Shown here: positions 1 through 64,000 of the stretch, one piece after another | Position numbering within the stretch: position 1 is the stretch's first letter | Layout of the letters: every line of letters starts with the position of its first letter | DNA from: Geosiphon pyriformis uo1 | Lineage: Eukaryota; Fungi; Glomeromycota | DNA: 64,000 bases | Direction: 5' to 3' | NCBI GenBank assembly: GCA_016748015.1 | Contig: JAAOMT010000468.1 | Span: forward strand, 558,001 to 622,000 | Made by a program: the position numbers and the translations under genes | Notes under the pieces: model-generated | What the model saw: only the letters and a program-made list of their open reading frames with translations | Database searches by the model: none | What the model was told of the DNA's origin: nothing

Positions 1-1650
1 AAAGCCAACGCTATAGCCTGTAACTCCACCAAAGTAGATAACACTAAATCTTGAACACCGACACCTACACCCAAATCAATGTCTTCAAAAAAAACAGCTG
101 CCCCAGCTCTACAATCAACTGTGCCCAAATTCCTCAAAGAACCATCCATATATACTGACAAACTATCAACATTAACCTGAGAAAAATGATTGTAGATGGA
201 CACAAAATTATCAGATTCACAAAAATTAAGAGGACCAGCACCAACTGAGGCCATGGAAAAGGAATGAGAAGCCACAAAAAATGCAACAGAAGGTCTGAAC
301 CAATCAGGAACCAGGCCATGAGAGTTCAGCCTCTTCTACCACTTGAAGGTGCACCAGCTAAAAACAACACCATGTCAATTATGAAGCTAATTTACGAAGA
401 CAATGCCAAAATGCTGGAGAGAAGATAAAAACTTGAAAAACAAAGACTCGCCAAAAACAATAGACATAGGGATCCCATCGCGAAACCGAAAAGCACTGGT
501 CAAAGAGCCACCCAAAAACAAATTGCAATCAAGAAGAATGTGAATCATACCAGCCAAGAAATTATTAGAAACACTAACATAAATACAAACAGGAGAGATC
601 AGTGAGTAAACAGGCCACCAACACAGAATCTGTAAATCATGTGATCTGTGACTGGACAGATGTCCCAAAATCCCACCAGAGTTTGCAAAACTAATAAGCA
701 AAGTCATTTTACTCTCAGATTGACACTGTAAAAACAACTTTAAACCATAAAAAGAAGGATGGTAAATAGTATCACTAGGAAAATCCAGCGGGAGACCAGC
801 TTTTAGCTTCAAGCCTCTGTAAATCAGAGCATTCCATTTATTATACACACCAACAGGAATATAGCTGAACTGCATTTTGTAGCTGATTATGGGATAGAGA
901 ACTGCTAACACCAAATACAAGAATTGCTTATTTGAAACCACCTTCCTCAGAACCAAATTGGTAAAGAAATAAATATCCGAATGTGTTTTAGCCAAACTAG
1001 GTTTTGAAAGACCCTCAGTCAACAAAAAAATACCAAGATACTGATAAGATTCCCCTTTATGGACAACTGAAATAGGCAAACCACTAATAAAAAGAAACGG
1101 AACACTGACCTTGCAATTAATTGGAATGACCACAGTTTTGTCATTATTAATTGAAATGTTATTGACTCTAAAAAATTCACTAGCAATGTCGAGAATGTGC
1201 TGAGTAGCAGCCTGACTGCCACCAACCCAAATAGTATTATCAACAAAGGCACCAGCAGTGAAAAAGGAAGAAAGCCCAGCCTAAGACTCAGTGTGACCAC
1301 TTTTAAAAACAAAATAAGAATTGAGCCTATAACCACACACACTTCCTTAACACTTGACTTTACACAAAAGAGGATCATAAAATATGTACCACAGCAAAAA
1401 GGAAAAAACTTCTTCTTGGTCCAACCCATTAAACACTCAGTAACCATCAGTCAAACCAAAATCTGTTATGACACGGTTGGTTCGGTTCTTATGAATACTA
1501 CCAAAAAAGCAAACAAATTTACTACACATTTTGATCTTGACCAAACTCCTCTCAAGATGCTTCCAGCCAACTAAATAATATGTCTTTCGCATGTCCTGTA
1601 AAACAAGCCAAAGTTCTCGGTTCTTTTCCAAAGCATCCTTAATTACCAAG
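1..1650 (-). mobile_element. LINE (non-LTR retrotransposon) ORF2 fragment, RT to start of RNase H, frameshifted pseudogene; runs off the window start
   Basis: Minus-strand peptides DALEKNRELWLVLQDMRK, GAFVDNTIWVG and YLGIFLLTEGLSKPSLAK are collinear with ORF2 of the LINE at 15099-21824. Confidence 0.92.
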
Positions 1651-1910
1651 CCTTGAATTTGCTAATTAGATTTATTGTTAAATTTATTGATTTTTTGGTT
1701 ATTTTAATTATAAAGTTAATAAATGTTTTTTTTTTAAAATAAAAAAAGATTTTTAATTAAAATATATTATTAAAAATTAAAAGATTGTTATTAGTTTAAT
1801 AAAAGTTTTAAGTACTTAATATTAAGTTTAATATAAATAAAACTATTATTTAAATGGTTAATTTAGTTTTTAATAACAATAATTTAATTGTAATTATGTA
1901 TAAAATAACA

Positions 1911-2903
1911 ATGAATGTTTTCTATGTGCTGGTGGTATGGCAGTTTCTGGTAATTCTAGACACTTTGTTCGTGATGTTTTCCAGTCAGTTCATTAAGCTC
2001 GTTGGGAGGTTGGAATAGGTTCTCGTGTTGTAAATGATAGTTTGTGTGCTGATATCAATTGGTCTAAGTCTTCTATGGTGTGGCACCCCAATTCTCACTT
2101 GGCATCTGGTTTTACTAATATGCGCACAGCAGGCTGTTATACTTACTTTATAAAGGCTCTCCATCATCGGCTTCCTGTTGCTGTGCGCAAGCATTTATAT
2201 GATAGGAGATACCCCAGTGTGGTTTGTCTGTTCTGTGGTAATGTTGAAACCTTGGATCATGTCTTTTTATGTCTTTAGGATGCCATTGGCCGTGCTCATT
2301 TATTGGGCACTCATGCTTCAGCTTGGGAGGCTTTTTCTGGTCTATCTTGCTCTTTTTCATGTGTCTTACAGGCTTTGGCTTCTTGTGTTTCTGAAGTTGG
2401 AGTTGGTGTTGCTCTGTGTAAAGACTTTGTTTTCGATGAATGGTTTCATGAGTTGGTCTTGGTTTTTAAAGATTCTAAGGAGGGTACTAAAAGAATTGTG
2501 AGCTTTGTGCATGAGTTCTGTCTTGCATTTCGGGATGATATTTGGTTGGTCCGTGCCAAACACTGAGTGTTTATGGAAAAGCACGGTTTGATTCCGCATG
2601 ATGGCTCCACTCCTGCTTCTGTTTCTGGTTTGCCTATGGTGTTTTCGGCTGGTGTGGTTAGATTGCTGAGAGTGGCTGAGGCTTTTGGAGTTGGTTTCGG
2701 GTTTCATAAGTTTTGTCCATTTTTTTCAGGTATTGGAGATTTGGTTTCTGTGCATATAGGTGTATAGTGTAGTCCTGACTGGCCTGAGTGACTGGTCACA
2801 TGTAGAAAGCACATGATTTGCACCTAGTTTAGATCATTTGTATGATGTATAGCACTAGGTCGTGTTTAGACCTCACTCATTAAAATAAAAAAATTAAAAT
2901 AAA
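1911..2903 (+). mobile_element. 5'-truncated LINE copy (C-terminal zinc-finger region, 3' UTR, A-rich tail)
   Basis: Highly similar to ~20836-21820. Ends in TAAAATAAAAAAA. Candidate low-complexity TSD ATAAAATAAC at 1900-1909 and 2904-2913. Confidence 0.92.
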
Positions 2904-3477
2904 ATAAAATAACTGTTTTAAATAAATTTACTTTGATAAATTCAATATAATTTGGTTTTAATTAGTTAAATAACTAATTATATATAATTTACTACTATTT
3001 ATAAGATTTTTAAATATTATATTATACTTAATATTTAAATTATATTTTATTAAAATATAATAAAAATAAAATTTCAAATTTTTTATATTTAAAAATATTA
3101 AATATATTAATAAAATTAATAAAATTAATTTGTTTATTGCTGTTTTTTTAAAATTATTGAATTTTATTGTTTATTAAATGTTATTTATATTGAAAATTTT
3201 AAAATAATTAATATTAAATACTTTTAATAAGAATTGTTTTGTTAATATAAAATTTTGTTATTGTATTACAATTCATAAAATATATTAAGCTATATAACTT
3301 GGAATATATGTCTTACTTTATTGTAAGCCACTTAAAAAAAAAGTCATTTTATTTAATGAGAAAATCATAAAAATTACTCTCCTAATTTAAACCTTCATAT
3401 ATCAGATTTTGGGATGGTTGAGACACTTTGCATATGCCCGAGAATTTAATAGTATGTTTCTGATTTTTTCCTAATCT

Positions 3478-6472
3478 TCAATCATTGCTTTCACCTTGTT
3501 CAAATTGCTTCGGTGAGCTGGAGAATTGTACCATTACGCTTTTCTGGTAATTAGCTAACGAGGTTTTTCCGACGGTCATGTAATTTTTGAGTGCGTCCAA
3601 GGATTCCTAAGAACATGAACCAGTCATTAAAAATAAGATTTTAGGCAAAAGAGTTGGAATAACATTTTAAGTTCAACCTGATATGTTGCTTTCATAGGAT
3701 TCAGAACCGAGTTTTGAATATTCATTTTCTTAACCTTATGCAAATGGCCGGCTTTTTTTAGCATGTCTTTAAAATGATTTGCCTGTAATTAATCAACAAT
3801 TATAAATATATATATGTTGTTTTCGGTTCAAAAATTTCAGATATAATGGAAAAAATGTAATACCTCTTGTTTTTCAACAAGGGAATAGGCATCACCTACG
3901 CGTCCAGCACGGGCTGTTCTGCCGACACGATGGAGATATTTTTTCATATAAATAGGCACATCATAATTGATAACTGTGTCTACACTTTCCAGATCAATCC
4001 CACGGGCTATGAGGTCAGAAGAAACTAATCTATCGGATTGAAATGTCTTTGATTACTTACTAGATAAACTTAACTAAACTTTGCAATGAATAGTGAGTAA
4101 ATATACGTACAATTGTATTTCACCGGCCTTGAATTTTTTTAATACAATATTTCTTTCTTTTTGTGATAATTCACTCGAGTATTCAGCGGCTATTATTGGC
4201 TTAAAAAGTAAATTACTCCGAGTTTCAGTGCTTGGTACCCCATTTATCTCCAATAATACTTCATCTTTTTTATGCTGTTTTTTAGAGTAAAGTGCCTCGA
4301 AAAATTGAACCAGCTTGGCTAACCGATGAGCCGATTCCACAGATTTGGTAAAGCAAAGCGCGGCAGTAATTTTATGGTTATGGAGGAGATGAAAAAGAAC
4401 AAGAGGCTTTTCTAACGTTGTTATTATAATCATATATTCCTATTATAAATTTAAAATAAAAAAGTAGTTGAAAAATGCAACTGATGATTTCCAAATATTA
4501 ATAGTTTTATGTGACATTCAAAACTTACATTTAAGCTACTAGGAAAAGTATATTTATCCTCGCGATGTAGCTCCCTATTGGAGCCCTTAATGGCAATGTA
4601 GGAAGGTTCCACTAGATGCAAACTGGCTATTTTGGCAGGATTGCGCGTAAGAGTAGCCGAAAATAATAGTTTTTGTACCTTTCAGATGTGCATTTAAATG
4701 AGCTTTATCAAAGTAGGGTGATCAATATTCGTTATTAAAAGGTTAAAATACATACCGGAGAAGTTGGAGGATCGGATGTGTCACTGGCTGGTAATTGAAA
4801 GAATGATGGCATCATCGAGCTCGCGACAGCATCATGATCCTGGACCCTATTTACACCTTGAGTAGAATACAAATGTTTTATTTCAAAAGTAATAAAATGA
4901 TTTAGAAGAAAATTTACCTTTTGGAATCAAATGGATCTGGCTCAATTTTACTTAAATCATGAGATCGAGTAGCTTTTAAAACGTGTTCCAACCAATTTTG
5001 GTAGCTTTGATTGAGCAACCTATCAGCCTCATCAATTATCTTAAAAAATAAACAATTTTGTTATAGGAGACAGAATGTTGAAAATTGCAAGTTACCAAGA
5101 AGTCAATTTTAAGAACTTACCAGAAACCGAAGATGTTGTAGAGTAAAGTTTGGCGTTTTTAATAAGTGGTCAATTAATCGACCAGGAGTCGCTATTAATA
5201 TGTCAACTTTACTGCTGCCTCCTAGAAAACTTCCTCGGGTAATCAACATCAATAAACTTACATGTTACCAAGAAATGATCAACTATAATTTCTCACAGAA
5301 TACCGTTCGTTCAGGTTCCCAAATATTTGCTTTTGTTCTTCAGTAAATGAAGTGTGCCCTGTGATAACTCCGACCTATTCAAGAATAAATAATATCAAGT
5401 TAAAATTTCATAAAATCTTTTATAATCTTGTGAATCTACCTTGAGGTTGGTGCCTCTGCAGAAGGCATCAAAAGTTTCTTTGACCTGGATGACTAAATCC
5501 CTGGTAGGAAGCACAACCAGAACGCGTAATCGTGTTACAATACGTTTGGACAAAATCTGTTCGTAAAAAAAGGGAATATATTAAAAGGCTGTATGAAAAA
5601 AGATCACTTATTTTACTAAGCATGTTTACAACCTCAATGACTGGCAGTACGTAAGAAAGTGTTTTTCCACTGCCAGTTGGAGCCGAGACACATATATCAC
5701 CCGGGGAAATATGATTATTATTGAGAGCTCTTGAACGTAAAAGAATAGGAATTACGGCCGTTTGAACTATGCCCAATTAAGTGAATGGCAATAATATTTA
5801 TTAAAGGTGTAAGATTGGATATTAGATTTTCATCTATAAATGAAATGACTCGAGGTAAATTAATATAAACTCACCTGCAAAGAATTCATGAATTCCTAAT
5901 GTTTTACATCGATCTAACAATTTTTGGGATAATCTAAAGGTCGCTTTTTCAAGTGGGAAAGTTACATCAGGATCAATAGCGACCGGGAACAAGAGCCAGT
6001 CTGGAATGCCCATTCGTTTTCTGACGGCCACATCTTTTGCAGAAGGTCCGGGATTTTCAAAAGATGGAAAAGCCTCTAATGTCCCTGGTTTCCCTTCAAT
6101 CTCCTGTTGCGGGAAAAGAGTGCTTTCCTTTAATCCTTCGTCTGAGAGTAAAGAAACTTGAGATGTAGTAAAGAAAGTTTTATCAGAAATGAGACAGTCA
6201 TCTTCGATCTTGTTGTCTTGTTCCAATGCCTCATTTTCTTGATATTGAACTCGCTCCGTTTCCTTTTTGTTTTCGCCTTTGTTTTTAGCCGAGTTTTTTT
6301 TGAACCCTGTCTCTAACTTAACATTTAAGGCTTGGGAATCTGATGAGTTTCCTTGTGTTCTTTTCCTTTTTTTGTTCTGCTCTATGCGCTCATTTATTTT
6401 AGATAAACGTTCAACGGTCACAGGAGACACATGGGGTTTTTCTTCAACTTCATATCGCGTAATTGGAAACAT
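3478..6472 (-). CDS. DBP6: DEAD-box RNA helicase Dbp6/DDX51 (60S biogenesis), multi-exon
   Basis: Exons encode [59 protein letters not shown] and [16 protein letters not shown] at 6472; last exon ends ...GESND-TGA at 3478. Confidence 0.88.
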
Positions 6473-6611
6473 TTCAAAAGCGAAACTTTCCTCCTAGCAA
6501 AATTGAAAGATCTGCCTCGGCTGTGTTGGAAATTTCTCAGATAATCAATCAGATTCAATAAGTTTTTGTCCAAAAAATTTTTTGGCGACTAAGACATTAA
6601 AACCCAAGATA
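6473..6611. promoter_or_regulatory. 139-bp bidirectional promoter between DBP6 and ADE16/17 with an RRPE-like palindrome
   Basis: Divergent start codons at 6472 and 6612. Perfect palindrome CCAAAAAATTTTTTGG at 6570-6585. Confidence 0.6.
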
Positions 6612-9296
6612 ATGAGTGAACAAAAAACGGGTAAGGAAGGAAGTCTTCAGGATACATCTGATTTTTTGGCCTTCATTTATTTATAATAATATTTCTGAAT
6701 ATTTTATAAAAGCGATTCTATCTGTCTACGATAAAACTGGTCTTCTTGAGTTAGCTACGGAACTTAGTAGGCTAAATGTACGCCTTCTTGGCTCCGGGGG
6801 CACTGCCAAGAAGATACGCGAAAACGGGATACCTATCCTGTAAGCATACAATTATTCATAAATGTTTCCCAAACTTTAAATTTAATTATAACAAGTTTAT
6901 TCATAAAATAGTGATGTTTCGGATATAACTAATGCTCCTGAGATTTTGGGGGGACGTGTAAAAACTTTACATCCTGCAGTACATGGAGGTATTTATTTCA
7001 TTTATCATGTTCTATATTTGAATTTCTCCTAATTTTGCCGTGAATTTTAGGAATTCTTGCAAGAAATATTAAAAGCGATGAGGTTGACCTGGCTCAACAA
7101 AACATCAAAAAAATTGATTATGTTATATGTAATCTTTATCCATTCAAGGAGACTATTTCTAAAGAAGGGATTTCTGTTCTGGAAGCTGTGGAAGAAATTG
7201 ATATTGGTATCTGAAAAATATTCTTCAATTTTTAATATGGGACTTTTAATCACAAGTTAAAATAAGGGGTAATCCGTTTAAGGTGTCCCCTCGCTATTAT
7301 TTCACATTTTTGATAAAAGGGGGAGTTACTCTTTTGCGAGCTGCTGCCAAGAACCATGAAAGAGTGACAATTCTTTCCGATCCAAAAGATTATACAACCT
7401 TTTTGGTAGAACTTAAAACTGGTGGAATATCTGAGAACTCCCGGAAATCTTTTGCCTTGAAGGTAGTTTTTATAAGTTACGAACTTGCCGCTTTGTTTTA
7501 TTCATTTGCTACACATATATACTATCTTGTAGGCATTTAGTCATACAGCTGATTACGATGATGCCATATCCGATTATTTCAGACAACGATATGCCAAAAA
7601 CATTTCACAGATGACTTTGCGTTATGGGGCTAACCCACACCAAAAGCCTGCACAAGTATTCGTGAAAAATGGTCAATTGCCAATACAAGGTTAGATAAAA
7701 ACGAGTTTCAAAGTCAAGATCGAAGGTACTGCAACAAGAAATAATGGTCTTTTTAATATTCACAGTGCTTGCTGGTTCCCCCGGTTATATTAACCTTCTC
7801 GATGCCCTCAATGGTTGGCCATTAGTTAAGGTAATTGAAAATGCTGCGCCCTTTTAACCAAGACAAGATTTTATAAAATAATCAACTATATCTTACCCAA
7901 TAGGAGCTCAAAGCGGCCCTGAATCTTCCAGCTGCAGCATCTTTTAAACACGTTTCACCTGCAGGTGCTGCGGTTGGTATTCCCTTAAGCGATATTGAAA
8001 AACAGGTTTATTTTGTCGATGATTTGAAAGAATTATCACCTTTAGCCAACGCTTACGCTCGTGCACGAGGTTTTTCATTTGCCTGAGATTCTCCTGATTT
8101 CTTTGACAGATATAATCAATTTTATTTATGGAGCTGAGATATTTAGGGGCGGATAGGATGTCCTCATTTGGGGATTGGATTGCTCTGAGTGATATTGTGG
8201 ATGTTCCTACAGCTCGAATTATCTCGCGTGAGGTGCTTGCTCCTTCCCTAAACTATAAAATGAAAATTTTATATCTTGTTGTTCGTTTACTTCATTTATT
8301 ACTCATAAAAAAGGTTTCGGATGGTGTAATTGCTCCCGGATATGAAGCCGATGCTTTGGAGATATTAAGAAAGAAAAAAGGTGGAAAATACACTATAATT
8401 CAGGCAAGTAAACAAAAATGTGGGGTTTTCTCAAATTACATATTATCATACTTGGTTTTTTTAATTAAAAACTAGATTGATCCGGATTACGAACCCCCAG
8501 AAATGGAAACGCGTCAAGTTTATGGATTGTATCTTCAGCAAAAAAGAAATAATGTTTCAATTAATGCGTCAATGTTTGAAAATATTGTGAGCGAGAATAA
8601 GAACGTAAGCTTTGATACCTGCACTTTCACAGAAATTGGAGAATAATTTATGAAATCTTTTTGCTTTAATCGAATTTAGTTACCAAAGTCCGCTCTTACA
8701 GATTTGATTGTGGCTACAATAGCCCTAAAATACACACAATCCAATTCTGTTTGCTATGCTAAAAAGGGAATGGTTATTGGGCTTGGTGCTGGTCAACAAT
8801 CCCGAATTCATTGCACCCGTCTTGCAGGAGACAAAGCTGATTGCTGGTGGCTTCGACATCATCCTAGAGTACTAGGATTTGATTTTAAGAAAGAAACAAA
8901 ACGCGCTGATAAAAGTAACGCGATTGATTTGTATATTCTTAATAAGATTGGGGAGGTTAGTCACACACATATTCTGACGACTAAAAAATTTAGTAAATTG
9001 CTAATTGATTTCTAATTCAGGGTTCCGAAAGAGTTTCATGGGAATCACAATTCAATACAATTCCACAACCTTTAACCCCAGAAGAGCGAAATACTTTTCT
9101 TGCTTCGTTGACCGGTGTGGCCCTTTCTTCAGATGCGTTTTTCCCTTTCTCGGATAATGTTCATCGAGCCCACCAATCTGGTGTGACATATATTGCCGCT
9201 CCTAGTGGATCAATTCAGGACAATGTAATTATACAGACGGCTGATGAGCATAAAATACTATTGATCCACACAAACATCAGACTTTTCCATCATTGA
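6612..9296 (+). CDS. ADE17: Bifunctional AICAR transformylase/IMP cyclohydrolase (Ade16/Ade17, PurH/ATIC), multi-exon
   Basis: [86 protein letters not shown] and C-terminal RLFHH*. First exon ATGAGTGAACAAAAAACGG|gtaagg. Confidence 0.96.
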
Positions 9297-10435
9297 TATA
9301 ACAATAATTATTTCAAAAAAAAAAATTCTTGAATTGCCAGTTATAGACTAAGTAAAAGTGGGCAATTGAATTTTAACTTTTTTTTTGTTGGAATTGAATA
9401 AATTTCTTAAAATATGTTCTTAAATATTGCGTTATTATAACCTGATTACAAAACACCAATTTTGATAATGTAAAAAGTATTAAATATGTTATTAAAATGA
9501 TAATAAGTTGATAAAATTAAAATTCTTTATATTTATATAAGTAATATTTGTATTTTATAAAATTGTTTATTAATATTAAAATTTGAAGTTTAATAATTTT
9601 TTTGTTTATTGAAATATAGTTTATATTAATTATTATATAAAAATTAAAAAATTAAATTTAATATATAAAATTTTTTGTATATTTGCTTAAATTCATAAAT
9701 TTTTTTCTTTACAATTTTGTAAAAAAAAAACAATTGTTATTTTTTTGTAATTATTAAACATATTATTATTTAAAAGGTTTTCTTAATTATAAAAACAGCT
9801 AAACAGTATTTTATAAAAGTATTTTTCTAAATAGTTTTAAAACAAAACAGTTTTTAATTATTAAAAAAATAGATTTTTTTATTTTTAAACTAATTAAAGT
9901 TTTTAGGCAAATAAAAAATTAACTCAAATATATTCTTAATCTAAAAATTTAACAAATAAAACTGGTTTTAATATTTAGAACAAAGTTAAATTAAATAGCC
10001 AAAAAAGTAATAAAATTTATAACTTGAATTTTAAAAAAATCAATTTAAATTTATATATTTTATTAATAAAATAACTAAAACACTATAAAAAGAGTAATAG
10101 TCTTAATATAAAACAAATATTTAAAAAACTAATTAACATAAATTTTGAATATAACAAAAACCAAATAATTTAAATTAAAATATATAATAAATTTATTAGA
10201 TTTTTTGGTAAAATTTACAATAATAGAGTTAATTATATTATAACTAACTTTAATTTAACTATTTAGTATTAAATAGGTAATAGTTTAGATTAAAGCAAAA
10301 TATTTTTTCCTTTGCTTTAATATATTTTTTATAATTTTCTTTTATAAAAAGTAAAAAGACAAAAGATTTCATAAATAATTACAAAACAAATATTAAATTT
10401 GTTATTAAGTCTAAGTGTATTAAAAATTTAGCTGG

Positions 10436-12128
10436 TATTATAATTAAAAGTTATAGTTTTTATTAATTATTATATATATTAGCTACTAATGTTATATAGT
10501 TAGTTACTCCATTTTTAAAAACTAATTAATGACTTGATTATTGATCTAATTATTAACTTGATTATTGATCTGATTATTAATTTAATCAATAACTTGATTA
10601 TTGACTTGATTAATAACTTGATTATTGATCTAGTCATTGACTTAATTATTAACCACTTTGAATAATCATATAAGAATATATTTTTTAGTTTTAAAAAAGC
10701 ATATTTTAATATACAAGACATATATAAATTAAAGTAATAAAAATTATTTCTAAAATATTCAATCTTTTTCAATTCACTTATTTTTCTTTTCAAAAATTTT
10801 AAAGTATTTAAACATCTTAATAATAAAAAATTACTTGTTAATATTTATCTGTAATTATTAGTTTTAATTAATATTACTAAAAAGTACAATTAATACTTAA
10901 TATTGAATTTTAAGAACACTAATATAAGACATAAAATTATATTATAGTATTATTTTTTGTTAACAGTATGGATTATTTTTTTACTTTCAGATTTTTTTGT
11001 TATCTTTTAGAAAAAATAGTGACTAAAATATTTATATGATTAATCTTACATATTAAATCCATACTAATTTAATTCATTTTTTGAAATTGAATTTTTTTTT
11101 GATAATTTCTATTACCATTGTTACCGGAGGTTTTTGGTCTCTTTTCTTGAATGTTGTTAATGTTTGTCTGTTGCTAATTTCACGTTTTCTGGAAGCAGTT
11201 GAACCTCCAATAACTGAATTTATCTTCAAATTATCTCCTATAATTTGAACTGCTGGGCTTATAAGTGGAATGGCCAATTCCGTGCCAGTTACTTTGTGTA
11301 GTTACGTTGTAGTAAACGTCAACTCTTTCCCAGGAATTGTTTGTCTGGAAGCTCACTAAAAATGTGTAGTTACTTTGCTGTGAAAGTCAACTCTTCTACA
11401 GGAATCTCATCTGTAGGCTACCCTAATAATTGTAATAAGAAAATAAAAGAAATATAAAAGAAATAGAATTTTTGTCAAGGGAAACGTTTTCTATCCAGGC
11501 CTGGAGTCACTAACAGATTACTGAAATTGGTAGCTAATCAATTTCGAAATGTTGGTTGTGTTGAGGGAATTTCAAGTGTAATAATTTAAAGGATTTGTTT
11601 TCGAATATTTAATTTTTATTTGAAATGTGTAAAAGGTGATTTGTTCCAATTAAGATATCTAATGTAAGATACTATGTTATGATACTATGAGAAGATACAT
11701 TTTCTTGAAGAGAGAAGCTCTTCTTTTATACAACTTGTTGTAGTACTAGTTTTTGAACTTGCACTTTTCTCTTTGCTACAATTTTAGCGAACTAAAGATA
11801 CATTTCGGCAAACTACAAGTTATTTCACTGAACTATTGATTATTTCGGCCAATTTTCATTAATTTCGGCGAATTTTGACTATATTAAATGGTTCAGGGTA
11901 TTGTGTAATTTGATCATCTTAATTTTTATAGTACAAATCGGATTATTGATTGAGTAGTGATATTGATTAAATAATAAGTGATAATCGAATTAATAATAAT
12001 ATATGCTAATTGATAATAGGAATTATGAGGGTAATTTCATGCTAATTAATAGCTAAAATTCTACTGGTAACACCATATAAATCTGTTTTATTTTGCTATT
12101 TATTAGTTTGTTATTTTAATTTATAATA
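10436..12128 (+). mobile_element. Decayed solo LTR related to the Gypsy-A LTR, split by a younger solo LTR
   Basis: Start TATTATAATTAAAA matches TGTTACGGTTAAAA. Decayed 12-bp repeat array at 10525-10655. End TTATAATA matches CCATAACA. Flanks CTGG/CTAA fit a decayed 4-bp TSD. Confidence 0.75.
11119..12072 (-). mobile_element. Solo LTR, family C (954 bp)
   Basis: TGTTAC...GTAACA termini and perfect TSD CCAT (11115-11118, 12073-12076). Similar to 45224-46216. Orientation inferred from TATAAAAG on the minus strand near 11725. Confidence 0.9.
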
Positions 12129-15100
12129 CTAATTTAATTTTTTTCTGGCTATTAAGATTTTTATTAATAATAAAATTTAAGTAAGTAATAATTAGACTAT
12201 TACTTATTATATTTTAAATATTGTAAATGGATTTTTTAGGCTTAATAATATTTTAATTAACAATAAAAAAATAATGGCCATTCTTATTAATTATAAAGTT
12301 TAGATTTTTTCTTTATTAATATGTAATTGTCTATATTAATTGCTAAAAAAAATAAATTACACAAATATTTGGATATTTTTTTGTTGTTAAATAATTTATA
12401 TAAACCTAATCTGGCTAAAACATATTTGAATATTAAGTTTTTTGTTAATAAAATTTTAAGAAAAGCTATTTTAAACAAATAATTTTTTTATTTGGTCTTG
12501 ACAATTTTATATTTTATTATTAATTATAAATTTTAGTTTAATTTTATTCTTATTAGTATATGCAATAAGTAAAATACTTTAATAAAAAAAAGTTTGAAGT
12601 TAAAATCTGGTTTATTAATAGACTTCTATTTATTATTTATTTTTGTATAACTTAAAATTTTTTAAGTAGATACAAGCTAAATATAAATTGGTTTCTATGA
12701 ATAGTTTTTTAAATATTAATAGTATTTTTGACTGGTTGTTTAATTACAAGTTTCTGAATTTGTAGATCTTAAGTTGGTTTTCTAATTATTTTTTACAGTT
12801 TCTTATTTATATTAAGATTAGTTTTGTAAACAATTTTTTAGCTAGTGTTATAAAAAATTTTTGTGATTATAATGTCTTTAAAAAACAATTTGTTTTTTGT
12901 TTTTTGGTTTTTAGATAACACTTTAATGTCTTTGGTTTTAAGTAATTCTATTTTTTTGATGTTTTTTGCTTATTTAGATGGTTTGGTATTGCTTTTATTA
13001 AGCAGTTGTATAATAAAAATAATAATATTTTTAACTAAAAAAGTTTTTAATATTAAAAAAAACTGGATTTTTAAGATTTAGTTTTTAAGTAGTTTATTTT
13101 AACAGTCAAGTTTTTGAATAGTTTGACTTTTTATTATATTGTTTTATCTTTAATTATAAGTTTTTGGTTTTCTAATATAATTTATTTAAATAAATTTTTA
13201 TTAGTATAAAACAAGTTGCTTAGTGTTAATTTGATTTTTTTAATATTTATATTAATAGTTCTATAAGAAATTTGAATTTAATTAATATAAAAATTAATAT
13301 TATAATATTTTTTGATAATTTAAATTTGAATATTAATGTTTAGGTTTTTGGTTGAATTTTTTTTATTTTAGTTGAATTACAAATTATTGTATTAGCTCTA
13401 AAGTGTGTTTTTTTATGTAAAATTACAATAAATTCGAATAGCCAAACTGTTTTGGATATATATTTTTCTAAATTAAATTTAGTCTTACTAGATTTTTATA
13501 ATTATTGTTAAATTAAAATGTACTATATTTTAAATATTATTAAGAATAAGAATCTATATATATTTTGGTGTAAAGATAAGAAGTATTTTGGTATTTTAAA
13601 CAATAATAAAACTGATAAATTAATTGATATTGATTTTTTTTTGAATTTTGTTTTACCAATTTATATTCAAGAGAAATTTATTAAAGCTAATAATATATTT
13701 GTATTAAAAAATATGTGGTATTTTGTTTGTAATATTTTCAAACAGTTTATTATGCTTATTAAAAAATTGGTTTTGGTATCAAAGTCTTAAATAATAGCTT
13801 AATAAGTAATATTAATTAAATTTAATTATTATTAATATAATATTCTAATTTTTATATGATTATTGGTTTTATAAATAAAATTATAACAGATATATATTCA
13901 TATTTTATAAAATTTTGTATTATTAGTTTTTGTAACTGTCTATAAACATTAGTATAATAAGTTTTATTATAATGTATTATGTTTTTATTATAATAAAGTT
14001 AAAGTTTTTTAATTACTTTTTTTCTTGTAAAATAGATTTTAATGTTTATAAAAATTGCTAAATTTATATACTATTATGTAAAAATTTATGTTGAATTTGT
14101 ACAGATTATTGTTTTATATATATTAACTTTTTTTTTATAGGTTTTTAATAACATAATATATATAGTTTTAAATAAAAGTTTTATGTTTAAAAATTAGTAT
14201 TTAGAATCTTTTTTTGTTTTTAAAGATGCTAAAATTATTATCAATAAAATTGTAAATTTTGTATGTAGTTTTAAAATAGCGTATAAAAAAAAATTTGGCT
14301 AATTTATTCTAAACATTAATTTATTATAAAAAAATAGTTTGATTTTATAAAATAATTTAGTAGTTCTATTTATTAATAATTATATATTTATGTTTTTTAA
14401 TAATATTGTTAAATTGTTTAGAATTGTAAAAACATTTAGTGTAAGTTTTAATATACATAAATTGTGCTTTTTTTTAAATATATGCAATTTTGTTTTTGTT
14501 TATATAAATATATAGTGTTGTTTTAATCAGTCTAAATAATTAGTTATATAAAAAAAAAGCATAATTTACACTTAATTTAAATTATTTGATTTAATGTATT
14601 TTATTAAATTGTATTTAGATCTTATTTGTAAAATATAAAAAAAAAATTTAATATTATTTTTTATTATTAAAACTAACTAATAAAAAAAACAGTATTAATA
14701 ATTTCAAAAAATTTAAAATATACAATAATATATTATTATAAATTAATAAATTTTAGCTTAATATTTATAATTTTATTAAAAACACTTAAAATATTTTTAA
14801 TTATATTAAAAAAATATTTAAAAAAATATTATATAGAGTCATAATAACAAAAACAAAAGCAAACCAAATATTATAAAAAACTTACAATTTTAAAAGTAAT
14901 AAAAAAAAACAAAAAACTTAATCAACAAAACTATATTTTAAAAATTTAAAATACTATTATAATTCAAAAATTATATATAATATAAAAAACTATTTAATTA
15001 TAAAATAGCACAATTATAATTTTAAAAAAATAATAATTTATATAAAAATAATTATTAAATAGTATTAACAACAAATATTATTTTATAATAATAGTAAAAA

Positions 15101-15241
15101 AATTTCTTTCTCTCGTTCTTCCACAAATCCTAAAAAAAGAGTCAAAAGTTTTTTTGGAAGAAGTTTTTTACCATTTAGTATGATAAATCCAAACCATTTC
15201 TGCTTGATTACGAGGCTGTTGTTGGCCCTAGTATTGCTGTC

Positions 15242-17034
15242 ATGAAACAGACGGTTAAAAGTTCTGGCTTGGTGGGTGTTTCCAAGGCTGTTCTGTTAAA
15301 GAAAAAGAGAAGAGGCGGTGTTCTTGAGGACAATGCTGGTGTTGAAGAGGGTTTTACTAAGGTGCAAAGTGGTCGTTTATGGGGTTTGAAGACTGGTGAT
15401 ACCACGGAATCTAACAGTGTTAATATGGAAGAGGAATGTCTTGTTGAGAAGACAAGTTTTAATTATGGTGAAGGTGGTGTGCTCGTTGGTAGAGATTTGG
15501 ATCAAATGCCGAAAGGTTCACGGTTGATGACTAGGAAAGCATTGGGAAAACCTTTGGGAAGGATCGACTTTCTGGATGTCAATGATAATGATGATGTTCT
15601 TCTGGATGCCTCTCTGGTGATTCCTCCTCCTCTTAAGAACCTGGTCAATGTTTCGGTTAGAAAGTCATTTGCTTTGGACTTGGATCTGAAAGCAGTAGAA
15701 GGAAATTCGGCCCAGGAGAAGCTCAAAAAAATCAGGAGTTTATTTTCTGGAATTAATGGTTTTGGGAGGGCATCTACCCCCTCAAAATTCTCAGGGATCA
15801 TCAGAGTGACATTTACTTCCGAATCGGGTCTAATAAAGGCCACTGAAAAGGCTACTGGTGCGAATATCATGGTAAACACCGATCTTAAGAAGTTATCTGG
15901 GCGATCAGATTGGGCTGTGATCGTGAAAGAAATTCCAGTTGGAACATCGGCTGAGGCTGTGCGTGCTGCGCTATCCGAGTTTGGAGTTATTAAGGCGATC
16001 AAAATGCAGTTAATCGGGCTGTGGCAGAAGGCAATGGTGAAATTCAAACGATCGAATCAAGCTGATTTGGCTGCAGCTGAATGCTCTATCTTAATCAGGA
16101 AAGATGCTGTACGTGTGGCTAGAGCTGATTCAGACAAGGAAGCGTGGGATGTAAGGGACCAACATAGAGCGCTGCTCTACACATTGCCGATGGAGACCAC
16201 CGCTCATGATATCTGGGACTTTGTTAGATCTGTGGGTGGAAAAACGTGCATCATTGATTGTCATTCTGTTACGTATGCTTGGGCCAGGTGTGCTGTTGTT
16301 TGTTTCGACTCTGTTGAATCATTGGATGCTGTTATGGGAACCACGCCAGTACTCAGGAACACCAATCTCCACTGGTCTTGTCTTATTTCTACTAAATGCG
16401 CTAAGTGTGAGAAATTGGGTCACACTTTATTGGGTTGTGCAGTTGGTGGAAAATTATCTTCTGGTAGTTTGCTGTATAGGGTTTTTTTGGATACGAATAA
16501 AAGCAGGCTAGCAACCATCTATGCCAAACGCTCGGCTCCAGTTGCCCGTCCTGTCTCTTTGGTGGTCTCTCTTGGGTGAAGGTTGCTTGTGGGTGTTTTT
16601 CACCCCCCCTCTCTGGTCAGAACATTGTGGTGAATAATGGCTCCTCTTTGGAGATGAAACCATCCCAACAGGTTGCAATGGAAGTCAATGATAGGTTTGC
16701 CACTCTTGAACGCAGTCTTGCCAGCCTCGCGAAGCAAGTTGGTAAGCTGGCTAAGAGGTTGGATGCACTTAGGCCAACGGTTCCCCAGCCTAGCCCTGGA
16801 TGTCAGCCATTGATGACCCCTTCATCACAGGATCAAGGGGCGGATGTAGTGATGAGTGAAGGTTCAGGTGTGTTCACTAGTGGTGGGAATGTCGCGGGAG
16901 TGGTGTCTTTTGATATGTCTTCAGTGTCTAAGCTAGAAGACAGTATGAAGTGTCTAATGGAGACAGTTCTGGACCTCTTGGCCAAAGTAGATAGTATAGG
17001 TGCATTTTCAGTGTCTCTACCCCTCACCCAATAA
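15242..17034 (+). pseudogene. LINE ORF1 (nucleic-acid chaperone; RRM-like region, CCHC knuckle, coiled coil), frameshift near 16560
   Basis: CAKCEKLGHTLLGC (CX2CX4HX4C), VIVKEIPVG..LSEFG RRM-like segment, NDRFATLERSLASL coiled coil. Confidence 0.85.
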
Positions 17035-20000
17035 GCAGTTTAGTCTGGAAAGTTGCTACATGCAACGTCAGGGGCATGAACACTCCTGCTAAGCAAGAAG
17101 ACATTATTAGGTGGCATAAGGAAATGAACAATTTGGTTTCTATCGTTACTGAAACAAAATTGAGAAGTAGGATTTGTCCGTGGATTGCAGACAAGTTTGA
17201 TGGTATCCGAGTGTTCACTTCTGGTTTGGACTCTAGTCACTTGGGTGCGGGTGTTGCTGTTATCATGGACGTTTCTTTGGCTCATCATGTGTGCAAGGTT
17301 TCTGAGGTGTCTGGTCAGCTCCTTTCCATTAAATTACTTTTCAAGAGTAAACTTTCTGTGTCAATTTTGGGGCTTTATGCTGGTGCTTTTTCGGTGGTTT
17401 GGTTTTTTCAGACTGGTGAAATCAATTCTCTCATTGCGAAGGCTGTCAATGAATCTTCTTTCATCATTCTCAGTGGTGATTTTAATGAAGACAGCTCTCA
17501 TAAAAATGCAAGTTTCAAAAGATGCTTTGATTTGGGTCTGGTCAATTCTTTGATTGGTAGCCTGGCTGCAAAGATGCTCACTTGGGAAAATTCTAGGGGT
17601 GTTAAGAAAACAATTGATTACGTGTTTGTCTTCTCGAGTCTTGTCAATGTGATAGTGCATCGTAAAGTTTTAAATGTCAGTGAGTATTTTGACATGGACC
17701 ATCAAGCTGTTTCAGTGAATTTGGGTTTGGGCGGGCTCTTGGATACACATTTGAATTCTCTTTGCAAACAAGCGAATAAAGACCGTTGGAAGTTTGACAT
17801 CAAAAGTGCCAGTAAAGCTAAGTGGTTGGAGTTCAAGGATGTTTCAGCTGCTAATGTTTCTTTGTTCTTGGATGCTTTTGGTGTGACAATAAGATTTTCA
17901 GATGTGGACACTATGTGGAACATTGTTTGCAAGATTATGGTTCTTTCAGCGGGTGGTACATTTAAGAAAAAATGGTTCAAGAGTTTTAATAGCGTGTTTA
18001 CCAAGACTTCTTCTAGGTTTCACAAGCTGGAGCTACTGGTTTCTAAGTTGGTCAAGGCATCGCGTTTGGCTTCTAGTGATGGTTTTGCTTCTTTTTTGGA
18101 GGTGTGGCACAGACTCGACTCCCTTGGTACATCAGTGGTTAAGTCTCTGTTTCTTTCAGGTTCTAATTTTGATCTTATTCATTCTGCGCTGGCCAAAGCA
18201 AGAAAATCATACCGCTCCTTCAAATTAGTGGAATCCAAGCGCGCTGAGAAATCTTTTATCAAGCAGGCTATTAATAGGAGAATGGAGAGTTTTGAGCTGA
18301 ACAAGAGTCACATCATTAGGAGTGTCTTGGAGCGTCTTTTTCACAAGGTGGTCCTGGATCATTTGGTTGTAGAAGATGAGTTGATTTTAGAGCCTGTTTT
18401 GGTTAAGTCTAAGGTGGACGAAATTATGGAGGGATGGACCAGAAAACATGAGGTGGTGTCTGACTTGTCTGAGGATTGGGCTCATCAATATCAGCCTCTG
18501 GATTACGTGTTTGATGGTGCTTTCTCTGATGTCATGTGTTTGATTAGTTTTAATGAGTTGTCAGCTGTTGTTAAGGATCTTCCTGATGGAAAAGCAGCTG
18601 GTCTTTCTGGTATCTCCAACGAATTATGGAAACATTGTGACAAATCTGTTTTGGATATGCTTTTGGTGCTCTTGAATTTCTGTTTGGTTGGTGAGTTGGT
18701 CCCTGGGCCTTGGAGAGAAGCTTGGGTTTCAATGATTCCTAAATCATATGAATGGGAGGGAGTTCTCACGAACACCCGTCCTATAGCTTTAATTGAAACG
18801 GCCTGCAAGATTCTCTCCAAGATCCTTCAGATAGGATCTCTCTGGCTTGCAGCACTTTTGATGTTCTTCATGGGAACAATTTTTCAGTTTTGAAGGGTAC
18901 AATGACGCAATCTCCTATTTTTGCTATCAGTTCTGTAGTTGAAGATGCCTTGGAGAAGAACCGTGAACTTTGGCTGGTTTTACAAGACATGCACAAGGCT
19001 TATGACTTGGTTGGTTGGGAACATCTTAGGAGGAGTCTAGTTAGAATCAAAATGTGTGACAGATTTATTAGATTTTTTGGCAGTATTCACAATGGTCGTG
19101 TCAACAGAGTGATGACTGACTTTGGCTTGACTGGATCAGAGAGAAGTCTTCTCACCTCTTTTCTGGCATATTTTCTATGATTCACTTTTGTGCGAGGTCA
19201 AGAGACAGGATAGTGTGTATGGCTACAGATTAAATTCTCATTTCATATCTAGAACTGGCCAGATGGATCCTCAAGCTGGGCTGTCTTCGTTTCTTGCTGC
19301 CGGTGCTTTTGTCAATGATATTATTTGGGTTGGTAACAGCCAGGCTGCTACACAATGCATCCTTGATATTGCTAGTGAGTTTTTTAGGTTTAATGATATT
19401 TCTGTAAACAATGACAAAACGGTGGCCATCTCCATCAATTGCCGGATGCTGGATCCTTATTTAACTATCAGTGGTACGCCTATTTTCATTGCCAAAAGAG
19501 GGGAATCTCATCGCTATTTGGGTATTTTTTTGTTTTCTGAGGGTCTTTCAAAGCCTAGCTTGGCTAAAGCTCAGACTGATGTACGGTTTTTTGTGAATCT
19601 TGTTTTGAGAAAGACGATTTCAAACAAACAGTGTGCATATTTGGTGTTTGCAGTTCTTTTCCCTATCATCAGCTACAGGACTCAGTTCAGTTTTATTTCT
19701 GTTGGTGTTTGTAGTAAATGGGATGCTTTGGTACGCAAGATCTTAAAGTCAAAGTCTGGATTGTCATGTGATTTCCCCAGTGATGCACTCCATCACCCCT
19801 CTTTGTACAATTTAAAAACTTTCGAACAGATCCAGATTGAGAGTAAATCGGTCTCCGTTGTTGCTTTTGCAAATTCTACTGGTGTCTTGGGTCACTTGTT
19901 TTCTCATAGGTCTCATGATCTCCAGGTTCTCAGCTGGCATCCTCGTCATCCCTTGCTGTTTCCGGCTTGTGTTAGTATCAGTCCCTCGGATAATTTTTTA

Positions 20001-21692
20001 GCGGGTGTGGTTCACATTTTTTTTGGGTGTGATTTGTCTTTGGGAGGCCCTCTAGCTTGTGCTTTTTGTCATCGGTACAGTACTTTTATGTCTTTGGTTC
20101 TTGGTGAATCCTGTTTTTTCAAGTGCATCTCTTTGCTCAGGCGTTATGGAATTGCTTTCGTGGAACAGCTTTGTGACCGTAATGGTGATGTTTTCAGTTG
20201 GGGGACCTTCAAGTGTTGGAAGAGACTGGACCCTTGTGGCCCAGTCCCTTTCTGGTTTAATCTTTCTGTTTGCTTTCTTAGTAGTGTTGTGCCTCTCTCC
20301 TCAAGTTCTTCTTTGGTGGATGGTCATGCGGTGTCTGATATTTGTCTTTCTCATGATTTTAGTGTAATTCGTGACACTTTGCCAACCATTGATGCTGCCC
20401 GCCTTTCTGTGTATACAGATGGATCTCTTTCTGGTCTGGACACTGTTAACATGAAAGCAGGTGCTGCCGTCTTTTTTGAGGACATTAACTTGGGTTTAGG
20501 TGTTGAGGTGGCTGGTTTGGTTTCTTCTACTCTGACAGAACTGCAAGCCATAGCTTTGGCCCTTGAGTGTGTTCCTTTTTTTCATTCAATTGACTTGTTC
20601 TCGGATAGCCAGGCTGCTTTGGATGCATGTAGGTCAAAGTCTTCGCTGGTTCGTCTGGATTTCAGGAACCACTGTTGGATCAAACGTCGTCACATTGCCA
20701 CCGTCATTCATCAAAAGAATTTGGATGTGAATTGGGTTAAGGTGAAAGGTCATTCAGGTGTTTTAGGCAACAAGCGTGCTGATGCACTTGCCAAAAGTGC
20801 TGCTCTCTCTGCTTGGCGCCTACCTCATTTAGTCAGTGAACGTTTTCTATGTGCTAGTGGTACAGCAGTTTCTGGTAATTCTAAACACTTTGTTCGTGAT
20901 GTTTTTCAGTCAGTTCATCGAGCTCGTTGGGAGATTGGAGTGGGTTCTCGTGTTGTAGATGATAGTTTGTGTGCTGATATCAATTGGTCTAAGTTTTCTA
21001 TGGTGTGGCACCCCAATTCTCACTTGGCATCTGGTTTTACTAACATGCGCACAGCAGGCTGTTATACTTACTTTATGAAGGCTCTCCATCATCGGCTTCC
21101 TGTTGCTGTGTGCAAGCGTTTATATAATAGGAGATACCCCAGTGTAGTCTGTCTGCTTTGTGGTGATGTTGAAACCTCGGATTATGTCTTTTTGTGTCCT
21201 CAGGATGCCATTGGCTATGCTTATTTGTTGGATGCACATGCTTTAGCTTGGGAGGCTCTTTCTGGTCTTTCTCGCTCTTCTTCATGTGTCTTACAGGCCT
21301 TGGCTTTTTGTGTTTTTGAGGTTGGAGTTGGTGTTGCTCTGTATAAAGGCTTTGTTTTCAATGAATGGTTTCATGAGTCTGTCTTGGTCTTTAAAGATTC
21401 TAAGAAGGGTGCTAAGAGGATTGTGAGCTTTGTGCGTGAGTTTTGTCTAGCATTTCAGGATGATGTTTGGTTGGTCCGGGCCAGACATTGAGCGTTTATG
21501 GAAAAGCACGGTTTGATTCCACGTGATGGCTCCGCTCCTGCTTTAGTTTCTGGTTTGCCTATGGTGTTTTCGGCTGGTGTGGTCAGGTTGCTGGGGGTGG
21601 CTGAGACTTTTGGAGTTGGTTTTGGGTTTTGTAAGTTTTGTCCATTTTTTTCAGGTATTGGAGATCTAGTTTATGTGCATAAAGATGTGTAG
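17031..21692 (+). pseudogene. LINE ORF2: APE endonuclease, RT, RNase H, C-terminal zinc finger
   Basis: TCNVRG, GDFN, IDYV, DHQAV (APE); RPIAL, GAFVND (RT); YTDGS, ELQAI, SDSQ, KGHSG..NKRADALAK (RNase H); CLLCGDVETSDYVFLC. Start ATG mutated to ATA; ~26-nt deletion near 19133. Confidence 0.93.
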
Positions 21693-22270
21693 TATAATCC
21701 TGACTGGCCCGAGTGGCTGGTCACGTATAGAAAATGCATGATTCGCACCTAGTTTAGATCATTTGTATGATGTATAGCACTAGGTCGTGTTTGGACCTCA
21801 CTCGTTAAAATAAAAAAAAATATAATAATAATAGTAAATATTATTATATTAACAGCAAATATTATTTAAAAATATCAAAAATAAAGTATTATAATATATT
21901 ATTTTATAAAATTATAAACATATATATTTTTATTAAAAAAAACACAGATTTAATATTTTTTAATAAGAATAATGTTTTTTTTAAGCAATATATATAACTA
22001 TATAAATAATTATTAATTATAATACATATATAAATATATAAATTATTTTAATATTTGAAAAAATAAAAAAATTATAAATAAATTATAAAAATAAAAAAAA
22101 ATTTATTATTATTATTTATTTTTTAAAAAAAATCAATCATAATAAATATTTTATAAAAAAAAATAATCAAATTTTATAAGAACACAAAAAATACAACTAA
22201 TATTACTCAAGTAAAAAAACCAATTCAAAACTATTAAAAAAATATTATTAATATATAATAATATAGAAAA

Positions 22271-22350
22271 AATATAATACAGAATAATATGAAATAACTT
22301 AGAATAATACAAGATAATACACAATAATATGAAATAGCACAGAATAATTA
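22271..22350. repeat. Degenerate 10-bp tandem array (AGAATAATAC-like, ~8 units), possibly in a decayed LTR
   Basis: aatataatac|agaataatat|gaaataactt|agaataatac|aagataatac|acaataatat|gaaatagcac|agaataatta. Confidence 0.55.
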
Positions 22351-23201
22351 CTCATAACAGAAGATAATTAGTTATAATATAAAAAAATAAAACAATAATA
22401 GAAACAGCAAGCAATAGCTAATAATAACAAATAATTAAAAACAATCTTATAAAATTAAAGAATATGTATAAAAACAAATAATTTTAACAGATAAAAAAGA
22501 AACAACAAGCAAAAAAAAACCAAAAACTTACTTCTTTTTTTATATTTTAATTTTAATCTAAATTAATTTTATCTTATATATATTCATAAATCAATTTAAT
22601 AAAATCTTATTATTTAATTTATACATATATAATTATTATATTTTGAGTATTAAAATCAAATTAATTGTCTTTTTTACTTTTGCTTTAGACCAAATACAAT
22701 TAACATAAACAGCTTTAGAACTCTAATAACTTGAATTAATTGCTTTTAATTATAATAATTAATAATACTAATTTTTTTTGTTTTTTTTTGTTTTTTTATT
22801 TTTTTTATCTGAATTCTCTTTTCTTTTTTGTGAAATAGCAACATTAAAAATCAATTGTCTGAGAATAGACTTCATAATAGCCTAATAAAAGAGAGAAGCT
22901 TTTTTTAGGTTTAGATATTAACTTTATTTTATTAACTTACTAGAAAGATAAAAAAATAATATTAGATCCTAATAACTATACTTATTATTTTAAAAAAAAT
23001 ACAACAAAAACAACACAATTAAAAAACCAAAACTTTGTGTTTTATAAAAAAAAACTTATTAGATATAACTTTAAACAAAAAAATTTTTAGAAATTAATAA
23101 CTAACTTAATCAAAAAAACTATTACATTAATATTTAATTAGATTTTATTATCAAATTATGAATATTAAAAGTTACAACTTTATTTTACCAAGTTTATTCA
23201 T

Positions 23202-24151
23202 TGTTACTAATAAATATTTGAGACATAATTTAGCATAAAATTATCTTTATAATTTTTATTATTAATTAATATATATTATTATTTCAATTTATTACTTATT
23301 ATTTTATTAAATTGTTTGAATTACTATTTAATTAATAATCTGATTTATACAATACACAAATTATAATAATCAAATTACAGAATACTCTAAACTATGTAAA
23401 AATTTACTGAAATAATTAATAGTTTACTAAAATACTAAATAATTTGTAAAAATAGCTTGTAATTTGCCAAAATGTATTTTTAGTTTAATGAAATAATAGT
23501 AAAGAGAAAAATACAAATTTATAGACTAGTATTATAACAAGCTGTATAAAAAAAAAGCTTTTCTCTTCAAAAAAATATATTTTATTAGAAAATAGCAATC
23601 TTATATTAGAATTATTTTTCTTAGAACAAGTTTTTTATATAAATCAATAAAGTATTAAATACTTTAAAACATAATTTATTTTAATTAGTTACAAATTAAA
23701 ATTTCTTAAAAATTCTAATTAATGTTTTAAAATTAATTAACTACCAATTTTAATAAAACAAAATACAATTTTCTTAATAAAATTTTTTTTTTTAATATTT
23801 TTTTAATATTTTTTTAATATTTTTCTTTTTTTCTTATTATATACATTAAAGTAGTTTATAGACAAAATTCCTGTAAAAAAGTTGACTTTTATAACAAAAT
23901 AACTACACAATTTTAGTAAATTTTTAGATAAACAATTCCAAAAAAAAGTTGACTTTCACCAAAAAGTAACTATACAAATAACTAACATAAAATTGGTTAT
24001 TTTATTTATAAGTCTAATAGTTTAAATTATAAGAGATAATTTAAAAATAAACTCAGTTATTAGAAGTTTATTGGCTTCTAATAATTAAAAATTAATAGCA
24101 AAATAACAACAACAACAATTAAAAAAAAAAGATTAAAAACTTCTGATAATA
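23202..24151 (+). mobile_element. Strongly decayed solo LTR, family C, inverted relative to the other two copies
   Basis: Collinear with the reverse complement of 11119-12072. Starts TGTTAC and ends GATAATA (from GGTAACA). Flanks TCAT/TTAT. Confidence 0.82.
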
Positions 24152-26924
24152 TTATAATACCAGCCAAAAATTAAAATTAATACAACAATATTATAATTAA
24201 AATTTTTTAAAAAAATATATAATATTAAAAATTCAGTTTATAAAAAGCAAAAATAAAAAAATTACAAAAAATTTCATAACTAAAATATTTAATTAATTAA
24301 AATACTATTGTTAAAACCATATTTTTAAAAATATAACAATTTTATTACTTAATTAATATTATAACAAAAACAAAATTAAGTGATAAAATTAATAATTTAT
24401 TTGTTAAAATAAGACATAATATAAAATATAAACAATATATATTTAAAAAACATAAATAATAAAAATCTAAAAAGTTAATAATAAATATAAGTATTTAAAG
24501 CTTAAAAAAACAAACAAACATATAAAAAAAATTAATTGTTTATTATAAAGTTATAAAAAGTTAACTTAATATAAAATTAATAATTTTTTAAATTAACAAA
24601 AAGTCTGTATATAGCTAAATTATATTAAATTTATATATTATATTAAGATTATTTAAATATATTAACTATTTATATATCTTAAATTAATTAATTTAATTGT
24701 AAACTTATTTGATATATTATTTTTTTATGAGTTATTAATTTAAATAATCAAATTTAAATAACTAAATTTAAAACTTAATTATATATTATTAATATTAATT
24801 GTAATTATAATTAGCATAATTAAAAATAAATAAATAAATTATATTTTTTAATAACTATTTCTAAATTATAATCATAGATTTAAAATATTAAACTATATAA
24901 ATAAAGATATATAATCTTAAAAAATAATAAAATCTATTATTATTAAATTATATATGTTAATTTTTAATTTTTATTAGTGTTTTTTAATTTGTTAATATTT
25001 TTTTATATCTATTTTAATTAATAATTAAATTATATTATATCTTTTTATTATTAAACTAATTGTTAATCTTTTATTTTCTATTTGTTAACTTATTTTATTA
25101 ATTAAATATAATAATATAAACTTTTTTTACATAATTTTAATAGTAATTTTTATAGTATATATTGTAATTTTTATATTAAAAACTGTAGAAATTTACTAAT
25201 AACAATATATATAATAATTCTAATATTAAAAAAAACAGCTATAATTTTAGTTATTTTTATAAACAATAATAAAATATTCAATAAATTTTTAATTAATTAA
25301 AAGAAATAAAAATATATTATTATAAATTAAATTATTGTTATAAAACTATTACAGAATTTATTTGTATTTATTTTTAAATAAAACTATTATTTATTAACTA
25401 AATTTATTAGAAAAATAATTCTTAATTAAAATTATTTATATTATTATTAATTAATAAAAATTTATTTAGAAAATATTTATTTTATGTTTTTAAATTAATA
25501 AATTTTAAATTAACTTTTAAGAAAGAATATATTATATATAATAAAAATAAAATACAAAAAAAATTTGCATAATAGTTTTAATAGAAAATTTTTATTATAA
25601 CAATTATAATATTATAATTTTTTTATTTTTATTTTTATAACTACAATTAAAACAAAAAGTAAAAAAATTACACATTTTTGATTTTTTTATTACTTAAAAC
25701 AATTGATAATTTTTTATTGATAAAAATTCAACAGTTATAAAATTGCTTAACAGTACTCTATAGAAATACTTTTTTAAATAAAGTAATAGTTGGCTTTTTG
25801 CTGTTTTAAAAGCATTTTTTTATTTTTAATTAAGAGTTTTTTTTCAAGGTTTTTTTAAAACAATTTATTTAAAATAATTTTAATATAATCTTAATTTTTT
25901 TTAAAATTCCTAAAATATTTAATAAAAAATTAATAATTAAGTTATTTTTTTTATTTTTTTTTATTGTTGTTTAAATAATCAAAAAAACCAAAACAATTAA
26001 GAAATAATTTTTTTAAATTTTTGTTATATCTGATAGTAATTTTTTTAAAATATTAAAAGATTTTTTTTTAGTATTTTTGATAATTTTAAGATCTTAAAAT
26101 TGGTTTTTTTTGTTTTTTTTTGGCTTTTTATTAATTTTGTATTATTAATACTAATTATAATATTCACTTTTATTATAATTATAAATAAAACAAAACATGT
26201 TTTTACATATGTTTTTATTTAATTAAAATTTTAAATTATTTAATCTTAAAGATTAGATTAATTAAACAAAATTAATTTTTATTTTTTTATTTTTTGGTAC
26301 TGTTTCTAATAGTACTTAAAAAAATATTATAAATTATTAAAAATTTGTAAAATAAATAATTTTTATTTTAATGTTTATGCTACTTTTAAAAATAAATTAA
26401 TTTTTATTAAGATTGTATTTTAATATATATTTTTATTAATATTAAATTTGTGTTTAAAGATAATATAAAGTTTTTTTATATAAAATTTGTTTTTTAAACT
26501 TTTTTAAATACTGTATTTTAAATTAGACTTACTTGTTTTATTTTTTAATTTTTAATTCTGCTTAGTAAATATAATATATTATTATTATTTTTAATTTAAA
26601 GATTAATTTAAAAGTTGTTATTATTAAAAGTAATATATTAAAAAATATTATATTTAAGAATTTTTTTTAAATATTAGTACTGTTTTAAGTATTAAAATAC
26701 AAATTATTTAACTATAAATTAAAATTTATTTTTATTTTTTTCCTAGTTTTTATCTAAATTTGTAATTATTTTTAAGATTTTTGAATTTTATTATATTAAT
26801 ATTAAATTTTTGGCTGTTTTTGCTAATATTAATTTTTTAATTGGTTTTTATTTGGCTTTTTTTAAAGTTTAAATTGATTTGTTTTAAACTTAATAGTTAA
26901 ATTTATTATTAAACCAATTAATAT

Positions 26925-27650
26925 TGTTACGGTTAAAACACATAGTTTTTATTAATTATCACATGTATTAGCCACTGATGTCATATAATTAGCCATCCTA
27001 TTTTTAGATAGTGATTGTTGACCTGATCAATGACCTGACCGTTGACCTGATCATTGACCTGATTATTGACCTGATCAATAACCTGATCATTGACCTAATT
27101 GTTGACCTGATCATTGACCTGGTCGTTGATCACTTTAGATAGCTATATAAGTGATGATTCCCTTAGCTGTAGAAAGACATGATCAAAGTAACGAAATAAA
27201 CAATATCAATTACTTCCTCTCATAATTGCTTATTCTCCTTTCCTTACCTTCAAGTATCTACTTGTTGGCATTCACATACCTTATCTTTTCCCCTTCTTGA
27301 TTTGTATTTGTTAGAATTAGCCTGAGAAGCAATTGGCTTGCTCTTGTAATTCATTGAATAAAGAAACGATTGAAAAACACAACAATACCTGTTATTGATT
27401 CTAAGAATCGCTGAGTTGAGGCATAGAATAATAGCAGCAGTGTTATCTTGTTGACAATCACGGACTATTTCTCTACCTTCAGATTTAAGAAAAGATTAGC
27501 GACTGTGATTTTTATGAGACTGATCACGCACATTAAATTCCTACTTATTCAATTCACTCCCTTATTGTAATTCCTTCTTTGTTTATTTCCATTACCATAT
27601 AATACTGTTCTCCCTTGCTATCCATTAGCTTGTTACTCCAACCCATAACA
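26925..27650 (+). repeat. Gypsy-A 5' LTR (726 bp) with 12-bp tandem array TGACCTGATCAT
   Basis: TGTTAC...ATAACA; array at ~27018-27130; TATATAA at ~27144. Confidence 0.95.
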
Positions 27651-27656
27651 TAAAAG

Positions 27657-27674
27657 TAGTGCTCCCTGTGAGGT
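27657..27674 (+). promoter_or_regulatory. Primer-binding site of Gypsy-A (mutated TGG>TAG)
   Basis: TAGTGCTCCCTGTGAGGT 6 nt after the 5' LTR; differs from the Gypsy-B PBS only by transitions. Confidence 0.7.
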
Positions 27675-27759
27675 TGTCAAAATTCACTTACTCTCTCATT
27701 GTATAGGTGATTACTCATATCTGCCACAGCAATCAGAAAAACACTTTGCAGCACACAAC

Positions 27760-29214
27760 AGAAATGACCAAAGTTTCATTGAACTTAATCCTCTGCCCTC
27801 CTGCTTGATCTGCTTCCCCCTTGAAAAACAATCCAGTAGACAATTCTAAGACTGTTGGAACTGGTTCCTGAACGAGCATTCAGCTGAAACCTACACAGCT
27901 TATACAACCTATTACTTTGACCAAGCTTATTTTGAAAATGACTTTGAAGAAAGAAACAACAGTATCAATCAGCTCTTATATTCTGCAACTTTTGAACAAC
28001 AGCCCCCTGATTTCGAATATCTGAATCATCAAATCCACATTTGGATTGCTGTCCATCAAGCAACTAAAACTCCCTTTGAAACAGAAAAAGAAAGCTATCA
28101 AACTGCCCCTGTTTTTGATCTTTTATCAAGTGAATCAGACTCGTCTACACAAACAGTTACCCCTGAACCAATGGCTAATGACCCCATGCAAGCAAACATT
28201 CTGGCTGCCCTCCAAGGTATACAAACTGCTCTAGGGTGAAGAAACAACACCCCAATTCCATTATTTAGAGGTGATGCACAAGATCTAATTGAATAGTTAG
28301 ATGACTTTGAAAGAGCCGCTACAGCCAATCAATATAATGATGAGTACAAGTTCCTAATTGTCGGTGGCTATCTTCAAAAATCCCCTGCTACCTGGTTCTC
28401 ACAAGAAACAGATGCCAATGCCCAGCAAAGAATCATTAGATGGACACCAGCAAATGTGAGAAAAATCAACACTTCTTTCACTACCCGGTTTGAAAACAAG
28501 TTCAGAACCCCAATATTAATATCAAAATGGCATATGAAATTGGAAAAAAGAACCCAAGGTCCTGGTGAAGTTGTAACTGAATATGCCAAAGCAATCAGAA
28601 AGTTAATCAAATGAGTAGATACTGGAAGAAATTGGACAGAAAAGCAGAAAATTCACTCTTTTACAAAAGAATTGAGAATTGATCTATTGTATGCTCTTTG
28701 GCCCCTCCTGGCCCTGAAAGATAATCCCACCATAGATATGGCCATTGAATTAGCACAAAAAATTGAAAATAACCAAAGGATGCACTTGGGATCCACACTA
28801 CCAGTTTTTGCTCCTGTTCCTGTTATGGCTTCTGCCTTTCAAATGGCTGCTACTTCTTTTGCCACTCACACTCAAGATCCAAATGAACAGTTAATAAACA
28901 GACTCACAGCAAATCTTGCCTGGTTATTAGAACCCTTAGCCCAAGCAGTCAGAGAAAATCAGCAACCACAAAGACCCAGATTTGAACCACGCTTCAATCA
29001 GCCCCAGCAACCACCTTATCAAAGACAACAAAATCGTGGCCCACCTGTATGCTATCACTGTGGATTAACTGGACACTTTTCAAGAGATTGCAACAATCCT
29101 CCTCTGCCTCCACCAGTTCCCAAAAACAATGATGCTCAGAACAACAGGATCAACAACAACAATGTGCCCAACCAAAGACCCAATCATGCCAACATCAATT
29201 TCTTTGGAGAGGAT
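27760..29214 (+). pseudogene. Gypsy-A gag (capsid plus CCHC nucleocapsid) with in-frame stops
   Basis: QGPGEVVTEYAK capsid-type motif, Q/P-rich linker, CYHCGLTGHFSRDC knuckle. Start approximate. Confidence 0.85.
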
Positions 29215-29465
29215 NNNNNNNNNNNNNNNNNNNNNNNNNNNNNNNNNNNNNNNNNNNNNNNNNNNNNNNNNNNNNNNNNNNNNNNNNNNNNNNNNNNNNN
29301 NNNNNNNNNNNNNNNNNNNNNNNNNNNNNNNNNNNNNNNNNNNNNNNNNNNNNNNNNNNNNNNNNNNNNNNNNNNNNNNNNNNNNNNNNNNNNNNNNNNN
29401 NNNNNNNNNNNNNNNNNNNNNNNNNNNNNNNNNNNNNNNNNNNNNNNNNNNNNNNNNNNNNNNNN
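29215..29465. other. Assembly gap (251 N) covering the gag-protease junction
   Basis: Run of N. Confidence 1.
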
Positions 29466-32400
29466 TGGATCATCTGTTAGTGTTATTGCCAAACACTTTC
29501 TTAAAGCAATTGGCAGAAAAATTGATGAACCATCCACATGACCAATGACCAATGTGCATGGTGATAAGAAGAAAGGGCTTGGCATAGCCAAAGCTATTCC
29601 TGTCTGCATCAATGACATTAGCATTGAAACTGATATGGAAGTGTCTGAAGCAAAAGAATACACCATTATTGTTGGCAATGAATGGCTCAAGAAAGCAAAG
29701 GCTTTGCTTGATTATGAACTCTGTGAACTAACCATCAGATGTGATAAAAAACCCATTGTGGTTAAGTGTCACCATTGGACAACTCCCCCAGTACCCAAGC
29801 AGAGCCCAGAAGAAAATGAATCAGATGAATCAGATAATGAAGAAAGTGAGGAAGAAAAAAAACAAGAAAAACAAGAAAAAACTGCTGAACTCGCTTATAC
29901 CATCTTCACTAGCAATGGCAAACCACTGAATAATGTCAAGGCAGATAAAAAAGGAATTATTGTCAATGGCAAGCTGATCTGCTGGTCTTATTATGGCATG
30001 CTCAGAAGAACCTTTGACAGAAAGCCAGGCAAAAAAGCCAAATACAGTTATTGGTAGCATGGTCCTTGTGCTCGGTGCTGGTGCGACAAACCATTGTATT
30101 CTCCTAGCAATGAATGCATGTTCTGCCTGATCTATTACAAAGATTGGGAACCAATCAGCTTGATACCCCAAGAGGAAATAAAAGAAGTCCAAAAGTCCTT
30201 TGAAAACGAACCACCTGAAATCCAATCACTGGTTGTAGAACAAAGAGAACCCTCTTCAGAAGAAAGAAAAGTAGACATTGAAAACCTGCTGGCTAGAAAC
30301 AGCCCAGTTATCTTAAAAGAAGGTGAACCTCCTGGATGTACACATGTGATACAACACACTATCATCACCAGAGAAACTCGCCCCATCCATTTGAAGTCCT
30401 ATCAATCCAACCGGCACAATGATGAGTTTATCAAAAAGGAAATAACCCGAATAAAAACTCTGGGATTCATACAGGAAACCAAAAGTAAATGGGCATTCCC
30501 AGTTGTAGTGGTATCCAAGAAAGGAGGAACCCTACGCTTTTGTGTTGACTATCACCAATTAAATGCTATTACTGAAAGAGACATGTATTCACTTCCCAAG
30601 ATTGATGCAATGCTAGACCAATTCCATGGTACCGCTTTCTTCTCAACTATTGACTTAACTGCTGGATTCTGGCAAGTAGAGATGGATCCAGAAAGCAGAA
30701 AGAAAACTGCCTTCATTACCAAGTATGGTACTTATGAATTCACAGTCATGTTTTTTGGTCTCACAAATGCTCCTCCCACCTTTCAATGCTTAATGGACAA
30801 AGTATTTGAATCAGTAAAAAAAAACTTTGTTCTAGTCTATTTGGACGACATAATGGTATACTCAAAAACCTGGGATGAACACCTTGAACATTTGCAAAAG
30901 GTTTTTGACCTCCTTAGAAATGCTGGTCTCAAGATCAATCCAATCAAATCATTCTTTGGACGTCAATCCACCCAGTTCCTTGGCCATCTTATTACAAAAG
31001 ATGGAATCTTTCCTGATCCAGCCAAAATTGAAAAAATTCAAAACATTAGACAACCAATAAATGTTCATGAACTACACTCTTTTCTTGGTTTGGCCTCTTA
31101 TTATCGCAAATTTGTCAAGGATTTCTCCAAAATCGCTGCTCCTCTCAATCAGCTACTTAGGAAAAACATCAACAAAAAGCATTTGAAATTCTGAAAGAAA
31201 AACTGGTTACAGAACTCATCCTCATGCAACCTAATTTGGATTGACCTTTTATCCTCCACACTGATGCATCTGGCTATGGACTTGGTACTGTTTTTTCCCA
31301 AAAAGATAAAGATAACAGAGAACACGCCATAGCATATGCCAGTAGAACTCTCACACCAGCAGAAAGAAACTACTCAGTTACTGAGCAGGAATGCTTAGCA
31401 GTAGTTTGGGCTACCAGCTACTGGGACAAATATCTTAAGGGTGTGAAATTTTTGGTGATAACAGATCACCAAGCTTTGGTTTGACTATGCAACAAAAAAA
31501 ACCTGGAACATAAACGGATAACTCGCTGAATACTCCACTTGGACGAATTCGACTATGACATTCAACACTGTAAAGGAGCTAATCATCAAAACGCCGATGC
31601 TCTCTCCAGACTTACCATCCAATGATAGTAAAACCCTCTCAAACCAAACCAACTTAATTATTTGTAACTTCCCCCACAAACAAACATGATAATGGACTTG
31701 GATAACTACTCTGCTTTAATGAAATTTTTGGGTAAAAGACAATACCCACCAAACTATACTCAACAGCAAAGAGAATATTTGCGCAAACAATCAAATTTCT
31801 ATTTGATTCGCCAGAACCAGTTATATAAAAAAAATAGAAAAGATCCTGACCACCCCCAGAGAGTCATTAGATTTAAAGAAAGAGAAATTGTGATCTACAA
31901 TATGCACACTGATCCATTAGCTGGACACTTTGGAAAAACAAAAACAATTCAGAAAACTTTAGCTCGCTATTATTGGCCTACCTTGGGAAAAGACATTGCT
32001 AAATACATCAAAACCTGTGATACTTGCCAAAAAAGAGGAAAACCCAATCACAAGGAAGATATCCATCCAATCTCTGTTGGTCAACCATTTGATAGAATTG
32101 GTATAGATGTTGTTGGATCTTTAACAGTAACTCCTGATGGCAACAGATACATTATCACAGCTACCGACTATCTTACAAAGTGGGTAGAAGCAAGAGCCAC
32201 CCCAGATCAAACAGCAGTCTCAATTGCCAATTTCATTTATGAAAATATTATCTGTTGCCACGGCTGCTCCAAAGAACTTTTATCTGATAGAGGAAAAGCT
32301 TTTCTCAGTACACTGGTTGAAGAACTTTGCAGAAAAATGAGAATACGTCATAAACTCTCTTTTCCTTATTACCCCCAAACAAATGGCCTAGTGGAACGTT

Positions 32401-32999
32401 TTAATAGAACACTATGTAAAACCCTAGCCAAAACTAGTGAAGAAACCAACCTATGGGACAAAGTATTGCCTTCAGCTTTGTTTGCTTACAGAACTGTGAA
32501 TCATGACATAACAAATTATGAACCCTTTTATCTGCTCTATGGACAAATAGCAACTCTACCAATAGAAACAAATATAGAAACAATACCTTTTGAAGAAATA
32601 ACAATAGGAGATTACAAAGACATTTTGCAAAGAAGACTTGGTACCATTCTTGATTCATTAGTAGAAGCACAGATAATTGTCTTTGAAAAGATAAAACAGT
32701 TCCAAGAAAAGCTCAAAAAAAAAAAGACCTATAAAACACTTTTCTTAAGTGTTGGTGACTTAGTTTTGGAATACTGTTCAGACAGAGACAATGTCTATGG
32801 TGATAAATTCTCTAGCTGGTAGAAAGGACCCTTTTTAGTCAACAAAGTTTTGAACAATGGTTCTTATATCTTACAAGATCAATATGGAACAATATTCAGT
32901 GATTGCTCTGTTCATGGCACACGACTCAAGAAATATCACAAACGACCTGATTGGTTACCTGTTGTGGTAATACCGACCCAAATGATCAGCAAAAATTAG
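29466..32999 (+). pseudogene. Gypsy-A pol: protease, RT, RNase H, integrase with GPF motif, no chromodomain
   Basis: GSSVSVI / IVGNEWL (PR); LRFCVDY, IDLTAGFWQ, VYLDD (RT); HTDASG, AYASR, ITDHQAL (RH); H..GH..CDTC, IGIDV, LSDRG, NGLVERFN, KGPF (IN). Confidence 0.94.
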
Positions 33000-33046
33000 A
33001 TATAAATAAATGCATCATTCCCAAAACAGAGGTATCTTCAATCGAC

Positions 33047-33616
33047 ATGAACAATTATTTCTTGGATCAAAACATTCAAAACGCTTTTTATACTCTCCAT
33101 GAGTACTGGATCAAGAACTATCCAAATGCTACTCTGACTATTGAAAAACAAACCACTATAACAGACAACAGTGAAACTTACACTGTTATTAGACCAAAGA
33201 AAACAACTACCAGAAGAGAAAGAATTGGTGGCAAAATGGATAAATACCTGCTGGAAAGCATAACAGCAGCAATACTTTTACCTTCCAGCACAATTGGAAA
33301 AACAATACAAGAAATCTTGTCCATAGACAAAAACTTGTCATATGGAAGACAATTAGAACTCTATGGTCGTCTTGGTGAAATCATAGAAGACATGAAGCTC
33401 ATGAAGAAAACAACTTTAGAGATACAAGTGGAAATTTTGGGCATTATACGATTGGATGTCCCAAGAGTTTTGACCATTGCTAAAAGAGCCAAAACTCTTA
33501 TACAAAGATTTGGTCTCTTGGATACAAAGCTTATTTCGCCTCAAGTACTATATACTCTATCCACAAAAGACTTCAACAAACTAGTTAGTTTTGAGTTAGA
33601 CAAACCCTTCACATAG
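33047..33616 (+). CDS. Gypsy-A ORF3, unknown 189-aa protein at the env position (no evident TM or signal peptide)
   Basis: Uninterrupted frame from ATG 33047 to TAG 33616 between the integrase stop and the PPT; resembles Gypsy-B ORF3. Confidence 0.7.
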   Translation: MNNYFLDQNIQNAFYTLHEYWIKNYPNATLTIEKQTTITDNSETYTVIRPKKTTTRRERIGGKMDKYLLESITAAILLPSSTIGKTIQEILSIDKNLSYGRQLELYGRLGEIIEDMKLMKKTTLEIQVEILGIIRLDVPRVLTIAKRAKTLIQRFGLLDTKLISPQVLYTLSTKDFNKLVSFELDKPFT

Positions 33617-33671
33617 ACTATTCCATAAATAGTTTGATTTCGCCGGAGCTCAATCTCTTTGGAGAGGATGA

Positions 33672-34409
33672 TGTTATGGTTGAAACACATAGTTTTTATT
33701 AATTATCATATGTATTAGCCACTGATGTCATATAATTAGCCACCCTATTTTTAGATAGTGATTGTTAATCTGATCAATGACCTGACCGTTGACCTGATTA
33801 TTAACCTGATCATTGACCTGATCAATGATCTGATCATTAACCTGATCATTGACCTGATCATTGACCTGATCATTGATCTGGTCATTGACCACTTTAGATA
33901 GCTATATAAGCGATGATTCCCTTAGCTGTAGAAAGACATGATCAAAGTAACAAAATAAACAATATTAATTACTTCCTTTCATAATTGCTTATTCCCCTTT
34001 TCTTATCTTCAAGTATCTACTTGTTGGCATTCACATACCTTATCTTTTTCCCTTCTTAATTTGTATTTGTTAAAATTAGCCTGAGAAGCAATTGGCTTGC
34101 TCTTGTAATTCATTGAATAAAGAAACGATTGAAAAGCACAATAATACCTGTTATTGATTCTAAGAATCGCCGAGTTGAGGCATAGAATAATAGCAGCGGT
34201 GTTATTTTGTTGACAATCACGGACTATCCCTCTATCTTCAGATTTAAGAAAAGATTAGCGACTGTGATTTTTATGAGACTGATTATGTACATTGAATTCC
34301 TACTTATTTAATTCACTCTCTTATTGTAATTTCTTCTTTGTTTATTTCCATCACCATACAATACTGTTCTCCCTTGCTATCCGTTAGCTTATTACTCCAA
34401 CTCGTAACA
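33672..34409 (+). repeat. Gypsy-A 3' LTR (738 bp), preceded by PPT GGAGAGGATGA (33661-33671)
   Basis: Direct repeat of 26925-27650, longer by exactly one 12-bp unit. Confidence 0.95.
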
Positions 34410-34598
34410 ATATATTGGTTACTTTGGTTATTATATTGTTTAATATCTTTTTTGCTTTATATAATAAATTGAAAAACATAATTAAAACTGTTCAAAATGA
34501 GAGCTTTGTTTTTAATAAAGCTTTAAATAAAATAAATCATAATATTATTAAAATTAAATTAAAATATAATATTATTAATAAAGATATATATATATATA

Positions 34599-37500
34599 TT
34601 TTTTTTTAAAACTGTTTAATAAGTAAAGCCCAACTACTATCTAGTACATAGAGCCAGACTAAGTAACTCAAACTAAATGTGACTCATGCACTTTCTACAT
34701 GTGGCTAGTCACTCAGACCAGACAAGGCAACACTATACACTAACATAAACACAAGAACTACCATTCAAACCCGAAAAAAAAAGGCAAGGTCTGCAATGGC
34801 CGAAACTGATAGCAAAAGATTCAGTGATGCCAAACAACTTAACTACACTATCAGAAAGCACAAAAGACATATCACATAATAGACCCAACACCAAGCTATT
34901 GTTACCGACCAAGCCAGCTCTCTTCATGTCTGATCTAAACTTAGATCTAACTAGCCACACCCTAGAATGATGCAACTCAACCAAGAACCTTACAAAATCA
35001 ATAACTATACAAGAAGCTTTCTTAATATCATCGAAAACACCAGCTGCTTCAGCACACCAACTCTTCATCACAAATTTTTTACATAAAACCGAATATCTGC
35101 CAACATCCAAAAGGCAAAAATTAAGAACCTAAAGAACAAAAGAAGAAAACAGGTCACAAATGTTAACCAGAGAAACCCAATGTGTGGAAGCCTCCAATAG
35201 AATCTCCTTATGAGTGTGAGCATCTTGTAAACAAGAAAAAACATGATCAGGCAACTCCACCTCCCCACACAACAAGCATTGAACACCCAGATAACATTTA
35301 TCATACAATCTTTTCTTGACTTCTACTGGCAACCTCCTATGCAAAGTCTTTATCAAATACATATGAAGATCTGCTAATTTTTGGCTGGTAAACTCAGCAA
35401 GCATGTGTGAGTCAGGATGCCAGACTCTCACAGAAACAACCCAATCAAAATCCCCCAACATGTCAACAGAGACCACATCATGGCCCAGACCAGCTTCCCA
35501 ACGAACATGACAAACAGACCTAAATAAATCCCTGACAAAGTAATGAGCATTGCCTGAGACCATAGTGTCTTTAGCCACCAAAAAATGTTCACAGACCCTC
35601 ACCAGTAAAACATAAGAAAAGCCAGCAGCCTTATCTGCAAATCTGTCAGCTTTTACATTACCAAGATTACCAGCATGGCCCCTGATTTTGGTCTAACTTA
35701 CACTAAGATCCTTATCTCTAATCAAATTAAAAACATGTCTATGTTCGACCCAACAACAGTTGTAGAAATCCAGAATCTTAGATAACAACTCAGAGACACA
35801 TGCATCAATAGTAGCTTGACTGTTGAGAAACAAAAGCATTGAACAAGAGAATGGAACACATTCCAAAGTGAGAGTGACAGCCTACAACTCAGCCATAGTA
35901 GAAAATAAGAGGCCACAAATCCTAACACCAATACTCAAATCCAAAGCCGAGAAATATGCAGTGGCACCACTCAACACATCAGCAGAACCAGCACCCATCA
36001 ATGACCCATCCATGTAAACCTCAAAACAGCCAGACCAGACCCCAAGCAAACTATCCCTCACAGAGGAAAACACATCAGACTTCAAAATGTTCAAACCACA
36101 AGAATAAGCAGTACCAGAAGAGCCAGAAAAGAAGAAACTCTTATTCAGCAAATACTTAAAAGCAGCCACAAACTAAAGAGACACTGAGCCCCATGGATCT
36201 AACTGTTTCCAATGACGAAAAGTCTTCCAATCCAACAGAACATTTTTTTTATTGAGGATTCAATCTCCAAAAGCAATACTATAACGTTTAAGAGACCAAA
36301 CAGAATCAAAGTACAAAGACTTCCCAAGAATCAAAGACATCGGAAAATGACCAGGATGATGAAAAGCATTAGGGAGGTTGTTCACCAAAGAGAGATCATT
36401 GTCCAAAAAAATCTTCACTACACCCGCCAAAAAATTGTTCACCAGGCTAATATGCAGCTTGACAGGAGCTTGAAGAAGATTCAAGGAAGCCCACCCCTGA
36501 ATTTGCAAGTCCAGACACCTATGTTCAAACAAGTGACCAAGAATGTCAGGGGCATTAGAAAAAAAAATCAAAAAGGCCACTTTTGCCTCAGATTGTACTT
36601 GCTTAAAAGACTTCAAGCCATATAGAAAGGGGTGAAGCAGAGCAGCATTAGAGAAATCATGGGGTAGATGTGCCTTGGACTTGAAGCCCTTCTTAATCAA
36701 AATGTCCCACTTGTGGCAGACACCAGATAAAACAAAACTGAACTGTGTTTGGTAACTAACAATGGGCTGTAAAATAGCCAAGACCAAATAAGAAAATTGC
36801 TTATCCGTAATTGCTTTTCTTAGCACTGTGTAGACAAAAAAACAAACATCTAAGTGAGTCTTGGCCAAACTCGATTTGGACAATCCTTTAGTTGATAAAA
36901 AAATACCCAAATATCTGTAAGCTTCACCCTTCTTGGCGATAGAGATCGGCTGACCACTTATACTTAAAAAAGCAAACCTAACACTCTAATTAATTGATAT
37001 AGCCACCATTTTTTTATTGTTTATAGAGATGTTGTTAATAAAGAAGAAATCACTAACAATATTCAAAGCATACTGCATGGAAGATTGGCAATCCCCAACC
37101 CAAATTGTATCATTCACAAAAGCACCAGCAGCAAAGAATGAAGACATTCCACCACTATTCTTGATCCTGCCAGTTTTTGCCACAAACTTTGTATCAATAT
37201 GATATCCACACAAATGTTCATGTCTTTTAATTTCACACAAGAGTGGGTCATAGAAGATATGCCAAAGAAGAGATGAAAAAACCTCATCCTGATCAAGGCC
37301 ATCATGTATCCTGTAACTATTTAAGAGACCAAAATCAGTCATTACCCTATTAACTCTGTTCTTATGAATCCCACCAAAAAATTCAACAAATCTGTCACAC
37401 ATCTTGATATGACGCAGACTAGCCCTTAAGTGGTGCCAACCAACAGAATCATACACCTTGTGCATATCCTACAACATCAACCAAAGTTCCTTATTTTTTT

Positions 37501-39780
37501 CAAGAGCATCCTCCACCACCGATCCAATAGCAAACACAGGAGATTGAGTAGAAGTACTCTTCAGCACTGAGAAATTGTTACCACAGAGAACATTAAACTT
37601 GCTGCACACAAACAAAATCCTGTCTGAAAGAATTTTGGAGAGAATTTTTCTGGCTATTTTGATTAAGGCAATAGGGCAAGTATTTGTTAAAACTCTATTC
37701 CAATTATAAGGTTTCGGAATCATTGAGACCTAGGCTCTCTTTCACAAAGCAGGCACAGAACCAACAGACAGACACACATTCAACAACACCAAGAGGCATT
37801 CCATCACCTTCTCACCACCATGCTTCCAAAGTTTGTTAGTGATGTCAGACAACCCAGCAGCTTTATCATTAGCAACTCACTTAAACTAACAGCATCCATA
37901 ATACTGAAAAAAGCGTCATTTCTGACATAGGCCAAAGAGGCATATTAACAGACCCAAAGATCAGGCAGCACTAAAGACACTATCTGCTTCCTTATCCAAC
38001 CCTCCATAATCCTGTCAATTTTCAATTTCACCTCCTCAGGCTCCAAAACAAGCTCATTATCAACCACTAAATGATCCAACACTATCTTCTGAAATGGCTG
38101 ACCTAAAACACTCCTGATTATGCTGCTCTTGTCAGAGCAAAACTTTTCCATGTAATTCTCAATAGCCTTCCTGATAACAGTCTCTTGCACCAATTTCGAT
38201 TCATACATCTTGGATTTCCTGTACTCTCTTCTGATAACTAATAAAAACTTAAGAACATCGGCTCTTCCCTGACCAGAATCAATCATGTCTACCAACACAA
38301 AAGCCTTATCAGCATCCAATATAGACTATTTTCTCACCAGACGGTCAAAATCAGAGGTATCAGTTGAGCCAAATTTTTTGACAATTTTGACAATCAGCAA
38401 CTCCAAACCCAGAAATTTAGAAGATTATTTATTTTTTGAACAATGAAACTCACTAAACCAGTGTCAGAAAAATGTCACATTTGCAGAATCCATCAAAACC
38501 TTTTCCAACAGAGACCACATAACATCCAAATCACAATCAGCAGCAGTAGCATGAAAACTATCCATAACATCTAAAACTGCAGTAGAAGAGCAGTCTCTAA
38601 AATGAGACCATTTAGTTTCATCCATATCCTTGATATTAAACTTCCAACAATCCTTGTTAGCATGCTTATGCAAACTATTCAAATGAACATCCAAAAGCCC
38701 ACCCAATCTGATTGAAACCATAACAGCACTGTGATCAGTGTTGAAGAAGCCTAAGACAGAGCTCACCCCATGGCTAGCAACAGCAGAAGCTAAATTCTCA
38801 CTAACAAAAATGAAATCAATAGTTTTTTTAACCCTTCTAGAATTACCCCATGTAGAAGCTCCAACTAAAGGATGTCCAGTGAACAAATTGACCAAACCCA
38901 AACTTGAGCAGAACTTGAAGCTTGCACTCCTCCCAGATCCATTTTCATTGAAGTTTCCACCCAGAATGACAAAAGTGCTAGAGTTAGCAGCCTTAGCAAT
39001 GAGAGAGTTAACCACAGAAGCCTAACCAAAACAGACACCAGGAGAGGCACCAGCATACAAACCAACAACAGAAACCGAAAGCTTGTTTTTGAACAAAAGC
39101 TGCATCACAATGATCTGGCCAAGCACCTCCTCAATCTTAGAAACATGGCAAACCAAAGAATTGTTCATGATAATGACAACACCAGTGCCAAGAAAACCAA
39201 TCTCCAAACCAGAAATGAAGATACAAACACCATTATATTCACCCTTGATTCATGGACCAATAGAAGACTTCAACTTAGTCTCAGTAATAAAAGACACTAT
39301 ATTCCCAGAACTCACATGCCAGCAAACAATGTCTGCTTGTTTCGCAGGAACATTGATACTCCAAACATTGCACATAGCAAATTTCCAGACCAACTCAATC
39401 ATTGAGAGGGAGGAGGTACAACCGAACCTGAACCAGAACACAAGAGATCTAATTTCGCCAACACAAAACCAACTGACGCTTCCAAAGCTGACAACTTAGA
39501 TTCTAAACCACCAACTTTGGAGGTCAGAATCTTTGAACTACTTGGGCCAAGCTCAGCAACAGCGCCATCAAAAACCAGATGAGAAGAGTTGGAAGAGGGC
39601 AATGGAGTGTCCACAGCCATATTCAAACAAGAAATTGGAACATCAAATGCAGAAACCTCCAATGGAAAGACATGGAAAGAAGCTGCCAATGGCACCAATT
39701 CAACACCATTCAACCTCTTCAGAATGTTAGAGACTTGATCAGCCAAAAGCTCCAAAAAGTGTTCCAATACTGCCAAACGG
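34599..39780 (-). mobile_element. Second full-length LINE, 3' part (ORF1 end, ORF2, 3' UTR, polyA); interrupted by Gypsy-B
   Basis: Minus-strand APE (GGNFN, IDFIF, TDHSAV), RT (GLDQDEVFSSLLW, GAFVND), RNase H (YMDGS), CLLCGEVELPDHVFSC; polyT at 34599-34607. Confidence 0.93.
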
Positions 39781-40614
39781 TGTTACAGGTAATTATTTCT
39801 ACTGTTGATTAAATAACAAATCCATAACTTGGTGCTCAAAAGCTACTTCCATGGATGAGGTTCTGCAAGTGTTGTATCTGAAGGTTTTGATGAAGTCTTT
39901 TGTATAATGAACAGAGATTCAATAGTGTCAATAGTAGATGTATCTTTCCAAGAGTTTTCCCAATTTCTTTTTCAGCATGGTGGCCAAATTTAGTCTGGCA
40001 GTTGTGCCCTTCTGGTAAGCTATCCAATAATATATAAAATCCTACTCTTATTTATAGGTCTTTTACCAGGCTATCCTTGACATCAATAACTCAGTGCTTA
40101 ATCTTTTAATCAATTAGTATACAACAACAAAATCAAAAAAAAGAAAGAAAAGAAAATAAAGAAAATAAAAAATAAAGAAAATAGAGAAAATAAGCCAAGG
40201 CAATTTGATATGTTAGTATCTCATCAATAGCCATGATCAAGAGCTATTGTTCTAATGTAGTTAAGTATCAATTACTATCAACATGAAGTGTTGATAGTGG
40301 AGAGTGGATTGAGATATAAAATAATTATTTATTTGATGATTTTGTTTTTAGGCTAAAAATTCTGTGGTATTGATTCTGTCTTTTCTGTTTCTACCACTAC
40401 TGCTATATATACATATTTGAGATTTCCCAATTCCTCGATTTTTCATGATGGGAATCCTGGAATTCCTGGAATCCTGTGATTCCTTTGAGAGGAATTCTGG
40501 AATTCTGGAATTCTGCAATTCCTGAGAAGAATCCTGGAATTCCACATTTACTATACCTACTTCTGATTGGCTAATAATCATACTAATATATTTCCTATAT
40601 TTCTATGAGTAACA
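39781..40614 (-). repeat. Gypsy-B 3' LTR (834 bp) with 9-bp GGAATYCTG array; PPT at 40615-40630
   Basis: TGTTAC...GTAACA; minus-strand AAAAAGAGGGAATAA abuts the LTR. Confidence 0.95.
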
Positions 40615-40627
40615 TTATTCCCTCTTT

Positions 40628-41257
40628 TTAATATTGAGCTCCGTTAAAATCCAACTCATTTAATTCTCCCTCTTGAAGTATTTCCTGGATTTTGTTTTTG
40701 AGAATTACTTGTGTTATTTGGGTCTGTAATTCTTCAAATTGAGCATTAGTGATCTTTCCCAATTGATTACTGGTAACCATATCCATTGCTTTGTTGAGTA
40801 ATATTTCTGGTCTATCCTGAAATGCTGTGTGTATTCGGTATATGGCTCGGGCCTGTGTGGATAAGTTGTTCTTTCTCACAAAATGTTCTAATTGTTGTAG
40901 TATTCTTTTGTTGAATAATCACTTTGTTTTATCCATATATAGATTCTGGATATTTATGTGTTGTCCCAAATAAAAATAACAATAGTTTCGTGGAAATTGT
41001 TGTATCTACCAATTCCAAGTTTCTTTAGTCAACTCTTAATATAGTGACTTTTTTGTCAACTCTTTTATTGTTAATTTTACTTTCGCAATGATTTTGTCTA
41101 CCATATTTTCAGTTTTTTTCTGTGTTCTGGGTTGCAATGTCTTTCTAGTATTTTGATATTGAATGGTTTGTTGATTGATTGTAATCTCCATTTCCTGGTG
41201 TTGGATCAATTAAAAGAGTTGTTGTGCTAGTGAGTGAATGTTGTCTGTAATTTCCAT
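40628..41257 (-). pseudogene. Gypsy-B ORF3 (~209 codons, four in-frame stops), similar to Gypsy-A ORF3
   Basis: Reads MEITDNIHSLAQQLF*LIQ...MEITINQQTIQYQN...MVDK...YFYLGQHI...ARAIYRIHTAF...LGKITNAQFEEL in one frame. The stops (TAA, TAA, TAG, TGA) are explicable as C>T of CAA/CAG/CGA. Confidence 0.68.
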
Positions 41258-41309
41258 TTTTCTGATATTTCCTGTTATGTTAACTATGTTCTTATATATT
41301 CTTTTGTCA

Positions 41310-44184
41310 ATCAATTGGATGTGTTGTTGTCAATGATAATGATTGGTTCCAGATTTCGTGAAATCTCATTTGGTTGGACTAGTATTCTCTATACTCCTAA
41401 TTGTGGAATATTACTGGTGAATGATAATGCTATATGGTGGTACGGTTTCAGTTGATCTCTATGTGCTGCTTTGGTCAAGATTTTGTCATTCAATTTTAAT
41501 TTATAAGCTTCATTTTCTAGAATTTCTTCTATGTGAAATGGTCCATTTCATTTAGGGTCAAATTTTCCATTCCATTGTTTTTCCGCTTTGGTACAATGTA
41601 GTAGTACTTTGTCTCCAATCCTGAATTCAACTGGTTTATCTGGTAGTTGGTTATTATGTCTTTCTTTTTGTTTCTCTTGTAACTTTTGTATGTTATCAGC
41701 TGCTCTTTGTCATTTGTTTTCTAATGTTTCCATTAAGTCATATGTTCTTCTCAACAATGTATTTTTGAAATTCTCTTCTGTTATTGGTTCAGTTGGGTAT
41801 GTGCTGACTTCTATTTCCACTGATAGTGTTGCTGTTCTACCATATACTAATTCAAATGGTGTTGCTTGTGTAGTATCTTGTTTTATTGTCTAATAAGCAA
41901 ATAATACTGATGGTATCAACAAATCCCAATTGTTCTGGTTTTCTTGGCTGAGTTTAGCTATTGCTTTACACAATGTTCTGTTGAATTTTTCGACTAATCC
42001 ATTGGTTTGTGGATAATATGGTGATGATAGTGGTCTCTTAATTCCGAATCTTTGGCTCAATTCTGTTAATGTTTTGTTCACAAAATGAGTTCCTTGGTCT
42101 GATAATAATTCTTTTGGACATTCATGTCGACAGATCAAATCCTGATGAATAAATTCAGCAACAGATTCTGCATCCGCTTTTTGAATTGCTTTCGCCTCTG
42201 GCCATTTAGTGAGATAGTCCATGGCTACTGCTATATACCTGTTTCCTCCACTGGTGATTGTTAATGGTCCGACTAAATCAATTCCAACATGGTTGAATGG
42301 TTGTCCTACTTTGATTGGCCTTAATGGTTCACTGGGTTTTGTACCTCCTCTTTGCTGACAAGCATCACAATTTTGAACATATTGGATGATGTCTGGATAT
42401 ATTGATGGCCAATAGTATCTTTTTCTGGTTCTTTCTATGGTTGCTTCTTTGTGAAAATGTCCTGCTGTTGGATTTGAGTGCATGTTGAATAATATTGTCT
42501 TTTTTTCTGGTTCTGTAACTATTCTGGTTGGTTGCTCTGAATTTATTTTTATTTTTCCAATAAAGTATATTTTGGTGAGTGATAAAATATTTTAATTGTT
42601 GTTTGATATTCTTTTGTTCCGTTTGAGATAAATTCTCCTTGAACTGTTGAGTGTTTATATAATGTTAAAGTTGTTGATATTTTTGTATATTCATCTTTTG
42701 TTATATTTTTCGTTGGTATTGTTCTGGTTTTATTATATTTTTGTGTTAAAATGTTCTTAGATTTGTCTTATTTGCGACAAACTATCAGCATTTCCATTGT
42801 CTTTTCCTTTTTTGTAATATATAGTATAATTGTATGGTGCAAGTGCCATTTTCTATCTTGACTGTCTTCCATCCCCAAATTCTTGTTTTTGGAGTGATGT
42901 TAGTCCCTTGTAGTCTGTGTATACTTCAAACTTCTGGCTCAAGTATTCTTTTCATTTCATGACTGTCCAGTATATTGCTAAGTGTTCTTGTTCCAGTGTT
43001 CCATAGTTCTTTTTGGCTGGTATTAAACCTCTGCTGGCATATGCTACTGAATGTTCTCTGCTGTCTGGTCTTCTCTGAGATAATACTGCTCCCAATGCTT
43101 GGCCAGATGCATCAGTGGTGATGATGAATGGTTTGCTGTAATCTGGATAAATCAGTACTGGAGCTTGAATGAGCTTTCTTTTCAAAATATCAAAAGCTTC
43201 TTGTTGACTTTCTGCTCATTCATATTTGGTATTCTTGGTTTGCAGATTATTAAGCAGTTAAGCTATCTTTGAAAAGTTCTTTATAAAGCGTCAATAATAG
43301 CTCACGAATCCCAAGAATGATTTCAATTCAGTCACATTGGTTGGTACTAGAAAGTTTTTTACTATCTCTATTTTCTTTGGATCCATTTTGATGCCGTCTT
43401 TGCTTACTATGTGTCCCAAGAATTTTAGCTCTGTCTTGCTAAAGAAGCACTTTGTTGCATTTAACTTTAGCCCTGTTCTTCTTAGTCTTTTAAACACTTG
43501 TTGAAGATGATGAAGATGATCATTAAATGTTTTTGAGAATACGTTGGTGTCATCCAAGTATACAACTACTGATTTCTACAATAAGCCAGTATAGACAATT
43601 TCCATTAGCCGTTGGAAAGTGGCTGGTGCGTTGGTTAAACCAAATGGCATTACTTCAAATTCGAAATTCCCTTCTCTCATGGTAAATGCCATCTTCTCTT
43701 TGTTGGCTGGATCCATGGCCACTTGTCAGTAACCACTATCTAAGTCTAATATTGAGAACCATTTGTTTCTGCCAAAAGCATCAAATAATTCCTGTATCCA
43801 TAAAGTTGGATAACTGTCTCCACAAGTTACACCATTAAGTTTTCTGTAATCCACACAAAATTGGATCTTTTTATTCTTCTTACAGATGAGTACTACTGGT
43901 GATAACTATGGGCTCATTAATGGCTGAATTAGCCTATTGTCAAGCATTTGGTTTATCTCTTGTCAAATAATCTCATGGCTGGCTGGTGGTACTCTGTATG
44001 CTCTTCGTTTAATTGGCATTGCATCTTCAGTCTTGATCTGATGCTGGATGATGTCAGTTCGGCCAAACTCATTTTCACTGGCAAAAATGTCATTGAACTG
44101 GTTGAGCAACATCTTAAGTTGTATATGTTGGAGTGGATCTAAGTTTTCCATGTTCATTTGTTCCAATTGTTTTGGTTGGAGCAA
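41310..44184 (-). pseudogene. Gypsy-B RT, RNase H, integrase
   Basis: FCVDYRKLN, MPFGLTNAPATFQ, VYLDD; TTDASG, AYASR; H..GH..CDAC, VGIDL, LSDQG, NGLVEKFN, NGPF. Confidence 0.93.
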
Positions 44185-44589
44185 ATAACATTCACTTCAT
44201 CTGTATATTGTTTGTGATATGATATCGACATATCCACAAAGTTGTGAAAAGTCTGGAATGGGGTTTGGTGGTTGATCCTTTATTTTAGTATTTAAGTATC
44301 CAATAATGGTTCTGGCTGGTATTTCTATGACATTTTTTGTATTGTTGTAGATGAGAATTTTGATGTGGCTGTAATCTTTGGCTGGTATGTGAAGATTGAT
44401 AAATCCAACTTCTCCTGATTCACAAAGACTGGCTTCTGCTTCAAAAATTTGTGCTTGGTCTTTTTCCTTCCTTTCTATTGCTAGCATGTACTGGTTATAT
44501 GGTGAAATGGAAATAGCTTGACCAGTTGAGATAATTTCTCTTTGGCCAACAATTTTTTCCTCCACCATATTAACTGGTACATCTATTCT

Positions 44590-44982
44590 GCCCGTTGATC
44601 CGAATCCCTGTATTCCTCTCGCTGTTATTCCTAATTCCTTCCTCTTTCCCACTGATACTAACTGAGCTACTCTAACCAGAGGCAGGAATATTGCCTGTGC
44701 TATCTTTTTGTTGGGCTCTATTATATAGGCCTTTTCTGAGTCATTTTGTAGCATAGCAATGATATTTCCTACATATCTTATGTCAATTATTCCTCCTCTT
44801 ATATTAATCCCTCTTTTCGCTAAACTACTCCTAAATGCTAATTGAACTATTGTTGTTGCCAAGATTTCTAGGGCTACTTTCAGATCAATGTGGGTGCATG
44901 AATGTGGTTCCAATTTGATAGATTCTTTTCCTGGATACCTTAGATCAAATCTTGCATCAGTATCATGTGCACATTCTGGCAT
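44590..44982 (-). pseudogene. Trimeric-type dUTPase domain in the Gypsy-B polyprotein between protease and RT
   Basis: All five motifs in order: DARFDL, RSSLAKRGI, GGIIDIRYVGNI, KIAQAIF, RGIQGFGSTG. Confidence 0.92.
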
Positions 44983-45223
44983 AATATCTTCTCCATTGTC
45001 ACTATACTATTTTAACTCTTGTTCCTTGGAAAGATCTGGTAGTGCAATGTATTGTTTATAGTTTAAATTGGAGTTTGAATTTGAGTTTGAATTGTCTTTA
45101 TTGTCATTGCCATTTTGAATGGAGCTGGAACCAGTGTTTTCATCGTTGTTATCAGAATCTGGATCACAATTGATCAGTGATTCTGATTCCGCTGCTGATT
45201 GGTTTTTTTTCTTCAGGAATCGT

Positions 45224-46216
45224 TGTTACTGGAGGTTTTTGGTCTCTTTTCTTAAATGTTAATAATATTAATTTGTTGTGAATTTACATTTTCAGGAAGT
45301 AGTTGAACCTCCAATAACTGAATTTATCTTCAAATTATCTCCTATAATTTGAACTGCTGGGCTTATAAGTAGAATAGCCAATTCCTTGCCAGTTACTTTA
45401 TGTAGTTACATTGTAGTAAACGTCAACTCTTTCCTAAGAATTGCTCGTCTGGAAGCTCACTAAAAATGTGTAGTTACTTTGCTGTAAAAGTCAACTCTTC
45501 TACAGGAATCTTGTCTGTAGGCTACCCTAATGATTATAATAAGAAAAATAAAAGAAAATAAAAAAAATGTAAAAGAAATAGAATTTTGTCAAAAGAAACG
45601 TTTTCTATCCAGGCCTGGAGTCACTAACAGTTTACTGAAATTGGTAGCTAATCAATTTCGAAATGTTAGTTGGTTTTTGGGGATTTTCTAAGGGCAATAA
45701 TTAAAGAATTTGGTTTTTCAAATTATTTGGTATTTATTTCTTTTTGTGTGTGTAGAAATGGTTTTAAGTAATAAATCTAAAGTAAGATATATTTTCCAGA
45801 AGAAAAAAAGCTCTTCTTTTATACAACTTGTTGTAGTACTAGTTTATGAACTTGCACTTTTTCTCTTTGCCCAAATTCCAGCAAACTAAAGATACATTTT
45901 GATAAACTACAAGTTATTTCGCTGAACTATTGATTAATTTGGGTGAACTATTCATAATTTTGGCGAATTTCTGTAAATTTTGGCAAATTTCTTATAAATT
46001 TTGGCAAATTTTTGAATGTTACAAAGTTCAGAGTATTGTGTAATTTGATCATCTTACTTTTTGTTATACTAATTAGATTATTTTACTTGAATCGTGATAT
46101 GTGATAATTGATTAAATAATAAATGATAATTTGAAATAATATTAATATACTAATGAATTATAGAAATTATAAGGGTAATTTCATGTTAATTAATAGCTAA
46201 AATTCTACTGGTAACA
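45224..46216 (-). mobile_element. Solo LTR, family C (993 bp), inserted in Gypsy-B pol
   Basis: TGTTAC...GTAACA; perfect TSD TCGT (45220-45223, 46217-46220). Confidence 0.93.
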
Positions 46217-46220
46217 TCGT

Positions 46221-49200
46221 GTAGATTATGTGTGGTGGTGGATTGTAAATGAGATTACAATCATCACAATATTCAAAGTCACTGGGAATTAAACAATGGC
46301 GACACAGTCTTGTATTTAACTATGCTAGCCATTGTTCTTGCTCTTCTCTAGTGGATGCCAAGTTTTGGTAGTGTTCATGGAACTCTTCTGGTTCCAGAAA
46401 ATTTATGACTGGTTCTGCATCCCAGTCAAGCTTGATGAATTCTGGTGGGTTGTTTTTAATTGTCCTGATTTCTTCTGGTAACGCGCCTTCAATTTTGGTA
46501 ATTGCCATCCACTATAATTCATTATCATCGTGTGGACAACTGTTTAATCGCTGTACAGCTCTTCTCCAGGTGGCTTCTATGAATGTTCCTTTCTTGACCC
46601 AGTTGCTAATGAGGATTGTGTATTGGCAGGATGTGTTGCACATTTCTTTTCTCCCCAGAATGTCATTCCACATTTCTTCATTGAAGAGAGTTTCTCCACA
46701 GACTATACATGGTGTATTATCTCATTTTCCCACTCATTTTGGTCTTCTAAAACGTTTAACACAGCATGCATGGCAATAGAACTTGGTTGCTGTCTGATAT
46801 TCTTCATCGTTACCACAGCATGCGCCCATTGACAACAATTTCTTGCCGCAATCAACGCATATCAGTTTGGGTCAGCGATAGATCAATGATTGTTGTTGAC
46901 CATAGGTGTATAAAATATAAGTGTTGTTGGCTTGAGTGTTTTTTTCCTTCTTCTCTTTCCTTTTTCTCTTTTCTTCTTTTTACTCCCAACTTGATAATTC
47001 TTCCTGTTCATTGTCAATCCATGTCAAATTGTTTGTTTCCCAGGTCAGTTCCTTTTTTTGCTTTCTCTTAGGGTTGTCGTTCCACGAGAGTATTGGTGGT
47101 AGTTTGTTGTGGTTGGCATTGGCCCAGAAAATTTGGTAAGCTTCTCAGGTAGGTTTCTCTTTTTTCTCCTCCAGTTTGATCAATAGTTTCTCTCTTGGAG
47201 GAGTCTTGAAATGGCCATACGTGGCCGGTACACATATGTGTTGGTCCTAATATATTAGCTGGAGTTCCTGGGTGTTCCAGTTTAATGTCATGTTAACTTT
47301 GGATAGCCAGTTATTACCAACAAGAGCTTGGTATTAAGTGGCTTCCATCACTAAAACTTAAATGGAAGTCACAATGTCATTGACTTCGAAAGAGAAGTCA
47401 TCGATTTCGCTGATTGGAGTTTTGGTCACTCCATTGGCTGTGATGATTCTGGTGTTGGCAGCTCAATCAACTCGGTGACCTAATTGATCCATGAGTTGTC
47501 GTGTGATGATGCTGCCTGCTGAACCACTGTTAAGGATCAATTTGATGGATTGTTTTTCGACTTTGGCATTAGTGTACATTGTGATGATTGGTTTGGTTTC
47601 AAGAGCAGCTCCACTAAATAATAGCATTGCAGTTGTTTCCTTAAATTTGAATGGGAATATAGCAGCCAAAGACTTGTCTTCGGTAATAGTAGCAGATGAG
47701 ATATTACTGGTGAGTGGTTGTTTTTGGGCAAATGCTAAGTTATTGGTTGAGATGTCTTTTGAGGTGACCAGGAGACTTAAATAGTTCTGGGAATTTGGGT
47801 TTTGGAGTTGACCAGTACCCAAATTCTGCTGGCATAATCCAGATGGTTGCTGTAAAGAACTGGGGATTGGTTAATAGACTACCATCGTCAATCTCCAGCT
47901 CTGTTGAGTTATTCTCAGTTTTTGGGTTCCGTTGGGTGGTAAGCTTTGGGGTGGTGTTTGGATTTGTTGAGGCTGATAGATTATTTGTGGCTCCGGTTGT
48001 TGATAAATTACTTGTGACTGCAGTTAATAGATTGGAGCTTGATACACCAGAGATTGATAGACTGATGACTGCATTACTGATAGATAAGTGGGTTGGTTTT
48101 GATTTGGGTATTGATTCGGAGTTTGGAACTGGTGATTGGAGTTTTGATATTGATTTCCCGATCATTGGTTATTTAAACGCTGATGACAGTCAATTTGGAT
48201 ATGTTTTTGTTTACCACAATAGTGGCAGATGTGCATTTCCTGTTGCCACTGTTGATTGGTTGATGAAGATGGACGTGGTTGATTTTGGGCATGATTAGAG
48301 TTTCCTTGATTATTGCATTGTTGTGGAGGCTGATAAATGGCATGATTGTCAGCTAAGTATCCTTCCAGTCTCTTATTAATTGATTCACTGAACTTCTCCA
48401 ATTTGGAATCCAATTCAGATGATCCGTTCATTACTAGATTAACAGCTTGGGTGTGGTTAGCCTCTGACTCAGTGGATTCAAAATCTCTGGCGTGTGTGAC
48501 TGCATCTTGAAGGATGCCTGAATGCAATAAACATATATGTTGCAAGATGCTGCTGCGCAGGCCATGAATAAACTGGTTGAGTATCTGTAGGGCTGTGAAA
48601 TAGTTGGCATCAATTGCTTGAATTTGGTGCAGGTTTTGATGGAAGCGTCCCAGGTAAGTGGTGACCACTTTAGTTTCTCCTTGTTTCATGGTGGTAAATG
48701 TATTGACTAGGCGATTGATGCTGTTATTGTTGCTGAAGTATCTTAGGAATTCCGCTTTAAAGGCATTGAAATCTTGTGATTTATTAACCAAGCTCTGATA
48801 CCATAAATTGGCGGTATCCTTGAGAAAGTAAGGAATGGCTTGTATTGCTCAGACATCATTCCATTCATTGGCTGTGATGGCCTTTTCAACATTATTCAGC
48901 CATACTTAAGTGTCATTCTCTTTGCCAGTAAAGTTGTCAAGTTTTGCGATTGGTGCGTAGGCCATTGGATCTAAGTTAGGGGGTTGTGGTGGCTGTTGAA
49001 GCAGTTGTTGTTGTACTGGTTGTTGGGGTGGTAGTTGAAGTGACTGTTGTATGAGTTCGGCTATGGGATTAATTGGCAGTTGATTGATGACAATTGCCAA
49101 AGATAAGTTTTGCTGATTAATTAATTCGGAGTTTGGATTGTTCTGCCTTTGATAATTCAGAGTTTCGATTTCCGAATTTTCTAGATTTAGATTTTACTGA

Positions 49201-49946
49201 GTTTGAAAATTTGGGGTTTTAACTTCCGGGTTTTTAGTGATTGGGTGCTGGTAAGTAAATTCTTGATCCTCTGATTCTTCTTCCTCTTTTTTTGATTCTG
49301 CTGCTTCCCATGGATCAGAGATTCCAAAATCTGGTGGAGGTGGTGGTGATCAAAGTCCTGATGGGATTGATGATCATAAATTAAATCCCTCAAAGTATTC
49401 ACTGTATGGTCCTAATAATTCTGTTTTCTTTTGTTTATTTTGGAATAAGAATCATCCAAATGCTGATGTCATAGTTGATGGGAACACGTCTGTTAATGAT
49501 ATGTTGATGGTGCTTCCAGGTATATAGTGGTAGGATGGGTTGCTTGGAGATTCAATTCTGTTTTTCTTCCAAGTAGGTGGCTGTATTTTTCTGGGTGTTA
49601 CTGCTGGTGTTTGTAGTTTTTCCTTGCTTTTACTAGTGTATGTAATTAGATATCTTTGTTGAGTGTGGTGTTCAATTTCTTTGTTGATCTCAGTAATAAT
49701 GGATGCAAAATTATGATTTGTTGGCAGGTTGGTGTTTTGAATTAACTCCTTATAGAAAGTTTCTCTTGCTGATTTGATATTCACTGGTGTTCCTAATAAA
49801 GAAGAAATCTTTTTGTTGATGTAAAAATTGAAGACTGATTTGGTAGATATATGATTGTGGTTTAATTCCAAGTATTGACAATAGTGTTGAAATAAAGATT
49901 TTGCAAATCTTAAATGGTTTGCTTCTATATTTTCTGATTCTGCCAC
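46221..49946 (-). pseudogene. Gypsy-B gag, protease and Cys-rich domain, with multiple stops
   Basis: MAYAPIAKLDNFTG, MKQGETKVVTTY, CHYCGKQKHIQIDC; protease LILNSGSAGSII (D>N), LVGN; CxxC cluster at 46255-46860. Confidence 0.88.
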
Positions 49947-49988
49947 TTTTGGATGGTGTTTGTTGGTGCTGGTTCTCTGTAGGATTAG

Positions 49989-50006
49989 ATCTCATAGAAA
50001 GCACCA
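49989..50006 (-). promoter_or_regulatory. Primer-binding site of Gypsy-B
   Basis: Minus strand TGGTGCTTTCTATGAGAT, 2 nt downstream of the 5' LTR. Confidence 0.8.
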
Positions 50007-50008
50007 AA

Positions 50009-50361
50009 TGTTATAGGTAATTATTTCTGCTGTTGATTAAATAACAAACCTGTAACTTGGTGCTTAAAAGCTACTTCCATGGATGAGATTCTGCAAGTGT
50101 TGTATCTGAAGGTTTTGATGGAGTCCTTTGTATAATGAACAGAGATTCAATAGTGTCGATAGTAGATGTATCTTTTCAAGAGTTTTCCCAATTTCTTTCT
50201 TAGCATGGTGGCCGGATTTAGTCTGACAGTTGTGCCCTTCTGGTAAGCTATCCGATAATATATAAAATTCTATTCTTATTTCTGGGTCTTTTACCAGGCT
50301 ATCCTTGATGTTAATAACTCAGTGCTTAATCTTTTAATCAATTAGTATACAACAACAAAAT

Positions 50362-50423
<62 letters not shown>

Positions 50424-50903
50424 AAGAAAATAGAGAAAATAAGCCAAGGCAATTTGGTATGTTAGTATCTCATCAATAGCCGTGATCAAAAGCTATTGTT
50501 TCAGCATAGTTAAGTATCAATTACTATCAACATAAAGTGTTGATAGTGGAGAGTGGATTGAGATATAAAATAATTATTTATTTGATGATTTTGTTTCTAG
50601 ACTAAGGATTCTATGGTATTAATTCTGTCTTTTCTGTTTCTACTACTACTGCTATATATACATATTTAAGATTCCCCAATTCTTCGATTCTTCATGACGG
50701 AAATTCTGGAATTCCTGGAATCCTGCAATTCCTTTGAGAGGAATCCTAGAATTCTGGAATCCTGTGATTCCTTGTTAGAGAATCCTGAAATTTCTGGAAT
50801 TCTGCAATTTCTGAGAGGAATCCTGGAATTCCACATTTACTATGCCTACTTCTGATTGGCTAATAATCATACTAATATATTTCCTATATTTCTATGAGTA
50901 ACA
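50009..50903 (-). repeat. Gypsy-B 5' LTR (895 bp) with a 59-nt polyA run and longer 9-bp array
   Basis: Direct repeat of 39781-40614; A-run at 50363-50421. Confidence 0.95.
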
Positions 50904-52620
50904 ATAGTCATTCAGACCAAAAACATTACAAGAAAAAGAATCAACCAAGAGGACCTTTGCATCAGAGGATGCATCAACACCATAAAAACCTGAAGACACC
51001 ACATGAGAAGAAGAGCCACCAGCAATTTGGGCCTATGTCTTGCCACCAAAAAAAACCAGACAAACAACAAGAGCCAATTTTTTCTTATAAATTCCAGCCA
51101 GATAAACACAATTCTGATCAGTCACTACTCGCTTTCTATGATTGCCAGAATTCTCACCTATTAAACAATTACCACCAACATGACCAAAATGCTTGCAAAT
51201 TGCACAACAAGCCAAGGAAAGACCAGCCCAGTGCAAATTTACACCCCTAAAAACTGGGACTAAACCAGTCACAGCCAACTTGGCTGCCTTATTTTTAAAA
51301 CAAACAACTGCACACTTATTATGAACATATAAATTTGGATTGCAACCAATGAAGCACATCTTTCTATTATAAGACATCAGCAAATCAAAAAGATCATAAG
51401 CCGTGGTTTTCACAGACAGTATATAAAGCAAGGCTCAATGCTGATTTCTTGATACCCATGTTTGTTTATTCTCAACAGCCAATGTCACATGAACTGAATC
51501 CTTACTCATAGAAACAGACCACATAAACGCAACCAAACTAGCTATTTCCAATGAATCAAACTCCACTAGAGTTTTTTGCCACAAGCCAATAAGCTGCATT
51601 TTGATTGAAATAATCTTGTCAAATTTGGAAAAAACTGATTTCACAGCCGATTTCGGAAGATCAACCAGAATTTTCTTAATGATTATCTCCTGATTCAAAC
51701 AAATATTTGCTTTTTTCAGATTATCATTAACTAAAATCTTCCCATTGACAACCAATTCTTTAGCTTTATTCAAACTGATTTCAGAAGTAAAAAAGGATCT
51801 GATGATTCCAAAAAACTTTAAAGGAGTAGAGGCTCCCCCAAAACCATCCATTTGATAAAAAATTTTTTTAATTGAAATTAGCTTATTACTATTAGTCTTT
51901 CCAGACACATTTAACAACTCTACATCCAAGGTAAACAATTTAACTAGTTTAAAAGCGTGACGTTCCAAAACACGTGAAATTACAGGTAACAGATAATTGG
52001 ATCTAGCAAATTTAGCTCCTGGAAGCACCAATTCAGTATTATCATCACTTATGCTTGCGAAGAAAATTGTCTTTGGTGGCCATTCCAAAACAAAGATTCT
52101 TGTTCACATTTTCTTAGGAGTTGTATCATCTTCTATTTCATCAGTCTTGGAAGCATTGGGATCCATGTAACTCGTCTCTTCAGTAACCGTGCTTTCCAAA
52201 TTCTCAGCATCCGACACTTCACTAACACCCGCTTCCTCACTATTCACCTCACTTTCCCAAGATCTCTGTAGTTTGACACCATCACCATGTTGCATACCCA
52301 CTAAAAGCAGGCTGTCTGACAAGTCCACAATACTACCAGAGACACCAGACAACTTTGTTTTTTTGTATGAAGGACCACGTGAGTATACACTTTCAACGCG
52401 TGCTTTAATTTTTTTGCTGCCAGACCAGGACCCCAACCCAGCCAAATTCGAACTCGAAGCACCAGCAGAAGAGCTCACTAGATCTATAGACACAAATAGA
52501 AGTACGTTTGAAGAAATAACAAAAGGGACAAAGAGAAAAAAGGGTAAAGAAGGCTATCTTTTTGACAACTTCAAGCTCTTGTTGTGGTTAGGGAATCAAT
52601 GAAAGAAAAAATTTTTTTTG
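50904..52620 (-). mobile_element. Second full-length LINE, 5' part (5' UTR and most of ORF1)
   Basis: KMQLIGLWQK, CAICKHFGHVGGNC knuckle; 5' end AAATTTTTCTTTC resembles the 5' end of the LINE at 15099. Confidence 0.9.
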
Positions 52621-52629
52621 TTTTTTTTT

Positions 52630-54050
52630 TGGATATATTTTTTTAATTAATAGTTTTTTAAAAGTATTTATTATTTAAATCAAATTAAATATAAATAAAA
52701 CTATTAAATAAATGAAAAATATAATTATAAATAATTATATATTAGTTGTATATATATATAAAATATCTTTTAGAATATTTTTTTTTATAAAATTAATATA
52801 ATTTAATTTAAATTAAAATTATATCTGATTATATGTAAAAAGTACATAAATTATGTTTAATTTAAGTTGTTTAATTTAATATATTGTATTAAATAATAAT
52901 TGAATTTACATATTAAAAATAAAAAATATAAAAATATTACATAATTAAAATTAAAACTTATAAAAAATTGATTATAGTTTAAATTAGAATTATTTAACAT
53001 ACCAAAAAATCAATTTTATAATAATATAAACTTTATATAAAAAAGTTTAATATTGTTTTTTATAATTAATTTTAAATTAAAAATATCATGTAAAAATTAA
53101 AACACAATTTTAATTGTTTTATTAAATATTAAAATAAAAGTTATCTATTTAAAAAATTTTTAATAATTTGTATTAATTTTTTAACTATTATTAAAAACAA
53201 TATTTTTAAAAAACAAAAAAAGAAAATACTTTAATTAATTTAATTTTTAAAATTAAATAACTTAATAAATAAATTTATTAAAGTTATATGTAAAAATGTG
53301 ATTTGTTTTGCTTTTATAATTGGCAAAAATAAATTAAAATTTAATATATTAAATAATTTACCCAAATATTAATTGGTATCAGTTTTAATAAACATATTAT
53401 TAATATTATTATTTAAATAAAAAAAACTCTGTTTTCTAATATTTTAAAAAAATTAACAATAAATTTGTTAAAAAATTTGTTTTTGTTTGTTTGTTTTTTA
53501 TAGTTTTTTAAATAACAAAAAAAATTTTAAAATTTTTATAATAGTTTTAATATATTATTTTTAAAATTTTTTTTATTAAAAACAAAAAATGGTTGTTTTA
53601 AAAATATTTAAAAAACATTTTTACAAAGTATTATTTAGCTGTTTTTTATTTTTTATTTTAATTATTATTATAAAAATGCAAAAAAGAAAATTTTTTCATA
53701 TAAACAATATATAAAATATTGTTTTTTTTTAATAATATTTAACAATTTAGTTTAATCATATATTGTTTTAAAAATTTTATTTGTGTTATTTATTATTAAA
53801 ACAATTTTTTTTGTTTATATTTTATATTTTATTAATTTTAAAAAAAGTTTTATGTATAAAATATATTAAATATTTTCAAAAACCGAAAATTTAACAAATC
53901 ATTAATATATGTATTTAACGTGATTAATACAATTGAATAATATTTAACATTGCTAACAATTTTCTATAAAAAAATATTTGGCTAACTTTATAATGCTTTT
54001 AAAAAAAAATTGTTTTCATTACCAAATAAATTGTTCAAAGGCTTTGATAC
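52630..54050. repeat. Extremely AT-rich decayed repeat of unassigned family
   Basis: Almost no G/C. 53590-53650 is a reverse-complement match to 9786-9850. Confidence 0.5.
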
Positions 54051-54710
54051 ATTTAAATTGTTCTTTAATCATCGTCCAAAACATTCAAATGTAAAATAAC
54101 AACTCTGATCAGAAAAAAGCTTTATAAAATTGATTTTTATTCCTCCTCACTGATCCGGTTGTTTCATATTCTTGGCCCAAGTAAAATTTTCAAATATATA
54201 TCCAAACAATTGAAATTTGATTTTAATAGGGTTATCCACGTTATACATATTTGCATTCACCGCTTAATCATCCGGTGAACTCAAAGGAATTATATTGTTT
54301 GTAACCTCAACAGGTCCCATAGCTTATCAGCTACTTATGCGTAAATTTATAAGAAATCTGAATAGCAGAGCTGGGCCGCTGTCCCCATCATCGACCATAC
54401 CGAAACTTTTCGCCCTCCTGCAAAAGCAGAATCTTACTCGACCGCCTTATTGACACACACCTAACGACGGCAGCATTCCTATTCTGTTCCAATAACTTTT
54501 CAAAAAAGCTATAGGCCCATTCTGTAATATATGACCTCTTTACAAAATCTATAGTGTTGGAAGTGGGATTGCTAGTGTAAATAATTCTTGCGTACCTATC
54601 AGGATTGACATTATTTAATAGGGGGTTTTTCCCTAAAAAACGTAAAGGAGTAAAGTAAGGCGAATAAGGGGACTGAAGATGGGGAGACGAGTTGCAACGT
54701 TTTTTGTATG

Positions 54711-57700
54711 TTATAATTCTGGATACACATCATTAATTGTTCGTTTCAAACTAGACGGAGGAACCGTATCATCCTCATGATCTAATTGATGGGTATTAGG
54801 ATTTACGTAATAAGGTTCGGTATTTTCGTTTGAGAAAAAGATGGGGTTGGAGTTATCCTGCGAGGCAGTATTGCCTAAATTTTGCGAAGCATCAGAATCG
54901 TAAAAGGGGGAAGAGGGTAAACCAGCATTCAAGGAATTGATATCCATTAACCCCAAAGGTGTATAATAATATTGTGACATTCCCGGAGGTGAAGATGAAG
55001 GAGTCACCAAAGCTGGACCAGATGATAAAGAGGTTGATGTTTGTGGTGTGGTAACAGCTCCCCAATCATTATTGGGATTCAAAATATCCAAATCGAAACT
55101 CAAAGGGGATTCGCCATTTGCGAGTATCTCGTTGTGTGATAATTTATTAAGGGGTGATGATTTTTGATATACCGATTCTTGTATCTTTTGAGGAGTTTCG
55201 TCTTCATCCGAGTCAAGAGTAAGGTCGATTATGTCCTCTTGCTTATTTTTCAATTGATTCTTTGGTTCTAATGGTGGATATTGAAAGATTACACTTTTGG
55301 CATCATCCTCATCACTATCTTCAATGACAAAAATTTCGGGTTCTGAAGAATTTCTCGATGACTTCTCGTCCACTTTTTTGAATATTTCAGTATGTTCAGG
55401 AGGAGGAGGGGGGGGAGTCAGTACCCAGTCCCCATTTGCTTCAATAGTAATACTTTCTTGATCTTGGGGCACTTGTTGCAAAATATCCGAGAAATATCTA
55501 ATTTGTGAAAAATCAAATAATTAAAATTAGATTTAATGATTCAAATGAAATAATGACATACTCGTCTAGAGCAATATCCTCCCATGATCCTAATACGTTA
55601 TTGCAGACAGGACATGTCCAGGTTGGAGTTTGTTCGTTCATTTGAAAAAAATATAAAAGATCGAAACATTGTATATGATTGCAGTGTATTGATCTGCATG
55701 GAGTATTGATGCGAAGGTGGCATAACTATTGATTTGATAAAACTCAAATTTTAATTGGAATTCTCTCATCAATAAATCAAAATTTGTCTTACCGGATCCT
55801 TGAGAGAGACAACACTAGAAGTAGCAACGAGATCCAAATCTTCTGCCGCTTTTTGTACTTATCCAATAAAATCATATTCAATTGATATATATTAGCTATA
55901 AGTTAATTTTGTCAATAGAAATGAAAAGCTACTTACATCTTTGAAGCACTTGTGCTTTACTAATGATCTTGTTTTTTTTAATTCCTTCAACAATAGTATG
56001 CACATTGACCTTTTTCACTAGTTGAACCATTACTATGTATGGCTGCGCGGTAATGCATATGCTAATAAGGATAATCCCTCAAAAAAAAAAAAGATTTTCA
56101 CCCAACTATTCTCGTTACTAACCTTTGAGATATTCGCGTAGACAAATTCCAGCTTATTGTTACTTCTAAGGTTAATATGGCAGAGATGGGTAATTTCAGG
56201 AGGCTGAACCGTTCCCGGTTTATTTTTGATTCCTCTTAAACTCTAATTGATATCGGAAATAAAGACATTAAAAACTTGAATTTATTTTCATGTATATGTA
56301 AATTTTGTGGCAACAAACCGTCTGGAGCTGTTCTCCATTAACCAAAAGTTCGCATGCGGTCGGAAATTCAACGAGAGCCAAAGGTGCCGTTCTTGAATTT
56401 ATCTGTTGCATATCAGGAGCTGCACAGCAAAAGAACCGAAGTTGATACAAACCACCTCCCTTCAAGCTTGTAATAAAAGTAAGATCTCTTTTGAGAAATT
56501 AATTTTGATAAAATATTTAGTCGATATATATATTGAGACTCACGTTAGCTTATTTATCAGTGATTGTGTAAAGTAGAACTCTATGCAAACCCGGGATTTA
56601 TCTGAAGATACTGCCAGAGAGCAAAAAATAATTTAAAAAGGTTCTAATTTACAAAGAATGAGAATTTTGTTGTTGGTAATTCTAATTACCCTGACATGCT
56701 TTTCCGGGTGTTACTCGTTCAATAACCTCGTAAAAAGGGGATTTTTTGAAAAGGATACCGTGGAAATAACTTGAGGGTAAATACGAAGGAAGTTTTGGAA
56801 TTAATGGTGAATTTGATCCATATCCGCTATGAGGTGTGGATGTCTTGGTCGATATTGATGTAGAATGAGGGTTTTGGGATAGCGGAACGGTATCTGAAGG
56901 TGGAAGAGTACGACGATGTGAATTATTATATGGGGCAAAGGTTGAGCGACGATTTGAGGGGTCAGAGCCACCAGATTTAGTTTCTTTATTTGAATCCCCA
57001 TAACAATTATTGGAAGTTAGCCGAATACGGTTGATTATAGAACCTTGATTCGGTAGTGATGATGAATTCATGCGGGGAGATTTCGTAACAGTCGAAGAGC
57101 TAGTGAATAGCAAAACATACCAGATTGGTTAATACACATGTTTTTATATCTTTTTTTCCAATTAACTGCAGCCAGTGCTAAATTGAACCAATAAATATGC
57201 AAAGGACACACGCTAAGTTATTTTGTATAAATTTTTTAATCCGATCCGGATAGAACTTGGGTATAAAAATAATTATATAAAGAACCTTTACGCGCATTTT
57301 CTTTTGGTAAAAGTCTTTGATCGTAAAAATCTGAATATACGCTAGTTCTAACTTTGAAAAGAGTTTCTCTAAAGAAGAGCCCAAAATTCACCATTTTGAG
57401 GAATAATCATCTAGGAAAATAAAGAAAGAGACAAACCAGTAATCTATATATCCTTGCGCGCGAGAGAGCCCTCCTGTGTCTCCGCTGTCTGCGAGACCTC
57501 TGACGTGATCCTGTATGCGCTTAACTAATGTTGGCTTCGTGCCGCTAACTTTTAGCTGTAAAGATCGGCACACTTCTCTCAGCTGCGATAAAAGAAGGCG
57601 GGGCAATAACTCCTGTGTTTGTTGCTGCAAAAAATTAAAGTTCGGCAAACAAAATCAGAATTTCTGCTCAATTACCCACGCTTTGTTCCAGAAATTAGTG

Positions 57701-57751
57701 ACTTAAGCAGGCTTATATGTTTTAATAGCTTGGAACCTGTAAATCGTCCAT
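54711..57751 (-). CDS. SIZ1: SIZ/PIAS-family SUMO E3 ligase (SAP, PINIT, SP-RING/MIZ, SIM-like motifs), multi-exon
   Basis: SAP-like QLREVCRSLQLKVSGTKPTLVKRI; FKKSPFY; LSLKDP..RINTPCRSIHCNHIQCFD..WTCPVC; SIM-like IFVIEDSDED and IIDLTLDSDED. The 15-nt first exon (ATG 57751) is tentative. Confidence 0.85.
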
Positions 57752-57889
57752 CAACCTAGGTAAGAATTTGTGTATTTGACAGTGGGAGACTTGATATTTC
57801 CGCTCACTTGTCTCAAAGTTCCATCCAAAGGTTCGTAGGTTTGTCCTTTGCACATCGGTCAATACTATGATTTCATATACATGTTACAC

Positions 57890-57992
57890 AAATAATTAAT
57901 CACGTGTTATACACGTGATTAATTATTTCTGGAATCAGATAAACAATCGCTCAAATTTAAGTTTTTTTTGACTAGTGCTTTCTACACGTGAC
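57890..57992. promoter_or_regulatory. Three CACGTG E-boxes upstream of SIZ1, two inside a perfect 18-bp inverted repeat
   Basis: AAATAATTAATCACGTGT-tat-ACACGTGATTAATTATTT (57890-57928) and CACGTGAC (57985-57992). Confidence 0.6.
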
Positions 57993-58351
57993 TAGCAAAT
58001 TTATTTTTTCAAACAATAATTTGGAATGCAAAACAATTAAAGAATAGCACAATTTTATTTGAGTTTTAAAGCCAAAAAAGCTCTTCAGATCCTAATAAAT
58101 CTGGAAGTCGTTCTCATAATAATAAATTTCTTAATCATGTAATGTATTCTCACTTTTTGAAGGGTTGTAACAATTTTACTAACATTCTACTAAAATGAAC
58201 GAGTCCTACATTTAATCACCTTGGCAGAGAGTAGTTCGCTATAAAAAAACAATTATCACAATAAAAGCTTAAGCTGATAATAAATTTACCATTGAATAAA
58301 ATCAGATGATTGATTTTGAAAATTTCAACTTTGGTTATTGGGTCTTCGTTT

Positions 58352-61293
58352 TCACCAGATAAACATTGCTTTTTCTCGCATACACCTTACGCCTAATTCT
58401 TCCCATTCTTTAGAGTTAATCCATGACTCATTAACAATCTCCAATTTGCTCATAACTGAAGCACCTTTCCATGCCAGTAAACGGGGATCCAGTTCGCGTG
58501 GTGAGGAAAGAACTTCTAGCTTGTCCGCAAAAGGCAACGAACGAGATGTCAATCTGGAATACAATGGGCAGATTGTGAATGATTTTAGGTTGTTTAGTAA
58601 GAAATAAGTAGGATCAAGTAAGATTTGAATGGGCTATATACCTATCTTCCAACATAGAATTGAAACCGGGTAATAAGCCACCACCACCAACTACAATGAT
58701 ACTCGAGTAAAACTTTTTAGCACGTTCTTCTGTAGATGAAGAACTGATACTTTGAACAATTGCCTCGTCTAAAGCCAACATAGATATAGGGTCAACATTG
58801 GTCTTTGCCACCAAAGAAGCCGAAGGAGACGAAGGGCCAAGTGTAGGGTTATTTGACTCGGAACGTGCAGGAGTAGATGGATGGGGACTGTCACGATTTC
58901 CTGCTGATGGAGATGGATGAGATGATGGACGGATTTGTGAAGGGTTGGTGATGATGGATGGTTTCGGTTTTTGTGATAATGGAGCAGGAGGCAGCTATAT
59001 TTTAGGAAAGAGGATGTTTTAATAAATAATGACAAAGTAATAGGGGAAGACTGTCGGTTTTTATACCAGATTCGACGCGTTCCCATCGTTGATATCATCA
59101 ATCGCATAAGATACAAATTTCGCGGGAAATTCACCCATTTTCTTACGGAAATTAATGATGTGTGGATAAAATAGAACCTAATTTATAATTCAAATAAATA
59201 TCTAAACGTTGTAATTTAAGTGGACCACAAATAAAAGAATTGTATATTTTACCATCGGTGCCACGATAGCCTCATCGTAAGTCTTAAGCTGGTACTTTTT
59301 TGTGGGTTCGTTAGGAAGTCGCACATAAAAATCGTACAATTGTATAGTCAAGTTGGCCTTTGGGAGAATTACTTGTGAGTTGTTGAGAAATGATGTATCT
59401 TGTCATAAATTATAAAATTTAATAATTCAGATACCTCGTTTAAGGTACAAAACTTCTCCTTCATTTCTTCTGCCAACATCCAATCATAGGATTGGTTTAA
59501 ATCTATCTCTTCGTATGGGAACTTACTTCTCCTAAGTAGCTTGAGGAAGAAGGTTGTTATATCATCGCTTCCATAATTTAGCAATATCCTATAATTAAAG
59601 AGGATAATTGGACCTAACAAGTTTTGTATTTAACGATTAAGGCTTTATAATAATGTGAATGGGATACCTGGAATCTGGGATACACATCCCATCTTCAACA
59701 CAAGTGATACTGGTGGTCTGAGCGCCAACGTCGACTACGCAAGCCATCGATATACCGGCACCAAATGTAACACATACGGATTCTTGTTGTACAAACACGC
59801 GACGAAATCCCATGTATTGCAATAACATGGTTATAATTTCTAGGACCGTACGGCGATTGAAAAGATCGGGCATCACTAATATCACAGAATATTTCTGGGA
59901 AAAGCAAACAAGACACATGAAAAAAACAGTGATAGATCATGAACGAAGGTGAGCAGTGAAATGAGATCATACTTGAAAGTTTTTCCTTCCTATTTTTAAT
60001 TGTTCTTCAATCGCATCTGTCCATATCGTTTCCAAATCTCCAACAACAGCTTTAATTGAATCATAATCCCGAGTATTAAAATCGCCATGTTGTATAGGAT
60101 AAAATATTTTGAAGGGAATATTGGAAATCGGTAATCTAAGTGCCTTTGAACAAATATATTCAGGGAAAAAGATTTTTGGGTAAATTTAGATCTCCCTTCT
60201 GTTTAAGTTTAAAACTGTTCCCAATGTCCCATACCTTTTCATACCTTATCCCCAATATAATGATCCTTTCCCTCGGTCAATGTTGTCCATTCGACTTTAT
60301 ATGGATCATTGTGATCAGGAATTGTTTCAGGTTGAATGGTCTTGTTAAATGAAAGCACTTGAGAATGAGCATTGGGAACAGGCCTTCGCTTTGCGGCTTT
60401 CATTCTATCTTTGAGTTCTTTTTTGATCTCATCTATCCCCCTTTTAAAACGTGTCTAATTAACAGCAAGGTAGGATAACAAATAGAATCAGAAATCAGCA
60501 AGCCCGCATTCACTCTTTATCCTCTTCTTTCAAGTCCTATCTTCACCTCTTCTTCTTCTTGTTCATTTTCTTCGGCAAGAGTTGATGAGCTTGGGGAGGC
60601 GGAATTATTTGTTTCAAGAAATTCTTCTTTTTTCGCTTCAACGTCAGCCCTATCTTCCTCTTTTTTAGTATCATCGCTTTCACGATCTGCCATGTCCGTT
60701 TGGTGGCCCTCTCGATCAATGTCCATTTCATCTTGATTATTCTTAATCTCATTCATTCTTGATTCATTAAATTCCTTAAACCTTCGTGTTATGACGTGGG
60801 GAATTATGAAGGGAAAGGCGTCGGAAGCTCTTCCAATTCTCAATGTTTTTGAACCGGGATGTATCACTAACACTTTAGATGCTTCATGGTCAGACTGCGG
60901 AAAATAGTGTTTAATATGATTTAAACTTCCGCAGGCCAGCGTCATGAAGTAAATTAAACCTCAAGATACCTTAACCGCTTCTTCGTCACTACTTTCTTCG
61001 TCCTCCTCATCGTCTTCGTCTTCGGCCTCATTTTTTTCCTTATTTTTGAGAGATTTTATCACTTCTTCTCTTTGAAAAAAAGATATGTCGTGTCTTAAGA
61101 ACCTTGAAGTCACATATTTTGATACGATTGGTGCCTGTGCAGCAAAGTTAGTGAACTTCAACTCGGGTCGATAACCTCTATCTATGTCTAAGTGTGAAGG
61201 ATTGCGGTGCTGACTTGACACAGTGCGGGTAGGTGGTGATGGTGGTGGTGACATACTTTCCACTCTTGTAGTTGTTAAAGAGGAAGATTTCAT
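58352..61293 (-). CDS. ARP8: Actin-related protein 8 (INO80 complex), multi-exon
   Basis: VIHPGSKTLRIGRASDAFP, LVMPDLF, QESVCVTFGAGISMACVVDVGAQTTSITCVEDG, YGSDDIT, DPRLLAWKGASV, EWEELGVR..EK..FIW*. Confidence 0.92.
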
Positions 61294-61635
61294 CTTAAGG
61301 GATCAGTGAGGCAGATCAAGGGGAAGTTTGTTCTAATATCGCGGATGACATTATGGCTTTGCACTTCAGAATTTCTGAGAAAATTTTCAACGTAATCTGT
61401 ATTTTACATTTTCAGAGATTTATTATCATTATATATCGAACTAAAGGTTTGCACTTTGAGTAACCAACCAATCAAATGTAGCTTTGAGTATAGTAGATAT
61501 CTTTTTCCGAGATTTTTAACTCTTCGATCTAATCGATAATGAGCGCTGAATGCTTCCTCTTGAAAAAATCTTTTTTTTTCGGTAAGTTTTTTTAATATGA
61601 CAAATCAATCAAATCAAATACCATTGGGTATTTTT

Positions 61636-63747
61636 TTATTGCTTCAAGACCTTTTTGAGGCTCAGAAAGGTACTCAAAAACATCACACAAATACCAAACC
61701 CCATACACACGACTGCTGGAAGTTTTTTTCGTGTCCACCATTTCCCTGCTGATAGCTGTATAAAGCATGCTGGAGGTAAAATATAGGCCAATGCTGTAGC
61801 AGAAAATCCCCCTGTAAGTTCCAGTACCAAGCCTAGATCGGTGGTAAGTAGCGATATTACCATAGCACCTCCAACCAAGAAAGTTGTCACAATGACATGA
61901 CGAACTTGCGAAAACCCAGCATTGTTGAAATAATAATTCTCTATTACCTAGTAAAGGTGCATAGGAATTAGATTATAGATGATGGCAACATATAAGAGAT
62001 CCTTTTTGATTAAGTTACCTCTCGACAGACAAAAGCTTCCAAGGGAAGTGTAGTGAACATATTGAAGCCGAAACAAAACCGAGCAATATTTATTATGAAA
62101 TTATTTTCGGGAAAGTTATTTAATATATTTCCTAGAAAAGAGTTTAAAATATTTTAATCAAGATGATGTTCAAAGGAATTTAGATATGTCAAATACAAAG
62201 TTACCGGCTGTTTTATCTGTAAATACAAAATATCCGCTTAGTGCCATTAATAGACAAGCAAGCATAGATATACCGGTTGACCAATGTGTGACGGCGGCGA
62301 ATCGATTTAATGTTGGTTTCCGTAGAGAATCAAAAATGAGCAGAGAATTATGATGACATACAAAAGCTGGCAGATTTTAAGAATAAGATGAGGAAAAGCA
62401 ATATATTAAACATTTGAGGCTTTTTATAATTACCAAAACTTATTACACCGATAGACTAATTAAACAGAGTTAGTGAGTAAATGCGTGGTTTTATATTCGA
62501 AAGACTTTGGTAAAAAAAATAAAGGTTAAACTCCATACCTGAAACAATTCAGGATGAGCGAAGTCCCATTTACCTTCATCACTGCCTCTTAGATCCAAAT
62601 TTACTTGTGGTCCCTCTAAAATAACGCTGATCACAATAATCACCATCGATACGAGTGCTAGACCACTGACTTTTGCCAATTTAGAGATATCTCTGTACAA
62701 GGATAACGGGTATGACACTCCAACTGTACATATTATAATTACAAAATTTCGCTCAACTAATAAACCAAGTACAGGAAATTTGGCAATATCTGGGAATACC
62801 GAGGATACGACGTGAGGGATTGTATCACCTAAGAGGTTTATATAAAATTCGATCAAGTTTCTTTTTTTTGGCAGGAGAATCAAAAAGTTTTTTTTCGTAA
62901 GATTTATAATCTCTTACCTATGATTACACAGAAGGCGCTCATGCCTTTTGAATAAAACGAAAAGGACCGAAAATTTAGTGATAGTTTCGACCTTGAATTT
63001 CCCCAATAAAGCAAGATATTATTGCTCTTGATATTACCCTAATTCTAAATCAACACAATAGTTGGTGTCACTCCCAAAAAAATATCAAAAATGATCTTTA
63101 CCGCCAAAAGCAAACGCGAATTGAAATACTGATATAGCTATAAGCCCACTCTTCCCAAAACAATGATGCATCATATCCTGATATGAGTTTCTTCCAGATA
63201 ATTTTGAATTGAATACTAAAAGACGAATAGTCCAATCTACAACGATTGTTAAACCAATTAAAAGAATGATTCCCATCCATATTCCCGCTTCACGAAATGA
63301 AAAAGGTAGACCTTAAAGAGATGAAAAATAATTCCTTGAATATTCTTGGATCATTAAAAAGAAATTGAGTTTATTTGAAAAGTAAGATTTACTTACCAAT
63401 GATACCTTGATTTCCAGATAGCAAATTAAAAAGTTTTAGAATTCGAAAATAATGTCTGAATCAAAAAAAAACAAAAAACAATTGAATATTGGTGACATAC
63501 CCGCTCCAATAATGCTGTTTGCCATTAAAAGGCAACTTTCAAAAAGGGTTCCACCGTCTTTTGGTAATTTCATTTCTTCTATTTCTATAGTTTCAAACAA
63601 CATCCCTGTGTCTTCTCCATAAGAAGAAACGTCTTCCTCAAGGATACTGAGACTCAAATTGGAATTATTTATATTTTTTATGGAAACATGATTGTCTTCG
63701 ATGATAAGAGGCTCAATTAACTCTTCACTATGGGAACTTATAGACAT
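61636..63747 (-). CDS. AVT2: AAAP/Aa_trans amino-acid transporter, Avt2/SLC38A11-like, multi-exon with microexons
   Basis: ANSIIGAGIIGLPFSF (spliced), VDWTIRL, FQFAFAFGG, IIGDTIPHV, YPLSLYRDISKLAK, FVCHHNSLLI, DLGLVLELTGG, YILPPAC. Confidence 0.85.
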
Positions 63748-64000
63748 TGTATCAAAATTAATCAGGTTACAGTTAATAGGAATGATAAATAGTAAGTGTT
63801 ATTCTTGAGGATAGCAGATCAGCATTCTAAGATAAGCGCTAAGGAGTTTGAAAGTGGAAAAAATAAAAAATATAAGACTAATACTCGAAATCCGATATTG
63901 AGTTGTGGTATTTATCAATTTCTTGAAGAAAATTTGCGTAAATTGAGTGAAATAACAATTTTGGCTGCTCTTTGAAAAGTGTTTACTCTAATATCTAAAA

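Follow-up and report, generated by a model that had tools for sequence, protein, structure and literature searches.

Directional C>T mutation of repeats in Geosiphon pyriformis extends beyond CpG and differs from canonical RIP

In Zymoseptoria, Dim2 is reported to drive mitotic C>T mutation in repeats (PMC8016269), and in Neurospora 91.9 % of the clusters produced by RIP are given as single-strand (PMC7296669). Neurospora heterochromatin methylated by DIM-2 is described as having no mitotic C>T excess, with a Ts/Tv of 0.93 (PMC10234303), so that DIM-2 methylation is not always mutagenic. AM fungi are reported to retain DNMT1, DNMT5, DIM-2 and RID (PMC8298701) and are described as being without RIP signatures (PMC8647823, citing Gigaspora work). 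A survey of 1,239 genomes presents RIP-like signatures as unique to ascomycetes; its genome table includes Rhizophagus, Gigaspora and Diversispora, and Geosiphon appears neither in that table nor in the main text or 12 of the 19 supplementary files (PMC12543289). No report of repeat C>T hypermutation in Geosiphon was found in the literature covered, to which the genome description of the species and the Gigaspora 'no RIP' paper did not belong, and an earlier mention is possible.

The DNA analysed here is a window of 64,000 nucleotides from Geosiphon pyriformis uo1 (GCA_016748015.1, contig JAAOMT010000468.1, positions 558,001-622,000, forward strand), within which all positions are counted. A first-pass annotation made from the letters alone had supposed a non-Dikarya fungus, and Geosiphon indeed belongs to the Glomeromycotina. 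The element under study, Gypsy-A (26925..34409), is a Ty3/Gypsy LTR retrotransposon by its LTRs, target-site duplication, primer-binding site, polypurine tract and the order gag, RT, RNase H, integrase. Its parts are:

26921..26924 (left) and 34410-34413 (right), + strand: target-site duplication ATAT, 4 bp
26925..27650, + strand: 5' LTR, TG...CA, from alignment with the 3' LTR
27651..27666, + strand: putative primer-binding-site-like stretch, resembling TGGTGC with a G>A change
28615..29541, + strand: gag with a CCHC zinc knuckle (Pfam PF00098), terminating at an in-frame TGA and interrupted by an assembly gap (251 N at 29215-29465)
29542..31625, + strand: pol with RT, RNase H (Pfam RVT_1, tblastn) and, by position, a probable protease
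31692..33002, + strand: integrase (Pfam rve, Integrase_H2C2), in an ORF of its own that begins with an ATG, end approximate
33661..33671, + strand: polypurine tract preceding the 3' LTR
33672..34409, + strand: 3' LTR, TG...CA, with an internal tandem repeat that has one 12-bp unit more

Premature stops break up the pol region, as does a single frameshift near 31165 (tblastn and stop list), the integrase carries a premature W>TAG at 32820, and a protease domain gave no Pfam match in this element. Gypsy-B, a second element of the window, has TGGTGC at the position matching the primer-binding-site-like stretch. No named Geosiphon paralogue of the integrase was among the 120 matches listed, and conserved columns were therefore used instead of a protein-level test of the LTR family. 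A metagenome scan with the RT gave 11 loci of 22-55 % identity, in the three longest of which no LTR pair was found. The search for representative proteins mostly returned chimeric multi-RT proteins, and one representative then served as query; in the spliced runs only 7 and 11 contigs aligned to Gypsy-A. The other regions of the window on which the analysis draws are:

1912..2898, + strand: 3' portion of another LINE copy, differing from 20837-21822 by 87 transitions and 10 transversions
3400..9300: single-copy host-gene control block with a helicase gene and another gene, which we take to be of ADE16/17 type; CpG o/e 0.83
10436..11117, + strand: strongly decayed relative of the Gypsy-A LTR within an AT-rich block
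12148..13745, + strand: decayed LINE ORF2, 15.5 % GC, CpG o/e 0.1, TpC o/e 0.68 (tblastn, E 1e-71)
15242..21822, + strand: LINE with an RRM-bearing ORF1, whose family was used for the genome-wide test, and an ORF2 with RNase H
21900..26900: AT-rich block, 11.5 % GC, without CpG
39781..50903, - strand: Gypsy-B, dUTPase-bearing, inside a LINE; LTRs 39781-40614 and 50009-50903
54100..64000: single-copy host-gene control block with spliced genes, CpG o/e 0.86

The differences between the Gypsy-A LTRs, previously seen to be transitions only in about 400 bp, remain so over the full 726 aligned columns, with 46 transitions (C/T 31, G/A 15) and no transversion. If transversions ordinarily make up 20-33 % of substitutions, their absence has a probability of 3e-5 to 5e-9, calculated with 47 substitutions where 46 were observed. 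The context examples cited at first pass (TTACGG/TTATGG, CACAT/CATAT, TGA/TAA, CCTCTC/CCTTTC and TAGAA/TAAAA) are present in the alignment, for which the counts by context are CpA 17/100, CpC 14/52, CpG 11/30 and CpT 4/84. The LTRs of Gypsy-B differ by 55 transitions and 3 transversions in 834 columns, two of the transversions lying within a poly-A tract, and the copies of its 4-bp target duplication (ACGG/ATAG) are themselves C>T and G>A changed. In the contigs of one DNA run the LTR family is of very high copy number. Across 55,640 of these contigs, the variant places of Gypsy-A comprise 686 C>T, 548 G>A, 232 T>C, 166 A>G and 207 transversions of all kinds, with C>G plus G>C making up only 8 of the 1,839 places, and the 1,234 C>T/G>A places compare with only 64 CpG in this family stretch. 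The type of stop codon expected from such changes had also been pointed out. At columns that relatives conserve, the two Gypsy elements have ten premature stops, of which nine are W>TAG/TGA or R>TGA/TAG; the tenth, entered as F>TGA, is probably W>TGA too, Gypsy-A having TGG at that F>W column.

The direction and size of the bias come from the LINE ORF1 family, in which amino-acid changes were polarised in 56 genomic copies outside the window, taken as 28 disjoint pairs. As many as 786 of the 991 polarised changes are of C>T/G>A type, with 60 in reverse and 38 transversions; the remainder are ambiguous (69+2) or multi-step (36). The rates per opportunity (C>T/G>A 0.071, reverse 0.0047, transversion 0.00065) place C>T about 100-fold over transversions and predict an equilibrium GC of about 7 %, the AT blocks being observed at 12 %. 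The mutator is directional, C>T, and the bias is common to two transposon classes and to both strands. It is not peculiar to the Geosiphon genome, since Rhizophagus copies have it as well (43:4), and repeat C>T mutation may be widespread in Mucoromycota. The method itself does not produce the bias: 36 pairs of environmental relatives, five animal-named hits being excluded, are balanced (1,171 transition-only and 1,125 transversion-only), although these are diverged lineages under selection and not a neutral control.

Over three DNA pairs CpG is the hottest context (53/113), with CpC at 41/213, CpA at 52/356 and CpT at 36/311. The mutation is of broad context, as had been proposed, and CpG decay alone is refuted because 129 of the 182 changes lie outside CpG; P>S changes, which are always CpC, amount to 40/484 in LINE ORF1. 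The sites differing per pair are about 47 % for CpG, 22 % for non-CpG TpC and 11 % for other non-CpG. The twofold preference for TpC outside CpG is found in the DNA (64/291 vs 65/589, p=3e-5) and in the protein data (188/1766 vs 196/3750, p=8e-13). At CpG sites the 5' base seems to act differently (ACG 21/33 vs TCG 13/32, p=0.08), and on these counts targeting of TpCpG only was rejected. Neither the 5' TpC preference nor the AT-rich blocks as end products had figured in the first-pass annotation.

Host genes keep CpG, as already claimed from the sequence, with o/e 0.83-0.86 in the host-gene blocks against 0.15-0.43 in the elements. The AT blocks (GC 10-14 %) have o/e values of 0.65 for TpC, 2.04 for GpC and 0.10 for CpG, and the corresponding values in introns (26 % GC) are 1.07, 0.99 and 0.74; promoters have 34 % GC and fourfold sites about 32 % (140/437). 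No TpC depletion was found in introns (TC vs AC, p=9e-12), and at the borders of genes GC and CpG shift over a distance of about 200 bp. Within the AT-rich blocks, the decayed LTR relative at 10436..11117 counts C>T 66/119, G>A 41/88, T>C 10/232 and A>G 7/187, in an alignment that is gappy and has 72 apparent transversions, and the repeat copy at 23202-24149 counts C>T 49/83 and G>A 50/103 against two less decayed copies. The AT-rich blocks are the end state of old repeat copies carrying the same C>T footprint, which introns and promoters do not carry. A limitation of the mutation to repeats is supported: the earlier claim of repeat targeting is strongly upheld by composition and weakly by six single-copy SNPs against a second sample (4 transitions, 2 of them at CpG, and 2 transversions), whose comparison with the repeats gives a p that ranges from 0.008 to 0.09 with the choice of counts.

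Only part of the RIP-like reading offered at first pass has stood. Changes that are almost exclusively C:G>T:A, and in repeats, agree with it; strict RIP is not supported, for want of a CpA preference and of single-strand clusters in the DNA, protein clustering being mild and load narrow; on small counts, linked LTRs did not appear to be hit harder than internal regions. No strand heterogeneity was seen among 61 copies (p=0.19), and the three DNA pairs have no same-strand clustering (90 vs 93.7 expected), although many weak RIP rounds could mask single-strand clusters; in the protein data, changes on the same strand adjoin one another somewhat more often than expected (603 vs 561, p=0.0015; runs z=-2.2), a small but real effect. 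The load per copy is only mildly overdispersed (chi2 81, df 60), in a sample where keeping copies with long annotated ORFs narrows the spread. Both LTRs are hit on both strands, which excludes editing of a retro-intermediate. The linked LTRs have lost 8.6 % and 9.1 % of C/G per copy; for internal codons that are conserved the losses are 7.3 % (17/232) and 14.3 % (32/223), which are upper bounds, and the comparison has low power from small counts. With no CpA preference, largely interleaved strands and linked LTRs that seem not to be favoured, the process is not canonical RIP.

The best explanation, to which we would give about an even chance, is a gradual, probably methyltransferase-linked and probably vegetative C>T mutator on silenced repeats, resembling Zymoseptoria Dim2. 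A cytosine methyltransferase on repeat chromatin would likely act during ordinary nuclear divisions, silenced copies losing C on both strands some 100 times faster than any one transversion arises. Two activities may be involved, CpG methylation of DNMT1/DNMT5 type with subsequent deamination, and an activity of DIM-2/RID type, working in all contexts with a TpC bias, in which enzyme-aided conversion of C or 5mC to T would make no abasic site, so that C>G stays near zero. Targeting would proceed via heterochromatin and not duplicate pairing, and mutations would build up gradually and not in premeiotic bursts; the lack of strand heterogeneity and DNA clustering and the nearly even load argue for such gradual, two-stranded accumulation.

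Passive decay, that is methylation of repeats in all contexts (CG > CHH, by a TpC-biased methylase) followed by spontaneous 5mC deamination under poor T:G repair, with no enzyme speeding it, would hit the same targets on both strands with near-Poisson loads and almost no C>G. We consider it unlikely, as non-CpG C>T lies about two orders of magnitude above transversions and P>S reaches 40/484; methylated plant LTRs, with a Ts/Tv of only a few, also count against it. Among fungi, CG and CHH methylation is reported for Phycomyces transposons (PMC11258239) and CG methylation for the majority of R. irregularis TE loci (PMC8647823), but the mitotic Ts/Tv of methylated Neurospora heterochromatin is given as 0.93 (PMC10234303). 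A true RIP-like defence, pairing-dependent and RID-driven, might operate through many weak rounds in a cryptic sexual or parasexual cycle, which would account for transition-only, repeat-limited changes, for sharp-edged AT-rich blocks and for the mild same-strand protein excess, and RID is reported in AM fungi (PMC8298701). It appears rather improbable given that CpA is no favoured context (52/356 vs CpC 41/213), that the DNA pairs lack the clusters reported as 91.9 % single-strand in Neurospora (PMC7296669), that LTR losses of 8.6 % and 9.1 % stand against internal losses of 7.3 % and 14.3 % (low power, internal values upper bounds) and that the LTR family attained very high copy number.

The AT-richness of the entire window, the intron CpG o/e of 0.74, the four transitions (2 at CpG) among six single-copy SNPs and the same bias in Rhizophagus copies would all fit a genome-wide C>T mutator, for example through weak uracil or T:G repair, with selection, transcription-coupled repair or gene conversion preserving genic GC. 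Such a mutator is quite improbable when introns (26 %), promoters (34 %) and fourfold sites (about 32 %) are set against the predicted 7 % GC and the 12 % of old repeats, introns show no TpC depletion (p=9e-12), 2 of the 6 SNPs are transversions and GC and CpG take about 200 bp to change at the edge of a gene. APOBEC3 editing is known by its TpC preference, strand-coordinated clusters and C>G by-products, a combination that the Geosiphon repeats do not show. A TpC-preferring AID/APOBEC-like DNA deaminase attacking repeats, in addition to CpG decay, would explain the TpC preference outside CpG and the apparently different 5' rule at CpG (p=0.08), but this preference is only twofold and C>G is nearly missing (8/1,839 places), which makes it very improbable. 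Geosiphon lives at the soil surface, and ultraviolet light could produce the TC dipyrimidine excess; however, the non-dipyrimidine RCA is changed at 18/151, ACG is the most mutated trinucleotide and only 3 CC>TT tandems occur across the three DNA pairs. Library or assembly damage fares no better, 9,951 single-copy bases being identical in a DNA run (0 differences) and family contigs at single-copy depth carrying fixed differences. Both are rejected by spectrum and read match, and we regard them as scarcely credible.

A wider proposal, which we hold tentatively and with more doubt than belief, is that AM fungi and related Mucoromycota possess an enzyme-driven, sex-independent genome defence that has gone unrecognised. 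An ancestral TpC-biased methyltransferase of the DIM-2/RID family would turn repeat C into T vegetatively and generate AT-rich isochores; ascomycete RIP would then be a specialised descendant of this older, mitotic form, which escaped notice because surveys sought CpA signatures. A repeat-directed C>T excess of roughly 100-fold in Glomeromycotina would in itself add an irreversible genome defence to these largely clonal symbionts. It would also be relevant to how RIP arose and to the mitotic RIP long sought, and the question can be tested in Rhizophagus, which is culturable and for which methylomes and strain panels exist. A more immediate consequence, anticipated at first pass, is that a generic rate overestimates LTR age: 1-3 transversions in 1,560 LTR columns stand against 6.5 % total divergence. 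The upper 95 % bound on transversion divergence in these columns is 0.004-0.006, and a generic rate overdates the LTRs by at least about 4-6 fold, assuming an ordinary Ts/Tv of 2. LTR ages and Kimura landscapes are thus inflated for these fungi. Obvious recent TE expansions have been described only in Glomeraceae and Diversisporaceae (PMC11952901), and 'no recent burst' in Geosiphonaceae may be partly due to inflated ages.

Compared with known systems, the Geosiphon repeats share with Neurospora crassa and Pezizomycotina RIP, as described in PMC7296669 and PMC12543289, transition-only C:G>T:A changes in repeats, nonsense codons and old elements turned into AT-rich blocks next to normal genes. 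Neurospora RIP prefers CpA (or CpT), which the Geosiphon repeats do not; in addition, their DNA-pair strands are interleaved, load is narrow, linked LTRs seem not to be favoured and the LTR family is huge, and Geosiphon lies outside the Ascomycota, to which the 2025 survey confines RIP-like signatures (PMC12543289). The TpCpG hypermutation of Pucciniomycotina (PMC3318451) is likewise a repeat-directed C>T process with a 5' T effect in a non-ascomycete, but it concerns TCG only, whereas in Geosiphon 129/182 changes are non-CpG and TCG (13/32) is below ACG (21/33). Decay of CpG of DNMT1/DNMT5 type would account for CpG depletion restricted to repeats and leaves the non-CpG majority and the decay to about 10 % GC unexplained. 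The transposons of Tuber melanosporum, another TE-rich symbiont, combine a strongest effect at CpG with a non-CpG part in which CpA is second (PMC4352252); in Geosiphon the non-CpG part is governed by the 5' base, and CpC and CpT belong to it to the same degree as CpA. The Dim2 system of Zymoseptoria tritici is alike in being >95 % C>T, repeat-concentrated and gradual, as reported in PMC8016269. In Zymoseptoria >98 % of the mutations are given at CpA and CpG is spared, whereas in Geosiphon, a member of another phylum, CpG is hottest, every context is affected and a 5' T is preferred.

Self-comparison of the window brings out a repeat pair, 26925-27650 and 33672-34409 (+), termed LTR-A. Both copies run from TG to CA with ATAT on their flanks. 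The polypurine tract and a PBS-like sequence lie at the proper positions, and a zinc knuckle, RT and integrase are encoded in between. They are the sister LTRs of a single Ty3/Gypsy insertion (Gypsy-A), and were therefore identical when it inserted. Over their full 726 columns 46 differ, 31 as C/T, 15 as G/A and none as a transversion, the pattern that the first-pass annotation reported for about 400 bp of them. The LTRs of Gypsy-B, a second element (39781-50903, minus strand; target duplication ACGG/ATAG), show 55 transitions and 3 transversions over 834 columns, two of the latter within a poly-A tract, and two LINE 3' ends (1912-2898 and 20837-21822) differ by 87 transitions and 10 transversions. 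The same annotation attributed most premature stops to C>T or G>A; at conserved columns, nine of ten are indeed W or R codons altered in this way. Other features of these elements are:

29215-29465: assembly gap of 251 N within gag
31623-31694, plus strand: RNase H end and integrase start of Gypsy-A; the RNase H frame closes with TGA TAG TAA
34733-52553, minus strand: LINE broken by Gypsy-B, with ORF2 at 34940-39426 and ORF1 at 51063-51941
44200-45006, minus strand: dUTPase domain (PF00692) of Gypsy-B, E 3e-18

The Gypsy-A integrase has its own ATG at 31692, matching residue 1 of a free-standing relative in the alignment. Gypsy-B is nested in its LINE with the target duplication intact. A dUTPase is also present in two environmental Gypsy relatives (P0344, P0360), while three others (P0325, P0339, P0358) have a NUDIX domain (PF00293) adjoining protease and RT. 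The LTR-A copies differ by one unit of a 12-bp tandem repeat (TTGACCTGATCA-like, 27016-27140), and the Gypsy-B LTRs (one at 39781-40614) in the poly-A tract and a GGAATCCT-type repeat.

Taking C or G as ancestral in these three DNA pairs, and with the Gypsy-B LTR ends placed a few bases off, changes affect 53/113 CpG, 41/213 CpC, 52/356 CpA and 36/311 CpT sites, so that 129 of the 182 lie outside CpG. Codon logic, which makes no ancestral assumption, agrees: P>S (always CpC) occurs at 40/484, M>I (CpA) at 23/236 and R>K (CpT) in 23 cases. Many contexts are thus mutated, as first proposed, and decay of methylated CpG alone, one of two findings that the first-pass annotation would have taken as refuting its reading, is excluded as the source of the excess. 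A 5' T doubles the non-CpG rate both in DNA (64/291 vs 65/589) and, at first-position G>A, in proteins (188/1,766 vs 196/3,750). No 5' T rule was seen at CpG sites of the three pairs (ACG 21/33, TCG 13/32), a hint that C>T has two activities behind it.

LTR sequence makes up about 41 % of the Geosiphon pyriformis genome (PMC11952901), and wider evidence was drawn from DNA reads and paralogous proteins. Gypsy-A is matched by 55,640 contigs from one DNA run. Places where at least 5 % of the depth differs, a rough measure weighted by contig depth, comprise 686 C>T, 548 G>A, 232 T>C, 166 A>G and 207 transversions in total, just 8 of them C>G or G>C. This stretch holds 64 CpG. C>T or G>A affects 45-47 % of its C and G positions; each transversion type reaches 0.1-2.4 %. 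The window's plus-strand LINE (15242-21822) encodes an RRM-bearing ORF1 (15242-16576) and an RNase H. Its ORF1 matched 313 proteins, and 119/119 non-self matches listed are Geosiphon pyriformis “hypothetical proteins”, which assigns the window to this glomeromycotine fungus; mutated copies of transposons thus likely account for many of its annotated genes. From the 120 listed ORF1 proteins, 28 disjoint pairs (56 sequences, at least 70 % identity) left 9,136 columns once gap-near and badly aligned columns were removed. Amino-acid differences were transition-only in 1,280 cases, transversion-only in 55, either in 111 and multi-step in 134 (1,517 vs 80 transition-only and transversion-only in a second pairing), against a supply from the genetic code of 104 vs 254; for 36 environmental Gypsy pairs, also relatives, this method gave 1,171 vs 1,125. 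Polarised via close relatives, ORF1 changes comprise 786/991 C>T/G>A, 60 reverse and 38 transversions. Per opportunity, with the codons of the copy in the window as proxy, C>T exceeds T>C 15-fold and each transversion 108-fold, rates that predict an equilibrium near 7 % GC.

The window alternates segments of 35-43 % GC with blocks of 10-14 % GC, parts of which are demonstrably old elements:

10436-11117: Gypsy-A-like LTR in an AT-rich block, about half of C and G now T and A
12148-13745: LINE ORF2 in an AT-rich block, E 1e-71
23202-24149: decayed repeat copy, with C>T at 49/83 and G>A at 50/103 vs two relatives; the alignment is AT-rich and shows 41 apparent transversions

These blocks match the predicted footprint (o/e of TpC 0.65, GpC 2.04, CpG 0.10). 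Introns (n=23, 1,394 bases, some boundaries approximate) have 26 % GC, TpC 1.07 and CpG 0.74, promoters and UTRs 34 % GC and fourfold sites about 32 %; at gene edges GC and CpG shift over about 200 bases. Against 9,951 single-copy bases (exons covered), a second sample showed 4 transitions, two of them at CpG, 2 transversions and 1 deletion; tested against the LTRs, p ranges from 0.008 to 0.09. Composition therefore gives good support to the repeat targeting inferred at first pass, direct polymorphism weak support, and a genome-wide mutator, weighed against this contrast, is improbable. At 63312-63497 (-), within the amino-acid transporter gene, a 4-base piece (AATG) between the joint sides in spliced contigs of two runs suggests a micro-exon; as read from the sequence, an intron at ~8405-8476 (+) of gene 6690-9300 apparently begins GC, not GT.

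The process is directional C>T on both strands, in all contexts with CpG and TpC peaks, with near-zero C>G and an AT-rich end state. Cytosine would be converted to thymine without an abasic step, with methylated heterochromatin as the presumed target. Deamination catalysed by methyltransferases is known chemistry. A methyltransferase-linked vegetative mutator acting in Geosiphon repeats is the leading reading, at about even odds. TEs are described as CG-methylated in R. irregularis (PMC8647823) and as CG- and CHH-methylated in Phycomyces, with DNMT1 and DIM2 (PMC11258239); DNMT1, DNMT5, DIM-2 and RID are reportedly retained in AM fungi (PMC8298701), and for Zymoseptoria repeats a more than tenfold rise in mitotic C>T through Dim2 is reported (PMC8016269). 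Passive all-context decay is unlikely: a Neurospora report describes no mitotic C>T excess in methylated heterochromatin (PMC10234303), so methylation alone need not yield the pattern, which favours enzyme help. A deaminase has a slim chance, and UV or an artefact is hardly credible.

Weak RIP during cryptic sex, somewhat less probable than passive decay, would fit the outcome, which resembles RIP as the first-pass annotation held. Neurospora RIP prefers CpA, which is average in Geosiphon repeats, and 91.9 % of its clusters are described as single-strand (PMC7296669); same-strand clustering was not seen in the three DNA pairs (90 vs 93.7 expected). Having departed from RIP on these two defining tests, the process is therefore not classed as such. 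Proteins show a small same-strand excess (603 vs 561 expected, p=0.0015), which could stem from processive action over short tracts, from a long series of weak rounds or from common ancestry. The C>T:G>A ratio shows no heterogeneity across 61 LINE copies (p=0.19), and their load, 9 % on average, is slightly overdispersed (p=0.037). C/G loss per copy is 8.6 % and 9.1 % in linked LTRs, and 7.3 % and 14.3 % in conserved internal codons.

Geosiphon is probably not alone in showing this trait. Among 11 Gypsy proteins of Rhizophagus clarus and R. irregularis, transition-only differences number 43 and transversion-only ones 4 in the four nearest disjoint pairs; when all 18 R. clarus alignments are pooled the counts are 210 and 78, with lineage divergence contributed by the more distant pairs. 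Polarised changes, from overlapping pairs and in small numbers, are mostly of C>T type, with many CpG-type arginine changes and also P>S, H>Y and S>N. Three metagenome loci with related RTs (L001, L002, L009) have CpG o/e of 0.21-0.24, a hint that other soil organisms undergo such decay too. Repeat mutators are already known in RIP and the Zymoseptoria Dim2 process. Others are described for TpCpG in Pucciniomycotina (PMC3318451), and one study tabulates CpG, CpA and CpT signatures of ten genomes from Dikarya (PMC4352252). According to a 2025 survey ascomycetes are unique in their RIP-like signatures; Geosiphon was not found among the genomes in its searched files (PMC12543289). Compared with these known mutators, the lineage and the context rule are new, the timing is probably different, and the enzyme may be a methyltransferase.

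Follow-up and report, generated by a model that had tools for sequence, protein, structure and literature searches.

Extra 3′ open reading frames (ORFs) of LTR retrotransposons have mostly been classed as env-like or as being of unknown origin. The closest described counterparts of the third ORF analyzed here, ORF3, come from several kinds of element. Foamy viruses carry the accessory genes tas and bet behind an internal promoter; these follow the last of the structural genes, lie ahead of the 3′ LTR, may extend into U3, and include a soluble product (PMC12789967). ORF3 resembles them in position, in its possible extension into U3, and in its predicted solubility. However, no sequence similarity between the two was shown, and the host of ORF3 is an env-less retrotransposon.

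Other systems share some of these features. The sense aORF-3S of plant and insect elements, which is env-like, is conserved in most copies of its family, where it lies downstream of pol and ahead of the 3′ LTR. It is described as TM-bearing and spliced (PMC7264820), whereas ORF3 is soluble and short, with a TATA box immediately preceding it. In the Oikopleura elements Tor3b and Tor4b, env is likewise a third ORF, driven by a promoter (Penv) that is located within pol or the intergenic spacer, but Tor Env is a membrane glycoprotein and ORF3 is not (PMC4402516). CERV, from the Gypsy-type element Cer1 of C. elegans, is a non-env accessory protein like ORF3; its mRNA is spliced, its function is the export of genomic RNA, and no homology to ORF3 was shown (PMC10309623). 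VANC, the anti-silencing protein of the VANDAL transposons, is also a TE-encoded accessory protein in a methylated genome, and VANDAL elements have family-specific tandem arrays in their noncoding regions (PMC5735166). Similar arrays occur in half of the LTRs of ORF3-bearing elements, but VANDALs are plant DNA transposons and homology of VANC to ORF3 was not shown.

Two host elements and their third reading frames

Both host elements lie in the window, the 64,000-nucleotide stretch of Geosiphon pyriformis DNA analyzed here. Element A (26925–34409, plus strand) is full length, with two LTRs (26925–27650 and 33672–34409, 92% identical), a 4-bp TSD (ATAT), and a decayed pol. Element B (39781–50903, minus strand) has LTRs at 50903–50009 and 40614–39781 (89–93% identical) and the TSD CTAT/CCGT; it sits in a LINE-like element and contains a nested repeat at 45223–46216. 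Each has two LTRs, a TSD, a PPT, gag, and RT-RH before integrase, and the closest RT match is Ty3. The PR-RT-RH-INT order is that of Ty3/Gypsy elements (Metaviridae), and B, with its dUTPase between PR and RT, resembles PosPlaTy3-5 (PMC2864245). A and B differ from Ty3/Gypsy elements in their stand-alone integrase ORF, the absence of a chromodomain, and the additional ORF3.

The integrase of A (31686–32999, plus strand) has an ATG of its own downstream of the RNase H stop, contains one internal stop, and terminates at 32997–32999. That of B (41311–42694, minus strand) is also a stand-alone ORF, decayed and with an SH3-like C-terminus. Neither matched a chromodomain. The original prediction held that A and B belong to unrelated Gypsy families. 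Their LTRs indeed give no blastn match to each other, but their integrases are identical at 126 of 280 positions (45%) and their RTs at 121 of 265 (46%). By this measure, A and B are two families within a single lineage.

Inside each full LTR element, ORF3 lies where it was predicted, past the integrase stop and ahead of the PPT. ORF3-A (33047–33702, plus strand) starts 47 nt past the integrase stop and was correctly located as a 189-aa frame ending at 33616. However, it is not intact, as had been claimed: it reads 189 aa because of a 1-nt frameshift near 33604–33610, and the tail frame runs on to 33702. The A-family form has 218 aa and crosses the PPT (33661–33671, plus strand), which lies within its reading frame, into the 3′ LTR. 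Among the matches listed, exactly 218 aa are found in 20 of 119 A-family copies, the longer C-terminal motif in 53, and the ending of the window copy in none. As a separate observation, and a hint only, P0247 and P0250–P0255, which are distantly related to A, have C-termini that resemble this PPT-spanning tail.

ORF3-B was re-found at 41257–40628 on the minus strand, starting 53 nt past the integrase stop and ending immediately 5′ of the PPT (40615–40629, minus strand). Its 209 codons include the four premature stops noted before, at codons 16, 74, 84, and 113; an intact 209-aa copy, P0122, is known. ORF3-A and ORF3-B are both dead copies, probably of a single accessory gene family of this Gypsy lineage.

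Probable homology and predicted structure of the ORF3 proteins

Direct comparison of ORF3-A with ORF3-B gave no significant result by blastp (E 0.29) or by Smith–Waterman alignment (score 32 against 34.0 ± 5.6 for shuffles, with 1279 of 2000 shuffles as high), and profile comparison with hhalign did not bear out the predicted similarity (E 0.22, 0.29, 0.11, and 0.16). As a pairwise alignment, the sequence blocks that had been matched by eye are thus no better than chance.

A third set of sequences, the short family, connects the two. Its profile matches the A family at E 7e-4 (score 30.0, null 12.7 ± 2.7, 0 of 45 shuffles) and the B family at E 8e-3 (score 23.6, null 13.2 ± 2.7, 0 of 45 shuffles). 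The A core matches L035 at E 1.3e-3. B matches L028 at E 7e-13, and its core matches L049 (E 1e-3), which in turn matches the short family (E 5e-10). The same three motifs are aligned in all of these indirect matches. Two of them, YGRLGEII/YFYLGQHI and LYTLSTKDFNKL/LGKITNAQFEEL, are the C-terminal blocks first seen by eye, recovered here independently as family motifs; the N-terminal blocks drew weak support (12 columns, E 0.012). Against an HMM built without the A and B families, B copies score at chance (104 and 179 of 300 shuffles as high), compared with 6 of 300 for the window copy of A and 0 of 300 for L028, so the link of B to the family depends on L028.

Since A and B each match the third family at the same motifs, we consider their homology highly probable, albeit transitive and moderate rather than direct. 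The non-significance of every direct test, and the behavior of B alone against the reduced HMM, would also fit two separate captures of unrelated genes at one position, with the motifs as convergent amphipathic helices. We find such a double capture very unlikely: on the same motifs, A and B families both outscore every shuffle against the third, L028 bridges B, and A and B agree in position, strand, size, and TATA box.

The ORF3 proteins have 140–230 aa and 0–3 Cys. By a simple hydropathy method, the Kyte–Doolittle 19-residue maximum is at most 1.53 in all 28, and no TM helix or signal peptide was found in any of them, including A and B, as originally noted. Pfam searches with 22 and 28 ORF3 proteins returned no family at cut-off, with env/fusion-protein and DNA-binding families likewise unmatched. 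PHROGs and PDB sequence searches yielded nothing at the curated cut-off, the ESM Atlas gave weak, unnamed matches alone, and a PDB profile search found only HP0242 chimeras (E 0.0025, not significant per domain) and uS13 (E 0.3). A likeness to the DUF1016_N/DUF3102 helix-turn-helix found no support: Pfam gave no match, and one protein with DUF3102 came up, with E 1.2, at rank 45.

The core model, from the short family, is all-helical with a pLDDT of 96. The A-family model is of low confidence (pLDDT 48) and has a matching helix order, although the two were predicted from alignments with zero sequences in common. Helices fall at motif-aligned offsets (A/short: 96–112/50–67, 134–150/83–97, 163–167/112–116, and 170–184/120–142). 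A and B appear to be long forms, in which an extra N-terminal alpha/beta domain of ~55–70 aa, seen in the low-confidence model, is added to the ~140-aa core. A fold search with the short-form model gave a best Z of 5.2 (rmsd 3.8 over 78 residues) and no Z ≥8 among 48,161 chains, which does not in itself prove a new fold; the low-confidence A model reached Z 6.1 (rmsd 3.4 over 59). Foldseek searches of PDB and BFVD with a threshold of E 0.001 found nothing.

These features bear on whether ORF3 is an env-like protein or a small fusogen for cell-to-cell spread. It does occupy the place of env, downstream of pol and ahead of the 3′ LTR, and Tor env is likewise expressed from an internal promoter (PMC4402516). 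However, the low hydropathy, few cysteines, and small size of all 28 proteins, together with the compact soluble helical fold predicted for the short form, have already largely refuted this idea, which we regard as having almost no chance of being correct. Sixteen conserved columns are at least half K/R versus eight acidic, and none of the conserved columns forms a Cys/His/Asp catalytic cluster. Not every member has a basic net charge: the pI is 5.4–6.1 in L028, L035, L049, P0247, and P0250. On balance, we predict that the ORF3 product binds nucleic acid.

Distribution, selection, and a candidate internal promoter

An integrase-motif scan of metagenomes provided 120 related elements. ORF3 is present in 27 of the 48 with enough 3′ sequence and absent in 16, and it is therefore dispensable for the lineage. 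An integrase tree made by a quick method (midpoint-rooted, five short rows dropped) suggests that ORF3 was lost in two groups. Neither a loci scan of viral and metagenome contigs with the A-family alignment nor a search of viral contigs with the integrase pattern found anything, and a search of sequencing runs listed no RNA run.

The ORF3 family is under purifying selection. In the metagenomic relatives, on which dN/dS was computed, the pair L018/L066 differs by 5 nonsynonymous and 34 synonymous changes (dN/dS 0.03), and the other 21 among the 22 top-ranked pairs, out of 231, have a dN of 0.40–0.66 against a dS of 1.2 or saturated. The proposed soluble, non-env accessory family is thus supported and wider than first seen. 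No description of it was found in the literature searched, although Repbase, Dfam, and GyDB may annotate such ORFs.

A TATA box (TATAAATA; 33001–33008, plus strand) lies 46 nt upstream of the ORF3-A ATG, and another (TATATAAG; 41291–41298, minus strand) lies 41 nt upstream of that of ORF3-B. Across 25 elements, which are related to one another and in which the signal was both noticed and tested, with ORF3 starts picked by eye from homology, TATAWAWR occurs at −100 to −20 of the ATG in 17, including A and B, against 2.07 expected. This excess points to an internal promoter rather than to expression from a spliced mRNA. In 14 of the 17 the motif falls at −35 to −63, and neighboring windows contain it in 5, 3, 0, and 0 of 25. 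TATA precedes the integrase ATG in 8 of 33 cases and is found at the integrase end in one of nine ORF3-less elements. The integrase and ORF3 range from overlapping to 1.1 kb apart, and the TATA box keeps close to the ATG throughout. The reverse strand also has a TATA in 7 of 25 elements, and the boxes of L055 and L072 sit in integrase codons. Overall, ORF3 is probably transcribed from its own TATA-box promoter.

Proposed function of ORF3

By analogy with foamy virus Tas or with VANC, ORF3 may be an activator or anti-silencer of its own LTR, a reading that we prefer tentatively. The promoter just past integrase would yield a short ORF3 mRNA ending in the 3′ LTR. The encoded protein, soluble and by prediction all-helical, would bind nucleic acid of its own element and raise or de-silence LTR transcription. 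Following the logic of Tas, the internal promoter would allow the regulator to be made before the LTR becomes active.

Should ORF3 bind DNA, a candidate target in A is the U3 tandem array (33765–33910, plus strand), in which TGACCTGATCA-type units precede the LTR TATA box; B has an array of GGAATTCCA-type units and an LTR TATA box at 40405–40545 (minus strand). Such arrays occur in 8 of 16 ORF3-plus and 0 of 9 ORF3-less LTRs (Mann–Whitney p 0.067), a weak contrast in that the 0.10 cut-off was set afterwards, the ORF3-less elements fall into two clades, and an array is missing from half of the ORF3-plus LTRs. Moreover, Tas acts on both promoters, whereas array 7-mers lie near the ORF3 promoter in one of nine elements, so that in eight of nine the LTR and ORF3 promoter have no array motif in common. 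An anti-silencer would be useful because the TEs of a related fungus carry heavy CG methylation (10.1101/2021.03.30.436303) and because nearly all differences within the window LTR pairs are transitions (46 of 46 and 55 of 58). The fullest version of this idea is an env-free fungal Gypsy lineage with complex-retrovirus regulation, in which an internal promoter drives an ancient small helical protein, its fold possibly undescribed, that binds the family-specific arrays of its own LTR and lifts methylation silencing. If true, fungal LTR retrotransposons would gain their first known sequence-specific transactivator or anti-silencer. In this full form the idea is doubtful.

Nucleic acid binding would also suit an RNA-binding regulator of the element's RNA, acting in its export in the manner of Rev or CERV, in its packaging, or on how the stand-alone integrase is translated. 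The modeled helical surface is basic, the separate integrase ORF needs special expression, the N-terminal domain of the low-confidence A model has a KH/KA1/ferredoxin-like beta-alpha-beta-beta order, and CERV offers a precedent (PMC10309623). A covarying RNA motif also lies upstream of the integrase ATG in 16 loci, and all eight typable ones carry ORF3. However, the motif is missing from ORF3-bearing A, B, L014, L017, L028, L041, and L049, its co-occurrence with ORF3 tracks one clade, and ORF3-less elements have a split integrase as well. We judge this role unlikely.

Less likely again is an RNA-silencing suppressor that binds siRNA/dsRNA or Argonaute, as viral VSRs do. TE loci of Rhizophagus give rise to small RNAs, and ORF3 is small, soluble, often basic, and by prediction separately expressed. 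Yet the sequence searches matched no known suppressor to ORF3, and the single measurable pair, at dN/dS 0.03, has no sign of an arms race.

Finally, ORF3 could act on the particle or on integration, as a capsid or integrase partner, a targeting factor, or a copy-number control. Ty1 p22 is a self-encoded control of the last kind. A small, presumably separately expressed protein adjoining integrase in elements without a chromodomain would fit, but ORF3 has no similarity to Gag or integrase domains. The original suggestion of a targeting factor replacing the chromodomain is weakened, as ORF3-less relatives lack it equally (0 of 14 integrase C-termini matched, five of them ORF3-less). We think a role of this kind very unlikely.

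For Geosiphon pyriformis, more than 230 annotated "hypothetical proteins" are copies of the ORF3 transposon gene rather than host genes. As a family, ORF3 is defined, soluble, and under selection; it has a confidently modeled core, members that are intact, and a promoter predicted from sequence, and its function is therefore directly testable. If it is Tas- or VANC-like, it would help explain the expansion of Gypsy elements in heavily methylated Geosiphon-type genomes and would be a source of a small sequence-specific anti-silencing protein.

Third ORFs of elements A and B

Both third ORFs sit after the integrase stop and ahead of the PPT of a complete LTR element, as originally predicted. Element A (26925-34409, forward strand) carries ORF3-A at 33047-33616 (189 aa), and element B (50903-39781, reverse strand) carries ORF3-B at 41257-40628 (209 codons, four stops). 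Their 4-bp TSDs, ATAT/ATAT at 26921-26924/34410-34413 and CTAT/CCGT flanking 39781-50903, are compatible with decayed NCGN targets. Between protease and RT, element B has a dUTPase domain (44197-45006, reverse strand), an arrangement also described in some basidiomycete elements (PMC2864245). An AT-rich repeat of ~1 kb, probably a non-autonomous DNA element, is inserted in its pol (45223-46216) and matches 11118-12072 and 23202-24068. The window also holds a LINE-like element (15179-21491, forward strand) that encodes an RRM ORF1, an endonuclease, RT and a C-terminal RNase H, and relatives of it at 387-2906 and 34700-39800.

The original prediction treated A and B as unrelated families. Their LTRs indeed do not match, but the integrases are 45% identical (126/280) and the RTs 46% (121/265), which indicates two families of one Gypsy lineage. 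Among solved structures, RT matches Ty3 best.

The window copies of ORF3 are dead. Nearly all differences within the LTR pairs are C>T/G>A, many in CpA and CpC besides CpG context; transitions account for 46/46 and 55/58 differences in the two pairs, a load that suggests methylation- or RIP-like mutation. ORF3-A had been called intact, a description that does not hold: it has a 1-nt frameshift near 33604-33610. A search with it gave 129 matches, and those listed comprise the window's own and 119 Geosiphon pyriformis hypothetical proteins. Among these 119 listed copies, 20 are exactly 218 aa, 53 have a tail that continues across the PPT and on into the LTR, and the window copy's ending is shared by none. 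All 118 matches to ORF3-B are from G. pyriformis.

The sense extra ORFs of plant elements are characterised as env-like (PMC7264820). An env-like ORF3 is extremely improbable here, since the highest 19-residue hydropathy is at most 1.53 in 28/28 ORF3 proteins, in keeping with the predicted lack of a TM helix, and no Pfam family matches at cut-off. The proteins contain 0-3 cysteines, and PHROGs gave weak, scattered matches alone.

Probable homology through a wider family

Compared directly, ORF3-A and ORF3-B are not significantly similar. Blastp gave an E of 0.29, the local score was 32 against 34.0±5.6 in shuffles (1279/2000 as high), and profile comparisons gave 0.22, 0.29 and 0.11 (cores alone, 0.16). 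The profile similarity expected by the original prediction is thus missing from the pair by itself.

The case for homology runs through third sequences. Four distant relatives of A (28-34% identity) came from an unfiltered HMMER search. A degenerate integrase motif, scanned against contigs from metagenomes, picked out at least 120 loci, roughly half the number estimated to exist there. Forty-eight of them extend 700 nt or more beyond integrase, and 27 of these 48 carry ORF3, as scored with HMMs that contain some of the scored sequences; in 16 the PPT directly follows integrase, and 5 fall in neither class. Most metagenomic ORF3s are a short form of ~140-160 aa (mutual identity 25-47%). Loci L028, L035, L041 and L049, assigned by separate comparisons, have long forms that share with A and B an additional N-terminal segment. 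The L028 ORF3 is homologous to B (E 7e-13), and its integrase is sister to that of B (SH-aLRT 93, quick tree).

Against the A family, the short-family profile scores 30.0 (E 7e-4; nulls 12.7±2.7, maximum 22.1), and against the B family, including L028, 23.6 (E 8e-3; nulls 13.2±2.7, maximum 22.5), each exceeding all 45 block-shuffled nulls. Further links join A to L035 (E 1.3e-3), B to L049 (E 1e-3), and L049 and L035 to the short form (E 5e-10 and 1.4e-4). Common to all are three motifs: Y/F-x-L/I-G, A-x-R-x-Y-x-L-F and T/S-x3-I-x-K-L-x3-E/D-F-x2-L. The last two sequence blocks originally proposed as shared correspond to the first and third of these. Leave-out HMMs gave weaker support. Without A, 7, 0, 0 and 2 of 300 shuffles scored as high as the A-side proteins P0001, P0005, P0247 and P0250; without B, 4, 17 and 0 did so for B copies P0121 and P0122 and for L028; without both, the B copies were at chance level (104/300 and 179/300). 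The predicted models of the A family (pLDDT 48) and short form (pLDDT 96.4, pTM 0.90), from input alignments without any common sequence, have the same helix series at motif offsets. Overall, ORF3-A and ORF3-B are very probably homologous. That they are unrelated would fit the direct comparisons and the chance-level B copies, but is improbable given that each family beats 45/45 shuffles on the same three motifs.

In the window (31686, forward; 42694, reverse) and most loci, a stop follows RNase H and integrase then begins at an ATG of its own as a stand-alone ORF, unlike L041 and L049, where it is seemingly fused. A structured-RNA-like motif of ~40 nt, identified by sequence conservation and predicted pairs, lies a few nucleotides before this ATG (30 nt in L030) in 16 loci (L011, at 4454-4507, forward strand; L004, L019, L024, L030, L032, L044, L046, L055, L059, L062, L066, L070, L072, L077 and L001). 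This candidate reinitiation or IRES-like signal shows compensatory changes in 7/11 predicted pairs (13 sequences), has no Rfam match at gathering threshold in 10 loci and is absent from the window. In L011, L019, L044, L046 and L072, which also carry the motif, pol extends ~750-1000 nt beyond RNase H, upstream of integrase, and this extension contains an acidic stretch as well as a Cys/His-rich motif that is conserved. Gag starts with a conserved His/Cys-containing domain, C-x2-C-x-P then an F-W-x-W-F-like helix (window 27700-27950, forward strand; also L046, L011, L014, L034 and L079), in ORF3-plus and ORF3-less elements. L046 (before ORF3) and L059 have an extra antisense ORF of 150-190 aa, coiled-coil-looking, between integrase and ORF3 or LTR.

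Selection and expression of ORF3

The original prediction proposed dN/dS as a check. In metagenomic relatives L018 and L066 it is 0.03 (5 nonsynonymous, 34 synonymous changes), not near 1. The remaining 21 of the 22 closest pairs (231 in all) have dN 0.40-0.66 with dS 1.2 or saturated, and B versus L028 has dN 0.79 and dS 2.76, near saturation. ORF3 is a real gene under purifying selection. A quick, midpoint-rooted tree of 36 integrase rows (5 short ones left out) places the 7 ORF3-less rows among ORF3-plus ones and needs two changes to account for them, a pattern suggestive of ORF3 losses.

The integrase stop and ORF3 ATG range from overlapping to 1.1 kb apart, a variability at odds with a single fixed readthrough or frameshift. 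Of 25 elements, 17 have TATAWAWR 20-100 nt upstream of the ORF3 ATG, where dinucleotide shuffles give an expectation of 2.07. This signal was noticed in the same data before testing and in elements akin to each other; the count excludes near-duplicates L066 and L040, and L022 and L032, which have no clear start. Fourteen of these boxes lie at -35 to -63, and the window's are at 33001-33008 (forward, ORF3-A) and 41291-41298 (reverse, ORF3-B). Neighbouring intervals gave 5, 3, 0 and 0 of 25, the reverse strand 7/25, integrase ATGs 8/33 and the integrase end of ORF3-less elements 1/9. ORF3 thus probably has an internal promoter, predicted to give a short mRNA ending in the 3' LTR.

Possible roles of ORF3

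K/R accounts for half or more of the residues in 16 columns of the short-form alignment, grouped on helices 2, 4 and 7, versus 8 acidic columns, and no catalytic-looking residue cluster is seen. The pI is 9.1-9.4 for Geosiphon A and B proteins and 5.4-6.1 for several long forms. Family-specific tandem arrays occur in U3 of 8/16 ORF3-plus versus 0/9 ORF3-less LTRs (p 0.067, not independent), with array words near the ORF3 promoter in 1/9 elements, A only. Near the LTR 5' end, many loci, including L034, L011 and L053, have a GC[GA]CAGT motif, probably a host-factor site, whether or not they carry ORF3.

We tentatively propose, by analogy, that the ORF3 product would bind nucleic acid, then activate or de-silence its own element's LTR. 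VANC offers a model for anti-silencing with arrays (PMC5735166). TEs of Rhizophagus are described as heavily CG-methylated (10.1101/2021.03.30.436303), and another study reports striking LTR expansion in Geosiphonaceae (PMC11952901). A role as an RNA regulator, for which CERV would be the model through RNA export (PMC10309623), is unlikely, and RNAi suppression is quite doubtful. The original prediction also raised a targeting factor in elements lacking a chromodomain. A chromodomain is present in 0/14 integrase C-termini, but these include ORF3-less ones, so ORF3 is not simply a chromodomain substitute. A particle or integration factor is a poor prospect.

The nearest published architecture is the foamy virus internal promoter making Tas (PMC12789967). 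Tor env is likewise expressed from an internal promoter, though the protein it encodes is a membrane protein (PMC4402516). Our literature searches gave no account of this ORF3 family. Extra 3' ORFs in LTR elements are already known; what is new, judged from sequence, is a soluble, selected, lineage-wide ORF3 in fungal Gypsy elements, likely with its own predicted promoter.
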